Part shown: piece after piece, positions 1-64,000 of the stretch
Position numbering within the stretch: the stretch's first letter is position 1
How the letters are laid out: each line of letters opens with the position of its first letter
NCBI GenBank assembly: GCA_041655535.1
Contig: JBBAFH010000003.1
Location: forward strand, 72,910 to 136,909
Length of the DNA: 64,000 nt
Source of the DNA: Bacilli bacterium
GTDB lineage: Bacteria; Bacillota_I; Bacilli_A; RF39; UBA660
Direction of reading: 5' to 3'
Made by a program: the position numbers and the translations under genes
Notes under the pieces: model-generated
What the model saw: the letters and a program-made list of their open reading frames with translations, nothing else
Told to the model about the DNA's origin: nothing
Database searches by the model: none

Positions 1-1
1 A

Positions 2-460
2 CTACGTTATACTAATAGTCAAGTACCTTTTACAAGATTTACTGTTGCTGTTAATAGAAATTTTAGTAATAACCAAGGCCAAAGAGAGGCTGATTTTATT
101 GGTGTTATTGCTTGGAGAAAACAAGCTGAAATTATTTGTAATTATTTAGATAAAGGTAGTTTAATTTCGGTTGATGGAAGAATTCAAACAGGATCTTATG
201 ATGATAAAGATGGTAATAAGAGATATACTTTTGATGTTGTTTCGGATAATGTTCAATTTTTAGAATCAAAAGCTCAAGCGCAAGCAAGAAATACAAGTGG
301 AAACTATAACAACAACAATAATAATAATTTTGGAAATAGTCCATACGATTACCAAGATAACAATAGTTATCAAGGATTTGATTTAGGTAGCGGTGATGAT
401 GCTTATAGCAATATGGGAGATATCGTTACACTAGATGATACTGATGAAGATATAGATTAA
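2..460 (+). CDS. ssb: single-stranded DNA-binding protein, 5'-truncated by the window edge (C-terminal Gly/Asn/Gln-rich tail ending in an acidic DDTDEDID motif)
   Basis: Frame-2 translation LRYTNSQVPFTRFTVAVNRNF...GRIQTGSYDDKDGNKRYTFDVV, then a low-complexity tail and an acidic C-terminus. Stop TAA at 458-460. Lies just upstream of rpsR, as in rpsF-ssb-rpsR operons. Confidence 0.75.
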   Translation, partial: LRYTNSQVPFTRFTVAVNRNFSNNQGQREADFIGVIAWRKQAEIICNYLDKGSLISVDGRIQTGSYDDKDGNKRYTFDVVSDNVQFLESKAQAQARNTSGNYNNNNNNNFGNSPYDYQDNNSYQGFDLGSGDDAYSNMGDIVTLDDTDEDID

Positions 461-474
461 TAAGGAGGAATCAA

Positions 475-693
475 ATGGCAGAATTTTTTAGAAAAAAGAA
501 AAAAATATGTCAAATGTGTACAGGTAAAACTGTAGATTATAAAGACGTTGAAATTGTTAAAAAATATATAAGTGCTGATAAAGGTAAAATTTTACCAAGA
601 AGAATTACTGGCGCATGTGCAAAACATCAAAGACACATTGCTGGTGAAGTTAAAAAAGCTCGTTTAATGGCTTTAGTACCATTTGTTAAATAA
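475..693 (+). CDS. rpsR: 30S ribosomal protein S18
   Basis: 72 aa, MAEFFRKKKKICQMC...ITGACAKHQRHIAGEVKKARLMALVPF. RBS AAGGAGG 8 nt upstream. Confidence 0.9.
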   Translation: MAEFFRKKKKICQMCTGKTVDYKDVEIVKKYISADKGKILPRRITGACAKHQRHIAGEVKKARLMALVPFVK

Positions 694-705
694 TATATAT
701 TTATA

Positions 706-734
706 AGATCAAATTTTTATTTGATCTTTTTTTA
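706..734 (+). terminator. Rho-independent terminator after rpsR
   Basis: Hairpin AGATCAAAtttttaTTTGATCT followed by a T7 run. Confidence 0.6.
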
Positions 735-774
735 AAAAAATCTTTAGATATTATATAATTAGAATGGTGAAAAT

Positions 775-1437
775 ATGAATTTGAAAAAATTAAATAAAGA
801 GTATGATAAGTTACAATCAAAATATGGTTCTAAAGAACTTCGTTCTATATATAATGGTGGATGTTCAAAACAACCACTAATTCTTTTTGTGTTTATGAAT
901 CCAACTGCGAGAAACGTTGCTTCTTTTAAAGAATGGAAAGGAATAAGAGCTCCTTGGATTGGTTCTAAAAACATTTGGAAATTATTTTATGAACTAAAAT
1001 TATTAGATGTGAATGTTTATAACGAGATCATGTTAAGAAAAGGAAAAGAATGGGATGAGCAATTTGCAGATTTAGTTTATAATAATGTTGAAAAACATAA
1101 ATATTTTATTACCAATTTAGGTAAATGTACTCAAATAGATGCTAGACCATTACCTAACCAAGTTTTTAAAAAATATTTAGATTTGTTATATAAGGAAATA
1201 AATTTAGTAAAACCCAAAATAATTGTAACGTTTGGTAATCAAGTAAGTAGTATCGTTTTAAATGAAAATATTCAAGTTTCAAAATGTCGCCAAATCGCTT
1301 TTAAAAAGAAAATCAATGATGTTGAGTATAATATTTACCCAACATATTATCCAGTTGGTAATGGAATGAGAAATATTGATAAAACCATTATTGACTTATC
1401 TATAATTATCAAAAATATCAAGCGAGAAAAAAAATAA
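775..1437 (+). CDS. hypothetical protein, possibly uracil-DNA glycosylase superfamily (MUG/SMUG-like motif FMNPTA)
   Basis: 220 aa. An x-M-N-P motif (LILFVFMNPTARN) resembles the GxNPG motif-1 of MUG/SMUG-type UDGs, and a YPTYYPVGNG region lies near the C-terminus. Weak, motif-only evidence. Confidence 0.35.
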   Translation: MNLKKLNKEYDKLQSKYGSKELRSIYNGGCSKQPLILFVFMNPTARNVASFKEWKGIRAPWIGSKNIWKLFYELKLLDVNVYNEIMLRKGKEWDEQFADLVYNNVEKHKYFITNLGKCTQIDARPLPNQVFKKYLDLLYKEINLVKPKIIVTFGNQVSSIVLNENIQVSKCRQIAFKKKINDVEYNIYPTYYPVGNGMRNIDKTIIDLSIIIKNIKREKK

Positions 1438-1456
1438 AAAAAGTAATCAAAAACAC

Positions 1457-1485
1457 TTGCATTACATAAAATATGTGTGTATAAT
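1457..1485 (+). promoter_or_regulatory. sigma-A type promoter of the S10 operon
   Basis: TTGCAT (1457-1462), 17-bp spacer, TGTGTATAAT extended -10 (TATAAT at 1480-1485). Confidence 0.6.
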
Positions 1486-1617
1486 CTTTAGTGTGTGTGA
1501 AGCGTTGATGTGCGAGGTTGTCGACACACCAGGTTGAGTTGTTAAATATTCTATGGTGCATTGAGTTATTCGTACGGAGCTAGTCTACACTCGAGGTAGA
1601 CGAAGGGAGGAAGAAAG
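1486..1617 (+). promoter_or_regulatory. structured 5' leader of the S10 operon (candidate ribosomal-protein autoregulatory leader)
   Basis: About 130 nt and GC-richer than its surroundings. Contains GTGTGTG...CACACAC pairing and a perfect hairpin GTCTAC-actcgag-GTAGAC immediately 5' of the RBS GAAGGGAGG. Confidence 0.3.
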
Positions 1618-1926
1618 ATGTCGAAAACAAAAGTTCGTATCAAATTGAAGGCATTTGAACACAAAAGTTTAGATACTGCGTGTGCAAAAATCATTCAAAC
1701 AGTGAAGAGAACAGGCGGAGAAATAAGTGGCCCAGTTCCATTGCCAACGGAAATTGAAAAAATCACTATTTTAAGAGCTGTTCATAAATACAAGGATTCA
1801 CAAGAACAATTTGAAAAAAGAACACACAAAAGACTTATTGATATTAATAACCCAAGCAAGGAAACAATTGAGGCTTTAACTCATTTAGATATTCCAAGTG
1901 GCGTTGATATTAAAATCAAATTATAA
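1618..1926 (+). CDS. rpsJ: 30S ribosomal protein S10
   Basis: 102 aa, conserved S10 sequence, strong RBS. Confidence 0.95.
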
Positions 1927-1951
1927 AATACAAATGTAGGAGGAAGAAAAT

Positions 1952-2728
1952 ATGAAAGGAATCTTAGGTCGTAAAATTGGAATGACTCAAGTATTTACTA
2001 AGTCAGGTAAATTAATTCCAGTAACTGTTGTTGAAGTTGAACCAAATGTGGTAACACAAATCAAAACTACTGAAAACGATGGATACAGTGCAATTCAATT
2101 AGGATTTAGTACAAAAAGAGAAAAACTAGCGACAAAGGCTTCAATTGGGCATACCAATAAAGCAAACACAACACCTAAGCGCTTCTTTAGAGAAATTAGG
2201 GGTGTTGACACTAACGGTTATACATTAGGTCAAGAAATCAAAGCTGATATCTTTACTGAAGGTGAAGTTGTTGACGTAACCGGAACCTCAAAAGGAAAAG
2301 GGTTCCAAGGTGTTATTAAACGCCATAATCAAGCTCGTGGTCCTATGGGCCATGGTTCTCACTATCATAGAAGACCAGGATCAATGGGTTCTATGAGACC
2401 AATGCGTGTTTTTAAAGGTAAAAATTTACCAGGTCATATGGGAGTAGAAACTGTAACAATCCAAAATCTTGAAATTGTTATGGTTGATCTAGAAAATAAT
2501 GTATTATTAGTAAAAGGTAATATACCTGGACCTAAAAAATCATTAGTTATTATTAAATCTGCAATCAAAAATGTTGGAAAAATTAACGAAGTAGAAGAAT
2601 TAAATTTTTGTAACGTTGTTGATTCCGAAGTAATAAATGAAACTGTAACACAAGAAACACCAGTGATAGAAGAACCAACTCTTGAAGAAGCTTTAGCGGA
2701 AGAAACTGCTGAAGTGACAGAAAATTAA
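1952..2728 (+). CDS. rplC: 50S ribosomal protein L3 with an acidic C-terminal extension of about 50 aa
   Basis: 258 aa. Core [15 protein letters not shown]...[12 protein letters not shown]. The tail ...[44 protein letters not shown] runs beyond the usual ~210 aa. Confidence 0.9.
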
Positions 2729-2743
2729 TAGGAGGTAATATAT

Positions 2744-3370
2744 ATGGGTAAAACATCTGTATTAAATATTAGTGGTGAAAAAGTAAAAGATATTACTTTA
2801 AATGAACAAATTTGGTCAATCGAACCAAATGATGCAGTTTTATATGATGCAATTACATTAACTAGAAACTCACAAAGACAAGGTACACATTCAACAAAAA
2901 CACGTGGAGAAGTACGTGGTGGAGGACGCAAACCATGGCGTCAAAAAGGTACTGGCCGTGCTCGTCAAGGTAGTACAAGATCGCCACAATGGGTTGGTGG
3001 AGGAGTAGTATTCGGACCATCGCCAAAAAACTATGGTAAAAAAATGAATCGTAAAGAAAGACGTTTAGCACTTAAATCAGCGCTTGCGTATAAAGCGATT
3101 AATAGTGAATTAATTATTGTTGAAAGTTTTAATGTTGAAAGTTTAAAAACAAAAGAAATGATTAAAACATTAGAAAAATTAGGAATAGCAAATTCAAAAA
3201 CATTAATTGTTGTTGAAGAATTAAGTGATAATTTAATTCTTGCTACAAGAAATTTAACAAATATTATGTTATTACAAGCTGATGAAATAAACACACTTGA
3301 TATCATCAGTGCTGATAAAATGGTGATTACTGTAGAAGCAGTAAAAGCTATAGAGGAGGTGCTTGTCTAA
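2744..3370 (+). CDS. rplD: 50S ribosomal protein L4
   Basis: 208 aa, L4 family. Confidence 0.9.
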
Positions 3371-3654
3371 TGATGAGTAATTATAGAGATATTATTAAAG
3401 CACCGATTATTACTGAAAAAAGTAGTACTTTAGCTACAGACAATAACACTTACACATTTAGTGTTGATGTTAAAGCAAATAAAGTGCAAATAAAACAAGC
3501 TGTTGAAAAGATTTTTAATGTTAAAGTTGATAGTGTAAATATTATCAATGTAAAACCAAAGAAAAAAAGAGTTGGTCGTTACTACGGTAAGACTAATAAA
3601 GTCAAAAAAGCAATGGTTAAATTAAGTGAAGGAAGTTCAATTGAACTTCAATAA
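3370..3654 (+). CDS. rplW: 50S ribosomal protein L23
   Basis: 94 aa. TAATG overlap with the rplD stop. Confidence 0.9.
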
Positions 3655-3671
3655 TTTGAAGGAGGATTAAT

Positions 3672-4502
3672 ATGGCGATTAAAACATATAAACCTATAAC
3701 TAATGGTACTCGTGGAATGACAGCTGTACAAAATACAAAAATTACAAAAACAACTCCTGAAAAATCATTGGTTGTAACATTAAAAAAATCAGGTGGTCGT
3801 AATAATCAAGGTAGAATCACAGTTAGACATCGCGGTGGCGGTGCCAAAAGGAAATATCGTATTATTGATTTTAGAAGAGATAAAGACGGTGTTGAAGGAA
3901 CTGTTGCTTCGATTGAGTATGATCCAAACAGAACAGCAAACATAGCTTTAATAAATTACAAAGATGGTGAAAAAAGATACATCATCGCTCCTAACAATTT
4001 AAATGTTGGAGATAAAATAGAAAGTGGAGTAAACGTTGATATTAAAATCGGAAATAGTTTACCACTTGAAAATATTCCAGAAGGAACAATGGTTCATAAT
4101 GTTGAATTAAAACCAGGAAAAGGAGCACAAATGGCTCGTTCAGCTGGTTCATCAGTTCAAATATTAGGACATGAAGGAAAATACACTTTACTTCGTTTAA
4201 GAAGCGGGGAAGTTCGTAAAGTATTAGGAACTTGTCGTGCAACAATAGGCGAAGTTGGAAACAAAGATCACGAATTAGTTAACCTAGGTAAGGCTGGTCG
4301 TAAAAGACATTTAGGTATTAGACCAACAGTTCGTGGTTCTGCAATGAACCCTAATGATCACCCTCACGGTGGTGGAGAAGGTAGAGCACCTATTGGTCGT
4401 AAAGGACCGGTTACTCCATGGGGTAAACCAGCTCTTGGTTTAAAAACTCGCGACACGAAAAAATCTTCAAACAAATTAATTGTTCGTCGTCGTAAAAAAT
4501 AA
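3672..4502 (+). CDS. rplB: 50S ribosomal protein L2
   Basis: 276 aa, ...[16 protein letters not shown]... Confidence 0.95.
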
Positions 4503-4519
4503 TTGAAAGGATGGTTTAA

Positions 4520-4792
4520 ATGGCAAGAAGTTTAAAAAAAGGACCTTTTATTGATAGTCATTTAATGGATAAAGTAAAAAGAATCAGTGGTTCTGGGAAA
4601 AAAGAAGTCATTAAAACATGGTCTCGCCGTTCAACGATTTATCCTGAATTTATCGGACACACATTTGCTGTTCATAATGGTAAAGAATTTATTCCTGTTT
4701 ATGTAACGGAAGATATGGTTGGACACAAATTAGGTGAATTCGCACCAACTCGTAAATTTGGTGGACATGGCGATGACAAAAAGAAAAAATAA
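4520..4792 (+). CDS. rpsS: 30S ribosomal protein S19
   Basis: 90 aa, [15 protein letters not shown]... Confidence 0.95.
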
Positions 4793-4814
4793 TTAGCCAG
4801 GGAGGAGGACTAAA

Positions 4815-5150
4815 ATGGAAGCGAAAGCGATTGCAAAAAGTATTAGAATAGCACCTCGTAAAGCTCGTTTAGTTATAGATTTAGTACGTGGTAAGAGCGT
4901 ATCTGATGCAGATATTATTTTAAAAAATTTAAATAAAGAAGCTGCACGATTAATTCGTAAAGTATTAATTTCAGCTGTAGCAAATGCTGAAAACAATCTA
5001 GAATTAAAAAAAGAAAACTTATATGTGAAAACAGCATTAATTGATGAAGGTCAAACAATGAAAAGAATGAGATTTGGTTCTCGTGGACATGTGGATCCAA
5101 TTAAGAAAAGAACAAGTCATATTACAATAATCGTAAGTGATGAAAAATAG
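4815..5150 (+). CDS. rplV: 50S ribosomal protein L22
   Basis: 111 aa, MEAKAIAKSIRIAPRKARLV... Confidence 0.95.
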   Translation: MEAKAIAKSIRIAPRKARLVIDLVRGKSVSDADIILKNLNKEAARLIRKVLISAVANAENNLELKKENLYVKTALIDEGQTMKRMRFGSRGHVDPIKKRTSHITIIVSDEK

Positions 5151-5166
5151 GCAAAGGAGGTAACTG

Positions 5167-5856
5167 ATGGGTCAGAAAGTTAGTCCAATTGGACTTAGAA
5201 TAGGTATTAATAAAACATGGCAATCTAAATGGTATGCTGGAAATAAAGATTTTTCTAAATTTCTAGTTAACGACATTAAAATCCGTGAATTTTTAGAAAA
5301 GAAGTTCAAAGACGCAGCAGTTTCAAGTGTTCTGATTGAAAGAACACCTAACAAAACCGAAGTAATTATTAACACTGCTAAACCTGGTGTTGTAATTGGT
5401 CACGGTGGAGAAGAAATTGAAAAAACAAGAAATAAATTAGCAAAATTAGTAGATGAAAATGTTCAAATTTCAATTATGGAAATTAAAAATCCAAATATTG
5501 ATGCTGCTTTAGTAGCAGAGGACATTGCAAAACAAATTGAAAATCGTGTTTCATTTAGAGTTGCCCAAAAAAGAGCAATCAGAAACACAATGAAAGCAGG
5601 AGCAAAAGGAATTAAAACTTCAGTAGCGGGCCGTTTAGGTGGTGCTGATATGGCAAGAACGGAAGGCTATACAGAAGGAATGATTCCACTTCATACTTTA
5701 AGAGCAGATGTAGATTATGCTCACAAAGAAGCTGATACAACTTTTGGTAAAATCGGTGTAAAAGTATGGATATATAAAGGAGAAATCCTTCCTGAAAAGA
5801 AAAATAAGGGAGGTAATACAGATGGCAGTAATACCAAAAAAGACAAAGTATCGTAA
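5167..5856 (+). CDS. rpsC: 30S ribosomal protein S3
   Basis: 229 aa, KH domain plus a Lys-rich C-terminal tail. The 3' end overlaps rplP by 35 nt. Confidence 0.9.
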
Positions 5857-6253
5857 GCCACACCGTATTAGTTATGAAGGCGAATCAAAAGGTAATACAG
5901 AATTGCATTTTGGTTCATACGGATTAAAAGCAATGGAAGGTGCTTGGATTACTCAACAACAAATCGAAGCTGCTCGTGTTGCGATGACTCGTTATATGAA
6001 AAGAGGAGGAAAAGTATGGATTAATATTTTCCCACACTTATCATTAACTAGTATTCCTTTAGAAACTCGTATGGGTAAAGGAAAGGGTCAACCTGATAAA
6101 TGGGTAGCAGTTGTTAAAAGAGGAAAAATTATGTTTGAAATTGACGGAGTAAGTGAAGAAGTTGCACGTGAAGCATTACGTTTAGCAATGCACAAGCTAC
6201 CAATCAAATGTAAATTTGTAAAAAAAGAAAGTGGTGAAGCTAATGAAAATTGA
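5822..6253 (+). CDS. rplP: 50S ribosomal protein L16
   Basis: 143 aa, ...[11 protein letters not shown]... RBS GGGAGG 9 nt upstream of ATG 5822. Confidence 0.9.
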
Positions 6254-6437
6254 TGAAATAAGAAATCTTTCAAGCGAAGAAATCACAAAAAAAATAGAAG
6301 AATACAAAGAAGAATTATTTAATTTACGTTTCAGCCAAGCTACTGGAAATCTTGAAAAGCCTTCTAGAATAAGAGAATTAAGAAAATTAGTAGCACGTAT
6401 GAAAACCATACTACGCGAACGTGAACTAGGAAATTAA
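6243..6437 (+). CDS. rpmC: 50S ribosomal protein L29
   Basis: [30 protein letters not shown]... The ATG at 6243 matches L29 N-termini. The ORF track's GTG start at 6231 is less likely. Confidence 0.85.
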
Positions 6438-6447
6438 GGAGGGCATT

Positions 6448-6708
6448 ATGAAAGATAAAAGAACTCATGAATTAATAGGAAAAGTTGTAAGCGATAAAAG
6501 TGATAAATCGATAACAGTGTTGGTAGAAACTTACAAAAATGCTAAAATATACGGTAAACGTGTTAAAAACTCTAAAAAATATGCTGTACATGATGAAAAG
6601 AATGAAGCAAAAATAGGAGATAAAGTTCGTATAGTTGAAACAAGACCAATATCAAAATCAAAACATTATCGTTTAGCAGAAATTTTAGAAAAAGCAATTA
6701 TTATATAA
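6448..6708 (+). CDS. rpsQ: 30S ribosomal protein S17
   Basis: 86 aa. Confidence 0.9.
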
Positions 6709-6736
6709 TTGGAAACTGATAAAGGAGGATTAATAT

Positions 6737-7105
6737 ATGATTCAACAAGAAAGTCGTTTAAAAGTAGCTGACAATTCTGGTGCACGTGAACTTGGAGTTA
6801 TTCGTGTATTAGGTGGAAGTCACGTTAGAACGGGAAATATTGGTGATATAGTTGTTGGAACTGTAAAAAAAGCAACTCCTAATGGTACAGTAAAAAAAGG
6901 AAAAGTTGTAAAGGCTGTAATTGTTAGAAGCAAATTTGGTCTAAGGAGAGAAGATGGATCTTATATTAAGTTTGATGATAATGCTTGCGTTATTATTAAA
7001 GATGATAAAAGCCCTGTTGGAACTCGTATTTTCGGACCAGTTGCACGTGAACTGCGTGAAAAAAATTATATGAAAATTATATCACTTGCTAAAGAAGTGT
7101 TATAG
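6737..7105 (+). CDS. rplN: 50S ribosomal protein L14
   Basis: 122 aa, [18 protein letters not shown]... Confidence 0.95.
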
Positions 7106-7115
7106 GAGGTAGAAC

Positions 7116-7424
7116 ATGAACTTTAAAACAGGAGATAAAGTTGTTGTTATTGCTGGTAAAGATAGAGGAAAAGAAGGAAAAATAACTAAAATATTACGTG
7201 ATGAGAATAAAGTAGTGGTTGAAAATGTTAATATAATTAAAAAACATAAAAAATCAGACGGACAAACACCAGGTAGTATTATTGAAATGGAAGCTCCAAT
7301 TCATGCTTCTAATGTTATGATTTTGGATCCTAAAACTAAAAAAAGAACCAGAATAGGACACACAATCGATAAAAACAATAAAAAAACAAGAATAAGTAAA
7401 AAATCAAACGAGAGTATTGATTAA
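7116..7424 (+). CDS. rplX: 50S ribosomal protein L24
   Basis: 102 aa, KOW motif GDKVVVIAGKDRGKEG. Confidence 0.9.
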   Translation: MNFKTGDKVVVIAGKDRGKEGKITKILRDENKVVVENVNIIKKHKKSDGQTPGSIIEMEAPIHASNVMILDPKTKKRTRIGHTIDKNNKKTRISKKSNESID

Positions 7425-7442
7425 TTGGAAGGAGGGTATATA

Positions 7443-7982
7443 GTGAACCGCCTAAAAGAAAAATATAATAAAGAAATCATACCTAGTTTAATGGAAAAAT
7501 ATAATTATAAATCTGTTATGGAAGTACCAAAAATAGACAAAATAGTTGTTAATATTGGTGTTGGTGATGCATCTCATAACTCAAAAATGCTTGAAGGAGC
7601 ATTAAGGGATCTTGAAGCAATCACAGGACAAAAACCAGTTTCAACTAAAGCAAAAAAAGCGATAGCTGGATTTAAATTAAGAGAAGGTCAAGCAATTGGT
7701 TGCAAAGTAACTTTGAGAGGAAAAAATATGTATAACTTTTTAGATAAATTAATTAGCATTACATTACCTCGTGTTAGGGACTTTCGAGGAATTTCATCAA
7801 AAGCTTTTGATGGACGTGGAAACTATACATTAGGACTAACAGAACAATTAATTTTTTCGGAAATAGAATATGATAATGTTGTTAAAGTACGTGGTATGGA
7901 TATTGTTTTTGTAACAACTGCAAAAACAAATGAAGAATCGTACGATCTCTTAAAAGGCTTTGGTATGCCGTTTAAGAAGTAA
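7443..7982 (+). CDS. rplE: 50S ribosomal protein L5
   Basis: GTG start at 7443 gives (M)[23 protein letters not shown]..., matching L5 N-termini. GGAGG lies upstream. Confidence 0.85.
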
Positions 7983-8001
7983 CTCTAAAAAGGAGGATAT
8001 T

Positions 8002-8187
8002 ATGGCTAAAAAAAGCAAAGTTATACAAGCTAGTAGAAAACCAAAATTTAAAGTACGCGAATATACACGTTGTAAAAAATGTGGAAGACCACATGCTGTT
8101 TTACAAAAATATGGAATTTGCCGTATTTGTTTTAGAGAACTAGCATATAAAGGACAAATACCAGGCGTTAAAAAATCAAGCTGGTAA
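8002..8187 (+). CDS. rpsZ: 30S ribosomal protein S14 type Z (zinc-binding)
   Basis: 61 aa, MAKKSKV...[36 protein letters not shown]. Confidence 0.9.
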
Positions 8188-8205
8188 ATTGAAGGGAGGA
8201 TATTT

Positions 8206-8604
8206 ATGGTAGTTAATGATCCAATTGCAGATATGCTTACAAGAATTCGTAATGCAAATCAAATGCGATATAAAGAAGTTGAAGTACCCGCTTCAAAAAT
8301 AAAGTTAGAAATAGCAAGAATATTAAAAGACGAAGGATTTATAAGTGATTATCAAATCAAAGAAAATAGTATTCAAAATATAATTGTCCTAAATTTAAAA
8401 TATGGACAAAACAAAGAACGTGTAATTACTGGTTTAAAGAGAATATCAAAACCAGGATTAAGAGTTTATGCTAAATCAACAGACTTGCCAAAAGTTTTAA
8501 GTGGTCTAGGAATTGCAATCATCTCAACATCAAGTGGTGTTGTTACTGATAAACAAGCTAGAGAAAAATCTCTTGGTGGCGAAGTATTAGCATATATTTG
8601 GTAG
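8206..8604 (+). CDS. rpsH: 30S ribosomal protein S8
   Basis: 132 aa. Confidence 0.9.
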
Positions 8605-8619
8605 AAAGTAGGAGATTAT

Positions 8620-9153
8620 ATGAGTCGTATTGGAAATAGAATAATAACAATACCAGAAAATGTTACAGTATCAGTTAACGGTAATATTGTAAGTGTTAAA
8701 GGTCCCAAAGGTGAACTTTCTACCGAGATTAATCGCAATATTACAGTTGAAATAAACGGAACTGAGTTAAAGGTTGTTGCTCGTAATGAAAACTTTAAAA
8801 ACTTTCACGGAACAGCAAACGCTAACATTAGTAATATGATTGAAGGAGTAACTACAGGTTTTGAAAAGAAATTAGAAGCAATTGGTGTTGGATATCGTTT
8901 TACAATAAAAGGTAATACACTAGTAGTTGCTGCTGGTTTTTCACACCCAGTAGAGGTGAAAATCACTGAAGGAATTTCGGTTGAAGCACCAAGTAATACT
9001 CAATTAATTATCAAAGGTATTGATAAATGTCTTGTTGGAGAATTTGCAGCAAATATCCGCAAGATTAGAAAACCAGAACCTTACAAAGGAAAAGGAATTC
9101 GTTATAAAGACGAAGTTGTTATCCGTAAAGCTGGTAAAAAAGCTGCTAAGTAA
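8620..9153 (+). CDS. rplF: 50S ribosomal protein L6
   Basis: 177 aa. Confidence 0.9.
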   Translation: MSRIGNRIITIPENVTVSVNGNIVSVKGPKGELSTEINRNITVEINGTELKVVARNENFKNFHGTANANISNMIEGVTTGFEKKLEAIGVGYRFTIKGNTLVVAAGFSHPVEVKITEGISVEAPSNTQLIIKGIDKCLVGEFAANIRKIRKPEPYKGKGIRYKDEVVIRKAGKKAAK

Positions 9154-9177
9154 TCGAAAGTAAAGGAGAGATTTACT

Positions 9178-9540
9178 ATGATAAAAAAAGTATCTCGTAA
9201 TGAAGTACGAAAAGCTAGACATGAGAGAGTTAGAAGTAAAGTAAGTGGAACACATAGTGTGCCAAGACTTAATGTGTTTAGATCGAACAACAATATTTTT
9301 GCACAAATCATTGATGATGAAAATGCTGTAACATTAGTAAGTGCTTCTTCTATTGATAAGGAATTAAAAATTGAAAATGGTGGCAATACAGAAGCTGCTA
9401 TTAAAGTAGGAGAATTACTTGCTAAAAGAGCAAAAGAAGCAAAAATCGTTGAAGTAAAATTTGATAGAGGTGGATACCTATATCATGGACGTGTAAAAGA
9501 ATTAGCTGAAGCAGCACGTCAAAATGGATTAAAATTCTAA
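9178..9540 (+). CDS. rplR: 50S ribosomal protein L18
   Basis: 120 aa. Confidence 0.9.
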
Positions 9541-9552
9541 GGAGGTTAATGA

Positions 9553-10059
9553 ATGGAATACAAAAGAAGAGAACCACGCCCTAAGCAATACGATGAAGAA
9601 GTAATCAACATAAGTCGTGTTACTAAAGTAACAAAAGGTGGTCGTAATTTCCGTTTCTCAGCACTAGTAGTAGTTGGTGATCACAAAGGTCTAGTTGGAC
9701 TAGGCGTTGGTAAAGCTAATGAAGTACCAGATGCTATTAAGAAAGCTGTTCAAGCAGCAACTAAAAACATTATTAAAGTAGCTATTGTTGATGAAAGAAC
9801 AATCCCTCATGAAGCACTTGGAGTTCAAGGAGCTAGTAAAGTATTATTAAAGCCAGCATTAAAAGGTACTGGAGTTAAAGCAGGCGGACCTGTTCGCTCA
9901 GTATTAGAAATGGCTGGAATTAAAGATATTTTGTCTAAATCACTTGGTTCAAGCACTAAAATTAATATGGCACATGCAACCCTTAATGCCTTAAAATCAC
10001 AAAAAACTGTTGAACAAATTGCTGCCCTTCGTGGTAAGAAAGTGGAGGAGATTATATAA
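9553..10059 (+). CDS. rpsE: 30S ribosomal protein S5
   Basis: 168 aa, ...[21 protein letters not shown]... Confidence 0.9.
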
Positions 10060-10060
10060 T

Positions 10061-10504
10061 ATGAAATTACATAATTTATATCCAAATCCAGGTTCTACAA
10101 AAACTCGTAAGAGAGTTGGACGAGGACCAGGAAGCGGTTTAGGAAAAACAAGTGGAAAAGGTGAAAAGGGACAAAACGCTAGAAGTGGTGGAGGAGTTAG
10201 ACCAGGATTTGAGGGTGGTCAAACACCATTATTTAGAAGACTTCCTAAAAGAGGATTTTCTAATGCACCATTTAAAACAGTTTATGCTGTTATTAATTTA
10301 AGTGATTTAAATAATTTTGAAGATGGAGCAGTTGTAACACCAGAATTATTAAAAGAAATGGGTTTAGTTAAAAAACAATTAAATGGAATAAAAGTATTGG
10401 GAAATGGTACTTTAGAAAAAAAATTACATGTTAAAGCACATAAATTTTCTGATACAGCACTATCAAAAATAGAAAAATTAGGTGGAAAAGCAGAGGTGAT
10501 CTAA
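10061..10504 (+). CDS. rplO: 50S ribosomal protein L15
   Basis: ATG at 10061 gives [34 protein letters not shown]... It starts 1 nt after the rpsE stop, so there is no room for rpmD (L30). Confidence 0.85.
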
Positions 10505-10505
10505 A

Positions 10506-11771
10506 GTGTTTGCAAATTTTAAGCAAATATTTAATCCCAAGAATAAGGATTTACAAAAGAAATTAATTTTTACATTTTTTTCCTTATTCGTATTTAAATT
10601 AGGTACAACAATTATTGTTCCTGGTGTTGATTCAGCACAATTAGGAACAAATAGTTTAGGCTTTTTGGAATTAATTAATGTTATGGGTGGAGGGGCAATG
10701 GCTCAATTTTCAATCTTTGGACTTGGAGTTATGCCTTATATCACTGCATCAATTATCATCCAATTAGCACAAATGGATATAATCCCTTACTTAGCTGATT
10801 TAGCTAAAGAGGGACATACAGGTAGAGTTAAGATAAATAAAATTACTAGAGTTGTTGGTATTATATTAGCCTTTATTCAAGGTTATATAATGTCATTTGC
10901 TTTTATTAAGACAGGAACTGTATTAGAATACATGCAATTTGCTACTGTTCTAACAGCAGGTACCGCTTTCTTGCTTTGGATGGGTGATCAAATCACAACT
11001 AAAGGAATCGGAAACGGCATATCATTAATTATCATGACTGGTATTATAGCAAGTCTTCCTTCAATGTTTTATCAAGCATTTCAAAGTTTTACTGAAGGTG
11101 GTTCTATGTGGGGAACAGTTATGTTTATTGTCTTTATAATCATTTATTTACTTATTGTAATTGGAATAATTTTTGAGCAAACAGCAGAAAGAAGAATTCA
11201 AATTCAATATGCTAATAAATCTACAAGTACATTAGGAAAACAAAATTATATTCCATTTAAATTAAATTCTGCTGGAGTAATACCTGTTATTTTTGCGTCA
11301 TCATTGTTATCAATTCCAGCTATTTTTGCAGGACTTATTAAAAATCCTAAATATGGTGAATTTATTGAAAACTATGTAGCAATGAATAGTCCAACAGGAT
11401 TTATACTGTATATTTTATTAATTGTTGGATTCTCATATTTTTATACATTTTTACAATTAAAACCAAAAGAAATGGCTGAAAATTTACAAAAAAACGGTGG
11501 TTATATTCCTGGTGTAAGACCAGGAGAAGAAACAGTTAACTATATAAACGGGACACTTTATCGTTTAACAATCGTTGGTGCTCTAGCACTTGCAATTATT
11601 GCTGGTCTTCCAATTATATTTAGTTTAGTTTCACAACTACCTGCTTCTGTATCAATCGGTGGTACTGGGGTATTAATTGTTATTGGGGTAGCACTTGAAA
11701 CATATAAAAGTATTGATAGTCAACTAACAAGTCGTACATTTACTCGTACTCGTAAGGGTCGAAGAAAATGA
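10506..11771 (+). CDS. secY: preprotein translocase subunit SecY
   Basis: 421 aa, 10 predicted TM segments. GTG start directly after the rplO stop. Confidence 0.9.
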   Translation: MFANFKQIFNPKNKDLQKKLIFTFFSLFVFKLGTTIIVPGVDSAQLGTNSLGFLELINVMGGGAMAQFSIFGLGVMPYITASIIIQLAQMDIIPYLADLAKEGHTGRVKINKITRVVGIILAFIQGYIMSFAFIKTGTVLEYMQFATVLTAGTAFLLWMGDQITTKGIGNGISLIIMTGIIASLPSMFYQAFQSFTEGGSMWGTVMFIVFIIIYLLIVIGIIFEQTAERRIQIQYANKSTSTLGKQNYIPFKLNSAGVIPVIFASSLLSIPAIFAGLIKNPKYGEFIENYVAMNSPTGFILYILLIVGFSYFYTFLQLKPKEMAENLQKNGGYIPGVRPGEETVNYINGTLYRLTIVGALALAIIAGLPIIFSLVSQLPASVSIGGTGVLIVIGVALETYKSIDSQLTSRTFTRTRKGRRK

Positions 11772-12436
11772 AAAATATAATCTTCGTTGCCCCGCCAGCA
11801 GCTGGTAAGGGAACACAATCTCAAATGATTTCTGAAAGATATAATATTCCTCATATTTCAACTGGATCTATTTTAAGAAATGAGATAGCATCTAATAGTG
11901 AATTAGGATACAAAATTCAACAAGAAATTGAATTGGGTAATTTAGTAAATGATACACTTATTATTGAATTATTACTTAAAAGATTGCAAAACAATGATTG
12001 TATTAATGGTTATATATTGGATGGATTTCCAAGAACAATTAACCAAGCTATTCTATATGATAAAATATTAGAGGAAAGTGAAAGTCAAATTGATTATGTT
12101 TTCTATCTAAAATTACCTATGGAAGAAGCATTTAAAAGAATTGTTGGAAGATTAACTTGTAGTAGCTGTCAAGCTGTATATAATTACATGTATGATAGTA
12201 CAAAACCAAAAGTAGAGGGACATTGTGATAAATGCAATGGTTTATTAGTTAAACGGGATGATGATACTATAGAAGTTTTTGAAAAAAGATTTCAAGTATA
12301 TTCAAATGAAACTGTTCCATTAATAGATTATTATAAAAAACAAAATAAACTCTATGAAATAGATAGTTCAATAAGTAAAGAATACACATTTGAACAAATA
12401 ATTAGTATATTAGATAATGGTGATAAAAATGATTAG
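11768..12436 (+). CDS. adk: adenylate kinase with a zinc-binding lid
   Basis: 222 aa, P-loop GAPGAGKGTQ, lid CSSC...CDKC. Confidence 0.9.
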   Translation: MKNIIFVAPPAAGKGTQSQMISERYNIPHISTGSILRNEIASNSELGYKIQQEIELGNLVNDTLIIELLLKRLQNNDCINGYILDGFPRTINQAILYDKILEESESQIDYVFYLKLPMEEAFKRIVGRLTCSSCQAVYNYMYDSTKPKVEGHCDKCNGLLVKRDDDTIEVFEKRFQVYSNETVPLIDYYKKQNKLYEIDSSISKEYTFEQIISILDNGDKND

Positions 12437-13175
12437 TATTAAGACACCATATGAGATAGAATTAATGGAAATCGCAGGTAGAATTGTCGGTGAGACTCAT
12501 AGACATTTAGAAACTTATATTAAACCTGGAATTACAACTAAGAAATTAGATGAATTAGCGTATAATTTTATAATCAAATCAGGTGCAATACCATCTTTTA
12601 AAGATTATGATGGCTTTCCCGCATCAATTTGTACATCTATAAATGAAGAAGTTGTTCATGGAATTCCTAGTGACCGTAAATTAAAAAATGGTGATATAAT
12701 ATCTATTGACATTGGGGCTTGCTACAAAGGATACCATGGTGATTCCGCTTGGACTTATCCAGTAGGAGAAATAAGTTCTGAAAAAAAGATGCTTTTAGAA
12801 CATACAGAACAATCTCTTTATGAGGGATTGGCTGTAATAAAAGCGGGAGCTCGTGTCGGTGATATTGGTTATGCAATATCTAAATACATTAAAAAATTCA
12901 ATTTGGGCGTTGTTAGAGAACTGGTTGGTCATGGTGTTGGAAGTCAACTTCATGAAATGCCCGATGTACCTAATTATGGAGTACAAGGAACCGGTCCAAT
13001 CTTAAAAGAAGGCATGGTAATCGCTGTTGAACCTATGATTAATTTAGGAACACGTGAAGTATTTATTGGAGATGACGAATGGACAGTTGTTACTGGAGAT
13101 GATTCTCCGTCAGCGCATTTTGAACATACAGTCTTAGTAACAAAAGAAGGATTTAAAATTTTAACGAAGAGGTGA
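12429..13175 (+). CDS. map: methionine aminopeptidase type I
   Basis: [13 protein letters not shown]... The ATG at 12429 is preferred: its N-terminus matches MetAP N-termini, and GGTGA lies 5 nt upstream. The track's start at 12417 is also possible. Confidence 0.85.
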
Positions 13176-13179
13176 TACG

Positions 13180-13398
13180 ATGGCCAAAGAAGATACAATA
13201 GAAGTCGAAGGTAAAGTTTTAGAACTTTTACCAGGGGGAGTATTTCGAGTTGAACTTGAAAACAAACATATAGTGATAGCCCACGTTTCTGGTAAAATCC
13301 GAATGAATCACATTCGCATTTCAGCAGGTGACAAGGTAACTATAGAACTCTCAACATACGATTTAACACGTGGGCGAATAACCTATAGAAAAAATTAG
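13180..13398 (+). CDS. infA: translation initiation factor IF-1
   Basis: 72 aa, [26 protein letters not shown]... Confidence 0.95.
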
Positions 13399-13409
13399 GA
13401 GGGATTTAT

Positions 13410-13523
13410 ATGAAAATAAGACCATCAGTAAAAAAAATATGTGATAAATGTAAAGTTATCAGACGTAAGGGAAGGGTACATGTAATTTGCTCTAACCCAA
13501 AACATAAGCAAAGACAAGGATAA
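13410..13523 (+). CDS. rpmJ: 50S ribosomal protein L36
   Basis: 37 aa, [46 protein letters not shown]. Absent from the ORF track because it is under 60 aa. Confidence 0.9.
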
Positions 13524-13536
13524 TAGGAGGTGTTTT

Positions 13537-13902
13537 ATGGCACGAATTAAAGGTGTAGATATACCAGATAATAAAAGAGTAGAAATATCTTTAACGTATA
13601 TTTTTGGTATAGGGAAAAATTTATCTAAAACAATTTTAAAAACAGTTAATGTTGATGGTAACAAAAAGGTAAGTGAGTTAAGTAATGATGAATTAACGCT
13701 TATCCGTGAAGAAGTCGAAAAACAAATTACTGAAGGTGATTTACGACGTGAAACAAACATGAACATTAAAACAAAAATGGAAATAAACTCTTACGAAGGG
13801 ACACGTCATCGTCGTGGATTACCAGTAAGAGGACAAAGAACAAATCGTAATGCTAGAACTCGTAAAGGAAAAGGAAAAGTAGTTGCTAATAAGAAAAAAT
13901 AA
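13537..13902 (+). CDS. rpsM: 30S ribosomal protein S13
   Basis: 121 aa. Confidence 0.95.
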
Positions 13903-13928
13903 TTTTTAATTAAAAAGGAGGGTAACTA

Positions 13929-14312
13929 ATGGCTTATAAACCAAGAAAAAGAAAAGTAAAAAAGAATGTTCCAGAAGGAAATGCTTTTATTCATTCAACG
14001 TTCAATAACACAATTGTAACAATTAGTGATAAAGAAGGAAATGCAATTAGTTGGGCGTCAGCTGGAACTTTAGGTTTTAAAGGAAGTAAAAAATCAACAC
14101 CATTTGCTGCTGGAATGTCAGCTGAAGCTGCAGGAAAAGCTGCTGCTGAAGTTGGTATGAAAAAAGTAGAAGTATTTGTAAAAGGATTAGGATCTGGTCG
14201 TGAAACGGCTATTCGTTCATTACAAACTGCTGGTTTAGAAATTACTTCTATAACAGATGTAACACCAATACCACATAACGGATGCCGTCCACCAAAACGT
14301 CCACGTGGTTAA
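13929..14312 (+). CDS. rpsK: 30S ribosomal protein S11
   Basis: 127 aa. Confidence 0.95.
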
Positions 14313-14336
14313 TATAAAGAAAAGGAGTGTGTTAGA

Positions 14337-15290
14337 GTGTTAAACTTTGAAAAACCAACATATAAAATAACTGAGTATATGGAAAATAATAATTATGGAA
14401 AATTCGAATTAGAACCTTTGGAGAGAGGATTTGGTACAACAATAGGAAATGCATTAAGAAGAGTAATGCTATCTAGTTTGCCAGGGAGTGCAATTGCAGC
14501 TGTTAGAATTGATGGGGTAATGCATGAATTCCAAACAATCGAAGGTGTAGTCGAAGATGTTACAACAATTATTTTAAATTTAAAAAGTATTGTTGTTAAA
14601 AACCACTCAAAAGAAGTAAAAGTAATTAGGTTGTCAGTATCAAAAGAACAAGTTGTAACGGCGGCTGATATTGAATTAGATGCTGATATTGAAATTATTA
14701 ACAAAGATCAAGTTATTGCTACCGTATCAAAAGGCGGGAAATTAGATATGGAAATGATTGTAGCTAATGGCCGCGGATATGTTCCATCAAATGAAAACAA
14801 GATTAATGTTGAAGATAGCAAAATCGGATATATTCCAATCGATGCTTTATATTCACCAATCGATCGTGTTAATTACGAAGTTGAAAGTGCTCGTGTGGGA
14901 CAAGATGATAGTTATGACAAATTAACTCTTAATGTGCATACTAATGGCGGAATGAGACCAGAAGATGCACTTGCATTATCTTCAAAAATTTTAATTGAAC
15001 ACTTAAACGTTTTAACAGAATTAAGTGAAATTACAGATATGACAGGTGTCATGACTGCTAAGAAAGAAGATAGTAAACTTAAGAAATTGGAAACATCAAT
15101 TGATGATTTAGATTTTTCAGTTCGTGCTTACAATTGCTTAAAAAGAGCTAATATTAATACACTAGGAGACTTAACAGAAAAATCAGAATTAGAAATGATG
15201 AAAATACGTAATTTAGGTAAAAAATCATTAAAAGAAGTAACTGAAAAAATCAGAGAAATGGGCCTTAAATTCCGTGATGAAGATCAATAG
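14337..15290 (+). CDS. rpoA: DNA-directed RNA polymerase subunit alpha
   Basis: 317 aa, GTG start, ...FELEPLERGFGTTIGNALRRVMLSSLPG... Confidence 0.95.
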   Translation: MLNFEKPTYKITEYMENNNYGKFELEPLERGFGTTIGNALRRVMLSSLPGSAIAAVRIDGVMHEFQTIEGVVEDVTTIILNLKSIVVKNHSKEVKVIRLSVSKEQVVTAADIELDADIEIINKDQVIATVSKGGKLDMEMIVANGRGYVPSNENKINVEDSKIGYIPIDALYSPIDRVNYEVESARVGQDDSYDKLTLNVHTNGGMRPEDALALSSKILIEHLNVLTELSEITDMTGVMTAKKEDSKLKKLETSIDDLDFSVRAYNCLKRANINTLGDLTEKSELEMMKIRNLGKKSLKEVTEKIREMGLKFRDEDQ

Positions 15291-15303
15291 GTAGGAGGAT
15301 ATC

Positions 15304-15651
15304 ATGTATAGAAAATTAGGAAGAGATAATAAACATAGAAGAAGTATGTTAGCAAATTTAACTAAAGACTTAATTATGAATGAACAAATTACAACTACTG
15401 AAACAAGAGCTAAAGAAGTTCGTAAGTTTTTAGATAAAATGGTTACATATGGAAAAAATGGAACATTAGTATCTAGAAGAAAAGCATTAGCTTTCCTACA
15501 AAATGATAATGTTGCAACAAAAAAAGTATTTGACGTTTTAGCACCTAAATATGCTAATCGTAATGGTGGATACACAAGAATTTTAAAATTAAGTGAACGT
15601 CGTGGAGATGACGCTTTAATGGTAATTTTAAAATTAGTAGAAGAAGAATAA
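15304..15651 (+). CDS. rplQ: 50S ribosomal protein L17
   Basis: 115 aa. Confidence 0.95.
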
Positions 15652-15668
15652 TTTTCTTCTTTTTTTTA
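15639..15668 (+). terminator. Rho-independent terminator of the ribosomal superoperon
   Basis: AGAAGAA-taatt-TTCTTCT followed by a T8 run. The rplQ stop codon lies in the loop. Confidence 0.6.
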
Positions 15669-15948
15669 TTAATTTTAAAAATTCTACTATATGATTGAGT
15701 TAAATAGTAAATTGCGAAAAAAGGAAAGCGTAAAAGACTAATAATCACAGCTCTTATAAATTGCTTAATAGATAGTAAAGTTATATAAAAATCATGGTAA
15801 TTTGTAAGTGAGATATAATCAAAAAATAATAGGAATACCCCAAAATGTATTTTTATCTTTAAAAATGAATAAATTATGTAATTTTAATATAAAGTTGTTT
15901 TATGAATCGATATGCTATATAATTATAGTAGTGGAAGGTGTTGATAGT

Positions 15949-16701
15949 ATGAAGGCTTTAATTACGGGGGCTAGTTCAGGTATCGGTGCTGATATGGCAC
16001 GAGTTTTATATGATAAAGGTTATGAGTTAATACTTGTTGCTCGTGATAAAAAAAATCTAGAAGCGATAAAAAAAGAATTAGGAGATAACGTAAAAATAAT
16101 TTCAATGGATATATCAAGTACTTTTAATTGTATGAAATTATATAATAGAGTTAAGAAAGAAAAAATTGATATTCTTATAAATAATGCTGGTTTTGGTGTT
16201 TTTGGCGACTTTAGTGAGACAAATTTAGACCGCGAGCTTGATATGATTGATTTAAATATCAAAGCCGTTCATACACTTACAAAAATGTTTTTGCAAGATT
16301 TTAAAGAACGTGATAGCGGTTATATATTAAATGTAGCATCAACAGCAGCTTTCTTATCAGGACCGCTTATGGCTACTTACTATGCAACTAAAGGGTACGT
16401 ATTAAAACTTACAGAAGCTATTTATGAAGAACTTCGTCGCGAAGGTAGTAATGTATATATTGGCGCTTTATGTCCTGGACCAGTTAATACTAATTTTAAT
16501 AATGTGGCAGGAGTGCAATTTTCAGTTAAAGCTATGGAAAGTAAAGTTGTTGCAGAATATGCAATTAATAAAATGATGAAAAGAAAATTAATTATAATTC
16601 CAGGTTTTTTAATTAAATTAAGCGTTTTTATGACAAGAATATTACCAAGAAAATTACTGCTAAAAATAAATTATAAAATTCAAAAAGAAAAAGAAAATTA
16701 A
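15949..16701 (+). CDS. short-chain dehydrogenase/reductase (SDR) family oxidoreductase
   Basis: ATG at 15949 gives MKALITGASSGIGADMAR... (TGxxxGxG), NNAG, and a YxxxK catalytic motif (YYATK). RBS GGAAGGTG. Confidence 0.8.
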   Translation: MKALITGASSGIGADMARVLYDKGYELILVARDKKNLEAIKKELGDNVKIISMDISSTFNCMKLYNRVKKEKIDILINNAGFGVFGDFSETNLDRELDMIDLNIKAVHTLTKMFLQDFKERDSGYILNVASTAAFLSGPLMATYYATKGYVLKLTEAIYEELRREGSNVYIGALCPGPVNTNFNNVAGVQFSVKAMESKVVAEYAINKMMKRKLIIIPGFLIKLSVFMTRILPRKLLLKINYKIQKEKEN

Positions 16702-17032
16702 AACAAAACAGCGATTTACTTAAAATATCAAGCTATATATTACTTATAACTATCATGATGGATAACTTATTGTTTAATTGTGTATAATCTAATTGATGAT
16801 AAAAGAAGATTTAAATTTTAGTATTCGTTTTTAAAAAAAATGTGATATAATATGATTACAATATATAGAAGTATAACACCTACGACAATATAAAACATTT
16901 ATATTGTTTTTAATAGTTTTTCCAACATAAAAGTGAAGAATGGAGGTTAAAATAAAAAAAAGCTATAAATAAACTTGTCGATCAAAATTCAAAAATATTC
17001 ATTCAATAAACTTAAATAAAGAAAGGAAAATT

Positions 17033-17966
17033 ATGAAGAAAATATTGTTAATATTGATGATTATTTTTAATGGTAGTAATGTTTAAGCTTTAGATTCAAC
17101 TAATGCATCTGATAAATATAAATTCAATCAAGCTGGCGGAGAGGAATCATATTTTCAAAACAAGAAAATATCCGAAAAAAGATTATCGGAACTCGAACAT
17201 AATAATAAATATAGGATATATAATAGTAACCGATAATGGAAAAGAATTGTTTAATTGGGATTTTATCGAATATGATCCACTCACAAAAGATTTAAAAGTA
17301 TTGAAAAGCGGAACAATTACAGATATAATTAACACTCCAAAAATCCTAGGTAAGTACAATGAAAAAACAATAATATTTTTCACAGAAAACAATGGGGAAG
17401 TTATAAATTATGAATTTGCCGAATATTTTGAGAAAAGTCTAGTTACTTTAATGAAGAGTAGTGGCAGTATAAAACCTCAAAAGGATTATTTGCCATATAA
17501 TGTATATAATTATTACATTTATGACAATTATATTTATTATTCACTTCTAGATAAATCAGGTAATCAAAGAATTTATAGTTATAATTTGCTTAATAAGGAT
17601 ATTAAAATATTGTTTGAAAATAATAGTAATGAAGGCTTTATTAATAATTATAAATTAAACAAAGAAAATCAATATTTTCAAATTATTTATTCATATAATT
17701 CTAATAGTAAAATTATCATAAAAAAAGGAGATGAAATAACTAAAGAAATTAGCACTAAAATAAATACATTTGATACATTTATAGATGAAAATAGAATCTT
17801 ATTTCATAATCAAGGATTTGAATGGAAAATTTTTGATTTTGAAAAATTAGAATTTAAGTTTTTAAATTTTAATATAAAATCTAATCCAAAATATCATTTT
17901 GTATCTAAAAATAAAATACTAATTTCATCGAAGGATAGTAGATATTTTATTATTGAAATATCTTAA
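17033..17966 (+). pseudogene. disrupted secreted repeat protein (Tyr/Asn-rich beta-propeller-like repeats): in-frame stop after the signal peptide plus a +1 frameshift in an A6 tract
   Basis: Frame 2 reads MKKILLILMIIFNGSNV*ALDSTNASDKYKFNQ... and stops again at 17230. The long ORF (17103..17966) is in another frame. Deleting one A from A6 at 17174-17179 joins the two frames (...SEKDYRNSNIIINIGYIIVTDNG...). Confidence 0.45.
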
Positions 17967-18007
17967 TAAAGGCACATAGCTAATTTTAATGTAAAGGAGT
18001 TGAAAAC

Positions 18008-18796
18008 ATGAGAAAATTATTTTTTTTCCCAATAATGTCGATTTTACTTTTGACGATTGTCCTCGTAATGTTATTATTGAAAATAGGCTTTTACAAGAGT
18101 TCATATAATGTGGTTATTAATAACAGAACAATTGAATTGGAAATACCTAAATATTCTTATTCAAAGATACAAGGGGATGGTTATTTTCAATTCAAAACTT
18201 TAAATAGTACTAAAACCATTAAAAAAAATAGAGAAACTTATTTGAACAATTTATTTGAACAAAATTGTGGTACCAACGAAAATAATTATTATTATGACAA
18301 AAAAAATAATATTACTATTTATGATTATATGATTAATAATAATTTAATATCTAAAACCATTATTTTTAAATATTATATAGGTAATTATTGTAATGACAAA
18401 GAAATGGAAAAGATTGAGCAAGAATTGATTGATTTAAATTTTAGCCTTCAATTTACACCCAATGACAAATGTAGTTTCGAAAAAATGAATGAGGATAACA
18501 TCTATATATATTGTTCTGATAAAACAAAAATTTTATTTCAAAACGAAACAATGCTTTTAAAGGAAGCTTTGTTAGAAAAAAGAGTTAGTATCGAAAAATT
18601 AATAAGAAAATTAGAAATAAGTAGTAGATACGCAGAAGGCATTGAAAAAAAATATAACAATGATATTTTTTATTCGGACTATAATTATAGAATGATAGTT
18701 TGTAATTTAAATAATGAGCAGGAAAAATATATTGTTGGGGATTTAAATTTAAAATATTCTGAATCTATCTGTGAAAACATTGACAACACTAATTAA
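18008..18796 (+). CDS. hypothetical membrane-anchored protein
   Basis: 262 aa, N-terminal TM helix (FFFPIMSILLLTIVLVMLLL). Asn/Tyr-rich with several Cys. Confidence 0.5.
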   Translation: MRKLFFFPIMSILLLTIVLVMLLLKIGFYKSSYNVVINNRTIELEIPKYSYSKIQGDGYFQFKTLNSTKTIKKNRETYLNNLFEQNCGTNENNYYYDKKNNITIYDYMINNNLISKTIIFKYYIGNYCNDKEMEKIEQELIDLNFSLQFTPNDKCSFEKMNEDNIYIYCSDKTKILFQNETMLLKEALLEKRVSIEKLIRKLEISSRYAEGIEKKYNNDIFYSDYNYRMIVCNLNNEQEKYIVGDLNLKYSESICENIDNTN

Positions 18797-18949
18797 AAAT
18801 AAATTGTAAATTCAAAAAGAGAATTAAAACAGTATAATTTTAAAATGTCCAACTTTTGGGGTGCATATCAATTTGATACTGTTTTTTTTGTCGATTTATT
18901 AATGTGGTAGATAAAGTTATTACCTAATAGTATTTTATAGGTGATAATA

Positions 18950-21559
<2,610 letters not shown>

Positions 21560-21610
21560 TTATTTACAATTTAAATGATTATGATATAATGTAATCATAA
21601 GGAGGTCCAA

Positions 21611-21985
21611 ATGAGATTATTTAGATGTGAGATTTGTGGAAATATTGTTGAATTAATCAACGATGGTGGTGGGACATTAGTCTGCTGCGGAGAAGAAATG
21701 GGAGAAATTGCAATAAGTACTGAAGAAAACACTTATGAAAAGCATATCCCATTTGTTGAAAAGGAAGGTAATGAAGTAACTGTTCAAATTGGTAAAACGA
21801 TTCATCCAATGATTGATGCCCACTTTATTGAGTGGATTGCAGTTGTCGAAGAAGATCGTGTTCAAAAAGTGATGCTAAAACAAAATGATGAACCCGTTGC
21901 TAAGATTAATGTGAAAAGTGATAATTTCATCGTATATACTTACTGTAATATTCATGGATTTTATCAAATAAAAAATACTAATTAA
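21611..21985 (+). CDS. dfx: desulfoferrodoxin / superoxide reductase
   Basis: 124 aa. N-terminal desulforedoxin CxxC...CC (CEICGN...VCCGEEM), and a C-terminal neelaredoxin-like region with His ligands and C..H. RBS AAGGAGG. Confidence 0.85.
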   Translation: MRLFRCEICGNIVELINDGGGTLVCCGEEMGEIAISTEENTYEKHIPFVEKEGNEVTVQIGKTIHPMIDAHFIEWIAVVEEDRVQKVMLKQNDEPVAKINVKSDNFIVYTYCNIHGFYQIKNTN

Positions 21986-21995
21986 TTTTAGTATT
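21965..21995. terminator. bidirectional hairpin between dfx (+) and the phosphoesterase gene (-)
   Basis: AAAATACTAA-ttaatt-TTAGTATTTT flanked by A/T runs. Confidence 0.4.
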
Positions 21996-21997
21996 TT

Positions 21998-22876
21998 TTA
22001 TTTAGTTGTTAAACGGTAAAAGTTTATGGACGGCTTATTAAATAAACGGACATCAAGTGTAGAAGTTCCTAAACCACTTGAAATATACATGTTTGTATTA
22101 CCTAAATTATATTGTTCACTATGATATTTCTTCGCCCCAAGGGGGGTAACTAATTTATCAACAAAAGGTAGTCTAACTTGACCATTATGAGAGTGCCCTG
22201 CTAATATCAAGTTGAAATTATCATGTTTAAATTCATCAATAAAATCTGGTTCATGTATAATCATTATATTGTAAGCAGGTTTTATAGTTTTATTATCAGG
22301 ATTATCAAATTCTTTTAAAAACTTAAAATGATTTTCTAATTTTTGTTCAATTGTCATATGCTTGTGCAAATTTGAACTCATTCCGTTAATTAGTATTGGA
22401 GTGGTTCCTTTATTATAAATTAATTGATAGTTATCATTTAAATTGATAAAATCACTATCCTGAACTATTATTTGCCATTTATCAATGCCATTATCATAAT
22501 CATGATTTCCGGCAATAATATATTTACCAATTGTAACATCTATTTTTTTTAGTTGTTCTGTTAGTAATTTCTGTTGTTCGTTGGTTAATTCTATATCTCT
22601 ATCTAGTAAATCGCCACTTATAACAATGATATCTGGTTTTAAAATATTAATTTTTTCAACAATTTTTTTAATTTCTTTTTCTTTAACACTTCGCCCATAG
22701 TGAATATCACTTAAATGAACAATCTTAAAACCATGAAAATTATTTGGAATTGTATTATCAGTTATTTTTATTTCTTTAACCACTAATCCTTTTGTTCCAA
22801 TAAAATAAGCGTAGGCGAAAACTGTTAGAAAAACCAAAATAATAATTCCCATTACAATTAATAATTTTTTTTTCAT
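21998..22876 (-). CDS. membrane-anchored calcineurin-like metallophosphoesterase (YkuE-like)
   Basis: 292 aa. N-terminal TM, then HLSDIHYG, GDLLDR, GNHDYD and LAGHSHNGQ motifs. Confidence 0.8.
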   Translation of the reverse strand: MKKKLLIVMGIIILVFLTVFAYAYFIGTKGLVVKEIKITDNTIPNNFHGFKIVHLSDIHYGRSVKEKEIKKIVEKINILKPDIIVISGDLLDRDIELTNEQQKLLTEQLKKIDVTIGKYIIAGNHDYDNGIDKWQIIVQDSDFINLNDNYQLIYNKGTTPILINGMSSNLHKHMTIEQKLENHFKFLKEFDNPDNKTIKPAYNIMIIHEPDFIDEFKHDNFNLILAGHSHNGQVRLPFVDKLVTPLGAKKYHSEQYNLGNTNMYISSGLGTSTLDVRLFNKPSINFYRLTTK

Positions 22877-22886
22877 CCCTTCACTC

Positions 22887-23588
22887 CTATCCTAGTATAA
22901 GCAATAAAAATTGTAGGGCAATTAAAACCCCGTTATGTAAAAAGTGGAATCCCATAGGAACTAGGATATTATCTGTTTCCTTGAGCATAAGTGCAAAAGC
23001 AATCGCTGGAATACTATAAGGAATAATATAAATAAAATCAATAAGTTCGGTAAATGAACCAACTACATGAAAAGATCCGAAAATAAATGAAGACATAACT
23101 ATAAATAACATATCATCTTTAAATATGTTTCTAAAACTTTGACGGAAGACCAATTCTTCTAAGACTGGTGCAATTAAAACAGCTGAGATAAATACTATGA
23201 TTGGACTAACACTGAAAAGGTTTCTTATGGCTTCTTCATTTGTCGGAAGATCATTAGGTGAGAAGTTTATTATAATCAAGTTTGTTAATGACATAAGGAA
23301 AAGTGCAAAAAGCCAATATTTTAAATATTTTGCAAAATATGTTTTATGGTTCAGTTTCAGATCCCTAATACTTAGCTTAAGTTTATCTCTATAAATAAAG
23401 ATAATTATAGCTACTAATAACAAAGAAACAAATAGTGAATATAGCAAAGCCACATTCTCACTTAAATTCTCTATTCCAAGTAAATGTAGAGGGTAACCTT
23501 TAAATAGAGTTACTATCAAATATAATAAAAAAACACCTGTTCCAATTAATATATTTTTATTCTTATTGTTATAAAAAGAGTCTAACAT
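22887..23588 (-). CDS. CPBP family intramembrane glutamic endopeptidase (CAAX protease / Abi-like)
   Basis: 233 aa, polytopic. Motifs APVLEELVFRQ and FGSFHV / HFLHN. Confidence 0.75.
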   Translation of the reverse strand: MLDSFYNNKNKNILIGTGVFLLYLIVTLFKGYPLHLLGIENLSENVALLYSLFVSLLLVAIIIFIYRDKLKLSIRDLKLNHKTYFAKYLKYWLFALFLMSLTNLIIINFSPNDLPTNEEAIRNLFSVSPIIVFISAVLIAPVLEELVFRQSFRNIFKDDMLFIVMSSFIFGSFHVVGSFTELIDFIYIIPYSIPAIAFALMLKETDNILVPMGFHFLHNGVLIALQFLLLILG

Positions 23589-23735
23589 TTTATCATCTCC
23601 AATATAATTATATCAAAAATAATAAAATTAATATATATATTCATCTTAAAGTTTCCAAAAAGCAAGAATTATGCTATAATGTTTCTAGAAAGGAAGAGTG
23701 GGGTGACCCACTCTTTCATACAGATGGAGGAATTT

Positions 23736-23990
23736 ATGAAAATAGAAGATAAGGTAAGAAAATTAATTGAAGATGTTATGAGTGAAAACAATTATCAGTT
23801 AGATGAAGTAAAATATGAAAAAGAAGATAATCATCAATTTTTAAGAATCATTATTGATAAAGATGGAATTATTGATATTGATGATTGCGTTTTTGTTAAT
23901 AATCTTATTAGTCCACTTTTGGATGAAAACGATTTTATTAAAGAAAGTTATATTTTAGACGTATGTTCTAAAGAGAGAGGAAGGGAATAA
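23736..23990 (+). CDS. rimP: ribosome maturation factor RimP, short form (N-terminal domain only, 84 aa)
   Basis: MKIEDKVRKLIEDVMSENNYQLDEVKYEKEDNHQFLRIIIDKDGIIDIDDCVFVNNLISPLLDE... matches the RimP N-domain and sits immediately upstream of nusA. GGAGG 5 nt upstream of ATG 23736. Stops 1 nt before nusA, so there is no C-terminal domain. Confidence 0.65.
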   Translation: MKIEDKVRKLIEDVMSENNYQLDEVKYEKEDNHQFLRIIIDKDGIIDIDDCVFVNNLISPLLDENDFIKESYILDVCSKERGRE

Positions 23991-23991
23991 A

Positions 23992-25125
23992 ATGGATATA
24001 AAAGCATTTAATGGTGCACTTGAGTTATTGATGAAAGAAAAAGGCGTTAACGAAGATATTGTTTTTGATGCACTTGAACTGGCGCTTACTTCTGCATACA
24101 AAAAAAATTATAAATCACTATCTAACGTTAGGGTAGATATTAATCGTGATACAGGTGATATCAAGGTATATTCATTTAAAACAGTAGTTGATCCAGAAAG
24201 TGAAGTAGAGATTGTTGTTGATGAGACCTTTGATGGAGAAGACATAATAGAAAAAGTAAAATTGCCATTTGATGAAAGAATACATTTAACACTTGAACAA
24301 GCAAGAGCTATCGTACCAAATATTGAACTAGGGGAAACAATTGAAGAAGAAGTAACACCAAAGGATTTTGGTCGTGTTGCGGCTGCCACAGCTAAACAAG
24401 TTGTTATACAAAAAATCCGTGAAGCTGAAAGAAATATAATAAATGAAGAATATGGCGACAAACAAGATGAAATGATCAGCGGAATTGTCGCTATGGAAGA
24501 CGTTCGTAATTATTATATTGATTTTGGAAAAATTCAAGGAATCTTACCTAAAACCGAAATAATACCGAGCGAGGAAATAAAAATGGGTTCAAATATTAAG
24601 GTTTATGTAACTAAAGTTGAAAGTAATTCAAAAGGAACTGTAATCTTATTATCACGTAATCATTATGGATTTGTAAAACGCTTATTTGAATTGGAAATAC
24701 CTGAAATTGAAGAAGGAATTATCCTTGTTTATAGTGTTGCGCGTGAAGCGGGTAACCGTACTAAAATAGCTGTATATTCTGAAAATTCAAGTGTTGATGC
24801 AGTTGGAGCTTGTATTGGTGAAGGTGGAAGTCGAATTAATCGTATTATTAGTGAATTAAATGGTGAAAAAATCGATGTTATTTTATATGAAAAGGACCCA
24901 TCTAAATTTATTGCTAATGCTTTAAGTCCGGCCAAAGATGTTCGAGTTTTTATAACTGATGAAGCAAATAAAGGAGCTATGGTTGTTGTTAATAACGAAA
25001 ACCTTCCACTTGCTATTGGTAAAAAAGGATCAAACGTGCGTTTAGCAGCCCGTCTAACCCATTACCGACTTGATATAAAAACTTATGAACAAGCAAAAGA
25101 AGAAGGAATAAATATTATAGAATAA
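23992..25125 (+). CDS. nusA: transcription termination/antitermination factor NusA
   Basis: 377 aa, S1 + KH domains. Confidence 0.9.
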   Translation: MDIKAFNGALELLMKEKGVNEDIVFDALELALTSAYKKNYKSLSNVRVDINRDTGDIKVYSFKTVVDPESEVEIVVDETFDGEDIIEKVKLPFDERIHLTLEQARAIVPNIELGETIEEEVTPKDFGRVAAATAKQVVIQKIREAERNIINEEYGDKQDEMISGIVAMEDVRNYYIDFGKIQGILPKTEIIPSEEIKMGSNIKVYVTKVESNSKGTVILLSRNHYGFVKRLFELEIPEIEEGIILVYSVAREAGNRTKIAVYSENSSVDAVGACIGEGGSRINRIISELNGEKIDVILYEKDPSKFIANALSPAKDVRVFITDEANKGAMVVVNNENLPLAIGKKGSNVRLAARLTHYRLDIKTYEQAKEEGINIIE

Positions 25126-25137
25126 AGGAGGATTTTT

Positions 25138-25398
25138 ATGAAATTAAAAAAAATCCCTATGCGTAGATGTATAGTTACTAAAGAACAATTACCTAAGTCT
25201 GAACTTATCAGAGTTGTTAGAACTCCTGAAAATGAAGTAGTAATTGATATAACTGGTAAACAAAACGGACGCGGAGCATATCTTAAAAGAGATAATAATG
25301 TTATAGAAAAAGCATGTAAAACCAAAATTTTAAGTAGACATTTAGAAATAGAAGTGCCGAATGTGCTTTTTGAGGAGCTACGAGAAATGATTAAATAA
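25138..25398 (+). CDS. ylxR: YlxR/RnpM family (DUF448) RNA-binding protein
   Basis: 86 aa, ...PMRRCIVTKEQLPKSELIRVV...GRGAYL... In the canonical nusA-ylxR-infB position. Confidence 0.8.
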   Translation: MKLKKIPMRRCIVTKEQLPKSELIRVVRTPENEVVIDITGKQNGRGAYLKRDNNVIEKACKTKILSRHLEIEVPNVLFEELREMIK

Positions 25399-25414
25399 GA
25401 AAGAGGTGACCGAT

Positions 25415-27499
25415 ATGATGAGTGTGCAAGAATACGCTAAAGAAATGAATAAAACGGAAGAGGAAATACTTAATTATTGCCTTGGTCTAGGGATAGAGGT
25501 GACTAATAAAGACGACATGTTATCTGAAGATGCCATTATTGAGTTGGATAACATTATTGAATTAGATGTTGATGACGAAGAAACTTTAGAGCTTGTTGAT
25601 ACTACAAAAATCAAAGTTGAGGAAACTAGTAAAAACCGTAAGGTAATAAAGAAAAAGCCAACAACTGTTAATTCGAAAGAGGAATTAGCTAATCAAAAAA
25701 AGAAAATGTATAAAAACAAGGAAAAATTAACTTCTAATGTTTCTGTTACAAACGATAATGTTGTTCTTTATAAAGAAAACATGTCTATTAAGGAATTTGC
25801 GGAAGCATTAGGTGTTAATTCAGCCGAAATTATAAAAAAGCTATTTACTTTAGGAATTATGGCTAATGTTAATAATAGTATTAATTTTGATAGTGCCGAG
25901 ATTTTGACCATTGACTATAATAAAGAATTAAAACGTGAAGAAACAGCTGACATTTGTAATTTTGAAGAATTTGAAATTATCGATGATCCAAAAAATCTTG
26001 TTCCAAGACCAGCAATCGTTACAATCATGGGACATGTTGATCACGGAAAAACAACGCTACTTGATACAATTAGAAAAGCTAATATAGCATCTGGTGAAGC
26101 AGGAGGTATTACTCAAACGATTGGAGCATACCAAACAAAATGTAATGATCGTTTAATTACCTTTATCGACACTCCAGGACATGAAGCATTTACTGAAATG
26201 CGTGCTCGTGGCGCGAGTGTAACCGACATTGTTATAATTATTGTCGCAGCTGATGATGGAATTATGCCACAAACAAAAGAAGCTATCGATCATGCGAAAG
26301 CATCAGATGTACCGATTATTGTTGCAATTAATAAAATTGATAAACAAGGTGCGAATTCAGAAAGAATAATGACTGAATTATCAGAGTATGGATTAATGCC
26401 TGATACTTGGGGTGGAGAAACATTATATAATCAAATATCCGCTCTTAACGGTGATGGAATAAGTGAATTGTTAGAAAGTATTTTATTGATTTCTGAGATG
26501 CAAGATTATCGTGCAAATCCAAATCGCTATGCAAGTGGAACCGTTATTGAATCTCGTCTAGACAAGCATACTGGATCAGTAGTAACTCTTATTGTTCAAA
26601 ACGGAACTTTAAGAATAGGCGATCCGATTGTTGTTGGAACTTGTTTTGGTAAAGTAAGAACTATGAAAAATGAAAATGGTCAAGAAATAACAGAAGCTTC
26701 TCCATCTCAACCAGTATTCATTACTGGTTTATCAGAAATTCCTGTTGCTGGTGACAAATTTATGGCTTTTGAGACAGAGAAAGAAGCTAGATGCATTGCT
26801 GAGGAACGAAAAAGAAAACAACAAGATAATAATAGTAATATAAAAGAAGCAGTCACTCTTGATGATATTTTTTCAAAAATACAAGATGGTGTAAAAACAG
26901 TTAATGTAATTGTTAAAGCAGACTTAAATGGAAGTGCAGAAGCAGTTAAATTTACTCTTGAAAGAATAGAAGTTGAAGGAGTTCGTGTTAAAGTAACAAG
27001 AAGTAGTGTTGGAGCTATTACAGAAAGCGATATTTTACTTGCAAAGGCTGCTGATGCTATAATTATTGGATTTAACGTTAGACCAAGTAATGAAATTAGA
27101 AATTATGCAAAAGATAATAATGTGGAAATAAGACTATATGATATTATTTATAAAGCTGTTGAAGAAATGGAAGCCGCAATGAAAGGTATGCTTGAACCAA
27201 CATATGAAGAAAAAGTAATTGGTAGTTCTGAAGTACGTCAATTATTTAAGTTTTCAAAAGTTGGTACCATTGCTGGTTCGTATGTTATAGATGGTATTGT
27301 AAAATCAAATTCACAAGTTAGAATTATTCGTGATGGAATTGTTATTTACACAGGTCAAATTCAAAGTATTCAACGTGAAAAGGATTCTGTTAAAGAAGTA
27401 AAAAAAGGATATGAATGTGGAATAACAATTGAAGATTACAACGATTTAAAAGTTGGAGATATTATTGAAGCTTTCGAAATGGTCGAAACAAAGAAATAG
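25415..27499 (+). CDS. infB: translation initiation factor IF-2
   Basis: G domain [24 protein letters not shown]. The ATG at 25415 is preferred (AGAGG 8 nt upstream); a GTG at 25406 is also in frame. Confidence 0.9.
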
Positions 27500-27506
27500 G
27501 TGAAAT

Positions 27507-27842
27507 ATGAGTATTAAAATAAATAGGTTAGCAAACATTCTTGTTCAAGAGATTAGTTATATTTTATCAACAGAAGTGAAAGATAAAAACATAAAATTTG
27601 TAACCGTAACAGATGTTAAATTAACTAATGATTTAAGTTTTGCTAAGGTTTATGTTACAGTTTTAGATGATGATAAAAGAGAAGAGATAATGACGTCTTT
27701 AAATAAAGCAAAAGGTTTTATTAGAAGTCAATTACACGACCGTGTTGACATGAGATATATACCTGAAATTAATTTTATTTATGATGAATCAATTGAATAT
27801 GGAACTAAAATCGAAAATATTATTAATAAACTTAATAACTAA
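27507..27842 (+). CDS. rbfA: ribosome-binding factor A
   Basis: 111 aa, MSIKINRLANILVQEISYIL... Confidence 0.9.
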   Translation: MSIKINRLANILVQEISYILSTEVKDKNIKFVTVTDVKLTNDLSFAKVYVTVLDDDKREEIMTSLNKAKGFIRSQLHDRVDMRYIPEINFIYDESIEYGTKIENIINKLNN

Positions 27843-27871
27843 AAAAACCTGCTCAGCAGGTTTTCTTTTTA
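27841..27871. terminator. bidirectional Rho-independent terminator (rbfA on +, membrane protein gene on -)
   Basis: A7-AACCTGC-tca-GCAGGTT-T-rich. Confidence 0.7.
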
Positions 27872-28540
27872 TTATTTTCGATGCTTGTTACCAATTCGAA
27901 CATTGATCGATTTAATATTTGGGAAAGCTTTGATTAAACGTTTTGTTAATAAAGATTTTGATAATAAAATTTCTTTAACTTTTTCGGTAATCTCTTCTGT
28001 ATAATCCTTTTTTAATACTTCAGCAGTTGTTCTTATTTTCCTAATTACTTTAAATGATATAATAATATCCACAATAAATATAATTCCAATAATGATAGTT
28101 AATATCGTTAATGTATTAACATTTAAGTTGTTAATAAAATTATTAAGTGGCGGATTCAATATATAAATCATAAAAGATCCAAGTAATCCAAAAAATATTA
28201 GGTTTTGCAAACAAATTCTTCCATTAAGATTAAATTTAAGATTCGAATAGTCCCACCATCTAGCGCGGAAAGCCTTTTCCATAATGTAGCTTGTGAAGTA
28301 TTCCACAATAGCAGCAATTAACATAATGATTATAAATAACAAAAAGAAATCTTCTTTATATTCGCTAGCTAATAAAATTATAAAAATAGCCGACAGACCG
28401 TATATTGGACAATATGGTCCAATTAAGAATCCTCGATTGGCAAATTTCTTTTTATCAATACTAACGAAAATTGTTTCTGACACCCATCCTAAAAATGAAT
28501 ATATCATAAATAAAGAATAATAAAATAAAAACCAATTCAT
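27872..28540 (-). CDS. polytopic membrane protein (putative ABC-transporter type IV / DUF1113-like)
   Basis: 222 aa, 6 predicted TM segments. YSFLGWVSETIF motif near the N-terminus. Confidence 0.5.
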   Translation of the reverse strand: MNWFLFYYSLFMIYSFLGWVSETIFVSIDKKKFANRGFLIGPYCPIYGLSAIFIILLASEYKEDFFLLFIIIMLIAAIVEYFTSYIMEKAFRARWWDYSNLKFNLNGRICLQNLIFFGLLGSFMIYILNPPLNNFINNLNVNTLTILTIIIGIIFIVDIIISFKVIRKIRTTAEVLKKDYTEEITEKVKEILLSKSLLTKRLIKAFPNIKSINVRIGNKHRK

Positions 28541-28625
28541 GAAATTCCTCCTGCCATTTATTTTGTCTATATATATTTTACACTTTTTTTAATGACTTGT
28601 CTATTCAAATATATGTGTTATTAAG

Positions 28626-28652
28626 ACAAAAAAGAGAACCGACGGTTCTCTA
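28626..28652 (-). terminator. Rho-independent terminator downstream of the small Cys-rich ORF (minus strand)
   Basis: Palindrome AGAGAACCGaCGGTTCTCT followed, on the minus strand, by a T6 run. Confidence 0.55.
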
Positions 28653-28664
28653 TCATAGGCTCAG

Positions 28665-28832
28665 TTATTTGTCACATTCAGCATATACGTTTATATCAAC
28701 GCAAGTATTGTTATCTTTATCATAGCAATGAGGATGTTCTTTTTCACATTTTACATAAATATTTATAGTTACACAATTATCTTTTTTTTCGGGTCGTTTT
28801 TTAATATCCTTGTCAATTTCTTTTTCTTTCAT
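28665..28832 (-). CDS. small cysteine-rich protein (55 aa), not in the ORF track
   Basis: MKEKEIDKDIKKRPEKKDNCVTINIYVKCEKEHPHCYDKDNNTCVDINVYAECDK. Strong RBS AGGAGGTG 8 nt upstream, and a terminator downstream. Five Cys at a regular 6-8 residue spacing. Confidence 0.5.
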   Translation of the reverse strand: MKEKEIDKDIKKRPEKKDNCVTINIYVKCEKEHPHCYDKDNNTCVDINVYAECDK

Positions 28833-28917
28833 ACATTCTTCACCTCCTAAGATATAATATGCACAACTTTTTTTTCATAAATTGTAAATGTCTTAGGAGA
28901 AAATAAAAATTAAAAGA

Positions 28918-29709
28918 CTAATCATTTTTGACTAGTCTTTTCTCAATATAGTAGACAATATAGTACATAATGGCTGAAACAAGCGAAAGGATAATTACAC
29001 CAGTTATTACTAAGTCTAAATTAAATACTTGAGAACCATACATTATTAAATACCCAATTCCTTTTTTCGATACTAAAAATTCTCCCATTATAATTCCGAT
29101 CAAAGACATACTAACATTTATTTTCAAAGCGCTGATAATGTTATTAAAACTACTTGGTAGAACAAGTTTGAAAAACGTTTGCCCTTTATTCGCACCAAGA
29201 GACTTCATTAATTTTACTTTTACTGGATCGGTTTCATTGAAACCTTGCAACACATTAATAATTGTAACAATTACTGATATAAGTAAAGCCATTACAATAA
29301 TTGAACCTGTTTTGGCCCCAATCCATATAATGATAATTGGTCCGAGTGCTACTTTTGGTAAACTATTTAATATTATAAGATAAGGTTCTAAAATTTTAGA
29401 AATAAATTTATTCCACCATAATGCTGCCGCAATAATTATTCCAATAAGGGTTCCAAGAGTAAAACTAACCACTGTTTCATAAACTGTTGTAAAAATATGT
29501 TGATATAAATCATTTGTTTGATGTAGTGTTATAAGCGTTTCAATAACTTTAGAAGGACTTGAAGAAACAAAAGTGTTAATGATTTTAAAATCAGCAAGTA
29601 ATTGCCAAATTCCAAAAAAAAGTATGGATAAAAGTATTTGAATAAACAGAATAATAATTTTTTCTTGTTTGATTTTTTTTAAGTATTTAATATGCTCTTT
29701 ACTATACAT
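28918..29709 (-). CDS. ABC transporter permease, NitT/TauT (SsuC/TauC-like) family
   Basis: 6 TM segments and a binding-protein-dependent transport EAA-like region. The ATG at 29709 overlaps the stop of the upstream ATPase C-fragment in the form ATGTATAG. Confidence 0.8.
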   Translation of the reverse strand: MYSKEHIKYLKKIKQEKIIILFIQILLSILFFGIWQLLADFKIINTFVSSSPSKVIETLITLHQTNDLYQHIFTTVYETVVSFTLGTLIGIIIAAALWWNKFISKILEPYLIILNSLPKVALGPIIIIWIGAKTGSIIVMALLISVIVTIINVLQGFNETDPVKVKLMKSLGANKGQTFFKLVLPSSFNNIISALKINVSMSLIGIIMGEFLVSKKGIGYLIMYGSQVFNLDLVITGVIILSLVSAIMYYIVYYIEKRLVKND

Positions 29710-29881
29710 GAAAATCAATTTCTTTCCATATTAAATCGTAGTAATACGCAAATTCTTTGGCTTTTCTGTTCTCGATAGGTGATGATTTATCTGTTAATTC
29801 TATATTATAAATACTTTTAATTGTTCCAGGCCTCTTTGTTAAAACAATAATTCGGTCTGCCATGCTTATGGCTTCACTCAT
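29702..29881 (-). pseudogene. C-terminal fragment of the NitT/TauT ABC ATPase gene split by the insertion
   Basis: MSEAISMADRIIVLTKRPGTIKSIYNIELTD...EIDFHV continues the H-loop region (VTHDIS|EAI...) of the ATPase whose N-terminal part is at 41858..42445. The ATG is created at the junction. Confidence 0.7.
29867..29881. repeat. left junction repeat (attL-like) TATGGCTTCACTCAT
   Basis: 13/15 identical to the right-end repeat. Contains the shared core CTTCACT (AGTGAAG on the gene strand). Confidence 0.55.
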
Positions 29882-30027
29882 AGGTACAATTAGTATGATA
29901 ATAAATTAACTTGACACATAAGCTTAATTAGGTGATGTTATGATAAAGTTAACAAAAGAACAACAGGTTAAAATTATTGCTTTTCTATTAAGGACTTCAA
30001 TTTCTAGGATGATTCAAAAGGATAATT

Positions 30028-31503
30028 GTGATAAAGTTGATTAATAATTTCAAAGTGGGTATTTATGTTAGAGTATCGACTGAAGATCAAAAAGAATTTG
30101 GTTATTCTATTCCACAACAAATAGACCTATTATCAAAACTAGCTAACAAAAACAATTGGTATATATATAAAATATATAATGATGCTGGGATAAGTGGAAA
30201 AAATACAGACCGTCCAAAGCTTAAAGAACTATTAGATGATATTAAAAATCAAAAAATAAATAAGGTTTTAATTACTAAGCTTGACAGATTATCAAGAAAT
30301 GTTGTTGATACGGCTACATTGTTAAATGTTTTTAATAGTTTTAATTGTGAGTTAATAGATAGTACAGGAAGAAAAATAGAATCAGATAATCCTAGTGATT
30401 GGTTATTTACTATCATTCAAAGTGCTTTTGGACAATACGAAAGAAAGGCAATTATCAATCGTATTAAAGATGGTTTTGCGGGCAAAGCGAAGATGGGGAA
30501 AACACTATGTAGTTCAACGCCACCATATGGATATAATCGTGAAAAAGGGAGTAATGAATTAATTGAAGACGAAGAGGAATCAACAATTGTAAAACGAATT
30601 TATAATATGTACCTTGATGGAAATACATTTGCAGATATTGCAAAAATACTTAATGCTTCAAAAATATTAACTAAAAAATCAAAAACTGGGAATAAAGTTA
30701 TTAAGTGGACTTCAAAAACAGTAAAGCTTATCTTGTCTAACTCAACTTATATAGGTAAAATTAGATATCATTTAAACAGGGATGATTACCAAGAATATAA
30801 TGGAACTCATATTCCTTTAATTGATATTGCAACATATAAAAAAGTTCAAGAAAAACATAAAAAAACAAGTTTAATATTTCGGACTAATAAACCCAAAGAG
30901 GATGTTTATTTTTGTGGAACCGTTGTGTGTGGGTGTTGCAATACGCTTTTAACAACACAAAGAACTAAAAGAAACAACAAAACATATTATGGCTATAGAT
31001 GTCGTAAACGTGAGTTAGGAACATGTAAAGGAACAAGTATAAGTCATAAAAAAGTTGAAAAGGCCTTTTTTAAATATTTAGAATCTATAAAACAATTTGA
31101 TATGATTGATAGTTTTGATGTTTCTTTTAATAATAATGATAATTTAGAAATTAGTGATTTAACAAAAAATATTAGCAAGTGTAAATCCAAAAAAAAAGAA
31201 ATAATGCAACTATTTATGAACGATAGTATTTCTAATGAGCAAATGAAGTTTATGATAAAAGAAATTACATCAAAAGATAAAATAATGAGTGAAAGGTTAA
31301 AAAAAATAAAAAATATACAAAAAACAAACCAAAACAATTTTGGAGGTATTTCTATTAATATAAGGAAACATTTTGAATTGTTAACTAATTTTGAACGACA
31401 TGAATTTTTAACACAGTTTATTGAATATATTGTCATAAAAAATGATGAAAAGAATAAAATAAATGGTTGCCCAGTGACGTTGAAAATAAAGTTTTATGAT
31501 TGA
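30028..31503 (+). CDS. large serine recombinase (resolvase/invertase catalytic domain + recombinase domain + zinc ribbon + coiled coil)
   Basis: N-terminal VGIYVRVSTEDQ (Ser nucleophile), KLDRLSRN. C-terminal Cys cluster CGTVVCGCCNTLLTTQRTKRNNKTYYGYRCRKRELGTCKG. Lys/Glu-rich coiled-coil tail. The exact start is ambiguous (GTG 30028, TTG 30037 or GTG 30055). Confidence 0.8.
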   Translation: MIKLINNFKVGIYVRVSTEDQKEFGYSIPQQIDLLSKLANKNNWYIYKIYNDAGISGKNTDRPKLKELLDDIKNQKINKVLITKLDRLSRNVVDTATLLNVFNSFNCELIDSTGRKIESDNPSDWLFTIIQSAFGQYERKAIINRIKDGFAGKAKMGKTLCSSTPPYGYNREKGSNELIEDEEESTIVKRIYNMYLDGNTFADIAKILNASKILTKKSKTGNKVIKWTSKTVKLILSNSTYIGKIRYHLNRDDYQEYNGTHIPLIDIATYKKVQEKHKKTSLIFRTNKPKEDVYFCGTVVCGCCNTLLTTQRTKRNNKTYYGYRCRKRELGTCKGTSISHKKVEKAFFKYLESIKQFDMIDSFDVSFNNNDNLEISDLTKNISKCKSKKKEIMQLFMNDSISNEQMKFMIKEITSKDKIMSERLKKIKNIQKTNQNNFGGISINIRKHFELLTNFERHEFLTQFIEYIVIKNDEKNKINGCPVTLKIKFYD

Positions 31504-31610
31504 TAAAAGCCTTTATGAGTCAATGTTATTAAGTTTTAATTTGATGGATTATGTGATATACTATATAAGTAGTAAGATAAATAAACAAACATAGGTGGTG
31601 GTGATTAAAG

Positions 31611-34600
31611 ATGATAAGCGGTAATGAATTTAATAGGATAAGAAAACATTATAATAAATTAATTAAAATGATTAATAATCATTTTTTTGTAGGTATTGTT
31701 AATGAGTGGATAATTGATAATTATTATTTATTAGTTGAACAAAAAGATTCTATCAAAAAGTTTACTAAAGATAAAAAAGCATATAGTTATACTAGTAAAT
31801 ATTTAAATATGTATGATGTTTTTAAAACTATTTTGGAAAAGTATAATTATAAAATAGATGAAAACATTATTATAAAAGAAGTGATTGATTATCAGAAAAC
31901 GACTGGTTATAATTTAAAATATAAAGAACTATCTATTATACCTTTAGTTATCAAAGTTTTGTTGTTAAGAGAAGTATCGATAATTTGTGAAGAAGAATCA
32001 TCAAAATTAAATGATAAAAAAGAAGTAAAAAATATTATTAACAAATTAAAGAAAATGGTTTTAAATAACGAGGAAATAGATTTAGCAAAGTATATAAATT
32101 TAAATAAAATGTCTAGTTATGGTGTTGTTTACTTTAATGAGCAATTTAAAGAGTTGGGAGAATATTCTAATGTAGTTTTCAAACAATTTAATAGTTTGTT
32201 AGAAAACAACAATAAAGTAATGATTGATATTATAAACAAGGAACATTTAAAGAGTACCGAGTCTAACATAATTATTAATAATATATTTTTAAGTTTTAAA
32301 GAAACTAACATTTTTGTTATGGAAAATATTTACGAAAAAGTTAATGATGTCGAGAAGTTACTTCAAGAAGATAAATTATATTCTAAAATGACTCTTGAAA
32401 CAAAAACTTTAATTCGTCAACATTTACTTAAACGCGCAAGACAAGACAAAGTTACTGCCGATACTTTAGTAAAAGATATTTTAGATGATTATAATAATAT
32501 TAGTGATGGACTTTTAAAAAAGAAGGATTATGGTTTTCTGAAGGTTATATTTTATCTAGTAATTGTATTTGCAATAACCGCTATTTTAAGCTATTATTTA
32601 TCAGTTTTTTTAACCAGTTATAGGTTATTAGGTTTTTTAGCACTTCTGATTCCAATTAGCGAAATAGTAAATATTGTTGTTCAAAATATGTTTTTAAGAC
32701 TATTTAGAACAAAACCATTGGCAAAACTAGATTTTTCAAAAGGAATACCATCTAATCATAAAACGATGGTTGTTATTCCAACTATTGTTAAAACTGAAGA
32801 AAAAATTAAACAAGTTTTTACTAGCTTAGAAAAGTATTATTTAATCAATAAAACAAGTAATTTATATTTCACTTTATTAAGTGATGCTTTTGAAAATAAT
32901 GAAGAAAATCACCAAAATGATTCTACTATTATTTCTTCTGGTGTGGCTGAAGCCGAAAGATTAAACAAAATATATGGTAAAAATATTTTTCATTTTGTCT
33001 ATCGCCGTCGTATATATAATAAAGGTGAAGGGACATGGCTAGGTTTTGAACGGAAAAGAGGGGCATTGCTTCATTTTAATGACTTGCTATTAGGTAATAT
33101 GAATGAAGAAGAACAAAAAAAATATTTTAAAGTTCATACTTTCCATAATTTTCATCATAAGATTAAATATGTAATTACTTTAGACGTAGATACTGAATTG
33201 GTTTTAAATAGTGCTTTAAAACTAGCTGGAACCATGGCACATCCTTTAAATAGACCCATTTTAAACGAATCAAAGACCAAGGTTATTGCTGGATACGGTA
33301 TATTACAACCTAGAATTAGTTTAGAAGTTGAAGCTAGCAATAAATCATTGTTTTCACAAATATATGCAGGAATTGGGGGCTTTGATCCATACAGTAATCT
33401 TTACCCTAACTTTTATCAAGATGTTTTTAAAGAAGGAACTTTTTATGGAAAAGGAATATATGACTTAAAGGTTTATCAACAAGTCTTAAAAAAACGTTTC
33501 CCAAACAATTTGATATTAAGTCATGATTTAGTTGAAGGAAATTATCTTCGTGCCGGGAATGTTACTGATATTGATTTAATTGATGGTTTTCCATCTAAAT
33601 TTTTAGTAGATGCTTCTAGACGCTCAAGATGGGCGAGAGGAGATATGCAAGTAATTAGTTGGATTGGAAATAAAGTTAGAAATGAATCTGGAATCAAAGA
33701 AAAAAATCCAATTAGTTTATTAGGTAAGTGGAAAATCATTGATAACATCAGACGCGGATTGATTAATGTATTTTTATTAATAATCCTTTTTCTAGCACTT
33801 AATAGTAATATTGTGAATCCCAACTGGTGGTTATTGTTTGTTATTTTAATATATATTTTACCAATCATTATTCAAGTTATCGAAAATTTTGTGATTAGTC
33901 GTTCTAGTTTTAGTTCCTTGAAATATTATCGCATATTAGTATTTGGTTATAGAGCACTTATTCTAAGAGCGATAACTGAACTATCAATAATTCCTTACAA
34001 TGCTTACTTATATTTAAACTCTTTTGTTCGTTCAATATATCGAATGACTATTAGTAAGAAGCATTTACTTAATTGGGTTACAGCTGATGACGCTGCTAAA
34101 TTAGTTAAAACTAATTTAGGTAATACAATTAAACAATTTTGGATCAACACTTTTTTAGCAATCATTTTAATTGTTTGGGCTTTATATTCTAAAGAACATC
34201 AATTATTAAAACTTGTTCTATCATTTATTTTTATGCTAGGTCCTGTTATTACCTATTTAATTAGTAAAGATTTAGCACACGATAAAAATAAAATTGAAAA
34301 AGATGGTATTGAAACATTAAATAATTTAGCTAAGAGTACTTGGAGTTACTTTAGTGACAATTTAACTGAAGAAAACAATTATTTAATTCCTGATAATTAT
34401 CAAGAAAATAGAGATATAAAACCAGATATTAAAACGTCACCAACTAACATTGGACTTTCGTTAGTATCGGTTATTTCAGCATGCGAATTAAAATTAATAA
34501 ATACTGATGAAGCACTTCATTTGCTCGAAAAAATAATTACATCTATTAAAAAATTAGATAAGTGGCATGGTCATCTATATAATTGGTATGATATTAAAAC

Positions 34601-37600
34601 TTTAAAAGTTATGTATCCTCATTTTATTTCGAGTGTTGATAGCGGCAACTTTGTTGCTTCTTTAATGGTGGCCAAAGGATTTGTTGAAAAATATAATCGA
34701 CTAGAATTACTGAAAATGATTGAAAGATTAATAAATAAAACAGAATTTCAGTATTTATATACAGACACTGATGTATTTAGTGTTGGATATCATGTTGACC
34801 AAGGTCGATTAGAACCATTTAATTATAATAAATTTATGAGCGAAAGCCGCATTTTAAGTTATTTAGCAATCGCTAAAGGTGACGTTCCTAGTAAGCATTG
34901 GTTTGGTCTTGATAAAACGTTAATAGCTTATAAAAATAAAAAAGGTTTATCATCATGGTCTGGTACTTTCTTTGAATATTATATGCCACTTCTATTTATG
35001 CCAAGTTATGCTAATACGATAATTGATGAGGCTTATCATTTTGCATACTATGTTCAAAGTGATTATATGAAAAAGTATAACAAAAATTATCCGTGGGGAA
35101 TTTCAGAATCCGCTTATAATGATCTAGATGATGCTCAAAACTATAAATATAAAGCATTTGGTATTCCACAGTTAAGGCTTCGGGAGGAAGCAAGTGAAAG
35201 AGTTGTTATATCTCCATATAGTTCCCTTCTAGCCTTACCTCTATTTCCAAAAGAAGTTATTAAAAATATTGAAAAATTTAAACCACTTAATATGTTTGGT
35301 AAATATGGATTATATGAATCATATGATTGTTTAGATGAATCACCAGTTGTATCATATTACGCCCATCATCAAGCAATGATTTTAGGAAGTCTTACAAACT
35401 TTTTAACAGATGGTGTTATTCAATCATATTTTTACAAAGATATTCGTAATCAAGCTGTTGATATGTTAATAAAAGAAAAGGTTCAATTAAGACCACACAT
35501 TAATTATGAGACAATGAGGTATAAGAAATATACATATGAGAAAGAATCTTTTGTTAATGATATTAGAGTTTATAATCAAATATCAAAACTACCTGAGTTG
35601 TCGGTTTTATCAAATTCAAAGTATAGTGTTATTATTAATGATCGAGGGAATGGATATAGTAAATATTATCAAATTAGATTAAATAGATATCGTAAGGTTA
35701 CTGAAAGGGATTATGGACAATTTTTATATATTAAAGATTTACAAACTAAAAAGGTTTGGTCAAACACATATGCCCCAATTAATGTAAAACCGAAAAAATA
35801 TGAAATAGTATATGCTTTAGATAATATAAAATTTGTTAGAGCAGATAAAGATGTTATTACTACTACTGAAATAGTGGTGACAAAATCACACAATGCTGAA
35901 ATAAGAAGAATCACTTTTAAAAATAATGGAAACAAAGATAAAGAGTTGGAATTAACAACTTATACAGAACCTATTTTAGGTCTTAATTCTGATGATATTG
36001 GTCATCCAGTATTTAACAATATGTTTGTCTATAGTGAATACGACAAAAAAACCAATTCTATTATTATGAAAAGGAAATTAAGAAATTCTGATACAAATTA
36101 TTACATGATAAGCCGATTATTTATAGAAGATCCAATTGGTTCCTTTGAGTATGAAACAAATCGTGATAATTTTATCGGTAGAGGTCGTAATACTAATAAT
36201 CCAAAATCAATTCATGAAAAACTTCGTAACTATGTTGGAACTACACTTGATCCAATCATTAGTTTAAGAAATAAAATTTTAGTACCTAAAAATAGTGAAA
36301 AAACAGTTTATTTAATCACTGGTTTTGGAAGATCACGAGAACATGTTTTAAACATTGTTAGAACCTATTGTAATAAACAAGTTATCAATGAAAAAGGGTT
36401 TGAAACGGCTATTATTATGAGTAATGCAAGCAATAAAATGGTTAATATGAGTAGCGATGACCGTCGTTTATATAATACAATGCTTAATTATCTATTACAG
36501 ACAAATTATATTGTTGTAAGCGACGAAATATTTGATAATTTAACTAAAAACACGTTAAATCAAACAAATTTATGGGGCTTTGGAATTTCTGGTGACAGAC
36601 CAATAATATTATTAGACTTAAAAGATTTAAGTGATTTGAGTTTGGTTAAAGAATTATTGCATGCTTTTGAATATTACAAAAGCAAAGCAATTTTCATTGA
36701 TTTGGTTATAATTAATAGTGAAAACGAACAATACGCTAAAGTTATAGCAAAAGAAATAGAAAACGAAAAATATCATATGTATGCTATTAATAACTTCTTC
36801 AATACGCCTGGTTCAATTTTTGTTTTAGATAGAAACAAAATTAGTGAAGAGGATTATATTTTATTAAAAACGGTTGCTAGACTAAAAATTGATAGTAATC
36901 TTCATAATTCACTGCAATACTATATTAATGAACTTCAAAAATTAAACACAGTGAAAACTAAGCATAATGAAAATGAAGTTCCAAGTTTACCGATTAAGTA
37001 TGACAAAAACAAAATAAAATTCTTTAATGAATTTGGTGGTTTTATTAATAATGGTAAAGAATATTTAATAGTTGACCCAAATACTCCTTCAGCTTGGAGT
37101 AATGTCATTTCTAATAAAAACTTTGGAACAGTTATTACTAATAATAACTGTGGGTTCACTTATGCCGTAAACAGTAGAGAGTACAAATTAACGTCTTGGA
37201 CTAATGATGCTTTAGTTAATGATTATTCAGAAGGGTTTAAAATTAATGATATGAAAATCAATTTCAGTCATGTTAAATTTGGATTCGGTTATAGTGAGTA
37301 TATAGGAAACTTTAAACGAGTCGATCTTAATTTAATTCAATTTGTAGCAAAGGAAGATAACGTTAAATTTTATAAGATGAAACTAAAAAACAATTCTGCT
37401 CGTAAACAAAGAATTATTTTGAAGTTTTGGATAAACCCTAATCTTGGGTTTACTGAAGAAAAAACAGGACGTTATTTACTAAGTGAATTTAATGAAAAGA
37501 ATAATTATTTAAGTATCAGAAATGTTTATAGTCAAAAGTTTAATCATTTATATGCATATATGTCTAGTACTGAAAAAATAAACAACGCTATACTCAATAA

Positions 37601-39275
37601 TTTGTTAGTTAAAGAAATTGAAGTTGATTTCTATCTAGATGAAAAGGAAGAAAAAGAATTGGTCTTTACTTTAGGTAGTTCCACTAAAGATAATTTAGAT
37701 ACACTTGTCACGAAATATAATGATATTGCAAAAGTTAATGAAGAATTATCTAATATCAAAAATCATTGGGACGATATATTAACTACTGTTCAAATAAAAA
37801 CACCTGATGAAAGTTTTGATTATATATTAAATGGTTGGGCTTTATATCAAAGTATTGCTTCTAGATTACAAGCACGTGCAGGATTTTATCAAGTTGGTGG
37901 TGCATATGGATTTCGTGATCAATTACAAGATTCAATGAATGTATGCAGTATTGATCCTAGTATTACAAGGAATCAAATATTATTTAATGCTGCTCACCAA
38001 TTTAAAGAAGGAGATGTTCTTCATTGGTGGCACCCTAAATTAGATATTGGCTTGCGTTCATTATATAAGGATGATTATTTGTGGTTAATCTACGCAATTA
38101 GTGAGTATCTAAAAATTACTGAAGATTTTAGTATTTTAGATGAACAAGTACCATTTATTACAGGATTCGCACTTGAACCACACGAACATGAAAAGCTAAT
38201 TAATTACAAAGTTGGCGAAGAAACGTCTAGTATTTATGATCGTTGTATATTAATAATAAATAAAGCAATGAATGAACTAGGTCAAAATGGTTTACCCCTT
38301 ATGGGTGGTGGTGACTGGAACGATGGGATGAATAAGATAGGTATTGAAGGAAAAGGAACCAGTGTTTGGCTAGGATTTTTCTTGTACCAATTAATTAATG
38401 AATTCATGGCATTTGTTGATAAATATGATGCTAATATTGATTTAAGCATTTATAATGATTTTAACAAAGAACTAAAAGAATCTTTAAGAAATGTTGCGTG
38501 GGATGGTAAGTATTATTTAAGAGCTTTCTTTGATAATGGTCAACCAGTAGGATCAAATACTAATGAAGAATGCACAATAGATTTATTATCACAAAGTTTC
38601 GCCATATTATCTGGTGTAGCCGATTCTAAACAAATTGATACAATGATTGAGTCAGTAGAAACTAAGTTAGTTGATAATGATTTAAAAATTATTAAACTTT
38701 TGACACCAGCATTCTCTAAAAACAAAAATAATCCAGGATATATTATGGATTATCCTAAAGGAATTAGAGAAAATGGTGGTCAATATACTCATGCTGTCGC
38801 TTGGTACATTCAAGCCCTACTAAAAATAGGAAAGAATGATTTAGCATTCGATCACTATCAAATGATGAATCCAATTAATCGCACTAAAACTAAGGAAGAT
38901 GCATTGAAATATAAAGTTGAACCATATGTTTTTGTAGCGGATATCTATAGTAACGAAAATTTTGCTGGTCAAGGTGGATGGAGTTGGTATACCGGAACTA
39001 GTGGTTGGTTTTACAATGTCGCCCTTACAGATATTATTGGATTTAATTTAAGAGGTGACAAATTATATGTCACTCCTAATGTTCCGATTAAATGGAATGA
39101 CTTTGAAATAACTTATCGTTATCAAGACACGGTTTATAAAATAAAAGTTATGCTAAAAGAACCTAAAGACGAGATTATAATTGATAATAAAGTTACCTAT
39201 TATAATTATATAGAGTTAATAAATGATAAGAAAATACACACAGTTTTAGTAAAGAAAGGAGAGCAAAATGATTAA
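31611..39275 (+). CDS. giant multidomain glucan synthase, cyclic beta-1,2-glucan synthase (Cgs/NdvB/ChvB)-like: N-terminal region + GT-A glycosyltransferase + TM segments + C-terminal GH94-type phosphorylase domain
   Basis: 2554 aa. GT-A signatures ITLDVDTE (DxD) and RRSRWARGD (QxxRW-like), with multiple TM helices on either side. C-terminal region carries GGAYGFRDQLQDSMN, GGGDWNDGMN and WSWYTGTSGW, typical of GH94 (cellobiose/chitobiose phosphorylase-like) catalytic domains. RBS GGTGGTGGTGA. Confidence 0.7.
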   Translation: MISGNEFNRIRKHYNKLIKMINNHFFVGIVNEWIIDNYYLLVEQKDSIKKFTKDKKAYSYTSKYLNMYDVFKTILEKYNYKIDENIIIKEVIDYQKTTGYNLKYKELSIIPLVIKVLLLREVSIICEEESSKLNDKKEVKNIINKLKKMVLNNEEIDLAKYINLNKMSSYGVVYFNEQFKELGEYSNVVFKQFNSLLENNNKVMIDIINKEHLKSTESNIIINNIFLSFKETNIFVMENIYEKVNDVEKLLQEDKLYSKMTLETKTLIRQHLLKRARQDKVTADTLVKDILDDYNNISDGLLKKKDYGFLKVIFYLVIVFAITAILSYYLSVFLTSYRLLGFLALLIPISEIVNIVVQNMFLRLFRTKPLAKLDFSKGIPSNHKTMVVIPTIVKTEEKIKQVFTSLEKYYLINKTSNLYFTLLSDAFENNEENHQNDSTIISSGVAEAERLNKIYGKNIFHFVYRRRIYNKGEGTWLGFERKRGALLHFNDLLLGNMNEEEQKKYFKVHTFHNFHHKIKYVITLDVDTELVLNSALKLAGTMAHPLNRPILNESKTKVIAGYGILQPRISLEVEASNKSLFSQIYAGIGGFDPYSNLYPNFYQDVFKEGTFYGKGIYDLKVYQQVLKKRFPNNLILSHDLVEGNYLRAGNVTDIDLIDGFPSKFLVDASRRSRWARGDMQVISWIGNKVRNESGIKEKNPISLLGKWKIIDNIRRGLINVFLLIILFLALNSNIVNPNWWLLFVILIYILPIIIQVIENFVISRSSFSSLKYYRILVFGYRALILRAITELSIIPYNAYLYLNSFVRSIYRMTISKKHLLNWVTADDAAKLVKTNLGNTIKQFWINTFLAIILIVWALYSKEHQLLKLVLSFIFMLGPVITYLISKDLAHDKNKIEKDGIETLNNLAKSTWSYFSDNLTEENNYLIPDNYQENRDIKPDIKTSPTNIGLSLVSVISACELKLINTDEALHLLEKIITSIKKLDKWHGHLYNWYDIKTLKVMYPHFISSVDSGNFVASLMVAKGFVEKYNRLELLKMIERLINKTEFQYLYTDTDVFSVGYHVDQGRLEPFNYNKFMSESRILSYLAIAKGDVPSKHWFGLDKTLIAYKNKKGLSSWSGTFFEYYMPLLFMPSYANTIIDEAYHFAYYVQSDYMKKYNKNYPWGISESAYNDLDDAQNYKYKAFGIPQLRLREEASERVVISPYSSLLALPLFPKEVIKNIEKFKPLNMFGKYGLYESYDCLDESPVVSYYAHHQAMILGSLTNFLTDGVIQSYFYKDIRNQAVDMLIKEKVQLRPHINYETMRYKKYTYEKESFVNDIRVYNQISKLPELSVLSNSKYSVIINDRGNGYSKYYQIRLNRYRKVTERDYGQFLYIKDLQTKKVWSNTYAPINVKPKKYEIVYALDNIKFVRADKDVITTTEIVVTKSHNAEIRRITFKNNGNKDKELELTTYTEPILGLNSDDIGHPVFNNMFVYSEYDKKTNSIIMKRKLRNSDTNYYMISRLFIEDPIGSFEYETNRDNFIGRGRNTNNPKSIHEKLRNYVGTTLDPIISLRNKILVPKNSEKTVYLITGFGRSREHVLNIVRTYCNKQVINEKGFETAIIMSNASNKMVNMSSDDRRLYNTMLNYLLQTNYIVVSDEIFDNLTKNTLNQTNLWGFGISGDRPIILLDLKDLSDLSLVKELLHAFEYYKSKAIFIDLVIINSENEQYAKVIAKEIENEKYHMYAINNFFNTPGSIFVLDRNKISEEDYILLKTVARLKIDSNLHNSLQYYINELQKLNTVKTKHNENEVPSLPIKYDKNKIKFFNEFGGFINNGKEYLIVDPNTPSAWSNVISNKNFGTVITNNNCGFTYAVNSREYKLTSWTNDALVNDYSEGFKINDMKINFSHVKFGFGYSEYIGNFKRVDLNLIQFVAKEDNVKFYKMKLKNNSARKQRIILKFWINPNLGFTEEKTGRYLLSEFNEKNNYLSIRNVYSQKFNHLYAYMSSTEKINNAILNNLLVKEIEVDFYLDEKEEKELVFTLGSSTKDNLDTLVTKYNDIAKVNEELSNIKNHWDDILTTVQIKTPDESFDYILNGWALYQSIASRLQARAGFYQVGGAYGFRDQLQDSMNVCSIDPSITRNQILFNAAHQFKEGDVLHWWHPKLDIGLRSLYKDDYLWLIYAISEYLKITEDFSILDEQVPFITGFALEPHEHEKLINYKVGEETSSIYDRCILIINKAMNELGQNGLPLMGGGDWNDGMNKIGIEGKGTSVWLGFFLYQLINEFMAFVDKYDANIDLSIYNDFNKELKESLRNVAWDGKYYLRAFFDNGQPVGSNTNEECTIDLLSQSFAILSGVADSKQIDTMIESVETKLVDNDLKIIKLLTPAFSKNKNNPGYIMDYPKGIRENGGQYTHAVAWYIQALLKIGKNDLAFDHYQMMNPINRTKTKEDALKYKVEPYVFVADIYSNENFAGQGGWSWYTGTSGWFYNVALTDIIGFNLRGDKLYVTPNVPIKWNDFEITYRYQDTVYKIKVMLKEPKDEIIIDNKVTYYNYIELINDKKIHTVLVKKGEQND

Positions 39276-40470
39276 ATTTGATTTTAACACTTATATGAAA
39301 TCATTTGATAGAGTTGGAAATTATCAGTCTAAAATAAATAAAATAATTAATTTATTAGAAACAGGAACATCGATGAATGATTGGTATGATATAGACAAAT
39401 GTATTACGCCAGGAGTTTTAGAAGATATTTTAGAAACAAGTAAATATATTCGTAATAATTGTGATGTTTTTATTGTTATTGGAGTGGGTGGATCATCATT
39501 AGGTGCAAAAGCTGTTGTTGATGCATTCAAACCTTATTTCAAAAAAAGCAATCCCGAAATAATCTTTTTGGGATCATCACTATCATCAGTTTATTTAAAA
39601 GAATTGTTAAAATATATTGAAGGTAAAGAGGTAATTATTAATGTGATTTCTAAATCCGGGACGACTTTTGAAACAAATCTATATTTTGAATATATCTACA
39701 AGGAACTTAATAAAAGATATGTTGAAGACGAGCTTAATAAAAGAATAATTATAACAACTGATGCAAAAGAAGGAAGTCTTAGACAATTAGTTAATCAAAA
39801 AAATTACAAATCTTTTGTTTTACCAAGTAATATTGGTGGGAGATATTCAGTTATGACAGTTGTTGGTCTTTTACCAATAGCGGTTTCAGGTATAGATATA
39901 AATGAAATGATTCTTGGTGCCAAAGCATTAGATAAACAGAAATCTTTTGATTATGCTGTCAGCAGGGATCTTTTATACAAATACGGAAAAAAAGTGGAAT
40001 CACTTACTATTTATGAACCAAAACTATTATCATTAGTTGAAAGTATCAAACAAGTACTTGCTGAAACCCAAGGAAAAGAAGGTAAAGCTATTTTGCCAAT
40101 TGCTTCGATTAATACTGGAGATCTGCACTCTTTGGGGCAGTTTTATCAAGAAGGCAGTCAAATATTATTTGAAACAGTTATTAACGTTGAATATAATAAC
40201 GATATCGTTATATCTAAATATAATAAAAAATTAGATGATATAAACAAAATAGTTGCTAGTCAAGTAGCGACTTCTCATATGAAAAATGATGTTTATAGTA
40301 ATTTTATATCACTTGATGCATTAACTCCTTTTAATATAGGTCAACTAATTTATTTCTTTGAAATAGCCGCAGCAGCAGGTGCATACCTACTTGAAGTGGA
40401 ACCATTTGGTCAACCTGGTGTAAGTGAATATAAAAAATTAGTTGCAAGGGAACTTGATAATAATGAGTAA
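39268..40470 (+). CDS. pgi: glucose-6-phosphate isomerase (short, Bacillus/archaeal-type PGI)
   Basis: 400 aa, ...VIGVGGSSLGAKAV..., ...ISKSGTTFET..., GGRYSVMTVVGLLP. Start overlaps the giant gene's stop by 8 nt. Confidence 0.8.
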   Translation: MIKFDFNTYMKSFDRVGNYQSKINKIINLLETGTSMNDWYDIDKCITPGVLEDILETSKYIRNNCDVFIVIGVGGSSLGAKAVVDAFKPYFKKSNPEIIFLGSSLSSVYLKELLKYIEGKEVIINVISKSGTTFETNLYFEYIYKELNKRYVEDELNKRIIITTDAKEGSLRQLVNQKNYKSFVLPSNIGGRYSVMTVVGLLPIAVSGIDINEMILGAKALDKQKSFDYAVSRDLLYKYGKKVESLTIYEPKLLSLVESIKQVLAETQGKEGKAILPIASINTGDLHSLGQFYQEGSQILFETVINVEYNNDIVISKYNKKLDDINKIVASQVATSHMKNDVYSNFISLDALTPFNIGQLIYFFEIAAAAGAYLLEVEPFGQPGVSEYKKLVARELDNNE

Positions 40471-41830
40471 AATAAATCCATTAATTTTTAGAGCTTATGA
40501 TATTAGAGGTATCTATCCGATTGATATTAACGAAGAAATGGCTTTTATAATAGGTTGCAGTTTTGGAACTTATATTACTAGTATTGGTAAAACAGAAGCT
40601 TTAGTTGGATACGATAACCGTTTATCTTCTCCTTCTTTAAGGGATTCGTTAATTAAAGGAATTACTAGTACCGGAATCAACGTTATCGATCTAGGGCTTA
40701 TTACAACACCGATGTTTTATTATGCTAGAACATATTTAAATGTTTGGTCTGGAATAATGATTACAGCAAGCCATAATCCAAGTGATCATAATGGATTTAA
40801 ATTATCTTTTACCGAAATTGGAAATGCTCTTGGAGAAGAAATTACCGATTTTTATAATTTTACGATCAAGGGAGAATTTATAGATGGAAATGGTACTATA
40901 AATCATTACAATATTAAAAACGACTATATAGAACTTATTAAAAATTCCCTTGATTTGGGAGGTAAAAAAATCAAAGTGGTTGTTGATTGTGGGAACGGAA
41001 CTACATCAGTTGTCATAAAAGATATTCTTGATTCATTACCAATTGTTTATGAGTTGATGTATGCAGAAAGCGATCCAACTTTTCCAAATCATCATCCTGA
41101 TCCATCAGTGCCAGAAAACTTAATTGATCTTCAAAAACGAGTAGTTGAGTTAAATTGCGATTTAGGACTTGCTCTAGATGCTGATGGAGACCGTATTGGA
41201 CTTGTCGATAATTTAGGCAATGTTATTGATAGTGATTTATATATGATTATAATGTATCGTTATTTAAGTAAAAATATGAAAAATAAGACGGCGCTTTATG
41301 ACGTAAAATGTTCAAAATCATTGATTAATGAAATAGATAAACTTGGTTTAAAACATATTATGAATCGTACTGGTAATTCATATGTATACAGAAGACTTCA
41401 TCAAGAAAATATTGAATTTGGTGGAGAATATTCTGGACATATCTTCTTTAAAGATAAATTTCCAGGATTTGATGATGGTATTTATGCTGGTCTTAGAATG
41501 GTTGAAGTATTGTCAACAACTGGTAAAATGATAAGTGAATTATCAGAAGGGATTAATAAATATTATTCGACTGATGAAATAAAAGTAACAGTTGCTGATG
41601 AAAAAAAATTCAAGGTAATAGAAAAGATAAAAGAAATATTGAAAAATAAAAAAATACCATTTAAAGATATTGATGGTGTAAGAGTTGAAACGAATGACTT
41701 TTGGGTGTTAGTAAGAGCTTCAAATACAACGCCTAACTTAACAGTTAGATTTGAGGCTAATAGTGAAAAGTTACTTGAAAAAATAAAAGATGAATATTTT
41801 GAACTAATTAATAAAGTAATAAAAGGATAA
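40463..41830 (+). CDS. phosphoglucomutase/phosphomannomutase (alpha-D-phosphohexomutase family)
   Basis: MSKINPLIFRAYDIRG..., active-site TASHNP, metal loop DADGDR, GEYSGH. The ATG at 40463 overlaps the pgi stop in the form ATGAGTAA. Confidence 0.8.
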   Translation: MSKINPLIFRAYDIRGIYPIDINEEMAFIIGCSFGTYITSIGKTEALVGYDNRLSSPSLRDSLIKGITSTGINVIDLGLITTPMFYYARTYLNVWSGIMITASHNPSDHNGFKLSFTEIGNALGEEITDFYNFTIKGEFIDGNGTINHYNIKNDYIELIKNSLDLGGKKIKVVVDCGNGTTSVVIKDILDSLPIVYELMYAESDPTFPNHHPDPSVPENLIDLQKRVVELNCDLGLALDADGDRIGLVDNLGNVIDSDLYMIIMYRYLSKNMKNKTALYDVKCSKSLINEIDKLGLKHIMNRTGNSYVYRRLHQENIEFGGEYSGHIFFKDKFPGFDDGIYAGLRMVEVLSTTGKMISELSEGINKYYSTDEIKVTVADEKKFKVIEKIKEILKNKKIPFKDIDGVRVETNDFWVLVRASNTTPNLTVRFEANSEKLLEKIKDEYFELINKVIKG

Positions 41831-41857
41831 TATAATTATCTTTTTTTTTATACTTAT

Positions 41858-42445
41858 TTAGTATATGCCTTCACTTATATCATGGGTGACCATTATGACA
41901 CTTTTTTTTTCTTTTTTGATAATTTTATAAACATCATCTGATACTGCTAACCTCGTTTGATAATCAAGTGCTGAAAAAGGTTCATCTAACAAAAGAATAT
42001 CTGGTTTCGTGGCCAGCGTTCTAATTAGAGCCGCTCTTTGTCGCATCCCCCCGGATAAACTACTAGGATAATTATCCACAAAATCACCGAGGCCATAAGT
42101 ATTTAGTAACTTTATTACGTAATCAGTATTTTCTTTTGTTAATTCATTTTTGATTTCTAAACCAATTAAACAGTTATTTAAAATTGTTCGCCAATTAAAC
42201 AAATTATCTTGTTGTAGCATGTACCCAATTGTAGAATTTTCATTAAAATTAACTGTTCCTTCTGATATTTTTTCTAAACCACATAAAATTGATAGAATAG
42301 TCGACTTTCCGCATCCACTTGGGCCAACAATGGCCACAAACTCCCCTTCATACAAATTAAAAGAAAAGTTATCAACAGCTAATATTTCACCTTGTTTAGT
42401 ATGATAAATTTTCTTTAAGTTTTCAATATTTAATATTTTATTCAT
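41858..42445 (-). pseudogene. N-terminal fragment (195 aa) of the NitT/TauT-type ABC transporter ATP-binding protein, truncated by the insertion
   Basis: Walker A GPSGCGKST, signature LSGGMRQR, Walker B LLLDEPFSALD, H-loop VTHDIS, then an abrupt ...EGIY stop at the element boundary. The remainder is found at 29702..29881. Confidence 0.75.
41864..41878. repeat. right junction repeat (attR-like) TATGCCTTCACTTAT
   Basis: Direct repeat of the 29867-29881 sequence. Lies immediately adjacent to the truncated ATPase N-fragment stop. Confidence 0.55.
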
Positions 42446-43436
42446 TATTATTTTCTACGGAAAAACTTACATCAACTAATTTGTTATATGGAGCTTTTTT
42501 ATTTAATTCTCCTGCAGATTCCATTATTGTTTGAACATGTTCAAAATCTTTTTTTTCAATTTTTGTGGTTTTATACCATGAATCAATACTCTTATATCTG
42601 TCTACCACTTTAGTAACATCATTAATTGATGTGTCTGGAAAATAATCAATTATGTTTTTAGCAATATCTTCTGATTTATTGTTATGAACATAATTTAACC
42701 CTTTTTGAATTGCTCTTGTAAAGCCTTCAATTAATTCTTTGTTGTCATCTATATAACTTTTTTTCGCACTATATGTTGTATACGGAACAACACCACCGAG
42801 TTCACCAACCGATGCAACAACATGACCATATCCTTGTTTTTCTATTTGAAGTGCTAAAGGTTCAAATAGAGTAACATAATCCCCATTACCACCAATAAAT
42901 GATCCTGCCATAGCAGCAAAAGCAATACTTGTATCGATGTTAACATCTTTTTTAGGATTAATGCCATTAGTCTTAAGTGCCCATTCGAATGTCATTTCTG
43001 GCATTCCACCTTTTCGACCACCTATAACATTCATTCCTCTCATGTCACTAAGTTTAAAATTATCAATTTTTTTTCTAGAAACTATGAAACTACCATCTCT
43101 TTTAGTTAAACCCGAAAAATTAATTAGATAATCTTCTTCACCTTCATTATAAATATAAATTGATGCTTCACTTCCACAAAACCCAATATTAACATCTCCA
43201 GATAAAACAGCAGCAGCTACTTTATCGGCACCAGGTACTAACATTAATTCGACATCTAATCCCTCATCTTCAAAATAACCTAAAGAATGTGCAATATATT
43301 GTGGGGCGTAAAAAATACTGTGAGTAACTTCTGCAACTTTTACTTTCGTTAAATCTTTATTTTTGTCTTTGAAAGCAAATAAGGTCCCTAATGCTATTAG
43401 TAAAACAATAAAAATCGATATAATAATTTTTTTCAA
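42438..43436 (-). CDS. ABC transporter substrate-binding protein, NMT1/THI5-like (NitT/TauT family)
   Basis: 332 aa, N-terminal signal/anchor. 8-nt overlap with the ATPase start, so it is the first gene of the SBP-ATPase-permease operon. Confidence 0.7.
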   Translation of the reverse strand: MKKIIISIFIVLLIALGTLFAFKDKNKDLTKVKVAEVTHSIFYAPQYIAHSLGYFEDEGLDVELMLVPGADKVAAAVLSGDVNIGFCGSEASIYIYNEGEEDYLINFSGLTKRDGSFIVSRKKIDNFKLSDMRGMNVIGGRKGGMPEMTFEWALKTNGINPKKDVNIDTSIAFAAMAGSFIGGNGDYVTLFEPLALQIEKQGYGHVVASVGELGGVVPYTTYSAKKSYIDDNKELIEGFTRAIQKGLNYVHNNKSEDIAKNIIDYFPDTSINDVTKVVDRYKSIDSWYKTTKIEKKDFEHVQTIMESAGELNKKAPYNKLVDVSFSVENNNE

Positions 43437-43589
43437 AACAAATTCCTCCTTTTATTTCATTGTTATTATATTCATTATGTTTTTAGGAGTGACATTATAA
43501 AGCGGATATAAAATATGATTATAATGATTACTTTACTTTTTTTGAATTAAATGTTATTATAACGTCATAAATAATTGGGGGGTGTGCCT

Positions 43590-44264
43590 ATGGCTGACTA
43601 TCAATTTGGGAAACAACTAAATATTCTTGAAGTAATGAAAAACAAGTCATATTATGCAAAAGTTTTTTCAGAAGGAAGCGCAGAGTTAGAAAAACTATTG
43701 TTAAATTTATGGAAAAAAAACATAGAGACTTTTATGTGTTGTACTGGTCACGAAATAGATGACGCTGCTTATATTATGATGTACTTACCAACTACCAATA
43801 AAGAAATGATGTATACTATTATTGATGCCGTTTATAATGAAGATCAAACATATATAATTGTTGGAAAAGAACATGATAGAGAAGATATCTTGATTGATAT
43901 TAAGTCTTATTGTGGTAGTAAATTTTTTGAAAATATTAATAGAAGTTTAGAACAGTCAGTAGTTCTTAATAAAATTGATAGTAACATTTCTAATATGATT
44001 GAAATTTTAAGTGAATTTAATTATAAAACATTTGATTTATATTATGAAATTTTTAATATTAGAAATCAAAAAAGATTAGATATATATGCTAATTATTGTA
44101 AAGATAATGGTGATGGATTAACACGTCATCTTCACGTATTAAGAAAAACATCAATTTTGAACGATAAAATTTTTGAAACAAATGCTTTTTCCAAAGATGA
44201 ATTTGAAAGTAAAATAAATGATATAAATAATCGAGGTCATCAAAAAACACATTTTAAAAGATAG
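43590..44264 (+). CDS. hypothetical protein (first gene of the Fic cassette)
   Basis: 224 aa from ATG 43590, with GGGGGTG 5 nt upstream. No recognisable motifs. Confidence 0.5.
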   Translation: MADYQFGKQLNILEVMKNKSYYAKVFSEGSAELEKLLLNLWKKNIETFMCCTGHEIDDAAYIMMYLPTTNKEMMYTIIDAVYNEDQTYIIVGKEHDREDILIDIKSYCGSKFFENINRSLEQSVVLNKIDSNISNMIEILSEFNYKTFDLYYEIFNIRNQKRLDIYANYCKDNGDGLTRHLHVLRKTSILNDKIFETNAFSKDEFESKINDINNRGHQKTHFKR

Positions 44265-44296
44265 TGGTCATGTTATAATAATGTAGAGGTGATTAT

Positions 44297-44500
44297 ATGT
44301 CAGAAAAAGATATTGACAAAGCTATTAATGAATCAGTTGCAAATGTCGAAACAGAAGATACTTATCATAATGAAGAAGAAATAAAAGAGATAAAAGAATC
44401 AATAATGAGAAACAAAACATCTTATAGCTTTCTAAAAAGATTGGTTGACCTTCATAGAGCGAAACATAAGGAAGATTATAATGATAAACGATCACGATAA
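44297..44500 (+). CDS. small acidic/basic protein overlapping the Fic gene start (candidate Fic partner/antitoxin)
   Basis: 67 aa. RBS AGAGGTG. The 3' end overlaps the Fic start by 20 nt, a typical toxin-antitoxin arrangement. Confidence 0.45.
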   Translation: MSEKDIDKAINESVANVETEDTYHNEEEIKEIKESIMRNKTSYSFLKRLVDLHRAKHKEDYNDKRSR

Positions 44501-45152
44501 GTGGGATAAAGTTATTAACTTTGAATCTCTGTATTGCTATCCTGGAACTGATATATTAATTAATAAGCTGGGTATAAAAGATAAACAACTATTAGAAAAT
44601 GTTGATCGGGGATTTTCTACTTTTAAATTGTCTAAAGTATATTTAAGAAAATTTACTGGTAATTTCGATTTAGAGCATTATTTAAGTATTCATAGATATG
44701 TATTTGAAGATTTATACTATTTTGCTGGTGAAATAAGAAACGAGAATATTCAAAAAAGTGGAATTCCTTTTTGTCGCCCAGAGTTTGTTGGGCAATATTT
44801 AGAATATACCCTTTTACAAATGAAAAAGGATTTGAGAAAAGTAGTTGATGAAAATTCGTTACTTGATTATCTTGCTTACTATTATGGCGAAATAGACATT
44901 ATTCACCCTTTTAGAGAGGGAAATGGACGTGTTCAAAGGGAGTTCTTTAGACAATATATGGAATATGTTAATTCTAAATTAAATATACCAAACTATACTT
45001 TTGAGTATAGCAAGTGGACCAAAGAAGATAAAAAACATCTTATTGAAGGATGTGTGGCAAGCGCGAAAACTGGTGATAAAAGTATATTAAAGCAAGTTTT
45101 AGCAAAATCTCTTGTACAGGTCGATGAAAAAGAACATAGAAAAACAAGATAA
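44481..45152 (+). CDS. Fic family protein (putative AMP/NMP-transferase)
   Basis: Canonical Fic motif HPFREGNGRVQREF. ATG 44481 with AAGGAAG 6 nt upstream. C-terminal KHLIEG resembles a degenerate inhibitory-helix motif. Confidence 0.75.
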   Translation: MINDHDKWDKVINFESLYCYPGTDILINKLGIKDKQLLENVDRGFSTFKLSKVYLRKFTGNFDLEHYLSIHRYVFEDLYYFAGEIRNENIQKSGIPFCRPEFVGQYLEYTLLQMKKDLRKVVDENSLLDYLAYYYGEIDIIHPFREGNGRVQREFFRQYMEYVNSKLNIPNYTFEYSKWTKEDKKHLIEGCVASAKTGDKSILKQVLAKSLVQVDEKEHRKTR

Positions 45153-45165
45153 TGGTGGTGGTTTA

Positions 45166-45864
45166 ATGGTTGATAATATCGAAATTTATAAAGCAATACT
45201 TGAGTATGAAAAAGAATTTTTGGATAACGGATATAATGGTGATTTAACTAAAACAACCTCCTTTACTTATATAAAAGGAACAATTCCCATCCTTTTGTCG
45301 GCACCCCATTCTGTTCAAAATTTTCGGAATGGCAAATATAAAAGTGCCGAATTGTTAACTGGTGGTTTAGTTAAAATCCTTCACCAATTAACTGGATGTC
45401 ACATTATATATAAGAACAAAAATGATGGATATGATTTTAATTATGATAAAAAAGGAACTGCAAATGATTATAAAAACAAAATTATTAACATTATTGATAA
45501 GGAACAAATAAAATTATTTTTTGATATTCATGGCATGAGTGAAGATAAATTTTTAGATATTGATTTAGGAACTGATTTTGACAATAATCTAAATAATTAT
45601 AATTCTATGCCTATGATTATAAAAACAATTTTTGAAAAGCAAGAAATAAGAAATATTGGGTTTGATCAAATTTTCACTGCAAAAGGAACTAGAACAATTA
45701 CAAAAAACACATCATTAAAAACAAAAATTCCATCTGTTCAAATGGAAATTAATAAATTATATAGGGATGTTGAAAACCCTGAGAATATTATTAAATTAAT
45801 AAATGCCTTGGAGAATATTGTGACCCATTTTAAAGACAAAAATATGTCGCAAAAGGACTTATAA
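45166..45864 (+). CDS. hypothetical protein, possible zinc amidohydrolase-like fold (LLSAPHS...E / DIHGMS)
   Basis: 232 aa from ATG 45166 with GGTGGTGG upstream. The motifs are only suggestive. Confidence 0.4.
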   Translation: MVDNIEIYKAILEYEKEFLDNGYNGDLTKTTSFTYIKGTIPILLSAPHSVQNFRNGKYKSAELLTGGLVKILHQLTGCHIIYKNKNDGYDFNYDKKGTANDYKNKIINIIDKEQIKLFFDIHGMSEDKFLDIDLGTDFDNNLNNYNSMPMIIKTIFEKQEIRNIGFDQIFTAKGTRTITKNTSLKTKIPSVQMEINKLYRDVENPENIIKLINALENIVTHFKDKNMSQKDL

Positions 45865-45902
45865 TGTAAGTCTTTTTATGTTATGATTAAATAGGTGGTA
45901 AA

Positions 45903-47987
45903 ATGAAGCTAGATAATTTAAATCCTCAACAACTTGAAGCAGTAATGACCACAGAAGGACCATTATTGGTACTAGCTGGTGCAGGTAGTGGTAAAACAAA
46001 AGTTTTAACAACACGTATTGCGTATTTAATAACCGTGAAGAATGTTCATCCTGGATCTATTTTAGCTATTACGTTTACAAATAAAGCGGCTAAAGAAATG
46101 AAGAATCGTGTTATAAATATTTTAGGACCTATGGCTCTTGACATTCAAATATCAACTTTTCACTCTTTTGGATTATTAATTGTAAAAGAACATTGTGAAA
46201 AATTGAACTATAAAAGAAACTTTACTATTTTAGATAGTTCCGATTCATTAACGATGATTAAAAAGGTGATGAAAGAATTAAATCTAGACCCTAAAGTTTA
46301 TAATCCTAAAGCAATTAAAAATATTATTAGTAGCAATAAAAACGAGCTAATTGATGCCGAGGGGTACAGTAAATTTGTTCATACCGACTTTGATGAAAAA
46401 GTTTTAGAAATATTTAGAAGATACGAAAGAAGATTATTTGAAGGTAATTCATTAGACTTTGATGATTTATTAATGTTGCCTTTAATATTATTTAGAAAAT
46501 ATCCTGATATTTTAAAAGAATATCAAGAAAGATATAAATATATTCTTATTGATGAATATCAAGACACTAACGAAGCACAGTATTTATTGACTAAATTAAT
46601 AAGTGCAAAATATCAAAACATTTGTGTTGTTGGTGATGAATCACAATCTATCTATTCTTTCAGAGGGGCAAACTTTAGAAATATTTTGAATTTTGAAAAA
46701 GATTATAAAGAACCTAAAGTAATATTACTAGAAAGGAATTATCGCTCAACTAAATATATTTTGAATGTAGCTAATGACATTATTAAAAATAATAGTCAGA
46801 GGAAAGATAAAAATTTATGGACTGATAATAATGCCGGATCAAAAGTTGTATATCATCAATCATTCAGTGAAAAAGACGAAGCATCATTTGTTGTTGAACA
46901 AGCTACCGAATTAATCAATGAAGGAATTAGCGGAGGAGATATTGCAGTTTTATATAGAACTAACGCCCAGTCAAGAAATTTGGAAGAAGCTTTCTTAAAA
47001 GTTCGCATTCCTTATAAAGTAGTTGGAAGTGTTTATTTTTATAATCGTAAAGAAATTAAAGATTTAATTGCCTATTTAAAAGTTATATATAATGAATCTG
47101 ATAACATTAATTTTTTAAGAGTTATTAATGTTCCAAAAAGAGGAATTGGAGATAAGACTATCGAGAGATTATCTAATAAAGCAATTGATGAAGAAACTTC
47201 TTTATATGGTGCAATTGACAGTGGTAAAGAATTAGAATTCAAAAAAATTATTGAGGATATAAAACTTAAAACTGAGAGTATGACTCTAACTGAATTAGTT
47301 GATTATGTTTTAGATAGAAGTGGGATGAGGCAGGAACTAATCAATGAAAAAACTATAGAATCAGAGATTAGATTAGAGAATCTTGAGGAATTCAAAACAA
47401 TTACTAAAGAATTTGAAGAAAGAAATGGTATAATATCATTAGAAGAATTTTTATATGAGATAAGTTTAGTAGCAGATGTTGAAGAATATAAGAATAATAA
47501 AGATGCAGTAACTTTAATGACTATTCATTCAGCCAAAGGATTAGAATTTGATTATGTCTTTATTGTTGGGCTTGAAGAAAGTATTTTCCCACATAGTAAT
47601 TCAAGTGATAGTTTAGATGAGATCGAAGAAGAACGTCGCTTATGTTATGTTGCTATTACTCGTGCGAAAGAAAAATTATGGCTAATAAATTCAAAGAGAA
47701 GAACAATCTATGGATTAACTAATCAAAATTTACCTAGTCGCTTTATTAGTGAAATAGATGAAGAAAATTTAGAGGTTGATGATTATAACCAACATTTTTC
47801 AACTAATGATTTTAGTAATTATATTGATAAGACTGCAGAATATAAAATAGGCGATAGTGTCATGCACGATGTTTTTGGTAAAGGACTTATTGTTGGTATT
47901 GATAGAGAAATATTAACGATTGCTTTTTCAAGACAATACGGTCTTAAAAAATTAATGAAAGGTCATAAAAGTATAAAGAAAGGATGA
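45903..47987 (+). CDS. pcrA: ATP-dependent DNA helicase PcrA/UvrD family
   Basis: Walker A AGAGSGKT, UvrD-helicase motifs, 694 aa. Confidence 0.85.
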   Translation: MKLDNLNPQQLEAVMTTEGPLLVLAGAGSGKTKVLTTRIAYLITVKNVHPGSILAITFTNKAAKEMKNRVINILGPMALDIQISTFHSFGLLIVKEHCEKLNYKRNFTILDSSDSLTMIKKVMKELNLDPKVYNPKAIKNIISSNKNELIDAEGYSKFVHTDFDEKVLEIFRRYERRLFEGNSLDFDDLLMLPLILFRKYPDILKEYQERYKYILIDEYQDTNEAQYLLTKLISAKYQNICVVGDESQSIYSFRGANFRNILNFEKDYKEPKVILLERNYRSTKYILNVANDIIKNNSQRKDKNLWTDNNAGSKVVYHQSFSEKDEASFVVEQATELINEGISGGDIAVLYRTNAQSRNLEEAFLKVRIPYKVVGSVYFYNRKEIKDLIAYLKVIYNESDNINFLRVINVPKRGIGDKTIERLSNKAIDEETSLYGAIDSGKELEFKKIIEDIKLKTESMTLTELVDYVLDRSGMRQELINEKTIESEIRLENLEEFKTITKEFEERNGIISLEEFLYEISLVADVEEYKNNKDAVTLMTIHSAKGLEFDYVFIVGLEESIFPHSNSSDSLDEIEEERRLCYVAITRAKEKLWLINSKRRTIYGLTNQNLPSRFISEIDEENLEVDDYNQHFSTNDFSNYIDKTAEYKIGDSVMHDVFGKGLIVGIDREILTIAFSRQYGLKKLMKGHKSIKKG

Positions 47988-47993
47988 TAAACG

Positions 47994-48158
47994 ATGAACA
48001 TTTTCGAAAAATTATATAAGTGGTTAGAAAAAGTTGTGGAACCACTTCGTGAGTTTATTTTCGAACATCATAATAATCCGGTATTCTGGCTTGCTATAAT
48101 TGTTGTAGTTATATTAGTGTTTTGGTTTACTTATGATGCATTAAGAAAGGAGAAATAA
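47994..48158 (+). CDS. small hydrophobic protein (54 aa) between pcrA and galU
   Basis: MNIFEKLYKWLEKVVEPLREFIFEHHNNPVFWLAIIVVVILVFWFTYDALRKEK, with one TM helix. It occupies the whole pcrA-galU gap. Below the ORF-track size cutoff. Confidence 0.35.
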   Translation: MNIFEKLYKWLEKVVEPLREFIFEHHNNPVFWLAIIVVVILVFWFTYDALRKEK

Positions 48159-48159
48159 A

Positions 48160-49017
48160 ATGTTAAAGATTAGAAAGGCTATTATTCCAATTGCAGGGAT
48201 GGGGACAAGATTTTTACCAATAACTAAGTCAAATGCTAAGGAAATGCTTCCGATAATCGATAAACCAATTATCCATCTTATTGTTGAGGATGCAATTAAA
48301 AGTGGAATTGAGGAAATTTTATTTATTACTAGTTCAACTAAAAAAACGGTTGAAGATTATTTTGATTTTAATTATGAGTTAGAGGCAAGGCTTGAAAAAA
48401 GTGGTAAAATGGAACAATTATCAATGGTTAAAGAAATAACTAACATGGGAAACTTTCATTTTATTAGACAAGGAGAACCACTAGGTACCGCGCATGCGAT
48501 ATCACTTGCTAAAACCTTTGTTGGTAATGAACCATTTGCTGTTCTTTATGGTGATAACCTAATCAAATCAATGACACCAGCGTTAAAACAATTGATTGAT
48601 ACATATGAAAAATATGATTGTAATGTGGTTGGGGTTCAAGAAGTACCAAAAGAAGAAATTTATAAATATGGAATTATGGATTATTATAATAGTGACAGTT
48701 TAAAAATTAAAGAGATGGTTGAAAAACCAGCGATTGGAACAGTTGAAAGTACAAGCGCTAGTCTTGGAATGTATATTTTAAAACCAGAAATATTTGAAGA
48801 GATTGAAAAGGTGGAAGCTAAAAATGGTGAATATTGTTTAACTGATGCAATGGAAACCTTAATAAATAAACAAGATTTTTATGCTTGTATTCTTGATGGA
48901 ACTTGGTACGATACTGGAAATCAAGTGGGTTTTTTAAAAGCAAACATTGCATATGCATTTGATAATCCATTATATAAAAAAGAAATTTTAGAACTTGTAA
49001 GAGAATTAGATAAGTAG
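48160..49017 (+). CDS. galU: UTP--glucose-1-phosphate uridylyltransferase
   Basis: 285 aa, AIIPIAGMGTRFLPITKSNAKEMLPI..., GEPLGTAHA. Confidence 0.85.
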   Translation: MLKIRKAIIPIAGMGTRFLPITKSNAKEMLPIIDKPIIHLIVEDAIKSGIEEILFITSSTKKTVEDYFDFNYELEARLEKSGKMEQLSMVKEITNMGNFHFIRQGEPLGTAHAISLAKTFVGNEPFAVLYGDNLIKSMTPALKQLIDTYEKYDCNVVGVQEVPKEEIYKYGIMDYYNSDSLKIKEMVEKPAIGTVESTSASLGMYILKPEIFEEIEKVEAKNGEYCLTDAMETLINKQDFYACILDGTWYDTGNQVGFLKANIAYAFDNPLYKKEILELVRELDK

Positions 49018-49044
49018 AAATATTTATCTATTTTCTTTATATAA

Positions 49045-51066
<2,022 letters not shown>

Positions 51067-51091
51067 TAAAGTATTTTTTACTACTTTAGAA

Positions 51092-51127
51092 AGATGATAA
51101 TTAAGGTAGACTTTTATCATCTTTTAT
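51092..51127 (+). terminator. Rho-independent terminator after ligA
   Basis: AGATGATAA-(13 nt)-TTATCATCT followed by a T-run. Confidence 0.45.
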
Positions 51128-51166
51128 ATTATAATAAATACCAATTTACCGGGAGGTGTATTATAA

Positions 51167-53506
51167 GTGAAAATGAATTTACCAGTAGTACTACTTAAAG
51201 GTATTGTCTTATTACCGAATAATGAAATTCGGTTAGAATTTGATAATACGGTAAGTAAAAGTGTTATAGATGTATCAGAATTATTTCATGACAATAATGT
51301 CCTAGTTGTAAGTCAAGAAAATTTATTGGAAGAATTTCCTAAAATAAGTGATTTACCACGAATCGGAGTTATTGCTAAAATAATTCATAAAATAGAGCTA
51401 CCAAATGGCAATGTTAGAGTTGTTATAAAAGGTAGTCGCCGTGGAAAAGTTCTTGAATATTTAAATTTAGAAAAGGGTTCAGATATTTTAGAAGCCATAG
51501 TTGTGGAACTTTTAGATACTGTAATTGATAAAAGTGAAGAATCAATTTTAACTAATAAACTTTATCGTGAAGTTGAAGAATATATCAAAGGTATTCCATA
51601 TATAAGTAATAATATTTTGGGTATTATCGAAAATGTGAATAGTTTATCTGAAATGACTGATGTATTGGCATCTTTCCTACCAACAAAGTTAGACAGAATT
51701 CAACAATATTTATATAGTAACGATGTTAAAAATCGTGCAAAAATGATTTTAACGGATATTGATGATGGCAAAAAAATATATGATATTGAGAAATCAATTG
51801 ATCAAAAAGTCAAACATGAAATAGATAATAATCAAAAAGAATATTTGTTAAGAGAAAAAATTAAGGCTATTAAAGAAGAACTTGGAGATATTTCATCTAA
51901 AGATGAAGAAATAGATAAGTTAAAAGAAAAAATTGAAACTTTAATAGCTCCAATACAAATAAAAGAAAGATTATCTAGTGAGATAAAAAGATACGAAAGC
52001 CTTTCACAAACTTCACCCGAGGCGAATATTGTAAGAAATTATATCGATTGGTTACTTAGTTTACCTTGGAGTGAAACGACTAAAGATAATGAAGACTTAA
52101 AAGATGTTCGTAAAAAACTGGATGCTTCACATTATGGTTTGGATAAGGTTAAAACACGTATTATTGAATATTTGGCGATTAAGCAAATGACTAATAGTTT
52201 AAAAAGCCCAATTATTTGTTTGGTTGGACCACCAGGTGTTGGTAAAACTAGTTTAGCATTTAGTATTGCTTCAGCTATCAACCGTAATTTTGTCAAAATG
52301 TCGGTTGGTGGGGTTCATGATGAAGCTGAAATAATTGGACATCGTCGAGCTTATATAGGTTCGAGTCCTGGTAGAATTATTCAGTCTCTTAAAAAAGCTA
52401 AAAGTATTAATCCTGTTTTCTTAATTGATGAAATAGATAAAATGACTAAAGACTTTCGTGGGGATCCTGCTAGTAGTTTGTTAGAGGTTTTAGATCCGGA
52501 ACAAAATCAGTTCTTTAGCGACAATTATATTGAAGAAGAATACGATTTATCAAATGTCATGTTTATTGCAACTGCAAATTACATTGAAGATATTCCTGAG
52601 GCTTTAAAAGATCGTTTAGAAATTGTTAATTTATCAGGATATACAGAATACGAGAAGTTAGATATTGCCAAACGACATTTAATTGGTAAAATATGTAAAA
52701 ATCATGGTATTGATTCTTCTAAAATATATTTTAGTGATGAAATATTGCTATATATAATTAGAGGATATACTAGAGAAGCTGGTGTTCGTGAATTAGAGCG
52801 TCAGTTGTCAAATATTATTAGGAAAATAGTTGCTGATATTGTTATTGCTAAAGTAGATTATGAAAAACATCGCATTACCATAAAACTAGCAAATAAACTT
52901 TTAGGTAAAGTAAAATACAATTTTTCTGAAATTAACAAATTATCAAAAGTTGGTGTAGTTAACGGATTAGCATATACAAGTTTTGGTGGTGACACATTAC
53001 CAATTGAAGTTAATTACTTTAAAGGAAGTGGTAATCTATTCCTTACAGGTTCACTTGGAGAAGTTATGAAGGAAAGTGCTCACATCGCACTTAGCTATAT
53101 CAAATCAAATTATAAGCAATTTGGAATTGATTATGAAAAATTAACCAAAAATGATATTCATATTCATGTTCCAGAAGGTGCAATTCCTAAAGATGGTCCA
53201 AGTGCGGGTATAACTTTAACTACCGCTTTAATCAGTGCTTTTACTAGTAAAAAAATTCCTGCCAATCTTGCCATGACCGGCGAAATCACTTTAAGAGGTA
53301 ATGTTTTACCAATTGGTGGTTTAAAGGAAAAGAGTATTGGTGCAAGTCGCAACGGAATTAAAAGAATTATTATTCCTTATGGTAACCTAAACGACTTGGA
53401 TGAAATACCTAAAGAAATTAAAAACAATATAGATTATATAGCAGTTAAAAACTACAAAGAAGTAATGCATATTATTGATGAGGAAAAAGTATTAAGTAAA
53501 GTATAA
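51167..53506 (+). CDS. lon: ATP-dependent Lon protease
   Basis: 779 aa. LON N-domain, Walker A GPPGVGKTS, and a proteolytic domain with a Ser-Lys dyad region PKDGPSAGIT. Confidence 0.9.
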   Translation: MKMNLPVVLLKGIVLLPNNEIRLEFDNTVSKSVIDVSELFHDNNVLVVSQENLLEEFPKISDLPRIGVIAKIIHKIELPNGNVRVVIKGSRRGKVLEYLNLEKGSDILEAIVVELLDTVIDKSEESILTNKLYREVEEYIKGIPYISNNILGIIENVNSLSEMTDVLASFLPTKLDRIQQYLYSNDVKNRAKMILTDIDDGKKIYDIEKSIDQKVKHEIDNNQKEYLLREKIKAIKEELGDISSKDEEIDKLKEKIETLIAPIQIKERLSSEIKRYESLSQTSPEANIVRNYIDWLLSLPWSETTKDNEDLKDVRKKLDASHYGLDKVKTRIIEYLAIKQMTNSLKSPIICLVGPPGVGKTSLAFSIASAINRNFVKMSVGGVHDEAEIIGHRRAYIGSSPGRIIQSLKKAKSINPVFLIDEIDKMTKDFRGDPASSLLEVLDPEQNQFFSDNYIEEEYDLSNVMFIATANYIEDIPEALKDRLEIVNLSGYTEYEKLDIAKRHLIGKICKNHGIDSSKIYFSDEILLYIIRGYTREAGVRELERQLSNIIRKIVADIVIAKVDYEKHRITIKLANKLLGKVKYNFSEINKLSKVGVVNGLAYTSFGGDTLPIEVNYFKGSGNLFLTGSLGEVMKESAHIALSYIKSNYKQFGIDYEKLTKNDIHIHVPEGAIPKDGPSAGITLTTALISAFTSKKIPANLAMTGEITLRGNVLPIGGLKEKSIGASRNGIKRIIIPYGNLNDLDEIPKEIKNNIDYIAVKNYKEVMHIIDEEKVLSKV

Positions 53507-53523
53507 AAACTTTACTTTTTTTC
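53495..53523 (+). terminator. terminator overlapping the lon stop
   Basis: AGTAAAGT-ataaaa-ACTTTACT followed by a T7 run. Confidence 0.5.
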
Positions 53524-53569
53524 ATATTTAAGAAATGTTTTCATATAATTAATTGAAACAGAGAGGGTG

Positions 53570-54313
53570 ATGTTTTTGAACAAAATAATTCCATTTAAAA
53601 AAGAGATTATTTTTAAAACCAATTTATCTGAAATAACAAGCATTTCACTTGAACATACATTACAAGTTGATAAAGATAATATGGTAACTGGAGAATTTAT
53701 TATTAGTGGTGATTATAAAATGGTTGATACTAGTGTAAACGTTGAGTCATTTTCTTTTAATGTACCATTTGAAGTTAGTATCGATGAGAGATATATAATT
53801 GATAATGTCGTTGTTGATATATATGATTTCTATTACGAAATAATTAATAATAATATATTATCAATTAATATTGAAGTCTTGATTGATCAATTGGAAGAAA
53901 AACCACTAATAGAAGAATCCAAAGAAGAATCTATACCAGAAGAACCCAAAATAGTGGAACCTAAAATTGAACAAATTTACGATTTAGAAGAAAAAGCTGA
54001 GGAAGTTAAAAATTCATATATTGAAGAATTAAGAGAAGCTGAAAAAGGAACAAATGATAGGGAAGAGGAAATTGAAATGGTTGGCAATAGAAATGAAGAA
54101 ATGACCAATTCATTATTTGATAATTTTGACAGTAGCAGTGAAACTTATACGACTTATAAAATTTATATTGTTAGAGAAGGGGATACTTTGGAGTTACTAA
54201 TTCAAAATTATGGTATTAGTAAGGAAGAATTAGGACTCTACAATAATATTAATGAAATAAGTGTCGGTGATAAGTTAATTATTCCATCAGTATCAAATGA
54301 AAAAAATCAATAG
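53570..54313 (+). CDS. SpoVID-like protein (N-terminal SPOCS/DUF3794-like region, acidic linker, C-terminal LysM domain)
   Basis: C-terminal YKIYIVREGDTLELLIQNYGISKEELGLYNNINEISVGDKLIIP is a LysM domain. It is followed by a YsxE/CotS-like gene, as in spoVID-ysxE. Confidence 0.5.
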   Translation: MFLNKIIPFKKEIIFKTNLSEITSISLEHTLQVDKDNMVTGEFIISGDYKMVDTSVNVESFSFNVPFEVSIDERYIIDNVVVDIYDFYYEIINNNILSINIEVLIDQLEEKPLIEESKEESIPEEPKIVEPKIEQIYDLEEKAEEVKNSYIEELREAEKGTNDREEEIEMVGNRNEEMTNSLFDNFDSSSETYTTYKIYIVREGDTLELLIQNYGISKEELGLYNNINEISVGDKLIIPSVSNEKNQ

Positions 54314-55196
54314 TGCATTAGAAAGATATAATTTAAAAGCAAATAGATACCGTTTTGTTGGCAAGGCTGTAATAGTTGAAACAGAAGAAGGTAAATATGT
54401 TTTAAAACCGAAACTTCGAGATGAAAATAGTGACATCTATCATTATTTAAATTCTAGAAGTTTTAATTATTATCCTAATATTATTAGTTCTAAAGATGAT
54501 GATTATGAAATAATGGAATATCAAGAAGAAGTCGAAATGCCACTAGATCAAAAAATGATTGATATGATAAATTTAGTAAGCCTTCTTCATAGTAAAACAA
54601 CATATTATAAGGAGGTAGACGAATCAGATTATAAAAAAATATACGAGGATGTTACCAATAATATTGAATATTTATATGGTTATTATAATGATTTAGCTAC
54701 TCATATTGAAACAAAAGTATATATGAGTCCTTCTGAATATACACTTATTAGAAATATTTCTAAAGTCTATTCAGCACTTAGTTTTTGTAAGCAGGAAATA
54801 GAAGAGTGGTATAAATTAATAAAAGAAAAACGAAAACAAAGATTTGTTATTCTCCATAATCACTTAGAAATAGAACATTTTATTAAAAATAAAAATTCGT
54901 ATTTAATTAGTTGGAATAAAGCTAAAGAAGGTATCCCCATTTTTGATATATATAAATTATATCGTAAACATAGTTTAGATTATGAGTTTTCTGAAATTCT
55001 TAAACAGTATGAAAAGGGTTATCCTTTATTGGAAGAAGAAAGAAAATTGTTGTTTATTTTAATTTCTTTGCCAGACAAAATAGAATTTGGTGGTAGCGAA
55101 TATGATATATGTAGGGAAGTTAGCAAAAAAATGGATTTCTTATATAAAACCGATTTTTTAGTTACCCCGTATTATTCTAAGAAAGTGAAAAATTAA
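54297..55196 (+). CDS. CotS/YsxE-like spore-coat-associated kinase-fold protein
   Basis: 299 aa. Position downstream of the SpoVID-like gene, with overlap. The family call is by context plus weak similarity. Confidence 0.4.
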   Translation: MKKINSALERYNLKANRYRFVGKAVIVETEEGKYVLKPKLRDENSDIYHYLNSRSFNYYPNIISSKDDDYEIMEYQEEVEMPLDQKMIDMINLVSLLHSKTTYYKEVDESDYKKIYEDVTNNIEYLYGYYNDLATHIETKVYMSPSEYTLIRNISKVYSALSFCKQEIEEWYKLIKEKRKQRFVILHNHLEIEHFIKNKNSYLISWNKAKEGIPIFDIYKLYRKHSLDYEFSEILKQYEKGYPLLEEERKLLFILISLPDKIEFGGSEYDICREVSKKMDFLYKTDFLVTPYYSKKVKN

Positions 55197-55418
55197 CAAA
55201 ATAATTGCTGCTAATATAATTAGTTTAAAAAAATTTTTAATAACGATAATGATTAATAAGTAAATAAGAATTCCCGTTATTAATTTCGTTATATTAATTG
55301 ACATATAATCACCTACTATAATTTATTCAAGAGAATAGATTATGAATAGGTAACTTGTAAACTTATATTGAAAGATATAAGTTTTTAAATACATATAAGT
55401 TGTAAAAGAGGCCGAAAA

Positions 55419-56693
55419 ATGATATTCTATTATATAGATAGTAGTGGTGATTGTGTGGAAAATAAAAAACGTAAAAAATTGATTGTAGGGTTACTAATAC
55501 TAATTATGTTTATTTTTTTAACAAGTCTTTTTTTGATTATAAATAAGGACAGTAAGATGGTAAATTTGAAAGATAAAACAATTTCAGAAATAAAAAAATA
55601 CGCTAAAGCTGAAGATTTAATACTTGAAATTAAAGAAGAATATCATAAAAAAATATTAAAAGGTAAAGTTATTAGTCAAAATGTTTTGCCTGGTACTGTT
55701 TTAGAAAAAAAGCAAAAATTAATTATTACAATTTCACTTGGAAAAATGGATAAATTATATTATGAAAAGAATAAGGTTAATGAATTAGGTAACATCCCAA
55801 TAATGATGTATCACGGAATTCAAAATTTGAAAAATGATGATACAGCTTACATTGGTGGGAACGTTGACAGAGATGGATATCAAAGGACGGTTGAGGCCTT
55901 TAAAAATGATTTAGAGTTTTACTATCAAAAAGATTATAGAATGATTAGATTAAATGATTATGTTAATGGTATAATAGATGTAGAAGTAGGTAAAAGTCCA
56001 ATTGTTTTATCTTTTGATGATGGACTCAAAAACAATATAAGGGTTACTGGATTAGACGAAAAAGAAAATATTATTATTGATCCTAATAGTGCTGTTGGAG
56101 TTTTAGAGACTTTTAAGAAAAAATATCCAGATTTTAATGTTACAGCTACATTTTTTCTAAATGGTGGATTATTTGAACAACCAGAGTATAACAAAAAAAT
56201 ACTAAATTGGTTAATTGATAATGGTTATGATATTGGAAACCATAGTTATGGACATGCTAATTTAACTAATATTGGTACTGCAGAGACCGAAAAAGAAATT
56301 GGTCGTTTATATAATTTGCTCAAAGATAAAATAAAGGATAAATACATAAAAATAGTTGCTCTTCCTTTTGGTTCACCTTACGAAACAATTCATCCGAACT
56401 TTAAGCATATATTAAGCGGAAATTATGAAGGAAAAAAATATGAAACAATTGCAACTTTAAGAGTAGGTTGGGAAAGTGAGTACTCGCCTTTTAACAAAAA
56501 TTTTGATCAAACATTTTTAAAAAGAATAAGGGCTTATGATAATTTAGGTACAGAATTTGATATTGAACATAATTTTAAAATGTTAGAAAAGACTCGTTAT
56601 ATTTCTGATGGTGACAAAGAAACGATTGTTATACCCAAAGAAAAAAAAGATAAATTACAAGAAAAGACATTTTTAGAAGTGATTACTTATTAA
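55419..56693 (+). CDS. membrane-anchored polysaccharide deacetylase (NodB homology domain)
   Basis: N-terminal TM. VLSFDDG and HSYGH motifs. 424 aa. Confidence 0.75.
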   Translation: MIFYYIDSSGDCVENKKRKKLIVGLLILIMFIFLTSLFLIINKDSKMVNLKDKTISEIKKYAKAEDLILEIKEEYHKKILKGKVISQNVLPGTVLEKKQKLIITISLGKMDKLYYEKNKVNELGNIPIMMYHGIQNLKNDDTAYIGGNVDRDGYQRTVEAFKNDLEFYYQKDYRMIRLNDYVNGIIDVEVGKSPIVLSFDDGLKNNIRVTGLDEKENIIIDPNSAVGVLETFKKKYPDFNVTATFFLNGGLFEQPEYNKKILNWLIDNGYDIGNHSYGHANLTNIGTAETEKEIGRLYNLLKDKIKDKYIKIVALPFGSPYETIHPNFKHILSGNYEGKKYETIATLRVGWESEYSPFNKNFDQTFLKRIRAYDNLGTEFDIEHNFKMLEKTRYISDGDKETIVIPKEKKDKLQEKTFLEVITY

Positions 56694-56709
56694 AATAGGA
56701 GATGATTTT

Positions 56710-57813
56710 ATGAAGTTGAATAATAAAGGATTTGCAGTAACAGGTATTCTTTATACAGCATTACTGATGTTTTTAGTCCTGCTTACAGGAATTTTAAGCA
56801 TGATGTCAACTCGTAAAGTGTTACTTGATAAAATGAAAAAAGATGTATATACCAGATTAAATAATATGGAAAATATTGTTTATATTTTTGATTATACGGG
56901 TACTCCTCAAGAATTCGTTGCTGAATATGATGGTAATTATAAAATTGAATTATGGGGTGCGAGTGGAGGAAATACTAAAGTAAATTTAGATGCAACAGGT
57001 GACGATGTTTTTGGTGGTTCTGGATCTTATAATAGTGGTGTTATTAAATTAAATAGTAATGAATCATTGTTTATTTATGTTGGCGGTAAAGGAGATAATG
57101 GGGGAGAATTAGTTGAAACCAAACCAATGGGTGGTTACAATGGTGGTGGAGATGCATTTACTGGAAGATTAACAGAACAAACAGCTGGTGCCGGTGGTGG
57201 AGCAACGGATGTTCGTTTAATTAGCGGATTATGGAATGATGAAGAGAGTCTTAATAGTCGAATTTTAGTTTCAGCTGGTGGGGGCGGTGCCTCAAATTGG
57301 AACTATGCTACAGCCGGCGGGAGTGGCGGCGGTCTTATTGGTGAAGATGGTAAATTAAATGAAAATTCTGTTGTTCATCCTTTAGCAACAGGTGGAACAA
57401 ATAATTCTGGAGGTACTGGTGGAGGTAGCGAAGGGGTTGGCGAATCAGGAATTTTTGGAAAAGGTGGCAATAGTTCTACTACCCATGGTGCCGGTGGTGG
57501 CGGTGGTTACTATGGCGGTGGTGGAAGTGGATATATATCAAGCGGAGTTTCGTCAGGAGCAGGGGGTTCATCTTTCATTTCGGGACATAATGGGTGCAAC
57601 GCTATTGATAGTTCAAGAGTTCACACTAATCAACCAAATCACTATTCTGGTAAAGTATTTAATTCACCTATAATGATTGATGGTAATGGTTATAAATGGA
57701 CTGATATTAAAGCTGAACAAATTAAAATGCCAAGTCCTGATGGAACGCTATATAACCTTGGAGTTGGCCATGTCGGTCACGGATATGCGAGAGTAACATA
57801 TTTAGGTAAATAA
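56710..57813 (+). CDS. glycine-rich domain protein with N-terminal hydrophobic anchor
   Basis: 367 aa. Long GGxGG / GSGG-type repeats (GASGGN, AGGGGASNW, GAGGGGGYYGGGGSGY). N-terminus MKLNNKGFAVTGILY is pilin-like but lacks Glu at +5. Confidence 0.6.
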   Translation: MKLNNKGFAVTGILYTALLMFLVLLTGILSMMSTRKVLLDKMKKDVYTRLNNMENIVYIFDYTGTPQEFVAEYDGNYKIELWGASGGNTKVNLDATGDDVFGGSGSYNSGVIKLNSNESLFIYVGGKGDNGGELVETKPMGGYNGGGDAFTGRLTEQTAGAGGGATDVRLISGLWNDEESLNSRILVSAGGGGASNWNYATAGGSGGGLIGEDGKLNENSVVHPLATGGTNNSGGTGGGSEGVGESGIFGKGGNSSTTHGAGGGGGYYGGGGSGYISSGVSSGAGGSSFISGHNGCNAIDSSRVHTNQPNHYSGKVFNSPIMIDGNGYKWTDIKAEQIKMPSPDGTLYNLGVGHVGHGYARVTYLGK

Positions 57814-57894
57814 TCAAAAAGCATTGATTAAATAGTTTGGTTATTATATAATAAAAAAAGAAATCAAGGAACTTGAGGAGTAAATATAATGAAT

Positions 57895-58087
57895 TTATAG
57901 AGAGTTAGTGGATGGTGGAAACTAATAATAAGTTATGTTGAAAGTCGCAAGGGAGATTAATATCCGAATAGTTAAGATATTACGTATATATGCGTTAAAT
58001 AGTTGAGATATAGTAATTTTTGATTGCTATAAATTAAGGTGGTACCACGTAATCACGTCCTTATGTTTTATAAGGACGTTTTTTTAT
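57895..58087 (+). promoter_or_regulatory. T-box riboswitch leader (Val-specific by context) with terminator
   Basis: T-box sequence AATTAAGGTGGTACCACG (58031-58048) vs consensus AATTAGGGTGGTACCGCG. AGAGAG and a GTGGATGGTGGAAAC distal region lie upstream. Terminator ACGTCCTTAtgttttaTAAGGACGT followed by a T7 run. The downstream operon ends in valS. Candidate GUU specifier at 57932-57934 or 57937-57939. Confidence 0.75.
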
Positions 58088-58097
58088 AGGAGGATTT

Positions 58098-58829
58098 ATG
58101 ATAGAAGAATTTAAAAAATATGTTAGTAATTATAATTTAGAAAACAAAAATATTAAATTGAAATATGAACATTCATTTAGAGTGATGGAACAAAGCGTTA
58201 ATATTGCTAAAAGTTTAGGACTGGATGAAACTGACAAAAAACTTGCAGAAATAATTGGATTACTTCATGATTTTGGTAGGTTCGAACAATTAAAAGTTTA
58301 CAATACTTATAATGATTCAAAATCAATTGATCACGCTAATTATTCGGTTGATGTTTTATTTAATAATGGTGAAATTAGAAAATATATTAAATCTGATTCA
58401 TACGATAATATTATCAAAGCGGCAATTAAAAATCATAATAAATTTGAAATTGAAGGGAATTTAGCCGAAAAAGAGTTACTTCATTCATGCATTGTAAGAG
58501 ATGCTGATAAAATTGATATTTTGTATCTTATTACAATTCTTAAAGAAATTGTGATTAAAGATACAAACGATCAAATAAGTAAAGAGGTAATTGAACAATT
58601 TAATAATAAAAGTACAATAAAGAATGCAACTATCAAGAATAATAATGAAAGGGTTATATCATACTTATCGTTTGTATATGATATAAATTATATATATACT
58701 ATCAAATATATATTAAATAATAAGATTATGGAAAAATATTATGGATTACTTGATAATAAGGAAATGTTTAAACCATATTTTGATGAAATAAATAAATATA
58801 TGGTAAATTTTATAAGGGAAGGTGAATGA
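58098..58829 (+). CDS. HD domain phosphohydrolase
   Basis: 243 aa, ...[12 protein letters not shown]... HD motif. The 3' end overlaps the valS start. Confidence 0.65.
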
Positions 58830-58830
58830 A

Positions 58831-61392
58831 ATGTTAAATCCTAAATATAATCATTTAGAAGTTGAAGAAGGAAAATATGAAGAATGGAATAACAAGGGTT
58901 ATTTTTGGTCAGGTGACTTGTCCAAAAAACCATTTTGTATAGTTATTCCGCCACCAAATGTAACGGGTAAACTACATCTTGGTCATGCGTGGGATACTAC
59001 GCTACAAGATATAATTATTCGTTATAAACGAATGGATGGTTTTGATGCTTTATGGTTACCAGGAATGGATCATGCAGGAATTGCTACTCAAGCAAGGGTT
59101 GATGCTAAACTACGAGAACAAGGAATAAGTCCTCGTTCTATTGATCGTGAGGAATGGTTAAAACATGCTTGGGAATGGAAGGAAGAGTATGCTAAAAACA
59201 TAAGGGATCAATGGTCAAAAATGGGATTAAGTTTAGATTATACTAAAGAAAGATTTACTTTAGATGATGGATTAAGCGATGCTGTTACCCATGTTTTTGT
59301 TGAGTTATATAATAAAGGTTTAATATATCGTGGCGAAAGAATTATTAACTGGGATCCAGTGCAAATGACTGCTTTATCAAATGAAGAAGTTATTTATAAA
59401 GAAGATAAAAGTTCTTTCTATCATTTAAAATATTATATCGAAGGAACTAATGATTATCTAGAAATTGCAACCACTAGACCAGAAACGTTATTTGGTGATA
59501 CAGCTGTTGCTGTTAATCCAAACGATGATAGATATAAAGATTTGATTGGTAAAAATGTAATTTTGCCAGTAGTTAATAAATTAATACCAATTGTTGGTGA
59601 TGAACATGCTGATCCAGAGTTTGGAACTGGTGTTGTTAAGATAACTCCAGCTCATGATCCAAATGACTTTGAAGTAGGAAATAGACATAATCTTGAACGT
59701 ATTAGAGTTATTAATCCTAATGGTACAATGAATGAAAATGCAGGTATTTATAATGGATTAGATCGTTTTGAATGTCGTGACCAAATTGTAAAGGAATTAC
59801 AAGAAAAAAATTTAATTGTTAAGATTGAACCAATCGTTCATTCGGTTGGACATTCAGAGAGAAGTGATGCGATTGTTGAACCGTATTTATCAAAACAATG
59901 GTTTGTTAAAATGCGTCCACTTGCTGATCGAGTTTTAGAAAATCAAAAAACCAAAGATACTAAAGTAAATTTTGTTCCATCACGTTTTGAAAAAATATTA
60001 ACTCATTGGATGGAAATAACTTATGACTGGTGCATCTCAAGACAATTATGGTGGGGACATCGTATTCCTGCTTGGTATAGAGATGATGAAGTATATGTTG
60101 GCTATGAAGCACCAGAAGGTGAAGGATGGATACAAGATAACGATGTTCTAGATACCTGGTTTAGTAGTGCTTTGTGGCCGTTTAGTACACTAGGATGGCC
60201 AAATGACACGAAGATGCTAGAAAGATACTATCCAAATGATGTATTGGTTACGGGTTATGATATTATTCCTTTTTGGGTATGTCGCATGGTTTTCCAAGGC
60301 TTAGAATTTCTTGATAAAAGGCCGTTTAAGGATTGTCTAATTCATGGATTAATTAGGGATAAGATTGGTCGAAAAATGAGTAAATCATTAGGTAATGGTG
60401 TTGATCCTATGGATGTTATCGATAACTACGGGACAGATGCATTGAGATTCTTCTTATCAACTTCTTCTGCTCCGGGTCAAGATTTAAGATTTGATGAAGA
60501 AAAGGTTAAATCTACTTGGAATTTTATAAATAAATTATGGAATGCTTCAAGGTTTGTTATGTTAAATTTAGAAGATTATGAAAAAACAGACATTAAAATT
60601 GAAGAATTATCAAGTAGTGATAAATGGATATTAAATAAACAAAATGATTTAATAAAAGTTATTAGAAAACATATGGAAAAATACGAATTTAATGTTGTAG
60701 GACAAGAATTATATAGTTTTATTTGGAATGACTTTTGTGATTGGTATATTGAATTGTCAAAAACCAATATGAATGTTCAAACTAAAACCGTATTGTTATT
60801 TGTTTTAAAAAATATTTTAAAAATGTTACATCCATTTATGCCCTATGTTACAGAAGAGATTTATCAAAAACTTCCTCGTGATTTTGATTCGATAATGATA
60901 AGTGATTATCCAAAATATAATAAAGAGTATGAATTTAGAGATGATGTTAATAATATAACTAAAATTATTGAGATTATTACTAAAATAAGAAATGTTAAAA
61001 ACGAAAAAAATATTGGCTCTAACTTCTATCTAATAAATAATTTAAATAATGATCATAAATTTTTATTAAATGATAACAAAGATATTTTTAATAAATTATT
61101 AAAATGTAATATTGTTAATGAATTAGAAGAAAACATGACAACAGTAACGATTCCATTTACTTACGGTGATATAACTGTTGGATATATTGGGTTAATAATT
61201 GAAGAAGATATTGAAACATTAAAGCAAGAACAACAAAAGATAATAATATCTGTTGAGCGCCGTCAAAAACTTTTATCAAATACAGGGTATGTAAATAATG
61301 CCCCCAAAAATATTGTTTTAGAAGAAAAAAGAAAACTCGAAGAAGAAATGACTTCTTTAAAATTAATAGAAGAAAAAATAAAAAACAATTAA
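58831..61392 (+). CDS. valS: valine--tRNA ligase
   Basis: HIGH motif ([15 protein letters not shown]), KMSKS ([11 protein letters not shown]), C-terminal coiled coil. ATG 58831 with GGAAGGTGA 6 nt upstream. Confidence 0.95.
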
Positions 61393-61430
61393 TTTTATAT
61401 GTGGTATAATGGTAATAATAAGGAGGGAAT

Positions 61431-61766
61431 ATGAGATTATTTGATAGTGAAAAAGATTGGATCTTAAAATTAACTAACTTAGTATTACTTGTATGGTTAA
61501 TATCTGCAATAACATTTTTTCATATCGCTGTTGTTGATATGTTAATGCCAGAACCATTAATTGAATACAAAGAGTATGAGTTAACTAATTGTGGTAAAGT
61601 CAACGAAGAAACTGATTTTGCCAAAAACTGTCTTGACCAATATGAAAATGAGAAGCTTTATAATCGTGATCTTGAAAGAAGACAACAAAAAAGTATTTTC
61701 ACATCATTTGGAAATATTGTCATTGTAACTTTAGGTATCTATTTACTAAATAAAGAAAAAAAATAG
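61431..61766 (+). CDS. small two-TM membrane protein, paralog A
   Basis: 111 aa. Hydrophobic helices at both ends, and a central Cys pair (CGK...C). RBS AAGGAGGG. Promoter TGTGGTATAAT upstream. Confidence 0.6.
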   Translation: MRLFDSEKDWILKLTNLVLLVWLISAITFFHIAVVDMLMPEPLIEYKEYELTNCGKVNEETDFAKNCLDQYENEKLYNRDLERRQQKSIFTSFGNIVIVTLGIYLLNKEKK

Positions 61767-61778
61767 GAGGTATTAAAA

Positions 61779-62120
61779 TTGTTTACTAAAAATACTGATT
61801 TAATTAAAAGAATTATGAATTTAATTTTAGTCGTATGGATTATTATTGCTGTCGTAATTTCTTACAATAGTGTTATTAATATATTCTTTGATAATTATCA
61901 ATATACTTATGAAGAATATAAAATAAAATATTGTAAGTCAACTACTGACGAAGATTGTAAAAGACAACATGAGTCTAATGACTTAAATACAGAAAGAGAA
62001 AAACGTAATCAAACAAAAGTTTTAATAAACTCAACTGGAAATATTCTTATAATAGGTGCTTTTATGTATTTTTTAAATAAAGATAATAAAGAAAAAACTA
62101 CTAAAAAGTCTACTAAATAG
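61779..62120 (+). CDS. small two-TM membrane protein, paralog B (tandem duplicate of 61431..61766)
   Basis: 113 aa. Same architecture and conserved positions: N-L-xL-VW-I, YxxYE, two Cys, GNI-I, YxLNK. Confidence 0.6.
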   Translation: MFTKNTDLIKRIMNLILVVWIIIAVVISYNSVINIFFDNYQYTYEEYKIKYCKSTTDEDCKRQHESNDLNTEREKRNQTKVLINSTGNILIIGAFMYFLNKDNKEKTTKKSTK

Positions 62121-62214
62121 GAATTTTATTCAAAATGGTATATTAGTTATGAATATTGTTAATAATATTATTGACCTATTTAATTAAAATATTGTCATAA
62201 TATGTAAATATTAG

Positions 62215-62244
62215 TTGACTATTATATTAAATGTGTGGTATATT
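62215..62244 (+). promoter_or_regulatory. sigma-A promoter of the pilin-like gene
   Basis: TTGACT, 18 nt, TGgTATATT extended -10. Confidence 0.5.
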
Positions 62245-62272
62245 AAATATGTAAAATAAAGGAGGAAATGGA

Positions 62273-62650
62273 ATGAAGTTAAACAAAAAAGGTTTTACAC
62301 TTGTCGAACTGTTAGCGGTTATCGTAATCTTAGCGATTATCATGTTAATTGCTACACCATCTATTTTAAATATTATTGGTGATGCTAGAAAAGGTGCTGC
62401 TAGAAGTAGTGCAATGGGATACATCAATGCTATTGAAAAAGAAGCTATGGCAAGAGAAGTAACTGAACATTCAGACAGACTAATGAATGCGACAATAACT
62501 GATCCAACATTAATTCCACTTCGTGGACAAGCACCAAAAAGTGTTGACATCAGTATTAGCAATGGTACAGTTGTTAGTGGTTTATTAGAATTTGGTGACT
62601 ATGTATTCGAAGTTAATAACGACGGTACAGTTTCACTAATTGAGGAATAA
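62273..62650 (+). CDS. type IV pilin / pseudopilin (ComGC-like) with prepilin peptidase motif
   Basis: MKLNKKG|FTLVELLAVIVILAIIM... has the class III signal (G-F-T-L-x-E). 125 aa. RBS AAGGAGG. Confidence 0.8.
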   Translation: MKLNKKGFTLVELLAVIVILAIIMLIATPSILNIIGDARKGAARSSAMGYINAIEKEAMAREVTEHSDRLMNATITDPTLIPLRGQAPKSVDISISNGTVVSGLLEFGDYVFEVNNDGTVSLIEE

Positions 62651-62659
62651 CAAAAATAA

Positions 62660-62689
62660 AAAGGAACAATTAACGTTGTTCTTTTTTTG
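62660..62689 (+). terminator. Rho-independent terminator after the pilin gene
   Basis: GGAACAA-ttaacg-TTGTTC followed by a T7 run. Confidence 0.65.
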
Positions 62690-62742
62690 TATATTTATTT
62701 TTATTATAAAATAAGGTATAATGAAGTGAGTGAGGTAGTAAG

Positions 62743-64000
62743 ATGAAAAAATACAAACTGCATATTATATCTTTTTTTATACCATTTTTAATATTTATTA
62801 TGGTTTGCTCAACTGCCAATATTTTTTTAGGTGGAACAAACAATTTTTTAATAAGTGATTCAAAGGCACAATATATTTCGTTGTTTTCTTATTTGAAAAA
62901 CTTACTTTCAGGTAGCGAATCCCTATTTTATTCTTTTTCTAAAGGAATGGGCGGTAATATGCTTGGAACTTTTGCCTATTATCTAGCGAGTCCTTTAAAT
63001 TTATTAATTATTCTTTTTTCAAAAGAAACATTAGTCATTGGAATGATTTTAATTATTTCGTTGAAAATAGGATTATCTGGTCTTACTATGTATATGTATT
63101 TAAAAAGCAAATATAACCACAAAAACACATTGTTTATTTTTTCAAGCTGCTATGCTTTAATGGGGTACATGGTAGTTTACTTTTTTAATTTAATGTGGCT
63201 TGATGCCTTATATTTCGCACCCTTAATATTAATGGGAATAGATAGAATTATAAAAGGTAAAAGTTCTTTTATGTATGGTTTTTTCTTATTTATGGCAATC
63301 CTTACAAATTATTATACTGGATATATGTTATGTATAATGTCTTGTTTATACTTTGTTCAACAGACATTCCTTAAATTTAACTTCAATAAGGATAAAGACA
63401 AAATACTAGCTGCCATTATGAAATTTGGAATTACATCTGTTCTTGCCGGAGTAATGACCTCAGTTCTATTGCTACCATCAGTTTATGAATTATCTGCTAA
63501 TGTCGAACGGGTTGGAAGTTATAATAATCAAAATGGAATTTTTATAAGTAATTTTTTAGAAACATTCTCTCGATTTTTTATTGGTTCTCAAAACGAAAAT
63601 AATGTTTTGAACCACACATCTGCTGCGCTTTATTCAGGATTAATCACTTTACCCTTAGTCTACTTTTATTTTGTAAATAAAAAGATAAATAAAAAAGATA
63701 AAATAGTTAACGGAATATTATTAATCTTATTATTTCTAGGCATTTTTATAAAACCAATTGATTATTTTTGGCACGGATTTAGCTATACTAATAGTTTTGA
63801 ATTTAGGTATTCATTTATCATATCGCTATTTCTAATTAATCTCGCTTGTGAATCATTTTACAAATTAAAAAATATTGATACAAAACATTATTTAATATTT
63901 TTATCAGGTTATATTATTTTATCAACCATTGCTATTATAAAAGAATATATATTTTTAAATATGTGGTTTGTATATTTGTCAGTTGGGTTAGTAATTTTAT
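62743..64000 (+). CDS. YfhO family polytopic membrane protein (putative glycosyl/lipid transferase), 3'-truncated by the window
   Basis: MKKYKLHIISFFIPFLIFIMV... has more than 10 TM segments. Motifs are typical of YfhO-like proteins. RBS GTGAGGTAG. Continues past the window end. Confidence 0.6.
   Translation, partial: MKKYKLHIISFFIPFLIFIMVCSTANIFLGGTNNFLISDSKAQYISLFSYLKNLLSGSESLFYSFSKGMGGNMLGTFAYYLASPLNLLIILFSKETLVIGMILIISLKIGLSGLTMYMYLKSKYNHKNTLFIFSSCYALMGYMVVYFFNLMWLDALYFAPLILMGIDRIIKGKSSFMYGFFLFMAILTNYYTGYMLCIMSCLYFVQQTFLKFNFNKDKDKILAAIMKFGITSVLAGVMTSVLLLPSVYELSANVERVGSYNNQNGIFISNFLETFSRFFIGSQNENNVLNHTSAALYSGLITLPLVYFYFVNKKINKKDKIVNGILLILLFLGIFIKPIDYFWHGFSYTNSFEFRYSFIISLFLINLACESFYKLKNIDTKHYLIFLSGYIILSTIAIIKEYIFLNMWFVYLSVGLVIL

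Follow-up and report, generated by a model that had tools for sequence, protein, structure and literature searches.

On the minus strand of the window, by which we mean the whole 64-kb stretch of DNA that was analyzed, a coding sequence at 28665..28832 specifies a 55-amino-acid cysteine-repeat micro-protein whose translation is identical to that given in the preliminary description of the locus. The open reading frame (28832..28665) ends in a TAA stop codon at 28667..28665 and is preceded by a ribosome-binding site (RBS), AGGAGGTG, at 28848..28841 (minus strand), with an 8-nt spacer before the ATG start codon. Farther upstream on the same strand, we identified a −10 element of the CATAnnnTA form, CATATTATA (28861..28853), which starts 29 nt before the ATG, and a conserved box, TAAGACATTTACAATTTAT (28895..28877), which spans the −35 region and sequence farther upstream. 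Beyond the stop codon lies an intrinsic terminator (28651..28628, minus strand) with an 8-bp GC-containing stem and a 3-nt loop, consisting of the hairpin AGAGAACC-GTC-GGTTCTCT at 28651..28633 and a T6 tract at 28633..28628. The preliminary description had claimed a 55-aa minus-strand frame with an RBS, a hairpin followed by T6, and five cysteines, all of which were present, and its view that the micro-gene has an RBS and a terminator of its own was borne out. The range given there, 28626..28850, omits the promoter, which reaches to ~28895, and the lower-case "a" in its version of the palindrome loop is a plus-strand reading, the coding strand having T.

On folding, the hairpin of the micro-gene terminator gave −10.8 kcal/mol (z = −2.35), and it was among the four terminator-like sites found in a 2.7-kb region in which 0.6 would be expected. 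Upstream, the stop codon of the ABC permease gene coincides with a strong hairpin of 13 pairs with a U-rich tail (28912..28941, minus strand; −14.6 kcal/mol, z = −4.8; equally good folds in 0 of 200 shuffles). This hairpin is likely to be the end of the transporter transcript, forming a boundary and no part of the micro-gene unit. On the other side, after the micro-gene terminator, comes a gene for a CmpB/COG4905-type membrane protein (PF06541, E = 4e-53), which has its own conserved promoter, TAGACA-17-TAAAAT. The window as a whole carries mostly ribosomal and housekeeping genes; it also encodes a desulfoferrodoxin, a LysM protein and a PASTA-deacetylase, which mark the organism as a walled anaerobe.

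Coding status and transcription unit

When 5.8 billion proteins were searched through a word index, two relatives of 55 aa came up, 88% and 76% identical to the window protein. These were placed on four contigs, one of which is a syntenic 60-kb piece of the metagenome-assembled genome (MAG) "Bacilli bacterium" GCA_028706395.1, and a scan of the GTDB species representatives gave no match beyond the already known MAG. An orthologue in a public MAG is annotated as hypothetical protein PHI05_01630. The preliminary description had made its claim of a gene depend on conservation of the reading frame in close relatives, and the frame is conserved, with a dN/dS of ~0.1. In a codon-level comparison with three close relatives, dN/dS was 0.08 to 0.14 (dS, 0.62 to 1.09; dN, 0.06 to 0.11), third codon positions held 14 to 18 of the 20 to 27 differences, and indels and frame breaks numbered zero. 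Five further pairs elsewhere in the family had dN/dS values of 0.05 to 0.17, and protein homologues reach down to 35 to 45% identity, with synonymous sites saturated.

Because the frame is kept, dN/dS is so low and the differences are concentrated at third codon positions, we have hardly any doubt that the 55-codon frame is a genuine, conserved, autonomous protein-coding gene. The contrary reading, a chance ORF or a structured or regulatory RNA, might appeal to the very short frame, the AT-rich DNA and the antisense ORFs of 40 to 42 aa that overlap the micro-gene, but it is already refuted by the substitution pattern and has practically no chance of being right, given that frame and length are intact at a dS of 0.6 to 1.1, that homology is still detectable at the protein level despite saturation, and that an Rfam scan of 27500..30200 placed nothing on the ORF and gave only sub-threshold matches, on the rbfA terminator.

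The micro-gene is an autonomous transcription unit, carrying a promoter and a terminator of its own. When four sequences were aligned, hardly any variation was seen in the 55 nt that precede the RBS, and the terminator stem was invariant among relatives, with a loop that varied (GTC, AAT, TTT or ATT). Every family member examined had its own hairpin and T-run, and an RBS resembling (A/G)GGAGGTG was kept in essentially all members. The preliminary description had raised the possibility that the gene is co-transcribed with the NitT/TauT transporter operon upstream. In a related MAG, three genes on the opposite strand lie between the ABC permease gene and the micro-gene, yet the upstream sequence with the promoter is still kept, and the adjacency of the two genes is broken in lineage L001. 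Together, the permease-end hairpin, the conserved upstream sequence and the separate promoter of the CmpB-like gene therefore make co-transcription with the transporter unlikely. A functional link to it is not supported either.

The gene was monocistronic throughout, and its neighbours differed in every lineage (~17 contexts); besides those described elsewhere in this text, they included FeoAB/DtxR, ZIP, M54-like peptidase, MatE/MarR, asnS, tyrS, valS and prfA genes. None of the candidates for a conserved partner (CmpB-like, FeoAB/DtxR, ZIP, A-ENA, YqfC/D, tyrS, valS and prfA) occurred in more than a single clade, the CmpB-like gene adjoining the micro-gene in the window clade only. Nor do the homologues always adjoin NMT1/SsuABC-like transporters, a pattern that had been considered earlier: no NitT/TauT-type transporter was found in any of the roughly 15 other family contexts.

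A family with cysteine-bounded repeats

Searching 1.8 and 5.8 billion proteins with profiles, and scanning metagenomes as well, gathered ~25 clusters of proteins of 54 to 111 aa. The exhaustive search, in which a profile of three sequences was run against 1.84 billion cluster representatives, gave nine matches, among them six additional small proteins of 54 to 111 aa and one false positive (P0007, a 3578-aa Ig/cadherin-repeat adhesin), which we rejected. Iterated profile searches of the 5.8-billion-sequence index yielded 16 and 15 clusters, and the metagenome scan yielded 20 loci. The hosts are uncultured low-GC Bacilli, represented by MAGs, and Clostridia. Neither the peptide nor the eight to ten distant homologues scanned alongside it had a meaningful match in Pfam, NCBIfam or PHROGs, and when the PDB was searched with a profile, there were 0 matches at E ≤ 10.

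Each family member contains two or three copies of the unit C-V-x-[ILV]-N-[VI]-[YF]-x-[EK]-C-[DE]-K, and 57 units from 27 proteins gave the consensus [ED]-[STN]-C-V-x-[ILV]-N-[VI]-[YF]-[VTA]-[EK]-C-[DE]-K. The window protein aligns with all members, and in the family alignment three features do not vary: the four cysteines that bound the repeats, the Asn at the centre of each repeat, and the Val that follows the first Cys; after the third Cys, Val is found in at least 90% of cases. In the window protein, which contains 11 Lys, 7 Asp and 6 Glu residues, the cysteines are at residues 20, 29, 36, 44 and 53, with 8, 6, 7 and 8 intervening residues. The earlier characterization of the peptide as Lys/Asp-rich and cysteine-rich holds, and the cysteines are its most conserved feature, four of the five being invariant across the family. 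Its two repeats, C20-VTINIYVK-C29 and C44-VDINVYAE-C53, are joined by the linker EKEHPHCYDKDNNT, which holds Cys36. Both Cys36 and the HPH motif sit in this variable linker, the latter becoming RPR or NPY in close relatives, and many family linkers carry extra cysteines.

Residues 1 to 19, MKEKEIDKDIKKRPEKKDN, include 13 charged residues and, read from the sequence, no hydrophobic run; a signal peptide with a hydrophobic h-region is absent from them. Secretion, which had been suggested for the peptide, is therefore unlikely to occur by the Sec route. This N-terminal segment is the least conserved part of the family, being almost missing in P0010, P0009 and P0020, and is probably disordered, as the Lys/Asp/Glu-rich linkers between the repeat units probably are. 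AlphaFold2 modelled the window protein from a 10-sequence alignment with a pLDDT of 60 and no secondary structure, and a three-repeat member from 18 sequences with a pLDDT of 50 and three strands, one per repeat, with disordered linkers; both models were of low confidence. The alternating aliphatic pattern V-x-I-N-I-Y-V fits an amphipathic β-strand with a Cys capping each end.

The window protein has at least two copies of the repeat in a protein within the 54- to 111-aa range, and its gene has the layout of the family: it is monocistronic, with a GGAGGTG-type RBS, a hairpin terminator and CATAnnnT 20 to 45 nt upstream. Judged by its sequence, the 55-aa protein is a member of a previously undescribed small Bacillota family with Cys-bounded repeats. 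No described family claims the gene, and it is not obviously a new kind of system.

Promoter type and genomic contexts

The −10 element CATATTATA is invariant in the window, L001, L003, L004, L006 and L015, and the upstream regions of distant members carry CATAnnnT(A) ~24 to 41 nt before the start codon. We found CATAnnnT at positions −45 to −20 in 11 of the 16 lineages, compared with 15 of 239 control ORFs (6.3%; the controls being every other ORF of 80 aa or more at these loci), giving a binomial P of ~2e-10, which, like the P value below, is optimistic because the lineages are homologous and not independent samples. The motif extended upstream to the sigma-K shape, AC-N16/17-CATAnnnT, in L018, L020, L022 and L026 (4 of the first 11 lineages; Poisson-binomial P of 1.6e-4, with the same reservation) and also in L033 and L048, making six lineages in all, and GTAGCA occurred at the same spacing in four further lineages. 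The CATAnnnT motifs are kept across genomes of 25 to 48% GC, and the spacer sequence has diverged completely.

In the window itself, the −10 element has the sigma-K regulon form CATAnnnTA, a consensus taken from PMC3789822 and from B. subtilis. The AC of the sigma-K −35 element was absent 16 to 17 nt upstream of CATA in the window, and ATA at the canonical spacing was also absent; the sigma-K −35 position is occupied by ATTTA(T/A) in the window, L001, L003, L006 and L015. The upstream box, in the form RRGRCNTTTAYWRTTTAW, is common to L001, L003, L006, L015, L021 and L009 at a fixed spacing, and conservation is lost between it and the −10 element. We also compared the −35 region of the window by eye with sigma-E (kmATAww), sigma-G, sigma-F, sigma-H and GerE boxes, and the fits were unconvincing. 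A CATA-type −10 element is common to sigma-E and sigma-K (PMC3789822; for the sigma consensus sequences, see also PMC517825). Judged from these motifs, the promoters of the family look like the mother-cell sporulation type (sigma-E/sigma-K), with sigma-K the most likely factor at the level of the family and sigma-E or sigma-K a possible one for the window gene.

Two members have neighbours that bear on sporulation. P0017 (L009) directly follows two A-ENA genes, annotated through precomputed PF26595 matches, with a YheCD-type ATP-grasp gene and an amidase gene nearby; L009 is a low-GC member that has the same upstream box as the window. A-ENA is the α-helical "sporesilk" endospore appendage, a spore-matrix fibre (PMC13111695). 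Immediately downstream of P0018 (L018) come a YabP-family gene (E = 6e-15; yqfC) and yqfD (E = 2e-94). Spore-related contexts of this kind were found in only 2 of the ~17 examined.

The family might instead be transcribed by sigma-A or from some other non-sporulation promoter and have a role unrelated to spores, for instance as a component of a biofilm matrix, as a regulator that acts by binding a partner protein, or as a structural or aggregation-prone peptide induced by stress. The window promoter, in a genome of 27% GC, holds a sigma-A-like TATTAT inside CATATTAT with ATTTAT 16 nt upstream, L009 and L019 have plain TATAAT boxes, and Pfam scans of 30 other window proteins revealed no sporulation genes in the 64-kb window. 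A 74- to 77-aa membrane protein with terminal cysteines, which is the nearest same-strand neighbour in three lineages and was not found in the window, may be a partner in vegetative cells. Against this, the C of CATA, which directly precedes the sigma-A-like hexamer and which sigma-A does not need, is kept over the whole range of GC contents, the sigma-K-type AC stands at the right spacing in six lineages, and two members lie in spore-gene neighbourhoods. We consider a non-sporulation role possible but rather unlikely.

Proposed function and comparison with known systems

The reading that we prefer, with moderate confidence, is that the micro-protein is a small spore coat or spore surface protein, expressed in the mother cell, made of β-strand repeats and cross-linked through its cysteines. 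Its own promoter, with a CATAnnnT −10 element, would be read by mother-cell sporulation sigma factors, and the strong RBS would give a burst of micro-protein late in sporulation, on the supposition that the window organism sporulates. Having no signal peptide, the protein would stay in the mother-cell cytoplasm and be added to the developing spore, as part of its coat, crust or exosporium. At that site, the strands, with their Asn and Tyr residues, might associate by stacking, either among themselves or onto further coat proteins, and the terminal cysteines might lock the assembly by intra- or intermolecular disulfides once the spore meets oxidizing conditions. The composition (rich in Lys, Asp, Glu, Tyr and Cys), the tiny size and the missing signal peptide resemble those of small coat proteins and speak for this reading. 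Speaking against it are the lack of sporulation genes in the 64-kb window, a window promoter that has only the −10 half, the TATTAT and TATAAT boxes of the window and of L009 and L019, the small share of spore contexts and the pLDDT values of 60 and 50.

The preliminary description had offered a small metal-binding or disulfide-rich peptide, and the two halves of that suggestion fared differently. A small cytoplasmic metal-binding or redox protein (metallothionein-like, or a metal chaperone or buffer), made during vegetative growth or in response to metal or oxidative stress and using its cysteines and the His residues of the linker HPH as ligands, would suit five Cys and two His in 55 aa and the extra Cys in many linkers. 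It would also suit some of the neighbours, namely a DtxR-type repressor with FeoAB in L006 and L015, a ZIP transporter in L009, and MsrAB and a thioredoxin-like protein adjoining the L018 member. The geometry of the repeat, however, disfavours it: the invariant cysteines of a unit are 9 residues apart, ~30 Å if the strand is extended, so that the two, at opposite ends of the strand, should be unable to share one metal site within a monomer, and no tetrahedral site would form per molecule. Moreover, CxC and CxxC knuckles are absent from the window protein, which at E ≤ 1 matched neither metallothionein nor any other Pfam or NCBIfam model; the linker His and Cys residues are not conserved, as the change of HPH to RPR or NPY illustrates; the metal-related neighbours are not kept across lineages; and the promoter motif would be left unexplained. 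We regard a metal-binding or redox role as doubtful. The disulfide half of the suggestion is more plausible, since cysteines at strand ends would be better placed to staple neighbouring strands.

It is very improbable that the protein is the precursor of a ribosomally synthesized peptide (RiPP) or bacteriocin, with a charged leader followed by a Cys-repeat core in the manner of sactipeptides, ranthipeptides or lanthipeptides. Small size, a charged N terminus followed by a Cys-rich C-terminal part with repeated core-like units, and a downstream CmpB/COG4905 membrane protein from a family linked to drug transport would fit such a precursor. The length (~45 to 60 aa), the cysteines in the C-terminal half and the distribution in Firmicutes are also similar to those of SCIFF and other Cys-rich RiPP precursors of Clostridia. 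To our knowledge, however, SCIFF genes always adjoin a radical-SAM maturase gene and match a dedicated NCBIfam model, whereas the present family has no NCBIfam match, NCBIfam models of RiPP precursors included, and no maturase gene nearby in any context. Across the ~17 contexts, no radical-SAM, LanM/LanB/LanC, YcaO, peptidase-ABC exporter or immunity gene was conserved nearby, and the protein lacks a double-Gly or similar cleavage motif. The presumed leader is the least conserved part of the family and is almost missing in P0010, P0009 and P0020. Finally, the CmpB-like gene, a neighbour in the window clade only, has its own promoter past the terminator, and the CmpB literature contains an association with drug transport only and no link to peptides.

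For a cross-linked spore surface protein, the nearest functional analogues would be CotC (66 aa) and CotU (86 aa) of the B. subtilis outer coat, which are tiny, signal-peptide-free proteins dominated by Lys, Asp and Tyr. Their genes are monocistronic and are switched on late in the mother cell (sigma-K with GerE), and the products are assembled and cross-linked on the spore surface. The likeness, one of functional analogy only, would lie in small size, the missing signal peptide and monocistronic genes; there is no detectable sequence similarity, and the CVxINVYxxC unit is not recognizable in CotC or CotU. Cross-linking of the Tyr-rich CotC and CotU presumably involves their tyrosines; the family described here, by contrast, is defined by its Cys-bounded β-strand repeat.

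Cysteine-rich proteins of the spore surface form a second group for comparison. Arrays of the ExsY/CotY, CdeC and CsxA types are disulfide stabilized. ExsY/CotY/CotZ of Bacillus, CdeC/CdeM of C. difficile and CsxA of C. sporogenes/botulinum are reported to be Cys-rich products of the mother cell that form highly stable arrays by self-assembly (PMC5434927, PMC8546674, PMC7677010 and PMC7333573). Like our family, proteins of this kind are also found in strict anaerobes, and the window encodes a desulfoferrodoxin. They are, however, globular subunits of 150 to 400 aa that form two-dimensional crystalline lattices, in contrast to 54- to 111-aa proteins of strand repeats and charged linkers, and none of the Pfam models of ExsY/CotY/CotZ, CdeC/CdeM and CsxA matched the micro-protein.

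The subunits of endospore appendages (S/L-ENA Ena1/Ena3, F-ENA and A-ENA) can also be likened to the family, being spore surface polymers that become covalent after assembly. S-ENA is made covalent by a Cys-Cys motif in the N-terminal connector (PMC12357932) and A-ENA by isopeptide bonds (PMC13111695). These subunits differ from the family in being folded domains of 100 to 130 aa or more (DUF3992, DUF4183 or an α-hairpin), with no homology to it. Family members have no recorded Pfam domain of any kind, Ena core domains (DUF3992, DUF4183 or PF26595) included, a tblastn search with the A-ENA protein of L009 detected no ENA-like gene in the window, and adjacency to A-ENA genes was seen in one lineage only.

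Should the spore inference hold, the micro-proteins would add a new sequence family to a category that is already known, that of small spore-surface proteins able to be cross-linked. Micro-proteins of ~55 aa are under-annotated, and the one described here belongs to a family that is under purifying selection, has no Pfam, NCBIfam or PDB counterpart and occurs in lineages that are hard to cultivate. The spore-surface building blocks of anaerobes are a small, poorly conserved set, and if the mother-cell signature is true, the family would bring to it a very simple new architecture, the Cys-capped β-strand repeat, and could mark sporulation capacity in metagenome-assembled genomes; if the signature is false, the family is one more set of conserved hypothetical micro-proteins. 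The short, self-contained repeat would lend itself to in vitro tests of self-assembly and of cross-linking under redox control.

The repeat core also invites comparison with amyloids. In amyloid steric zippers such as tau VQIVYK and VQIINK, alternating aliphatics with Asn and Tyr are typical of cross-β ladder strands, and the curli protein CsgA has several strand repeats per molecule. The core V-x-I-N-[VI]-Y-V-K resembles the tau zipper segments and the CsgA repeats, which may be taken as resemblance only; the Cys caps and highly charged linkers are features of the family and not of the tau segments or CsgA. A more specific and, as a whole, improbable version of the spore surface reading would make the protein a minimal "staple" or fibre subunit, in which two or three Asn/Tyr-ladder strands enter a cross-β stack and form a disulfide-locked functional amyloid of the coat or exosporium, with the 74- to 77-aa membrane protein as an anchor where present. 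This would apply to uncultured low-GC Bacilli and to the abundant human-gut Ruminococcus-type Clostridia.

The last of these enter the family through P0021, a protein to which NCBI gives the name "Ruminococcus sp." and whose neighbours include proteins with dockerins. The human-gut species Ruminococcus bromii, to which the gut clade need not belong, has dockerin-bearing proteins and is documented as capable of sporulation (PMC5814915). An abundant human-gut group related to P0021 belongs to the family. A 58-aa variant related to P0021 recurs without change in 12 metagenome contigs, of which several bear a human-gut label, and isolates of the Ruminococcus-type human-gut clade encode MKDKNESCVELNIYVECDKC.

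Conserved box and leader elements upstream of the micro-gene family

In all low-GC members of the cysteine-repeat family, a box of 18 to 19 nt (RRGRCNTTTAYWRTTTAW) is kept upstream of the −10 element. In the window, it lies at 28877..28895 on the minus strand, and it was found at equivalent positions in six relatives (L001, L003, L006, L015, L021, and L009). The distance between this box and the −10 element is fixed, with a spacer of ~14 nt that varies in sequence, and the box reaches too far upstream to be a −35 hexamer alone. The consensus sequences of sigma-E, -F, -G, and -H and of GerE sites were compared with the box by eye, and none of them matched.

The family member in L020 (region about 130..190) is preceded by a sigma-K-like promoter about 70 to 90 nt upstream, and its 5′ leader carries a long perfect inverted repeat (AGGTATTAGAAAC...GTTTTCTAATACCT) right before the RBS. 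This repeat could form a regulatory or stabilizing hairpin.

Neighbors and occurrence of family members

In three lineages, the family member is directly preceded, on its own strand, by a gene for a conserved protein of 74 to 77 aa that is nearly all hydrophobic and has Cys residues at both ends (MNQCxNRF..LLFYLGFLLLGSL..NKTCF..C; L006 6854..7087, L015 3277..3510, and L021 2056..2280). This protein, which gave no significant match in Pfam and was not found in the window or in L001, a locus of a related metagenome-assembled genome (MAG), may be a partner or anchor of the family member.

The surroundings of family member P0017 (L009 1..9738) look like a spore-surface island. They hold a pair of genes called as A-ENA from the precomputed PF26595 annotation (products of 96 and 126 aa), together with genes for a YheCD-type ATP-grasp protein, an Amidase_2 protein, and a weakly transglutaminase-core-like protein (E 2e-4). 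In L011, the divergent upstream neighbor of the family member encodes a Reprolysin_5/M54-like peptidase (2184..2927). In the related MAG only, three genes (143, 196, and 175 aa; L001 4235..5775, minus strand) are inserted between the NitT/TauT-type permease gene and the micro-gene; all three products have signal-peptide-like N termini, and the 175-aa protein carries the zinc-metalloprotease motif HEFGHALGL.

A 58-aa family member (MKDKNESCVELNIYVECDKCSKSEPIVSCPDDKHDDNESCVKINVFVECDDKKHRYTV) is identical in 12 independent metagenome contigs (L033 to L044), several of them labeled human gut and some longer than 100 kb. This recurrence suggests that a prevalent gut species carries the family, and such a species could serve as a host for studies of the family.

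The interrupted ABC ATPase gene and a glycine-rich protein

A 12-kb element interrupts the SsuB/TauB-like ABC ATPase gene of the window (29702..42445). The two halves of the gene, at 42445..41858 and 29881..29702 on the minus strand, have in common a 7-nt core, AGTGAAG, and fusing them at this core gives ...VTHDISE/AISMADRIIVL..., in which the H-loop region is intact again. The insert (about 29882..41857) encodes a large serine recombinase (30028..31503, plus strand). It also carries genes for a GH94/glycoamylase protein of 2554 aa, a PGI-like protein, and a phosphoglucomutase. The related MAG (L001/L005) has this recombinase and this GH94 gene too, along with the remnant of the ATPase gene, so the insertion is old. 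The element is either stably integrated or, in the manner of skin, an intervening element that is excised during development.

Elsewhere in the window, a 367-aa protein (56710..57813, plus strand) gives a hit to PF12810 (E 5e-48), the ALK/LTK glycine-rich domain, which takes its name from animal receptor kinases.

Follow-up and report, generated by a model that had tools for sequence, protein, structure and literature searches.

A serine recombinase cassette carrying a cyclic β-1,2-glucan operon splits a YtlC-like ABC transporter ATPase gene in uncultured Bacilli

Why does the gene for an ABC transporter ATPase lie in two pieces some 12 kb apart, and has it been destroyed or only interrupted? 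We analyzed a 64,000-nt stretch (hereafter, the window) of contig JBBAFH010000003.1 from a Bacilli bacterium (assembly GCA_041655535.1), in which the split gene belongs to an operon with a substrate-binding protein (SBP) and a permease (Table 1). The host is an uncultured gut/digester bacterium. According to the original prediction, an element carrying a large serine recombinase (LSR) had entered this operon, and its direct observations were reproduced. Reading of the open reading frames recovered both ATPase fragments, and Pfam confirmed the ABC_tran domain. The proposed coupling of the C-terminal fragment to the permease is seen as an 8-nt overlap (ATGTATAG; permease ATG at 29709). The LSR gene starts 150 bp inside the left junction, and the 15-bp junction repeats are present as TATGGCTTCACTCAT (29867-81) and TATGCCTTCACTTAT (41864-78); these are the sole two matches within the window at up to two mismatches (chance expectation 0.18). 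The stop codon of the N-terminal fragment at 41858 is supplied by the element. The ATG opening the C-terminal fragment is likewise element DNA, without a Shine-Dalgarno sequence and missing from related cassettes, and is thus incidental.

Table 1 Coordinates of the split gene, the cassette and the host operon in the window
Feature	Position	Strand	Basis or remark
Permease, YtlD-like, BPD_transp_1	28918..29709	-	8-nt overlap with ATPase gene end
Host ATPase C-terminal part, 56 codons plus stop	29702..29874	-	ORF reading and virtual excision
ATPase C-fragment ORF	29881..29702	-	Reads MSEAISMADRII...EIDFHV, then stop
attL core CTTCACT, inferred crossover dinucleotide TC at 29874-75 (GA on ATPase coding strand)	29872..29878		Identical core at both junctions
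Integrated cassette body	29879..41868	+	Virtual excision and L001/L002 empty site
P' arm of attP (CATAGGTACAATTAGTATGATAATAAA)	29879..29905		Imperfect palindrome with P arm, centered on crossover
Conserved motif CATAAGCTTAAT	29917..29928	+	Just upstream of small ORF Shine-Dalgarno
Small ORF, 34 aa (MIKLTKEQQVKIIAFLLRTSISRM...), AGGTGA Shine-Dalgarno	29940..30044	+	Overlaps LSR start
LSR, 491 aa	30028..31503	+	Resolvase, Recombinase, Zn_ribbon_recom (Pfam)
Promoter of cgs operon: TTGATG, N17, extended -10 TGTGATATACT	31540..31562	+	Sequence reading
Cyclic β-1,2-glucan synthase (Cgs/NdvB/ChvB type), 2554 aa, full-length	31611..39275	+	PDB and Pfam matches
Glucose-6-phosphate isomerase (pgi), 400 aa	39268..40470	+	Pfam PGI
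Phosphoglucomutase/phosphomannomutase (pgm), 455 aa	40463..41830	+	All four PGM_PMM domains
Terminator: hairpin and T-run overlapping pgm stop codon	41825..41849	+	Sequence reading
P arm of attP (...ATACTTATTTAGTATATGC)	41846..41868		Motif common to other cassettes
attR core CTTCACT, TC at 41871-72	41869..41875		Identical to attL core
ATPase N-fragment ORF	42445..41858	-	195 aa, ending ...VTHDISEGIY, then stop
Host ATPase N-terminal part, 192 codons, Walker A to H-loop	41870..42445	-	ORF reading and Pfam
SBP, NMT1/SsuA-type, YtlA-like	42438..43436	-	Pfam NMT1
Operon promoter region CAC-N16-AATATAATAAC	43462..43493	-	Conserved in window, L010, L001, L012, L016

Virtual excision restored the gene. 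The deletion proposed originally (29882-41863) keeps the frame but yields ...SEGIMSEAIS... in a 253-aa product instead of the expected sequence. The correct excision removes 11,997 bp between equivalent core positions (e.g., 29875-41871), which is the net insertion with one core copy counted, and gives the expected ...VTHDISEAISMADRII... in a continuous, full-length ATPase of 248 aa that is 98% identical to the intact gene (P0001) at the empty site of a sister species. This empty site, which the prediction had said should be sought in related genomes, is the uninterrupted SBP-ATPase-permease operon of the sister species L001/L002 in the same neighborhood. Their flanks are ~90% identical to the window at the nucleotide level, the alignments of both flanks share 8 bp at the core, and the empty site breaks exactly at the cassette ends. 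The restored ATPase and the empty site bear out the insertion of an integrative element. The one ground for suspecting an ancient rearrangement or a chimeric assembly instead is that the source is a metagenome-assembled contig, but either is scarcely conceivable and we reject them: excision restores the gene to the base, the empty site exists, and identical junctions recur in at least four independent assemblies of the window species and in several other species, which argues against an assembly artifact.

The cassette ends define the recombination sites. Across all seven related cassettes examined, attL and attR share a single dinucleotide, GA. The attB site (CCATGATATAAGT-GA-AGCCATAAGCATGG) and attP are each imperfect palindromes centered on this non-palindromic GA, and attP reconstructed from the junctions is the sequence that had been foretold (TACCTATGAGTGAAGGCATATAC). 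The P' arm is conserved in L010, L011, and L005, and the P-arm motif ATATACT(A/G)AAT(T/A)A is also present in the cassettes of L011, L020, and L130. On the host side, attB corresponds to the codons just past the H-loop (THDIS-E-AIS), with the crossover at the GA of the Glu codon.

The cassette has five genes: a 34-aa ORF and those for the LSR, a cyclic β-1,2-glucan synthase (cgs), pgi, and pgm. The LSR domains PF00239, PF07508, and PF13408 are all above their cut-offs, the protein matches the phrog_95 integrase (E 4e-109), and the catalytic Ser17 in RVSTE is invariant throughout the family. Among GenBank phage integrases none exceeds 37% identity to it, and among IMG/VR integrases none exceeds 36% over the full length (42% over a partial match). 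The best NCBIfam match is XisF (156 bits, below the cut-off of 375). Matches to the CcrB and CcrC models (131-146 bits) and to CcrA (88.5 bits) are far below the cut-offs of 700-900, and the target is an ABC ATPase gene, not the 3' end of rlmH; identity as an SCC (Ccr) cassette was thus rejected. The 34-aa ORF is translationally coupled to the upstream end of the LSR gene and has the conserved motif KLTKEQQxxIxxFxxxTSIPRM; all relatives, even those with just 35% LSR identity, have a small ORF overlapping the LSR start. Its homologs in L011, L005, L020, and L019 match phrog_30936 (E 1e-5 to 8e-7), and the window's own 34-aa ORF has no PHROG match; we regard it as a candidate directionality factor for recombination, or as a candidate accessory protein. 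The motif upstream of it recurs as CATA(A/G)G(A/C)TTAA even where LSR identity between cassettes is only 58-64%, and could act as a promoter -10 or as an operator. No phage structural, packaging, or lysis genes were found among the five genes with Pfam and PHROG, the phage-like content being limited to the integrase and the small phrog_30936-like ORF. Relaxase, coupling protein, and T4SS genes were likewise absent from the 12-kb insert in the ORF and Pfam screen for ICE/IME genes, though the sequence may hold an oriT. The cassette is a non-phage, non-conjugative integrative element with the LSR as its sole mobility gene.

The cargo annotations given earlier (a cyclic-glucan-synthase-like gene, pgi, and a phosphoglucomutase gene) agreed with the Pfam assignments (GH94/Glycoamylase, PGI, and PGM). 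The glucan synthase matches A. tumefaciens Cgs (PDB 8rf9/8rf0) with E=0 over three stretches, residues 316-1020 aligning to Cgs 398-1095, and carries PF10091, PF06165, and PF17167; a GH94 domain lies at its C terminus. A further match (E 4e-98) is to 8wy1, the cyclisation domain of a Firmicute Cgs, whose 596-aa chain bears the deposited name 'Glycosyltransferase 36'. Like Cgs/NdvB/ChvB, the protein is predicted to unite in one polypeptide a GT84 region embedded in the membrane, a cyclisation domain in the middle, and the C-terminal GH94 phosphorylase domain. The pgi and pgm products match NF010697 (E 5e-110) and PgmG (E 3e-126), respectively, both under the model cut-offs, and pgm most likely starts at 40463 (455 aa) rather than at 40442. 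The cgs promoter is conserved in L010 and L005, and LSR-less copies have an equivalent TG-TATACT promoter; the terminator stem (GGATAAT/ATTATCC) is perfect in L010. The host galU (48160-49017) is within the window, outside the cassette.

The description of this cargo as foreign is misleading. Its GC content (0.21-0.32, versus 0.25-0.35 in the flanks) is not foreign in composition, and cgs-pgi-pgm is a native chromosomal operon of the host's bacterial group. In three relatives (L012, L014/L023, and L016), cgs-pgi-pgm without a recombinase directly adjoins the intact target operon, which suggests that the cargo was captured from the chromosome next door. LSR-borne cargo nests inside the LSR-less diversity in both the PGI tree (rooted on L017) and the GH94 tree (midpoint-rooted). 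Against capture, the LSR-less copies have neither att nor backbone remnants at their sides, and no single LSR-catalyzed step turns the order 'cargo beside operon' into 'cargo inside ATPase'.

A search for the element elsewhere in related genomes, as had been proposed, found it at the same site in several assemblies and species. Cassettes of the cgs type occupy this site in independent assemblies (L003/L010, L004, L005/L006, L007-L009/L011, L022, and L047). Four other cargo sets are present at the same site with LSRs ~40% identical: SGNH/MBOAT/AlgX/deacetylase (L018), Peptidase_S51 (L020), LemA/HTH/DUF6591 (L128), and ClpP-like/resolvase/HTH (L130). Across at least seven lineages, LSRs 39-100% identical share one insertion codon and bring five different cargo sets, and on these comparisons the LSR cassettes at the ATPase H-loop codons are a previously undescribed family with one site and interchangeable cargo. 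A second LSR family interrupts the SBP gene of the same operon at about codon 35. Between the window and the L007/L011 genome, GH94 is 76% identical but PcrA, LigA, and GalU are 65%, 64%, and 54% identical; the LSR modules of L130 and L020 are 81% identical at the nucleotide level, and their hosts 67-70%. Against L012, GH94 is 73% identical but PcrA and LigA are 76% and 78%. These identity patterns show horizontal transfer of the cassette between related, presumably spore-forming Bacilli.

Is the split gene still of use to its host? The claim that the element was 'inserted into and inactivating' the gene holds for the insertion; inactivation is only inferred, and is probably not permanent, since selection on the split operon is unrelaxed. 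When the window is compared with L003/L010, which is likewise occupied, the N-terminal ATPase part has a dN/dS of 0.035, the permease one of 0.047, and the SBP one of 0.11, with 0.042 and 0.046 for the housekeeping controls PcrA and GalU. The C-terminal ATPase part has dN=0 at dS 0.97 in this comparison and is 100% identical in amino acids to L001 and L003 despite dS of 0.38-0.97. These estimates show housekeeping-level purifying selection (dN/dS 0-0.11) on the split operon between the two occupied genomes, which points to recurrent or regulated excision, the insertion being no dead end. We consider it likely that the cassettes constitute a mobile, site-specific LSR family with swappable cargo, the precise excision of which is recurrent or regulated.

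A rival account is a simple knock-out by insertion, in which the gene is conditionally dispensable, turnover is fast, and the site is no more than a conserved 'safe harbor'. The insertions would be young, the importer would be inactive until the cassette is lost, and the intact-looking fragments would reflect recency. The empty, occupied, and differently occupied sites of the relatives fit this explanation, as do the clear horizontal transfer with cargo swapping and the failure to find an excised circle or attP junction among the contigs; the four that have the exact window LSR are all in the integrated state, and no empty site was found within the window's own species. The dS between the window and L003 is higher for the element (0.74-0.84) than for the host (0.39-0.69), so each genome could have gained its insertion separately and recently, and the case made from selection would then be weaker. 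However, host and cassette comparisons alike pair the window with L003 as mutual nearest relatives, which is expected under vertical inheritance, both ATPase fragments are free of frameshifts and stops in all seven occupied lineages, and the LSR itself is under purifying selection (dN/dS 0.14, window versus L003/L010). We regard the knock-out as less likely than not, but by no means far-fetched. Another explanation compatible with the selection pattern is a reversible vegetative switch similar to active lysogeny (Listeria comK prophage), in which a signal would trigger excision, turn the importer on, and let the circle re-integrate. Re-integration would be mechanistically easy, as an LSR alone catalyzes attP x attB recombination efficiently (PMC12286644). 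Nevertheless, the five-gene cassette has neither a replication function to keep the circle during growth nor a regulator gene, and with no circles seen in contigs such a switch is improbable.

For recurrent or regulated excision, the identity of the target suggests an occasion. Full-length identity of the restored ATPase to YtlC-family proteins of Bacillaceae is 44-49% (221-246 bits), compared with 35% over 192 aa to E. coli SsuB (129 bits), and the gene order SBP-ATPase-permease matches ytlACD. By these matches, the target is the ATPase of a YtlC-like NitT/TauT-type ABC importer, at a sub-family level of similarity that leaves orthology unproven. In model species these genes are σK-dependent: ytlA/C/D are listed among the core sporulation genes of the σK regulon (PMC3416734), and the C. 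difficile ytlC homolog CD1927 drops to 0.08 in a sigK mutant (PMC3789822). A sporulation-type programmed rearrangement would be a special case of the explanation we favor: the germ line would keep the cassette, and excision by the LSR and a directionality factor, only in the terminally differentiated mother cell, would rebuild a σK-dependent ytlACD-like operon. Under this special case, the gene that the germ line carries in pieces should still be under purifying selection, as it is, and the second LSR family in the SBP gene of the same operon also fits. A single mismatch separates the operon promoter, CAC-N16-AATATAAT, from the σK type AC-N16-CATATAAT, but its assignment is ambiguous because it also holds a perfect σA -10. 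Among close relatives, L132 and L014 have gerA/gerAC and L005 has a YabG-like gene, and the window encodes a protein with LysM and a weak SpoVID-N match (E 7.7e-4, below the cut-off); no spo0A or sigK was found within the available sequence. On these few genes, the host lineages are putative spore formers. No sporulation-sigma promoter is assignable to the LSR or the small ORF. Weighing both sides, we place excision confined to the mother cell close to an even chance, though below it.

Several known systems offer close parallels. The gin element in gerE of Bacillus cereus ATCC10987 (GirC LSR and GirX RDF; PMC5595907) likewise is non-phage, lacks transfer genes, splits a coding sequence, and by LSR chemistry rebuilds the ORF precisely on excision, here by virtual excision. 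The gin core is 9 bp and that of our cassette 7 bp, both inside imperfect inverted repeats. They differ in that gin has 31 genes and three recombinases, compared with five genes and one recombinase, and interrupts a transcription factor gene instead of an ABC ATPase gene; the cargo here is a defined metabolic operon. Excision of gin is experimentally shown and sporulation-specific, whereas that of our cassette is predicted from sequence. The SPbeta/SprA-SprB (spsM) and skin/SpoIVCA (sigK) elements of B. subtilis and skinCd of C. difficile, 48-134 kb in size, also interrupt mother-cell genes of the σK period by means of LSRs, the genes being kept intact in pieces. They are prophages or prophage remnants, unlike this cassette, and use small, unrelated directionality factors, for which our small ORF is a candidate only. 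A ytlC-like target of such elements was not reported in the literature searched. The Listeria A118/phi10403S prophage (comK) and the 55-kb Anabaena fdxN element (XisF) share the LSR, the intragenic attB, and reconstitution on excision, but the former is a phage and the latter a heterocyst element, with other targets and hosts. SCC (CcrAB/CcrC) is likewise an LSR-cassette family without transfer genes, with one site, interchangeable cargo, and composite evolution; it enters the 3' end of rlmH without destroying the gene, whereas the cassettes here cut the ATPase gene mid-way. In the TIGER analysis, regulated gene integrity (RGI) is recognized by at least two independent elements from one tight integrase clade at the same position in the same domain (Mageeney et al. 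2020, PMC7192596). Here, five cargo types lie at the same post-H-loop Glu codon, with clade tightness judged from the 39-100% identity and the shared small ORF. The available text of that article makes no mention of an ABC transporter target, and the hosts here, unlike those of the TIGER candidates, are uncultured. The split site, shared position, selection, and YtlC-like target together mark an LSR gene-intervening element and a candidate RGI case.

We propose a mechanism based on these comparisons. The LSR would have recombined the palindromic cassette attP with the imperfectly palindromic attB at the Glu-codon GA, dividing the ATPase gene into a head of 192 codons and a tail of 56. With 12 kb of DNA in the opposite orientation in between, the operon promoter would no longer serve the tail and the permease gene, and the importer would be off while the cassette is integrated; as promoter scans in AT-rich DNA did no better than shuffled sequence, this step is argued from gene geometry only. 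Meanwhile, cgs-pgi-pgm would be expressed from the cassette's own promoter and, with the host galU, provide a self-sufficient route from fructose-6-P to cyclic β-1,2-glucan. Precise excision by the LSR, probably with the small ORF or another directionality factor, would rebuild the ATPase gene exactly. The cargo would probably have been picked up from the chromosome beside the target operon, and the cassette has spread horizontally among related Bacilli. We infer excision activity, its timing, the role of the small ORF, and cargo capture from sequence, and the interruption is probably removable rather than a dead gene.

Tentatively, and as a possibility rather than a probability, the locus may represent a new RGI system of uncultured spore-forming Bacilli, in which a ytlACD-like operon, probably σK-dependent, serves as a dedicated landing pad for at least two LSR families. 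If so, the germ line would retain the cassettes, their removal in the mother cell or in a sub-population would restore the importer, cargo would be swapped freely, and a housekeeping-type biosynthetic operon would have become a site-specific mobile cassette through mobilization of the neighboring cyclic-glucan operon.

The minus-strand operon for a binding protein (SBP), an ATPase and a permease is laid out as in the original prediction, with the ATPase gene in two pieces. A CTTCACT core lies at both junctions, inside 15-mers with two mismatches between them; no other match of this kind occurs in the 64 kb, where 0.18 would be expected by chance. Core-to-core deletion of 11,997 bp gives a 248-aa ATPase (...VTHDISEAISMADRII...) that is 98% identical to the intact 248-aa protein P0001. 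The deletion proposed at first, 29882-41863, also keeps the frame but leaves five residues too many, and the core-to-core deletion is used here instead. The P0001 gene is present on a 50.5-kb contig (L001) and on a second contig (L002), in both of which the ATPase halves are contiguous and the flanks are those of the window, with rbfA-infB-nusA on one side and Fic-PcrA-GalU-LigA on the other. Window and L001 align in two blocks of ~90-91% identity, with an 8-bp overlap placed precisely at the core, and all four contigs with the identical recombinase show the integrated arrangement. The empty site and these four contigs together rule out an assembly artefact or an ancient rearrangement, and the proposal of an integrative element inserted into a transporter gene, for which virtual excision restores the ATPase, is right in substance. 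The two halves might instead be translated and work as separate pieces; this is unlikely, because the C-terminal fragment lacks a Shine-Dalgarno sequence and opens with an ATG that the other cassettes do not have. No circular or attP-bearing contigs were found in a pgi-centred metagenome scan and in look-ups of the large serine recombinase (LSR).

Features of the split operon and its cassette, reconstructed att sites, and related cassettes at the same ATPase site (L numbers are contigs or loci of other assemblies)
Feature	Location	Strand	Description
NMT1/SsuA-type binding protein	43436-42438	minus	
ABC ATPase ORF (head)	42445 to stop at 41858	minus	stop three codons past ...VTHDISE
ATPase tail	29881-29702	minus	inside a 59-codon ORF
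Permease start	29709	minus	8-nt overlap ATGTATAG with the ATPase tail ORF
attL core	29872-29878		
attR core	41869-41875		
34-aa ORF	29940-30044		good Shine-Dalgarno; overlaps recombinase start
LSR, 491 aa	30028-31503	plus	Resolvase, Recombinase and Zn-ribbon domains; catalytic RVSTE serine
Promoter, extended -10	31540-31562		before cgs
Cargo cgs-pgi-pgm	31611-41830	plus	
Cyclic beta-1,2-glucan synthase (cgs), 2554 aa		plus	whole-length match to A. tumefaciens Cgs; GH94 C-terminal domain
pgi, then phosphoglucomutase (pgm)		plus	3' of cgs
Hairpin and T-run			over pgm stop codon
attB, reconstructed			CCATGATATAAGT-GA-AGCCATAAGCATGG, imperfect palindrome centred on GA
attB 60-mer			CATAATGGTCACCCATGATATAAGTGAAGCCATAAGCATGGCAGACCGAATTATTGTTTTA
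attP, reconstructed			CATACTAATTGTACCTATGAGT-GA-AGGCATATACTAAATAAGTATA, imperfect palindrome centred on GA
attP 60-mer			ATTATCATACTAATTGTACCTATGAGTGAAGGCATATACTAAATAAGTATAAAAAAAAAGA
Same cassette	GCA_028706395.1 (L003/L010)		recombinase 79% identical to the window's
Same cassette	GCA_028707455.1 and ENA contig (L005/L006)		recombinase 64%
Same cassette	GCA_964410275.1 and others (L007-L009, L011, L022)		recombinase 59%
Other cargo	L018:4164-11548 (L018/L019)		SGNH/MBOAT/AlgX/deacetylase, a polysaccharide O-acyl/deacetylase module
Other cargo	L020:8780-11902 (L020/L021)		Peptidase_S51
Other cargo	L128:3688-13149 (L128/L129)		LemA, HTH protein, DUF6591
Other cargo	L130:4334-11590 (L130/L131)		ClpP-like, small resolvase, HTH protein

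The reconstructed att geometry is as expected for a large serine recombinase, and crossover would take place at GA/TC (29874-75 and 41871-72). The palindrome centre GA is part of the Glu codon directly after the H-loop. Across seven related cassettes, the core shared by attL and attR is at most 11 bp long and at its shortest hardly exceeds GA, the sole dinucleotide common to all of them.

The cassette runs in the order 34-aa ORF, LSR, promoter, cgs, pgi, pgm and hairpin, and phage, conjugation and replication genes are absent from the insert. The cargo had been called foreign-looking, a description that composition does not bear out, as the GC content of the insert is the same as that of the flanks. 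The 2554-aa Cgs matches PDB 8rf9/8rf0 (E=0; residues 316-1020 aligned to Cgs 398-1095) and also 8wy1, a chain deposited as 'Glycosyltransferase 36', which we take to be the cyclisation domain of a Firmicute Cgs. With the host galU 6 kb away, the cargo would complete a path from fructose-6-P through UDP-glucose to cyclic glucan. Promoter and terminator scans gave counts equal to those of shuffled sequence and were therefore uninformative. The motif CATAAGCTTAAT (29917-29928), upstream of the 34-aa ORF, is retained where the recombinases of the cassettes are 58-64% identical, and looks like the CATA---T -10 element of mother-cell sigma factors. Scans for tRNA and Rfam families returned nothing relevant, only a T-box leader far from the cassette (57858-58065), upstream of HD-domain/valS genes. 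Elsewhere in the window, a 367-aa protein (56710-57813) with a hydrophobic segment at its N-terminus strongly matches the ALK/LTK glycine-rich domain (PF12810, E 5e-48), an unusual find in a bacterium. Just downstream of the permease, a 55-aa Cys/Lys/Asp-rich ORF (28665-28832, minus) is conserved in L001, L003 and L047; in L003, a 1.7-kb insertion absent from the window and L001 (L003:7168-8881) separates it from the permease and holds three ORFs (175, 196 and 143 aa) with no recorded Pfam match.

The same cassette occupies the same site in other assemblies, and in the L005/L006 and L007-L009/L011/L022 groups the genes past the permease are quite unlike those of the window. Recombinases of 39-41% identity also lie between the same two ATPase fragments with different cargo, which is placed upstream of the recombinase in L018, L128 and L130 and downstream of it in the window. 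A small ORF overlapping the recombinase start is present in all these cassettes, and in several of them it matches phrog_30936 (E 1e-5 to 8e-7), a family without an assigned function. Two other related recombinases, P0130 (43%) and P0159 (35%), lie in other contexts and were dropped as further ATPase-gene insertions, since neither is in the ABC gene on the contigs examined; P0295, a 195-aa YtlC from a B. subtilis-group contig, was likewise dropped as another split gene, being only N-terminally truncated. A phage origin of the LSR was rejected: the best full-length integrase in IMG/VR is 36% identical and none from GenBank phages exceeds 37%, with one partial IMG/VR match reaching 42% over residues 7-359. 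P0130, the closest recombinase outside the ATPase-targeting group, has SSB, a small resolvase, a DnaB-like helicase, a RecA-like protein and a Ser/Thr kinase as neighbours (L045:1-11658); the region could belong to a plasmid or phage-like replicon, which might then have carried the backbone or given rise to it. In the near-identical assemblies L005 and L006, the permease call is shortened from 262 to 207 aa (L005:8856-9479) and cgs is split into 2073 and 523 aa (L006:11602-19493), a sign either of decay at an early stage or of errors in assembly.

Judged by host genes, the hosts of L005 and L007 fall outside the group formed by the window, L001, L003 and the recombinase-less L012, L014 and L016. 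The window is 67% identical to the L007/L011 genome in the permease, 65% in PcrA, 64% in LigA and 54% in GalU, and 83%, 76% and 78% identical to L012 in the permease, PcrA and LigA. The GH94 domain reverses this order, with 76-80% identity to L007/L005, 73% to L012 and 64% to L016; the transfer argument uses these distance ratios and not tree topology, the unrooted three-group trees being mutually compatible. An independent line of support comes from the recombinase modules L130:9746-11515 and L020:9200-10984, which share 81% nucleotide identity in hosts that share 67-70% and carry different cargo. These comparisons indicate that the cassette has moved horizontally between hosts and, from L130 and L020, that the LSR backbone and cargo recombine independently. 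Homologous recombination of the flanks could also have carried the cassette, and was rejected for distant hosts because identity next to the junctions is not elevated (ATPase C-terminal part 79%, permease 63-67% against L007/L011). The window also encodes a type IV pilin or competence-pseudopilin-like protein with an N_methyl motif (62273-62650), and natural transformation could be a route for a cassette without transfer genes.

The ATPase gene lacks a recombinase in L012:24-14217, L014:110-15062, L016:73-14111 and L023. Here feoB, cgs, pgi and pgm are followed by the oppositely oriented permease, intact ATPase and SBP genes, and pgm abuts the permease 3' end. In L015, L025:437-20825 and L026, cgs-pgi-pgm lies between an asnS-like gene and a helicase-yvcK-whiA-rplI-dnaB block, and cgs-pgi pairs of 44-48% identity are widespread. 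The recombinase-borne copies nest within the recombinase-less diversity, both in a PGI tree rooted on L017 and in a midpoint-rooted GH94 tree. On the simplest reading, a cassette resident in the ATPase gene probably captured the neighbouring operon, which lies at a distance of 0.9 kb. Three points count against taking this direction as certain: no single recombinase step yields the observed gene order, the recombinase-less copies are without flanking att or backbone remnants (searches around them gave only short, chance-level matches to the LSR backbone or att arms), and the feoB slot has seen an exchange of cargo of its own. In that slot, the L012 and L014 cargoes are 80% identical and that of L016 is 64-65% identical to both, with equidistant flanks; the L016 cargo groups at 76% with L015/L025/L026, yet its flanks resemble L012 and L014, which suggests that cgs-pgi-pgm was replaced in situ.

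Selection was compared between the window and L003/L010, both occupied, with dS of 0.4-1.0 throughout. dN/dS was 0.035 for the ATPase head, 0 for the tail (56 codons without an amino-acid change at a dS of 0.97), 0.047 for the permease and 0.11 for the binding protein, with 0.042 for PcrA and 0.046 for GalU as housekeeping genes and 0.14 for the recombinase. Both ATPase fragments are uninterrupted in seven of seven occupied lineages. This pattern argues that the split gene is not decaying. The host flanks of the window, empty L001 and L003 form a near-trichotomy (88.5-90.7% nucleotide identity), and the window and L003 cassettes are 86% identical. The cassette may have been inherited since before these three split, with the gene kept functional and the cassette precisely lost in L001. 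Possibly, the window and L003 insertions are instead independent and young, a reading kept open by a cassette dS (0.74-0.84) higher than the host dS (0.39-0.69).

Over its full length, the restored ATPase shares 44-49% identity with the Bacillaceae YtlC family, which includes a cluster from the B. subtilis group and a protein that bears the name YtlC; identity to E. coli SsuB is 35% over 192 residues. The gene order agrees with ytlA-(B)-C-D. The conserved form of the operon promoter, CAC-N16-AATATAAT, differs from the sigma-K type at one position and also has a perfect sigma-A -10 inside. Indirect signs that the host may sporulate come from the window and its relatives. Between lon and valS, the window encodes a LysM protein that weakly matches SpoVID-N (E 7.7e-4), next to a 299-aa ORF (53567-55196), a stretch that resembles the lon...spoVID-ysxE...valS region of B. 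subtilis. Genes for gerA/gerAC are present in L132 (ATPase 90% identical) and L014, and a YabG-like gene in L005. A second LSR family (L014:15942-20351 and L132:83-5414; 547/552 aa, 71% identical to each other and 26-28% identical to the LSR of the window) lies at the end of an element that sits in the SBP gene near codon 35 (...AEVTHSIFY), with gerA and gerAC adjoining and host SBP DNA supplying the recombinase stop codon. ytlA/C/D are among the sigma-K-regulon core sporulation genes (PMC3416734), the ytlC homologue and feoAB of C. difficile are sigma-K dependent (PMC3789822), and the function of the ytl importer is unknown (PMC11466899). It is possible, if short of probable, that the cassette is a sporulation-type 'gene-intervening element'.

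The cassette belongs to an already known type of element and not to a new one. Its mode of action would be that of the LSR gene-intervening elements, of which gin in gerE (PMC5595907), SPbeta in spsM and skin in sigK are examples. It resembles SCC in its swappable cargo and differs in that membership tests for Ccr and rlmH were both negative. The family shows the feature that Mageeney et al. (PMC7192596) use as operational criterion for 'regulated gene integrity'. In the searchable literature, we found no report of the ATPase target, the recombinase family or a mobile cgs operon. What distinguishes the family is its site specificity for the H-loop codons of one ABC ATPase, its modular cargo with a probably locally captured cyclic-glucan operon, a selection pattern that speaks for the interrupted operon still being needed, and a possible tie to the sigma-K sporulation regulon.

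This is also a very small LSR system, with a backbone of ~1.7 kb (att site, 34-aa ORF and LSR), defined attB and attP of 50-60 bp and natural variants; such recombinase/att pairs serve as genome-engineering tools. Within a conserved ABC ATPase gene, one site can let an entire bacterial clade exchange cargo, and the exchanged cargo includes a 7.7-kb operon for cyclic beta-1,2-glucan synthase, an enzyme known mainly from Proteobacteria. If excision is regulated, programmed gene reconstitution would come to include a transporter operon and uncultured Bacilli from gut and digester, and would offer a genetic handle on ytlACD, a conserved importer of the sporulation regulon.

Follow-up and report, generated by a model that had tools for sequence, protein, structure and literature searches.

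A serine-recombinase island with att-like junctions splits an ABC-transporter ATPase gene in a Bacilli bacterium of the RF39 lineage

The DNA analysed here, called the window below, is a stretch of 64,000 nt from contig JBBAFH010000003.1 of assembly GCA_041655535.1, a Bacilli bacterium (RF39, UBA660). It carries an ABC-transporter operon that runs in the order NMT1-type binding protein, ATPase and permease. The ATPase gene of this operon is in two pieces, and between them lies an island with a large serine recombinase (LSR) and a set of metabolic genes. The coordinates of the operon, the island and the two junctions are collected in Table 1.

Table 1. Genes, junctions and att features of the split operon and its island (positions are those of the window).
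Feature	Position	Strand	Remarks
ABC permease (BPD_transp_1)	28918-29709	minus	start codon overlaps the ATPase stop (ATGTATAG)
C-terminal ATPase fragment	29702-29881	minus	59 codons including the element-supplied ATG
attL, whole	29850-29905	minus	host half (B') ~29850-29873, element half (P) ~29876-29905; extent approximate
attL common core AGTGAAG	29872-29878	minus	predicted crossover GA at 29874-29875
Element-derived ATG	29879-29881	minus	in frame with the 59-codon C-terminal ATPase fragment
Inserted island	29879-41868		11,997 bp counting one core copy
34-aa ORF	29940-30044	plus	consensus KLTKEQQxxIxxFxxKTSIPRM; overlaps recombinase start
Large serine recombinase (LSR), 491 aa	30028-31503	plus	Pfam Resolvase, Recombinase, Zn_ribbon_recom
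Cyclic beta-1,2-glucan synthase-like protein, 2554 aa	31611-39275	plus	GH94 catalytic, supersandwich and glucoamylase-like domains
Phosphoglucose isomerase (PGI)	39268-40470	plus	cargo
Phosphoglucomutase/phosphomannomutase (PGM)	40463-41830	plus	cargo; ATG 40463 called in relatives, ORF opens at TTG 40442
N-terminal ATPase fragment	41858-42445	minus	192 host codons, element-derived tail G-I-Y and stop; ABC_tran domain
attR common core AGTGAAG	41869-41875	minus	predicted crossover GA at 41871-41872
NMT1/THI5-type substrate-binding protein	42438-43436	minus	first gene of the split operon

Joining the two ATPase fragments through one copy of the core gives an in-frame ORF of 747 nt (...VTHDISEAISMADRIIVL...), the product of which is 98% identical to P0001, an intact protein of 248 aa. 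The rebuilt ATPase aligns over its full length with CmpD and NrtD, which are of the NitT/TauT type; its matches in NCBIfam are generic and sub-threshold, the best of them being SaoA. On the CmpD alignment the break point falls in the nucleotide-binding core, three residues past the H-loop histidine, at the codons THDIS-E-A. The exact N-fragment protein is also found in other assemblies. At the other end of the gene the overlap with the permease ATG is the same as in intact relatives, which agrees with the earlier claim that the coupled permease start is preserved. Upstream of the binding-protein gene there is a conserved promoter-like sequence with a perfect TATAAT.

Five ORFs were called in the island, namely a small ORF, the LSR and three metabolic genes. 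None of the five is a phage structural or lysis gene, a conjugation gene or a transposase, and the island is neither a phage nor a conjugative element. In GC content it does not differ from the flanks. The LSR has the N-terminal motif YVRVSTEDQ, clear Pfam matches (PF00239, 2.9e-35; PF07508, 1.3e-19; PF13408, 1.9e-8) and a match to a PHROG integrase at 4e-109. Among solved structures, the TP901-1 integrase and SPbeta SprA come closest, with low identity to the solved proteins. Its best named match in NCBIfam is XisF (1.5e-45), at 156 bits against a family cut-off of 375, followed by CcrB and then CcrC. The 34-aa ORF that overlaps the start of the LSR is kept in five lineages and is preceded by an AGGTGA Shine–Dalgarno sequence; it has a weak match to phrog_30936, a PHROG of no known function, and no match in Pfam. 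It may be a recombination directionality factor or a regulator.

The first-pass annotation had read the junctions as hybrid attL and attR sites that share a 7-bp core, AGTGAAG. On the minus strand, the left junction (29861-29881) is cctATGAGTGAAGCCATAAGC and the right junction (41861-41881) is GATATAAGTGAAGGCATATAC; the heptamer is present in both, and its two copies mark the break points of one ATPase gene. Taken alone the heptamer is unremarkable, with 13 occurrences in the window against 6.6 expected. What goes beyond chance is its placement at both break points of a single gene. The right-junction 21-mer occurs once in the window and in none of 100 shuffles. The extent of the core needs refinement, as the similarity between attL and attR exceeds 7 bp: it is better described as an imperfect common region of 16 bp, TATnAGTGAAGnCATA, in which 14 of the 16 positions agree (29867-29882 versus 41864-41879), with a predicted GA crossover. 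The reconstructed attB is ...GATATAAGT-GA-AGCCATAAGC... (as a 21-mer, GATATAAGTGAAGCCATAAGC), and the reconstructed attP is ...CCTATGAGT-GA-AGGCATATAC..., with CCTATGAGTGAAGGCATATAC as the junction sequence of the window element. The reading as hybrid sites is itself supported by the LSR gene, which starts 147 bp from attL, by uninterrupted relatives, by the dyad symmetry of attP and by a core that varies between related elements. We therefore regard it as strongly supported that the AGTGAAG pair represents attL and attR cores, left by the conservative site-specific integration of an island of 11,997 bp.

Relatives with an uninterrupted gene allow the predicted attB to be compared with real sites, a check that the first-pass annotation had proposed and that came out in its favour. 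The contigs of P0001 (L081 and L082) have the same gene order without the 12 kb and its cargo genes. Their site reads CATGACATAAGTGAGGCTATAAGCATGG, which matches the predicted attB at 18 of 21 positions; the three differences are all synonymous, and the ATPase gene of this closest relative is 91% identical overall. An intact homologue on L110 holds the 21-mer exactly and uninterrupted. A second empty site (L102, L103) belongs to relatives of lineage B, described below, and a metagenome scan returned seven further intact genes, the one on L110 among them. The rebuilt and intact genes are both 747 nt long and colinear, and the empty site holds one copy of the core. By this comparison the integration is conservative, with nothing else gained or lost. 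The empty relatives have a GAG variant of attB. The idea that GAG protects the site as a rule is weakened, since more distant intact genes have GAA at that codon.

The same ATPase gene is split in several other lineages. In addition to the window (lineage W), we distinguish lineage A (L084 and L090), lineage B (L086/L087 and L091/L092), lineage C (L088/L089 and L095/L096) and lineage D (L099-L101). The recombinases of A, B and C are 79, 64 and 59% identical to that of the window and travel with the same three cargo genes, and the element arm of attL is kept in W, A, B and C. Lineage D has a recombinase that is 39% identical, in a 3.1-kb mini-element that carries a peptidase S51 gene and a 90-aa ORF as cargo. 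In all of these the recombinase lies between the permease plus C-fragment on one side and the N-fragment on the other, within flanks that differ. On these placements, the LSRs of the five lineages form a family dedicated to one ATPase gene.

The gene is also interrupted further afield. In Anaerocolumna (L073) an element of 2.9 kb sits at the same codons with the core GAAGCAAT, and its recombinase is only 24% identical to that of the window. In C. difficile CD160 (contig AVHW01000071) and in a metagenome-assembled Clostridia genome the homologous gene is broken no more than a few bases away from this point; we found no mention of the CD160 truncation in the literature on C. difficile elements.

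The differences between the related elements help to place the crossover. The core shared by attL and attR is AGTGAAG in W and A, GAAGC in B, CTGAAG in C and ATATAGCGGAA in D, so that core lengths of 5, 6, 7 and 11 bp are found. GAAG is common to W, A, B and C, and GA alone to all five lineages. In the four lineages with glucan-synthase-type elements (W, A, B and C) an imperfect dyad symmetry of attP peaks at the G|A of GAAG, where 14-17 of 26 positions are complementary, compared with 4-13 at other centres. Since the intersection of the five cores and the centre of the attP dyad coincide on this dinucleotide, GA is most likely the crossover dinucleotide at both junctions.

The history of the family is not one of simple descent. 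In the cargo tree all of the recombinase-borne clusters fall together, and in the host tree W and A are closer to lineages that lack a recombinase. A strict vertical co-divergence of element and host is ruled out as the whole history by this monophyly of the recombinase-borne cargo against the host tree. The conflict between the trees implies that the element has crossed between host clades at least once, and some of the insertions could therefore be recent.

How the split operon has evolved bears directly on what the insertion means. Compared between W and A, the N-fragment has a dN/dS of 0.035 and the C-fragment shows 0 non-synonymous changes against 18 synonymous ones. Private changes across the operon, as synonymous to non-synonymous counts, are 72:20 for W, 102:17 for A and 84:10 for the intact lineage E1, and for the ATPase alone they are 27:2, 28:4 and 24:2; a neutral gene is expected to give about 1:3. 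In lineage B, two insertion-bearing strains have a pS of 0.066 across the element and N-fragments that differ at 2 residues, where about 30 changes would be the neutral expectation, provided that the insertion is older than the split of the strains. The LSR is also constrained, with dN/dS of 0.13-0.16 (0.14 between W and A). Judged by these counts, the split operon is under strong purifying selection. At synonymous sites, the host genes of W and A have diverged by 0.39-0.76 and the element genes by a comparable 0.74-0.84. These figures point to an element that was inherited with its host while the split gene was kept under purifying selection, with at least one horizontal transfer in the family. 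An analysis of dN/dS within lineages had no power, as the strains are 99.2-100% identical.

The insertion also looks fixed in the species that carry it, to judge from large-scale look-ups. A collection of 15 billion proteins contains the split fragments but no exact intact allele of W, A, B or D, and the lineage-D N-fragment is found on 178 contigs. Samples with the element include SRR8449813 and SRR32828547. The exact allele look-ups returned no strain-level empty site, and the pattern of the attP junction that an excised form would carry had 0 matches in metagenome and viral contigs.

The constraint on the split gene leaves two options: either all of the insertions are very recent, or the gene is still used. 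We favour the second. In the mechanism that we propose, the LSR integrated the island into the H-loop codons of a NitT/TauT-type ATPase gene, most likely by way of a GA crossover. The same enzyme would excise the island precisely and so rebuild the gene, and the conserved small ORF may act as the directionality factor in this step. That the insertion is not a dead end, and that the gene is rebuilt by precise recombinase-mediated excision, follows for us from the combination of a family dedicated to one gene, an insertion that is seemingly fixed and a split operon under purifying selection. We give this proposal an even chance of being right.

The first option amounts to a dead end, in which the transporter was inactivated, the halves are still intact because the insertions are recent, and the in-frame ATG is fortuitous. 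The conflict between the cargo and host trees fits this view, as it shows that the element moves between hosts; so do the failure of our searches to find an excised circle or a same-strain empty site and the very low diversity within lineages (99.2-100% identity), with insertions that are not directly datable. It would, however, need independent recent insertions in at least five lineages. With a dS of about 0.75, the elements of W and A are as far apart as their hosts are, the W and A ATPase fragments are constrained on their private branches like the intact E1 gene, and the lineage-B N-fragment shows 2 of the ~30 changes expected. In addition, conservation extends to the recombinase and to the arms of attP. 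On balance we think a dead end unlikely, though it deserves to be taken seriously.

A further way in which the gene could still be used is as a split protein. The ATPase would then consist of the N-fragment (192 aa plus a 3-aa tail) and a C-fragment started from the element's ATG, with the coupling to the permease kept. The start codon at the junction had been noted in the first-pass annotation, together with the 59-aa peptide that might be made from it. The codon is real, in frame and directly 5' of the core, and all four glucan-synthase elements (W, A, B and C) have it. Within the left arm of attP it takes up positions -7 to -5; the mirror triplets of the right arm are CAT, TAT, AAT and TAT in the four elements. 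The G of the ATG is thus invariant on the left arm only (C, T, A and T at the mirror position), a pattern that would fit selection for a start codon. In W, A and C the N-fragment runs into a stop 3-4 codons beyond the junction, strong purifying selection acts on the C-fragment, and the overlap with the permease start is intact, all of which a split protein would accommodate.

The peptide itself fared less well than the codon. The ATG lacks a Shine–Dalgarno sequence, in contrast to genes nearby, which have AGGAGG or AGGTGA. In lineage D these positions read ATA and a hairpin lies shortly upstream of attL, and a start codon is missing from the junction of the Anaerocolumna element. Promoter-like matches in this region do not rise above background (5 against 3.3 +/- 2.0 expected). 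Scans for promoters and terminators at both junctions gave background-level matches and were uninformative. A break three residues after the H-loop histidine, within the nucleotide-binding core, also speaks against a protein that works in two pieces. Translation of the C-fragment from the ATG is therefore possible but unsupported, and a split ATPase seems to us improbable. The ATG lies within an inner palindrome of attP, TATG-N8-CATA, and is best explained as part of this palindrome, that is, by a reason that need not involve coding.

The first-pass annotation had named a longer, transposon-style duplication as an alternative to an att core, and this can be set aside. A 7-bp target-site duplication made by a DDE transposase would, like integration, leave a single core copy in the empty site, but no transposase is present and the serine recombinase is the sole mobility gene, the similarity runs beyond 7 bp (14/16), the repeat is 5, 6, 7 or 11 bp long in elements at the same site, and the same codons are hit in every lineage; the variable core, the fixed target and the lack of a transposase effectively refute this reading, to which we give hardly any credence. 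A chimeric contig joined at a short repeat, a concern with metagenome assemblies, is rejected even more firmly, as an independent sample, L083, matches a 20.6-kb stretch that spans the right junction at 100% identity, and at least five diverged lineages, found in separate projects, share this architecture.

Taken as a whole, the explanation that we find best, and consider very probable, is that the repeats are att cores, that the island arrived by integration and that the ATG belongs to the attP palindrome, the rebuilding of the gene by excision being its less certain part, with the even chance given above.

The rebuilding of the gene by excision can be given a more specific form if the host forms spores. 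The window holds a gene for a LysM protein with similarity to SpoVID (7e-12), followed by a YsxE-like gene (1e-30), between Lon and ValS and in the order known from B. subtilis, both matches being below the curated NCBIfam cut-offs. In the relative L097, genes for GerA, GerAC and a spore permease adjoin the operon. The presence of such genes is suggestive of a spore-forming host. The putative counterparts in B. subtilis, ytlA, ytlC and ytlD (binding protein, ATPase and permease), are listed as core sporulation genes of the sigma-K regulon, conserved in spore formers and absent in non-spore formers (Miller et al. 2012, PMC3416734). Homologues in Bacillaceae lack an ssuD neighbour, and one of them is near GerA and SleB-like genes. 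No sigma-K or sigma-E promoter was found upstream of the operon; its TATAAT is sigma-A-like and not a CATA-type -10.

Known intervening elements split mother-cell genes (PMC5595907, PMC4191935, PMC10747680), and excision may likewise take place in the sporulating mother cell here, as in skin, SPbeta or gin. Mother-cell excision is the most specific version of our proposal, and it draws on the candidate sporulation genes of the host and on the listing of ytlACD in the sigma-K regulon. By this analogy we hold the sporulation-specific version tentatively, at somewhat less than even chances. We are equally cautious about the broader statement that an element family resides permanently in a ytlC-like ATPase gene (a putative orthology) of uncultured, putatively spore-forming Bacilli and undergoes programmed excision, most plausibly in the mother cell.

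There are good precedents for such an arrangement. Serine-recombinase intervening elements are known from sigK (skin, with SpoIVCA), spsM (SPbeta, with SprA and SprB) and gerE (gin, with GirC and GirX) (PMC5595907, PMC4191935, PMC5499854), and from yabG (yin; PMC10747680). As in these four, a coding sequence is split by an LSR element, with a short core common to both junctions, and the split gene is kept intact. The host has candidate sporulation genes, and ytlC, the putative B. subtilis counterpart of the target, is listed in the sigma-K regulon, as other known targets are. Two further likenesses are more particular: the window element lacks phage genes, as gin does, and a small ORF adjoins its recombinase, as GirX does in gin and SprB in SPbeta. 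The differences are that the target in the window is an ABC-transporter ATPase, that the cargo is a glucan-synthase-like gene with PGI and PGM, that the promoter is sigma-A-like and that excision is putative here. An ABC-transporter ATPase was not found as the target of an intervening element in the literature that we searched.

Other integrases offer comparisons outside sporulation. Those described by Mageeney et al. 2020 (PMC7192596), like that of Listeria phage A118 in comK, target one site inside a conserved gene, which is inactivated and which excision would restore; the main text of that paper mentions no ABC or ATP-binding target. Unlike in regulated gene integrity, the restoration proposed for the window element rests on evolutionary evidence. 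XisF, of the Anabaena fdxN-element in heterocysts, is a developmental excisase of the LSR type and the best named match of the window LSR, although the latter is not a member of its family (156 versus 375 bits), and host and target differ.

The window LSR has the same domain architecture as TP901-1, SPbeta SprA, A118, TnpX and TndX, which likewise work on a short core with a non-palindromic central dinucleotide. A GA crossover, as predicted here, is used by clostridial TnpX and TndX. The island differs from the elements of this group in having no phage or transposon backbone. It resembles SCCmec, a cargo island without transfer genes that LSRs (CcrAB, CcrC) move into a single chromosomal gene. 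However, SCC inserts at the 3' end of rlmH and does not destroy the gene, whereas the ATPase of the window is cut through its catalytic core.

In summary, the junction shows the textbook att anatomy of a serine integrase and yields a defined attB, a defined attP and a predicted GA crossover. The element belongs to a known class, the serine-recombinase gene-intervening islands; what is unusual about it is the transporter ATPase as target, the cyclic-glucan-synthase-like cargo and the recurrence across lineages. A large glucan-synthesis-like cluster travels here on a minimal integrase cassette without transfer genes. The more interesting part is that one LSR family, and an unrelated recombinase besides, have come to the same codons recurrently, and that the gene which they split is under selection. 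If the reading as a rebuilt gene is true, an ABC transporter would join the short list of genes under reversible control by DNA insertion, and such elements would extend to uncultured Bacilli of the gut and of fermenters. Programmed excision would make it a new case of developmental gene rearrangement, one that targets a transporter and carries a cyclic-glucan-synthase-like cluster.

The codons at which the island splits the ATPase gene of the window are also interrupted by other elements (see table). Apart from its 513-aa serine recombinase, which shares 39% identity with that of the window, the mini-element of lineage D contains a peptidase S51 gene, a 90-aa ORF and a small ORF of 45 aa. A total of 178 public contigs carry the truncated ATPase N-fragment of this lineage, which has no adjacent gene for an NMT1-type binding protein. 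The Anaerocolumna element has the shared core GAAGCAAT. Besides a proline-rich ORF of 74 aa and another ORF of 58 aa, it encodes a 555-aa serine recombinase that is only 24% identical to that of the window and is codirectional with the ATPase gene; the window recombinase runs opposite to the ATPase gene there. Homologous ATPase genes are also cut in C. difficile CD160 (L053, at about 4580), directly after GEA, and in L029 (at about 4600), directly after AEAIS. Beyond both cuts lie unrelated genes on the opposite strand, and the 4 kb of sequence covered contain no recombinase gene.

Locations of the elements, sites and genes discussed in the text
Feature	Location	Strand	Remarks
Mini-element of lineage D, 3.1 kb	L099 8738-11896 (also L100, L101)		same ATPase codons as window island
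Anaerocolumna element, 2.9 kb	L073 4590-7460		same THDISEA codons; metagenome-assembled genome
Glu codon at crossover	window 29872-29874 and 41869-41871
11-nt motif CATA[AG]GnTTAA	window 29922-29932	+	equivalent place in L084, L086, L088, L099
Conserved small ORF, KLTKEQQxxIxxFxxKTSIPRM	window 29940-30044	+
Promoter region of split operon	window 43437-43520	minus	upstream of binding-protein gene
Cargo-like cluster without recombinase	L093 1149-14010 (with L094); L097/L098 1158-13910
Lon	window 51167-53506
SpoVID-like LysM protein and YsxE-like protein	window 53567-55196	+
PF12810 protein	window 56710-57813	+
ValS	window 58822-61392

The Glu codon at the predicted crossover is GAA in all five occupied lineages and GAG in the empty sites of all four close relatives (L081, L093, L097 and L102); GAG is rare, making up about 13% of the Glu codons in these genes. 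Judging from this codon pattern, GAG may protect attB from integration through a synonymous change. More distant intact genes are mixed at this position, with GAG in L104, L108 and L109 and GAA in L105, L106, L107 and L110, and the latter four count against the idea.

A small ORF overlaps the start of the recombinase gene in five out of five lineages and is a candidate directionality factor. Weak matches to phrog_30936 (function unknown) were obtained for two of the three orthologues tested, and none for the window's own copy. The CATA[AG]GnTTAA motif, 12-18 nt 5′ of the small-ORF start codon in each of the five lineages, is similar to the inner left arm of attP (CATAGGTACAATTAG versus CATAAGCTTAATTAG). 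One possibility is a second binding site through which the recombinase would regulate its own expression; another is a CATA-type -10 element. In the promoter region of the split operon itself, CAC-N15-GAATATAATAAC is kept in six lineages; the TATAAT is perfect and the -35 element weak.

A glucan-synthase-like (Cgs)/PGI/PGM cluster homologous to the island cargo (65-73% amino acid identity) is found in two recombinase-free lineages (L093/L094 and L097/L098), directly 3′ of the permease gene of an intact ABC operon. The genes run FeoB, Cgs, PGI, PGM, followed on the opposite strand by those for the permease, the ATPase and the binding protein. The cargo therefore has a fixed chromosomal form as well, a cluster located about 1 kb from attB. 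No att remnants were seen, and no single-step conversion between the island-borne and fixed arrangements could be derived.

Elsewhere in the window, a 367-aa protein strongly matches the ALK/LTK glycine-rich domain (PF12810, 4.8e-48), which is named after animal receptor kinases. The SpoVID-like and YsxE-like genes lie as a pair between Lon and ValS, in the B. subtilis order, which suggests that the host, an uncultured ‘Bacilli bacterium’ of about 28% GC, forms endospores.

Follow-up and report, generated by a model that had tools for sequence, protein, structure and literature searches.

The closest described systems fall into two groups, glucan synthases and large-serine-recombinase elements. 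In the cyclic glucan synthase Cgs of A. tumefaciens, the UDP-binding Asp, the catalytic base and the R-W motif of the glycosyltransferase domain GT84 comprise D527, D624, D626, D739 and R773, and the function of the protein does not need its GH94 activity (PMC10901819). The T. italicus CGS (TiCGS; PDB 8WY1), founding member of GH189, has E1442 as nucleophile and E1356 as acid/base, with E1400 and H1536/H1537 in supporting roles; it was studied solely as an isolated cyclization domain, which alone makes cyclic glucans, and neither a linkage to pgi or pgm nor a mobile context was reported for it (PMC10834661). The element gin of Bacillus cereus is a non-phage gene-intervening element that encodes the large serine recombinase GirC and the small, 6.5-kDa directionality factor GirX (PMC5595907).

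The DNA analysed here (the window, a stretch of 64,000 nucleotides) joins features of both groups. Its central part is probably a 12.0-kb site-specific element that resides in an ABC ATPase gene and has captured a cgs-pgi-pgm operon as excisable cargo, which would make cyclic beta-1,2-glucan. The locus matters as a case of a Cgs-family protein carried as cargo of a serine-recombinase element, where related elements have the target gene in common and differ in what they carry.

The giant synthase and its operon

The genes relevant to glucan synthesis are the following.

31611..39275, plus strand: cgs, giant ORF of 2554 aa with ATG start, Cgs/ChvB/NdvB-type synthase
39268..40470, plus strand: pgi, short (400 aa) Firmicute-type glucose-6-phosphate isomerase, Pfam PGI
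40463..41830, plus strand: phosphohexomutase (pgm), PMM/PGM-type alpha-D-phosphohexomutase of 455 aa with four PGM_PMM Pfam domains
41826..41849, plus strand: possible operon terminator
48160..49017, plus strand: galU-like UTP-glucose-1-phosphate uridylyltransferase

The Cgs/NdvB/ChvB architecture claimed for the giant ORF in the original prediction is confirmed at the level of sequence. In phmmer searches of the PDB, the protein matched A. tumefaciens Cgs (8RF0/8RF9) with 1306 bits and was colinear with it across query residues 27-2506, in four consecutive stretches (query 27-278, 316-1020, 1040-1983, and 2006-2506) that correspond to 8RF0 residues 86-2796; the T. italicus cyclization domain (8WY1) was matched with 332-341 bits. 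All motifs quoted earlier are present in the translation (ITLDVDTE at 522-529, RRSRWARGD at 670-678, GAYGFRDQLQDSMN at 2097-2110, GGGDWNDGMN at 2232-2241, and WSWYTGTSGW at 2457-2466). Of the two modules expected from domain searches, GH94 was recovered by Pfam as the catalytic domain (Glyco_hydro_94, 361 bits) and two stretches of the GH94 supersandwich, whereas the GT84 region was recognised by no Pfam or NCBIfam model and became apparent from the 8RF0 alignment; an NCBIfam search with the whole protein gave zero matches. A further Pfam match, 'Glycoamylase' at residues 1076-1274, represents a middle GH189 cyclization domain, for which 8WY1 is also a match. The layout of GT, transmembrane (TM), and GH94 parts proposed earlier thus holds, but it had overlooked this cyclization domain and the N-terminal domain. 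The complete order is as follows.

Residues 1-300: N-terminal domain
Residues 308-357: TM1-2
Residues about 370-710: GT84
Residues 717-884: TM3-6
Residues about 894-1300: GH189 cyclase
Residues 1328-2506: GH94 supersandwich and catalytic domains

The six predicted TM helices, which flank the GT domain, correspond to hydropathy peaks at 308-326, 339-357, 717-735, 739-757, 840-858, and 866-884 in a simple Kyte-Doolittle scan, which is not a topology predictor. In GT84, D425, D525, D527, D639, and R673-W674 align to the A. tumefaciens residues named above, and Y594 (GGFDPYS) aligns to the primer tyrosine Y694 (GIDPYV) of that enzyme. The GH189 residues E1166 (nucleophile), E1078 (acid/base), E1122, and H1252/H1253 match TiCGS E1442, E1356, E1400, and H1536/H1537. 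In GH94, D2238 (in GGDWND) and D2103 (in GFRDQ) are the equivalents of A. tumefaciens D2528, the catalytic Asp, and D2393. All of these residues, as well as S1007 and D1010, are invariant in an alignment across 12 homologs. From this homology we infer that the product is cyclic beta-1,2-glucan made from UDP-glucose, and the formation of a ring rather than a linear chain, like the ring size, is deduced in the same way.

It is unlikely, in our judgement, that the enzyme makes something else, be it linear beta-1,2-glucan, a ring of different size or linkage, or a cytoplasmic store that feeds glycolysis via GH94, PGM, and PGI. Such a product would be compatible with a GH189 domain that lacks about 130-160 residues which both characterised enzymes have, with a monoderm host without periplasm, with no exporter gene recognised nearby, and with a cgs coupled tightly to pgi and pgm, an arrangement that was absent from the retrieved proteobacterial loci and would also suit the breakdown of glucose-1-P. 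However, each of the five GH189 residues with a demonstrated or suggested part in cyclization is present, together with S1007 and D1010, and the T. italicus domain needs no other part to yield cyclic glucans (PMC10834661). The dispensability of GH94 activity in A. tumefaciens (PMC10901819) also speaks against such a product. No Cgt/NdvA/ChvA-type exporter was recognised among the annotated ORFs, a set that covers the window apart from the ribosomal-protein genes and some small ORFs. A partner ABC exporter belongs to the proteobacterial system and not to the enzyme as such. The periplasmic or secreted destination of the glucan that was suggested originally is regarded here as putative.

The 8-nt overlaps reported between cgs and pgi (ATGATTAA at 39268-39275) and between pgi and the mutase gene (ATGAGTAA at 40463-40470) were both found, and the translational coupling predicted for the three genes is confirmed; the mutase starts with ATG at 40463 and not with the TTG at 40442 of the mechanical ORF list. 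Because independent assemblies (Logan SRR8449813 and NCBI MAGs) contain the identical arrangement, it is not an assembly artefact. The order cgs-pgi-pgm is conserved in the loci L002, L003, L085, L087, L091, and L093, and, at about 40-50% identity, seven further loci have cgs and pgi side by side. The isomerase exceeds the Pfam cut-off (76.5 versus 22), stays below that of NCBIfam PRK14097 (368 versus 443 bits), matches S. aureus PGI 3FF1 with 271 bits, and retains the motifs GGRYS, ETQGK, HSLGQ, and QPGVSEYK, although with 400 versus about 445 aa it is about 45 aa shorter than solved relatives. The mutase matches P. aeruginosa PMM/PGM with 332 bits and possesses the domains PGM_PMM_I-IV with the phosphoserine, metal, and sugar loops TASHNP, DADGDR, and GEYSGH; all NCBIfam equivalogs score below their own cut-offs. 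The possible terminator at the end of pgm is a weak AT-rich hairpin followed by U9 (z = -2.6), which has few G-C pairs and was not called by a terminator consensus scan.

The galU-like gene (TIGR01099, 313.7 bits over the full length, just under the cut-off of 326.8) had been assigned to the cassette, but it lies outside the element in a conserved uvrD-galU-ligA backbone that is shared with a genome without the insertion (L088, see below). Chromosomal GalU likely supplies the UDP-glucose. In the proposed pathway, PGI and PGM would convert fructose-6-P via glucose-6-P to glucose-1-P, and GalU, encoded outside the element, would provide UDP-glucose. GT84 would self-glucosylate Tyr594 and extend the beta-1,2 chain at the cytoplasmic face of the six-helix membrane anchor, GH94 would trim the chain with phosphate and free glucose-1-P that PGM or GalU could use again, and GH189 would release the cyclic glucan by transglycosylation with E1166 as nucleophile and E1078 as acid/base. 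The view that Cgs is sporadic in Firmicutes agrees with the literature but not with genome data, where Cgs-type proteins occur in at least 598 loci from many phyla and hundreds of homologs of about 2550 aa are found in 'Bacilli bacterium' MAGs.

Insertion into an ABC ATPase gene

The island is truly inserted, and its site lies within the gene of a NitT/TauT-type ABC ATPase, which the original prediction had missed. It is composed of, and surrounded by, the following features in addition to cgs, pgi, and pgm.

28918..29709, minus strand: permease of the interrupted ABC operon, host gene outside the element, Pfam BPD_transp_1, synteny in L088, L003, and L087
29702..29881, minus strand: 3' fragment of the NitT/TauT-type ABC ATPase gene, host codons AISMADR...DFHV* from 29871 down to 29702
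29872..29878, unstranded: attL core CTTCACT (gene strand AGTGAAG), left boundary
29879..29939, plus strand: element-side arm beside attL, cataggtacaattagtatgataat...
29940..30044, plus strand: conserved small ORF of 34 aa, MIKLTKEQQVKIIAFLLRTSISRM..., overlapping the recombinase start
30028..31503, plus strand: large serine recombinase of 491 aa, Pfam Resolvase PF00239, Recombinase PF07508, and Zn_ribbon_recom PF13408
41869..41875, unstranded: attR core CTTCACT, right boundary
41858..42445, minus strand: 5' fragment of the ABC ATPase gene, 195 aa
42438..43436, minus strand: NMT1/SsuA-family substrate-binding protein of the interrupted ABC operon, host gene, synteny with L088

The element extends from 29879 to 41868 (12.0 kb), contains the small ORF, the recombinase, cgs, pgi, and pgm, and is bounded by identical 7-bp cores. 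It interrupts the ATPase coding sequence just past the H-loop codons: the 5' fragment runs from Walker A through the H-loop (...VTHDISE) and ends with three element-encoded codons and a stop, and the 3' fragment is a 59-aa ORF with 56 host-derived residues, whose start ATG comes from the element end and whose stop overlaps the start of the permease gene. Joined at the core, both fragments encode in frame a protein of 248 aa that is 98% identical to the intact protein P0121. The sister species L088 has the empty site, namely an intact 248-aa ATPase gene with identical synteny on both sides and a single core site; its flanks are 90-92% identical to the window at the nucleotide level and abut at the core with a 12-bp overlap. 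The mobile, recombinase-bearing island postulated earlier is borne out by this site. A second sample, L089, also has the intact gene, whereas L002, with a Cgs of 91% identity, carries the same insertion at the same core CTTCACT. As a side observation, an empty site could reflect a genome never invaded instead of one from which the element was excised.

The recombinase contains the catalytic motif YVRVSTEDQ, and its S17 is invariant in 15 homologs. It matches PHROG 95 integrase (E=4e-109) and gives below-threshold matches to XisF and Ccr models. The small ORF precedes the recombinase also in L002, L091, L093, L096, and L119 and is characterised by the motif K[LF][TS]KEQQ..I..F..KTS.PRM. A Pfam search gave nothing, no similarity to known directionality factors was detectable, and the L093 version weakly matches phrog_30936, which is of unknown function; the small ORF may encode an accessory or directionality factor. 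The arm next to attL, after which comes AGGTGA, the Shine-Dalgarno sequence for the small ORF, is conserved among related elements in a by-eye alignment of the window, L002, L091, and L093 and is presumed to be a recombinase-binding half-site. Precise excision by the recombinase would restore the ATPase reading frame. A search of JGI metagenome contigs with a degenerate attP pattern for the junction of an excised circle gave no match.

Related elements and the history of the operon

Recombinases of the same lineage, among them some of 64%, 59%, 39-42%, and 36% (L127) identity, adjoin fragments of the same ATPase gene in L002, L091-L094, L095/L096, L098-L104, L127, and L154, and wherever both fragments are resolved the gene is broken at the same codon, between THDxxE and A. 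The elements of L091 and L093 also carry cgs-pgi-pgm, whereas others have different cargo, including ClpP-like genes, an invertase, an FtsK/TraG-like gene, a tyrosine integrase, and nested elements. The permease of the window is 81-83% identical to that of the L003/L087 hosts and 67-71% to that of the L091/L093 hosts, but Cgs shows the opposite trend, with 73/64% identity to L003/L087 and 80/76% to L091/L093. This disagreement, in which the host phylogeny is taken from one 263-aa gene, indicates horizontal spread. The assumed mobility of the operon applies to the element described here but not to the related species L003, L087, and L085, where cgs-pgi-pgm is a fixed chromosomal operon without recombinase; in related species, the recombinase-free operon adjoins the intact ABC operon. 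Judged by this distribution, the operon predates its mobility and is ancestral in the lineage. Most likely, an element with the adjacent gene as its target captured the operon, which then moved between hosts. The comparison of composition proposed in the original prediction showed no contrast between island and host (GC 27.4% versus 28-29%; GC3 0.155-0.177 versus 0.147-0.206).

The insertion might instead be a domesticated, programmed gene-intervening element (gin/skin/SPbeta-like) that is excised in one particular cell type or under a particular condition. In a sporulating mother cell, for example, excision would rebuild the ATPase and remove the glucan operon, and the germ line would keep the insertion. 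We consider this improbable, although several features would fit. The 3' fragment of the ATPase gene is 100% identical to L002 and L088 at the amino acid level despite 10% nucleotide divergence, with 18 synonymous and no non-synonymous changes versus L002, and the 5' fragment has a dN/dS of 0.036; both fragments are thus intact and under strong purifying selection in two insertion-bearing genomes, and the C-terminal fragment is intact in all split genomes aligned (window, L002, L091, L093, and L096). However, recent independent insertions could equally explain this selection. The recombinase (dN/dS 0.14 versus L002) and the adjacent small ORF are conserved and resemble GirC and GirX of the non-phage gin (PMC5595907). 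The element has a dS (0.74-0.84) close to or a little higher than that of the flanks (0.39-0.68), which would be compatible with long co-residence. Spore genes exist in the lineage: L087 has a GerA operon with GerA, GerAC, and spore-permease genes, and the window contains weak, below-cut-off SpoVID-like and YsxE/CotS-like genes, with no core sporulation regulator. The interrupted gene, however, encodes an ordinary solute-uptake ATPase of the NitT/TauT family with no known sporulation role, no sporulation promoter was recognised (matches in a sigma-70 scan were no more numerous than in shuffled sequence), the cargo of related elements is typical of mobile elements, a sister species is entirely free of the insertion, and the conflicting identities of Cgs and host genes point to horizontal spread. 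A fixed relic, in which the insertion inactivated the transporter, the recombinase is inert, and the island is now a plain chromosomal glucan operon, would agree with the missing circle junction, the host-like composition, and the recombinase-free operons of related species, but is very unlikely given a full-length, conserved recombinase and small ORF in every carrier, ATPase fragments without decay, the precise empty site in the sister species, and an element phylogeny incongruent with the host gene.

Comparison with described systems

A captured, excisable glucan operon, the reading preferred here, resembles described systems in separate parts. With A. tumefaciens Cgs the protein shares near full-length colinearity, the domain order, six TM helices, the GT84 D/D/D/R-W residues, the primer tyrosine, the cyclase residues, and the catalytic Asp of GH94, but it is smaller by about 265 aa, its N-terminal domain being shorter and its cyclase reduced by about 150 aa, and the proteobacterial Cgs loci retrieved have only about 28-34% identity to it. 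In contrast to the proteobacterial system, cgs is operon-linked to pgi and pgm and located on a recombinase element, no cgt/ndvA/chvA exporter gene was recognised in the window, and the host is a monoderm of low GC that probably forms spores. T. italicus CGS is, like the window protein, a Bacillota enzyme and is nearer to its cyclase region (341 bits) than the Agrobacterium enzyme (249 bits); its catalytic and supporting residues are all matched, but the segment of 8WY1 chain residues 145-307 is absent.

Similar to gin, the element is small and non-phage, interrupts a coding sequence whose frame would be restored by precise rejoining (here predicted from sequence), encodes a large serine recombinase (about 57 kDa) next to a tiny ORF, has a short common core at both junctions (9 bp in gin versus 7 bp here), and occurs in a lineage with spore genes. 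It differs in that the target is an ABC ATPase gene and not a sporulation gene, that the cargo is a 10-kb polysaccharide operon, that the small ORF does not detectably resemble known directionality factors, and that signs of horizontal spread and varied cargo were seen but none of developmental timing. With SCCmec and its Ccr recombinases it shares a single large serine recombinase bounding a cargo island and site-specific insertion into a conserved host gene, but the similarity to the CcrA/B/C and XisF models is weak and far below the family cut-offs (146 bits versus a cut-off of 900 for CcrB), the target site is different, and the cargo is a glucan-synthesis operon, not resistance genes. Tn4451/Tn5397-type transposons are Firmicute large-serine-recombinase elements that carry cargo without phage genes, a likeness that the window element would share.

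The cgs-pgi-pgm operon and its product

Features of the locus (coordinates in the window, strand, description)
29881-29702, minus: ORF of 59 aa with the ATPase 3' fragment, reading MSEAISMADRIIVL... and overlapping the permease start (sequence read)
29940-30044, plus: small ORF of 34 aa, directly upstream of the recombinase gene and overlapping its start
30028-31503, plus: large serine recombinase, 491 aa (domain search)
31611-39275, plus: cgs, the giant ORF, 2554 aa (ORF map)
39268-40470, plus: pgi, 400 aa (ORF map)
40463 (ATG) to 41830, plus: pgm, PMM/PGM-type mutase, 455 aa (ORF map)
42445-41858, minus: ATPase 5' fragment, 195 aa, ending ...VTHDISEGIY* (sequence read)
48160-49017, plus: GalU-like gene (model match)

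The original prediction of a giant ORF followed by pgi and a phosphohexomutase gene with 8-nt start/stop overlaps is borne out by the ORF map and by the junction sequences, ATGATTAA for cgs/pgi and ATGAGTAA for pgi/pgm, in which both overlaps are real. The starts of all three genes are the same in the gene calls of an identical public contig, and all peptide motifs quoted in the prediction were found in the translation of the giant ORF. A scan for sigma-70 promoters between 29.6 and 42.6 kb was uninformative (93 sites versus 92.9 expected), and the terminator scan showed the operon to end without a G+C-rich terminator. The Rfam scan placed no riboswitch or other RNA close to the operon; its sole match, at 121.5 bits and over the gathering score, was a T-box leader (57858-58065) that precedes an HDIG-domain gene (58098-58829) and valS (58822-61392).

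Pfam recognized a GH94 catalytic domain at residues 2052-2477 of the giant protein (361 bits), a GH94 supersandwich in two stretches (the best at 1328-1571) and a 'Glycoamylase' domain at 1076-1274. No Pfam glycosyltransferase model matched the N-terminal 930 residues, no Pfam or NCBIfam model the N-terminal 1000, and no NCBIfam model the whole 2554-aa protein; the GT84 assignment rests on PDB alignment, not on a model from these collections. A search of all PDB sequences settled what the protein is: it matched A. tumefaciens Cgs (8RF0/8RF9) with 1306 bits in four colinear stretches spanning query residues 27-2506, and the isolated cyclization domain of Thermoanaerobacter italicus (8WY1, GH189) matched at 332-341 bits. 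A plain disaccharide phosphorylase with unrelated domains attached, which the original prediction had named as a refuting case, is ruled out because cellobiose and chitobiose phosphorylases match residues 2004-2550 only, the last 550 or so, at 175-229 bits versus 1306 for Cgs. The catalytic residues were mapped by alignment, with the numbering of the A. tumefaciens (PMC10901819) and T. italicus (PMC10834661) enzymes.

Correspondence of key residues between characterized enzymes and the window protein
GT84: A. tumefaciens D527, D624, D626, D739, R773; window D425, D525, D527, D639, R673-W674
Primer tyrosine: A. tumefaciens Y694; window Y594
Cyclase: A. tumefaciens S1101, D1104, E1300; window S1007, D1010, E1078
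Cyclase: T. italicus E1356, E1400, E1442, H1536, H1537; window E1078, E1122, E1166, H1252, H1253
GH94: A. tumefaciens D2393, D2528; window D2103, D2238

All mapped key residues are invariant across 12 aligned homologs, down to 50% identity. A hydropathy scan found six membrane segments, two N-terminal and four C-terminal to the GT84 module. Compared with characterized Cgs enzymes the protein has about 265 residues fewer and a shorter N-terminal domain, and some 130-160 residues that both solved homologs possess are missing from its cyclase domain; in the cyclase region the enzyme of T. italicus, a member of the Bacillota, is the closest. In every feature that can be tested in sequence, the predicted synthase agrees with the Cgs family.

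The 400-aa protein is predicted to be a Firmicute-type PGI. It aligns with the S. aureus enzyme 3FF1 at 271 bits and carries the GGRYS, ETQGK, HSLGQ and QPGVSEYK motifs, although its relatives are longer by about 45 aa and its score lies under the NCBIfam cut-off. The 455-aa protein, a predicted four-domain PMM/PGM-type mutase, aligns with P. aeruginosa PMM/PGM at 332 bits and has the TASHNP, DADGDR and GEYSGH loops. The three genes, with overlapping stops and starts, occur together in every examined relative above ~64% Cgs identity. In seven loci at about 40-50% identity pgi adjoins cgs, and in more distant loci, proteobacterial ones included, cgs stands alone. Given this linkage, the predicted supply route F6P-G6P-G1P is a conserved partner of the synthase in the lineage. 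A link between recombinase and cgs reaching into the 50%-identity clade was rejected, since cgs is alone in a locus of that clade (L097) and the ~40-50% loci carry cgs-pgi without a recombinase. In one MAG (L092, 11602-19493) cgs was called as two ORFs of 2073 and 523 aa, which reflects a frameshifted pseudogene or else a misassembly. UDP-glucose is presumably formed by GalU. The original prediction had counted galU with the cassette; the GalU-like gene does exist, but it lies outside the element and also occurs in a genome with an empty insertion site (L088), and is therefore a backbone gene.

A serine-recombinase element in an ABC transporter gene

The operon lies within a gene for a NitT/TauT-type ABC ATPase, which is preceded by a substrate-binding protein (SBP) gene. 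The core AGTGAAG, or CTTCACT on the plus strand, stands at each of the two break points (29872-29878 and 41869-41875), and fusing the fragments there restores a 248-aa ATPase that is 98% identical to an intact homolog (P0121). L088 is syntenic with the window on one side (nusA-infB-rbfA-cmpB-permease) and on the other (SBP-...-Fic-uvrD-galU-ligA-lon) and lacks the intervening 12 kb; the window flanks are 90-92% identical to it at the nucleotide level and meet in it at the core, where they overlap by 12 bp. The same intact ATPase gene was found in a second sample (L089). Thus, the element spans about 12.0 kb, made up of 29879-41868 and a single copy of the core, and its content is limited to the small ORF, the recombinase and cgs-pgi-pgm. 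The reconstructed host site, attB, reads ...GCCATGCTTATGGCTTCACTTATATCATGGGTGACC..., and the predicted circle junction, attP, reads ...TTATTTAGTATATGCCTTCACTCATAGGTACAATTAG...; a degenerate attP pattern had no match in assembled JGI metagenome contigs. The compositional comparison proposed in the original prediction does not detect a foreign origin: the island has the GC and GC3 of the host, and its skew does not set it apart either.

In L002, a relative whose Cgs is 91% identical, both the insertion and its core are the same. Recombinase homologs at 64% (L091/L092) and 59% identity (L093/L094) sit between the permease gene plus ATPase 3' fragment and cgs-pgi-pgm, with the break at the same codon. 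The same codon is also split in L095/L096, where a 40% homolog travels with GDSL-lipase, MBOAT, AlgX-like and deacetylase genes instead of cgs-pgi-pgm. A recombinase-profile scan of metagenomes extended the family. At every locus of at least 39% identity (L098-L104, L154), and at one of 36% (L127), the recombinase adjoins fragments of this ATPase gene; most homologs at 31-38% lack the association, and many of those contigs are short. Wherever both ATPase fragments are seen, the break falls at the H-loop codons. These elements (L095/L096, L098-L104, L119, L127, L154) range from 2.8 kb to about 11 kb, and other cargo includes ClpP-like genes with a small invertase and an FtsK/TraG-like gene with a tyrosine integrase. 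In L103 a second element, with an unrelated serine recombinase, is nested in the first, which leaves the ATPase gene in three pieces. No close recombinase relative was detected among IMG/VR viral contigs.

Directly upstream of the recombinase gene and overlapping its start, a small ORF of 33-63 aa is present in all six elements examined (window, L002, L091, L093, L096, L119). It shares the motif K[LF][TS]KEQQ..I..F..KTS.PRM and follows a good ribosome-binding site in the four closest elements. Pfam had no match for it, and one member weakly matches phrog_30936, a family of unknown function.

Host, history and selection

The window has a GC content of 29%. The original description of the host as a spore-former is plausible: adjacent SpoVID-like and YsxE/CotS-like genes (53567-55196), scoring below curated cut-offs, lie downstream of lon (51167-53506) and resemble the spoVID-ysxE neighbourhood of B. 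subtilis, and in a related genome (L087) the ABC operon in question has a GerA operon next to it. Elsewhere in the window, a 367-aa protein (56710-57813) strongly matches the ALK/LTK glycine-rich domain (E=5e-48), which is unusual in bacteria. GC falls to 22-24% at 16000-19000, where two ORFs (17103-17966 and 18008-18796) with no significant family match separate the ribosomal-protein region from a P-type ATPase gene.

Two related species, L003 and L087, have no recombinase and an intact ABC operon. Their cgs-pgi-pgm genes lie immediately outside this operon, preceded by feoAB (L003 10001-22862, L087 10001-22753). Their distance from the site of the element in the window is about 1 kb. In L085, cgs, pgi and pgm are located elsewhere. 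The recombinase-linked copies group together in the Cgs tree; L003 is the sister of this clade, and L087 branches outside both. This topology favours the view that the element captured a resident operon about 1 kb from its target site. The identities of the host permease and of Cgs run in opposite directions.

Identity to the window
Permease: L003/L087 81-83%; L091/L093 67-71%
Cgs: L003 73%, L087 64%; L091 80%, L093 76%

Such opposite trends, for one host gene against Cgs, indicate that the element has moved horizontally.

Selection was estimated by comparing two carriers of the element, the window and L002. The ATPase 3' fragment shows 18 synonymous and 0 non-synonymous differences, and dN/dS is 0.036 for the 5' fragment, 0.14 for the recombinase and 0.065 for Cgs. 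Hence both the split gene and the recombinase are under selection. The dS of the element (0.74-0.84) is close to or slightly above that of the flanks (0.39-0.68). This pattern could arise if excision is frequent or regulated, if the insertions are recent and independent, or if the split protein works. We consider it improbable that the window element and its relatives, rather than being plain mobile DNA, act as domesticated switches, with programmed excision of the island by the recombinase and the 34-aa ORF, the latter as a GirX-like directionality factor. Such excision, in the sporulating mother cell, say, or upon a nutritional signal, would then rebuild the ABC importer and discard or silence an envelope-polysaccharide operon, and uncultured Bacilli would have a whole family of these switches at the H-loop codons of a single transporter gene, each member with different cell-surface cargo.

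Comparison with known systems

Among the 8000 candidates scored, 748 database proteins reached E < 1e-20, and at least 598 Cgs loci occur in species genomes of many phyla. As judged from genome data the family is widespread, so the enzyme is a further member of a known family. The supposed sporadic occurrence of Cgs in Firmicutes does not hold for genomes, since hundreds of members are found in 'Bacilli bacterium' MAGs; on cyclic glucans in Firmicutes, the literature search returned the T. italicus domain study alone. Homologs at 37-48% identity also occur on contigs binned as Muribaculaceae/Bacteroidales (L006, L008, L011, L024, L031), two of the five with pgi directly 3'; either mis-binning or inter-phylum transfer could account for these.

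Work on cyclic beta-1,2-glucans treats them as symbiosis and virulence factors of Gram-negative bacteria, and they are not known to have a role in bacteria that lack a periplasm. The locus offers a compact, predicted Gram-positive-type synthase with complete catalytic residues, a conserved operon that couples it to hexose-phosphate supply, and evidence for movement of this operon between hosts on a minimal serine-recombinase element. Large serine recombinases serve as genome-engineering tools, and the element provides a natural attB/attL/attR set with a candidate 34-aa accessory factor.

A search of open-access text turned up neither a mobile cgs operon nor elements targeting this ATPase gene. 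The vehicle is a large-serine-recombinase element, whose nearest described analogue is gin, a non-phage element of B. cereus that has a 9-bp core, GirC and the very small GirX (PMC5595907). The window element differs from gin in its target, its cargo and its signs of horizontal spread. The locus extends two known systems and overturns no current knowledge.
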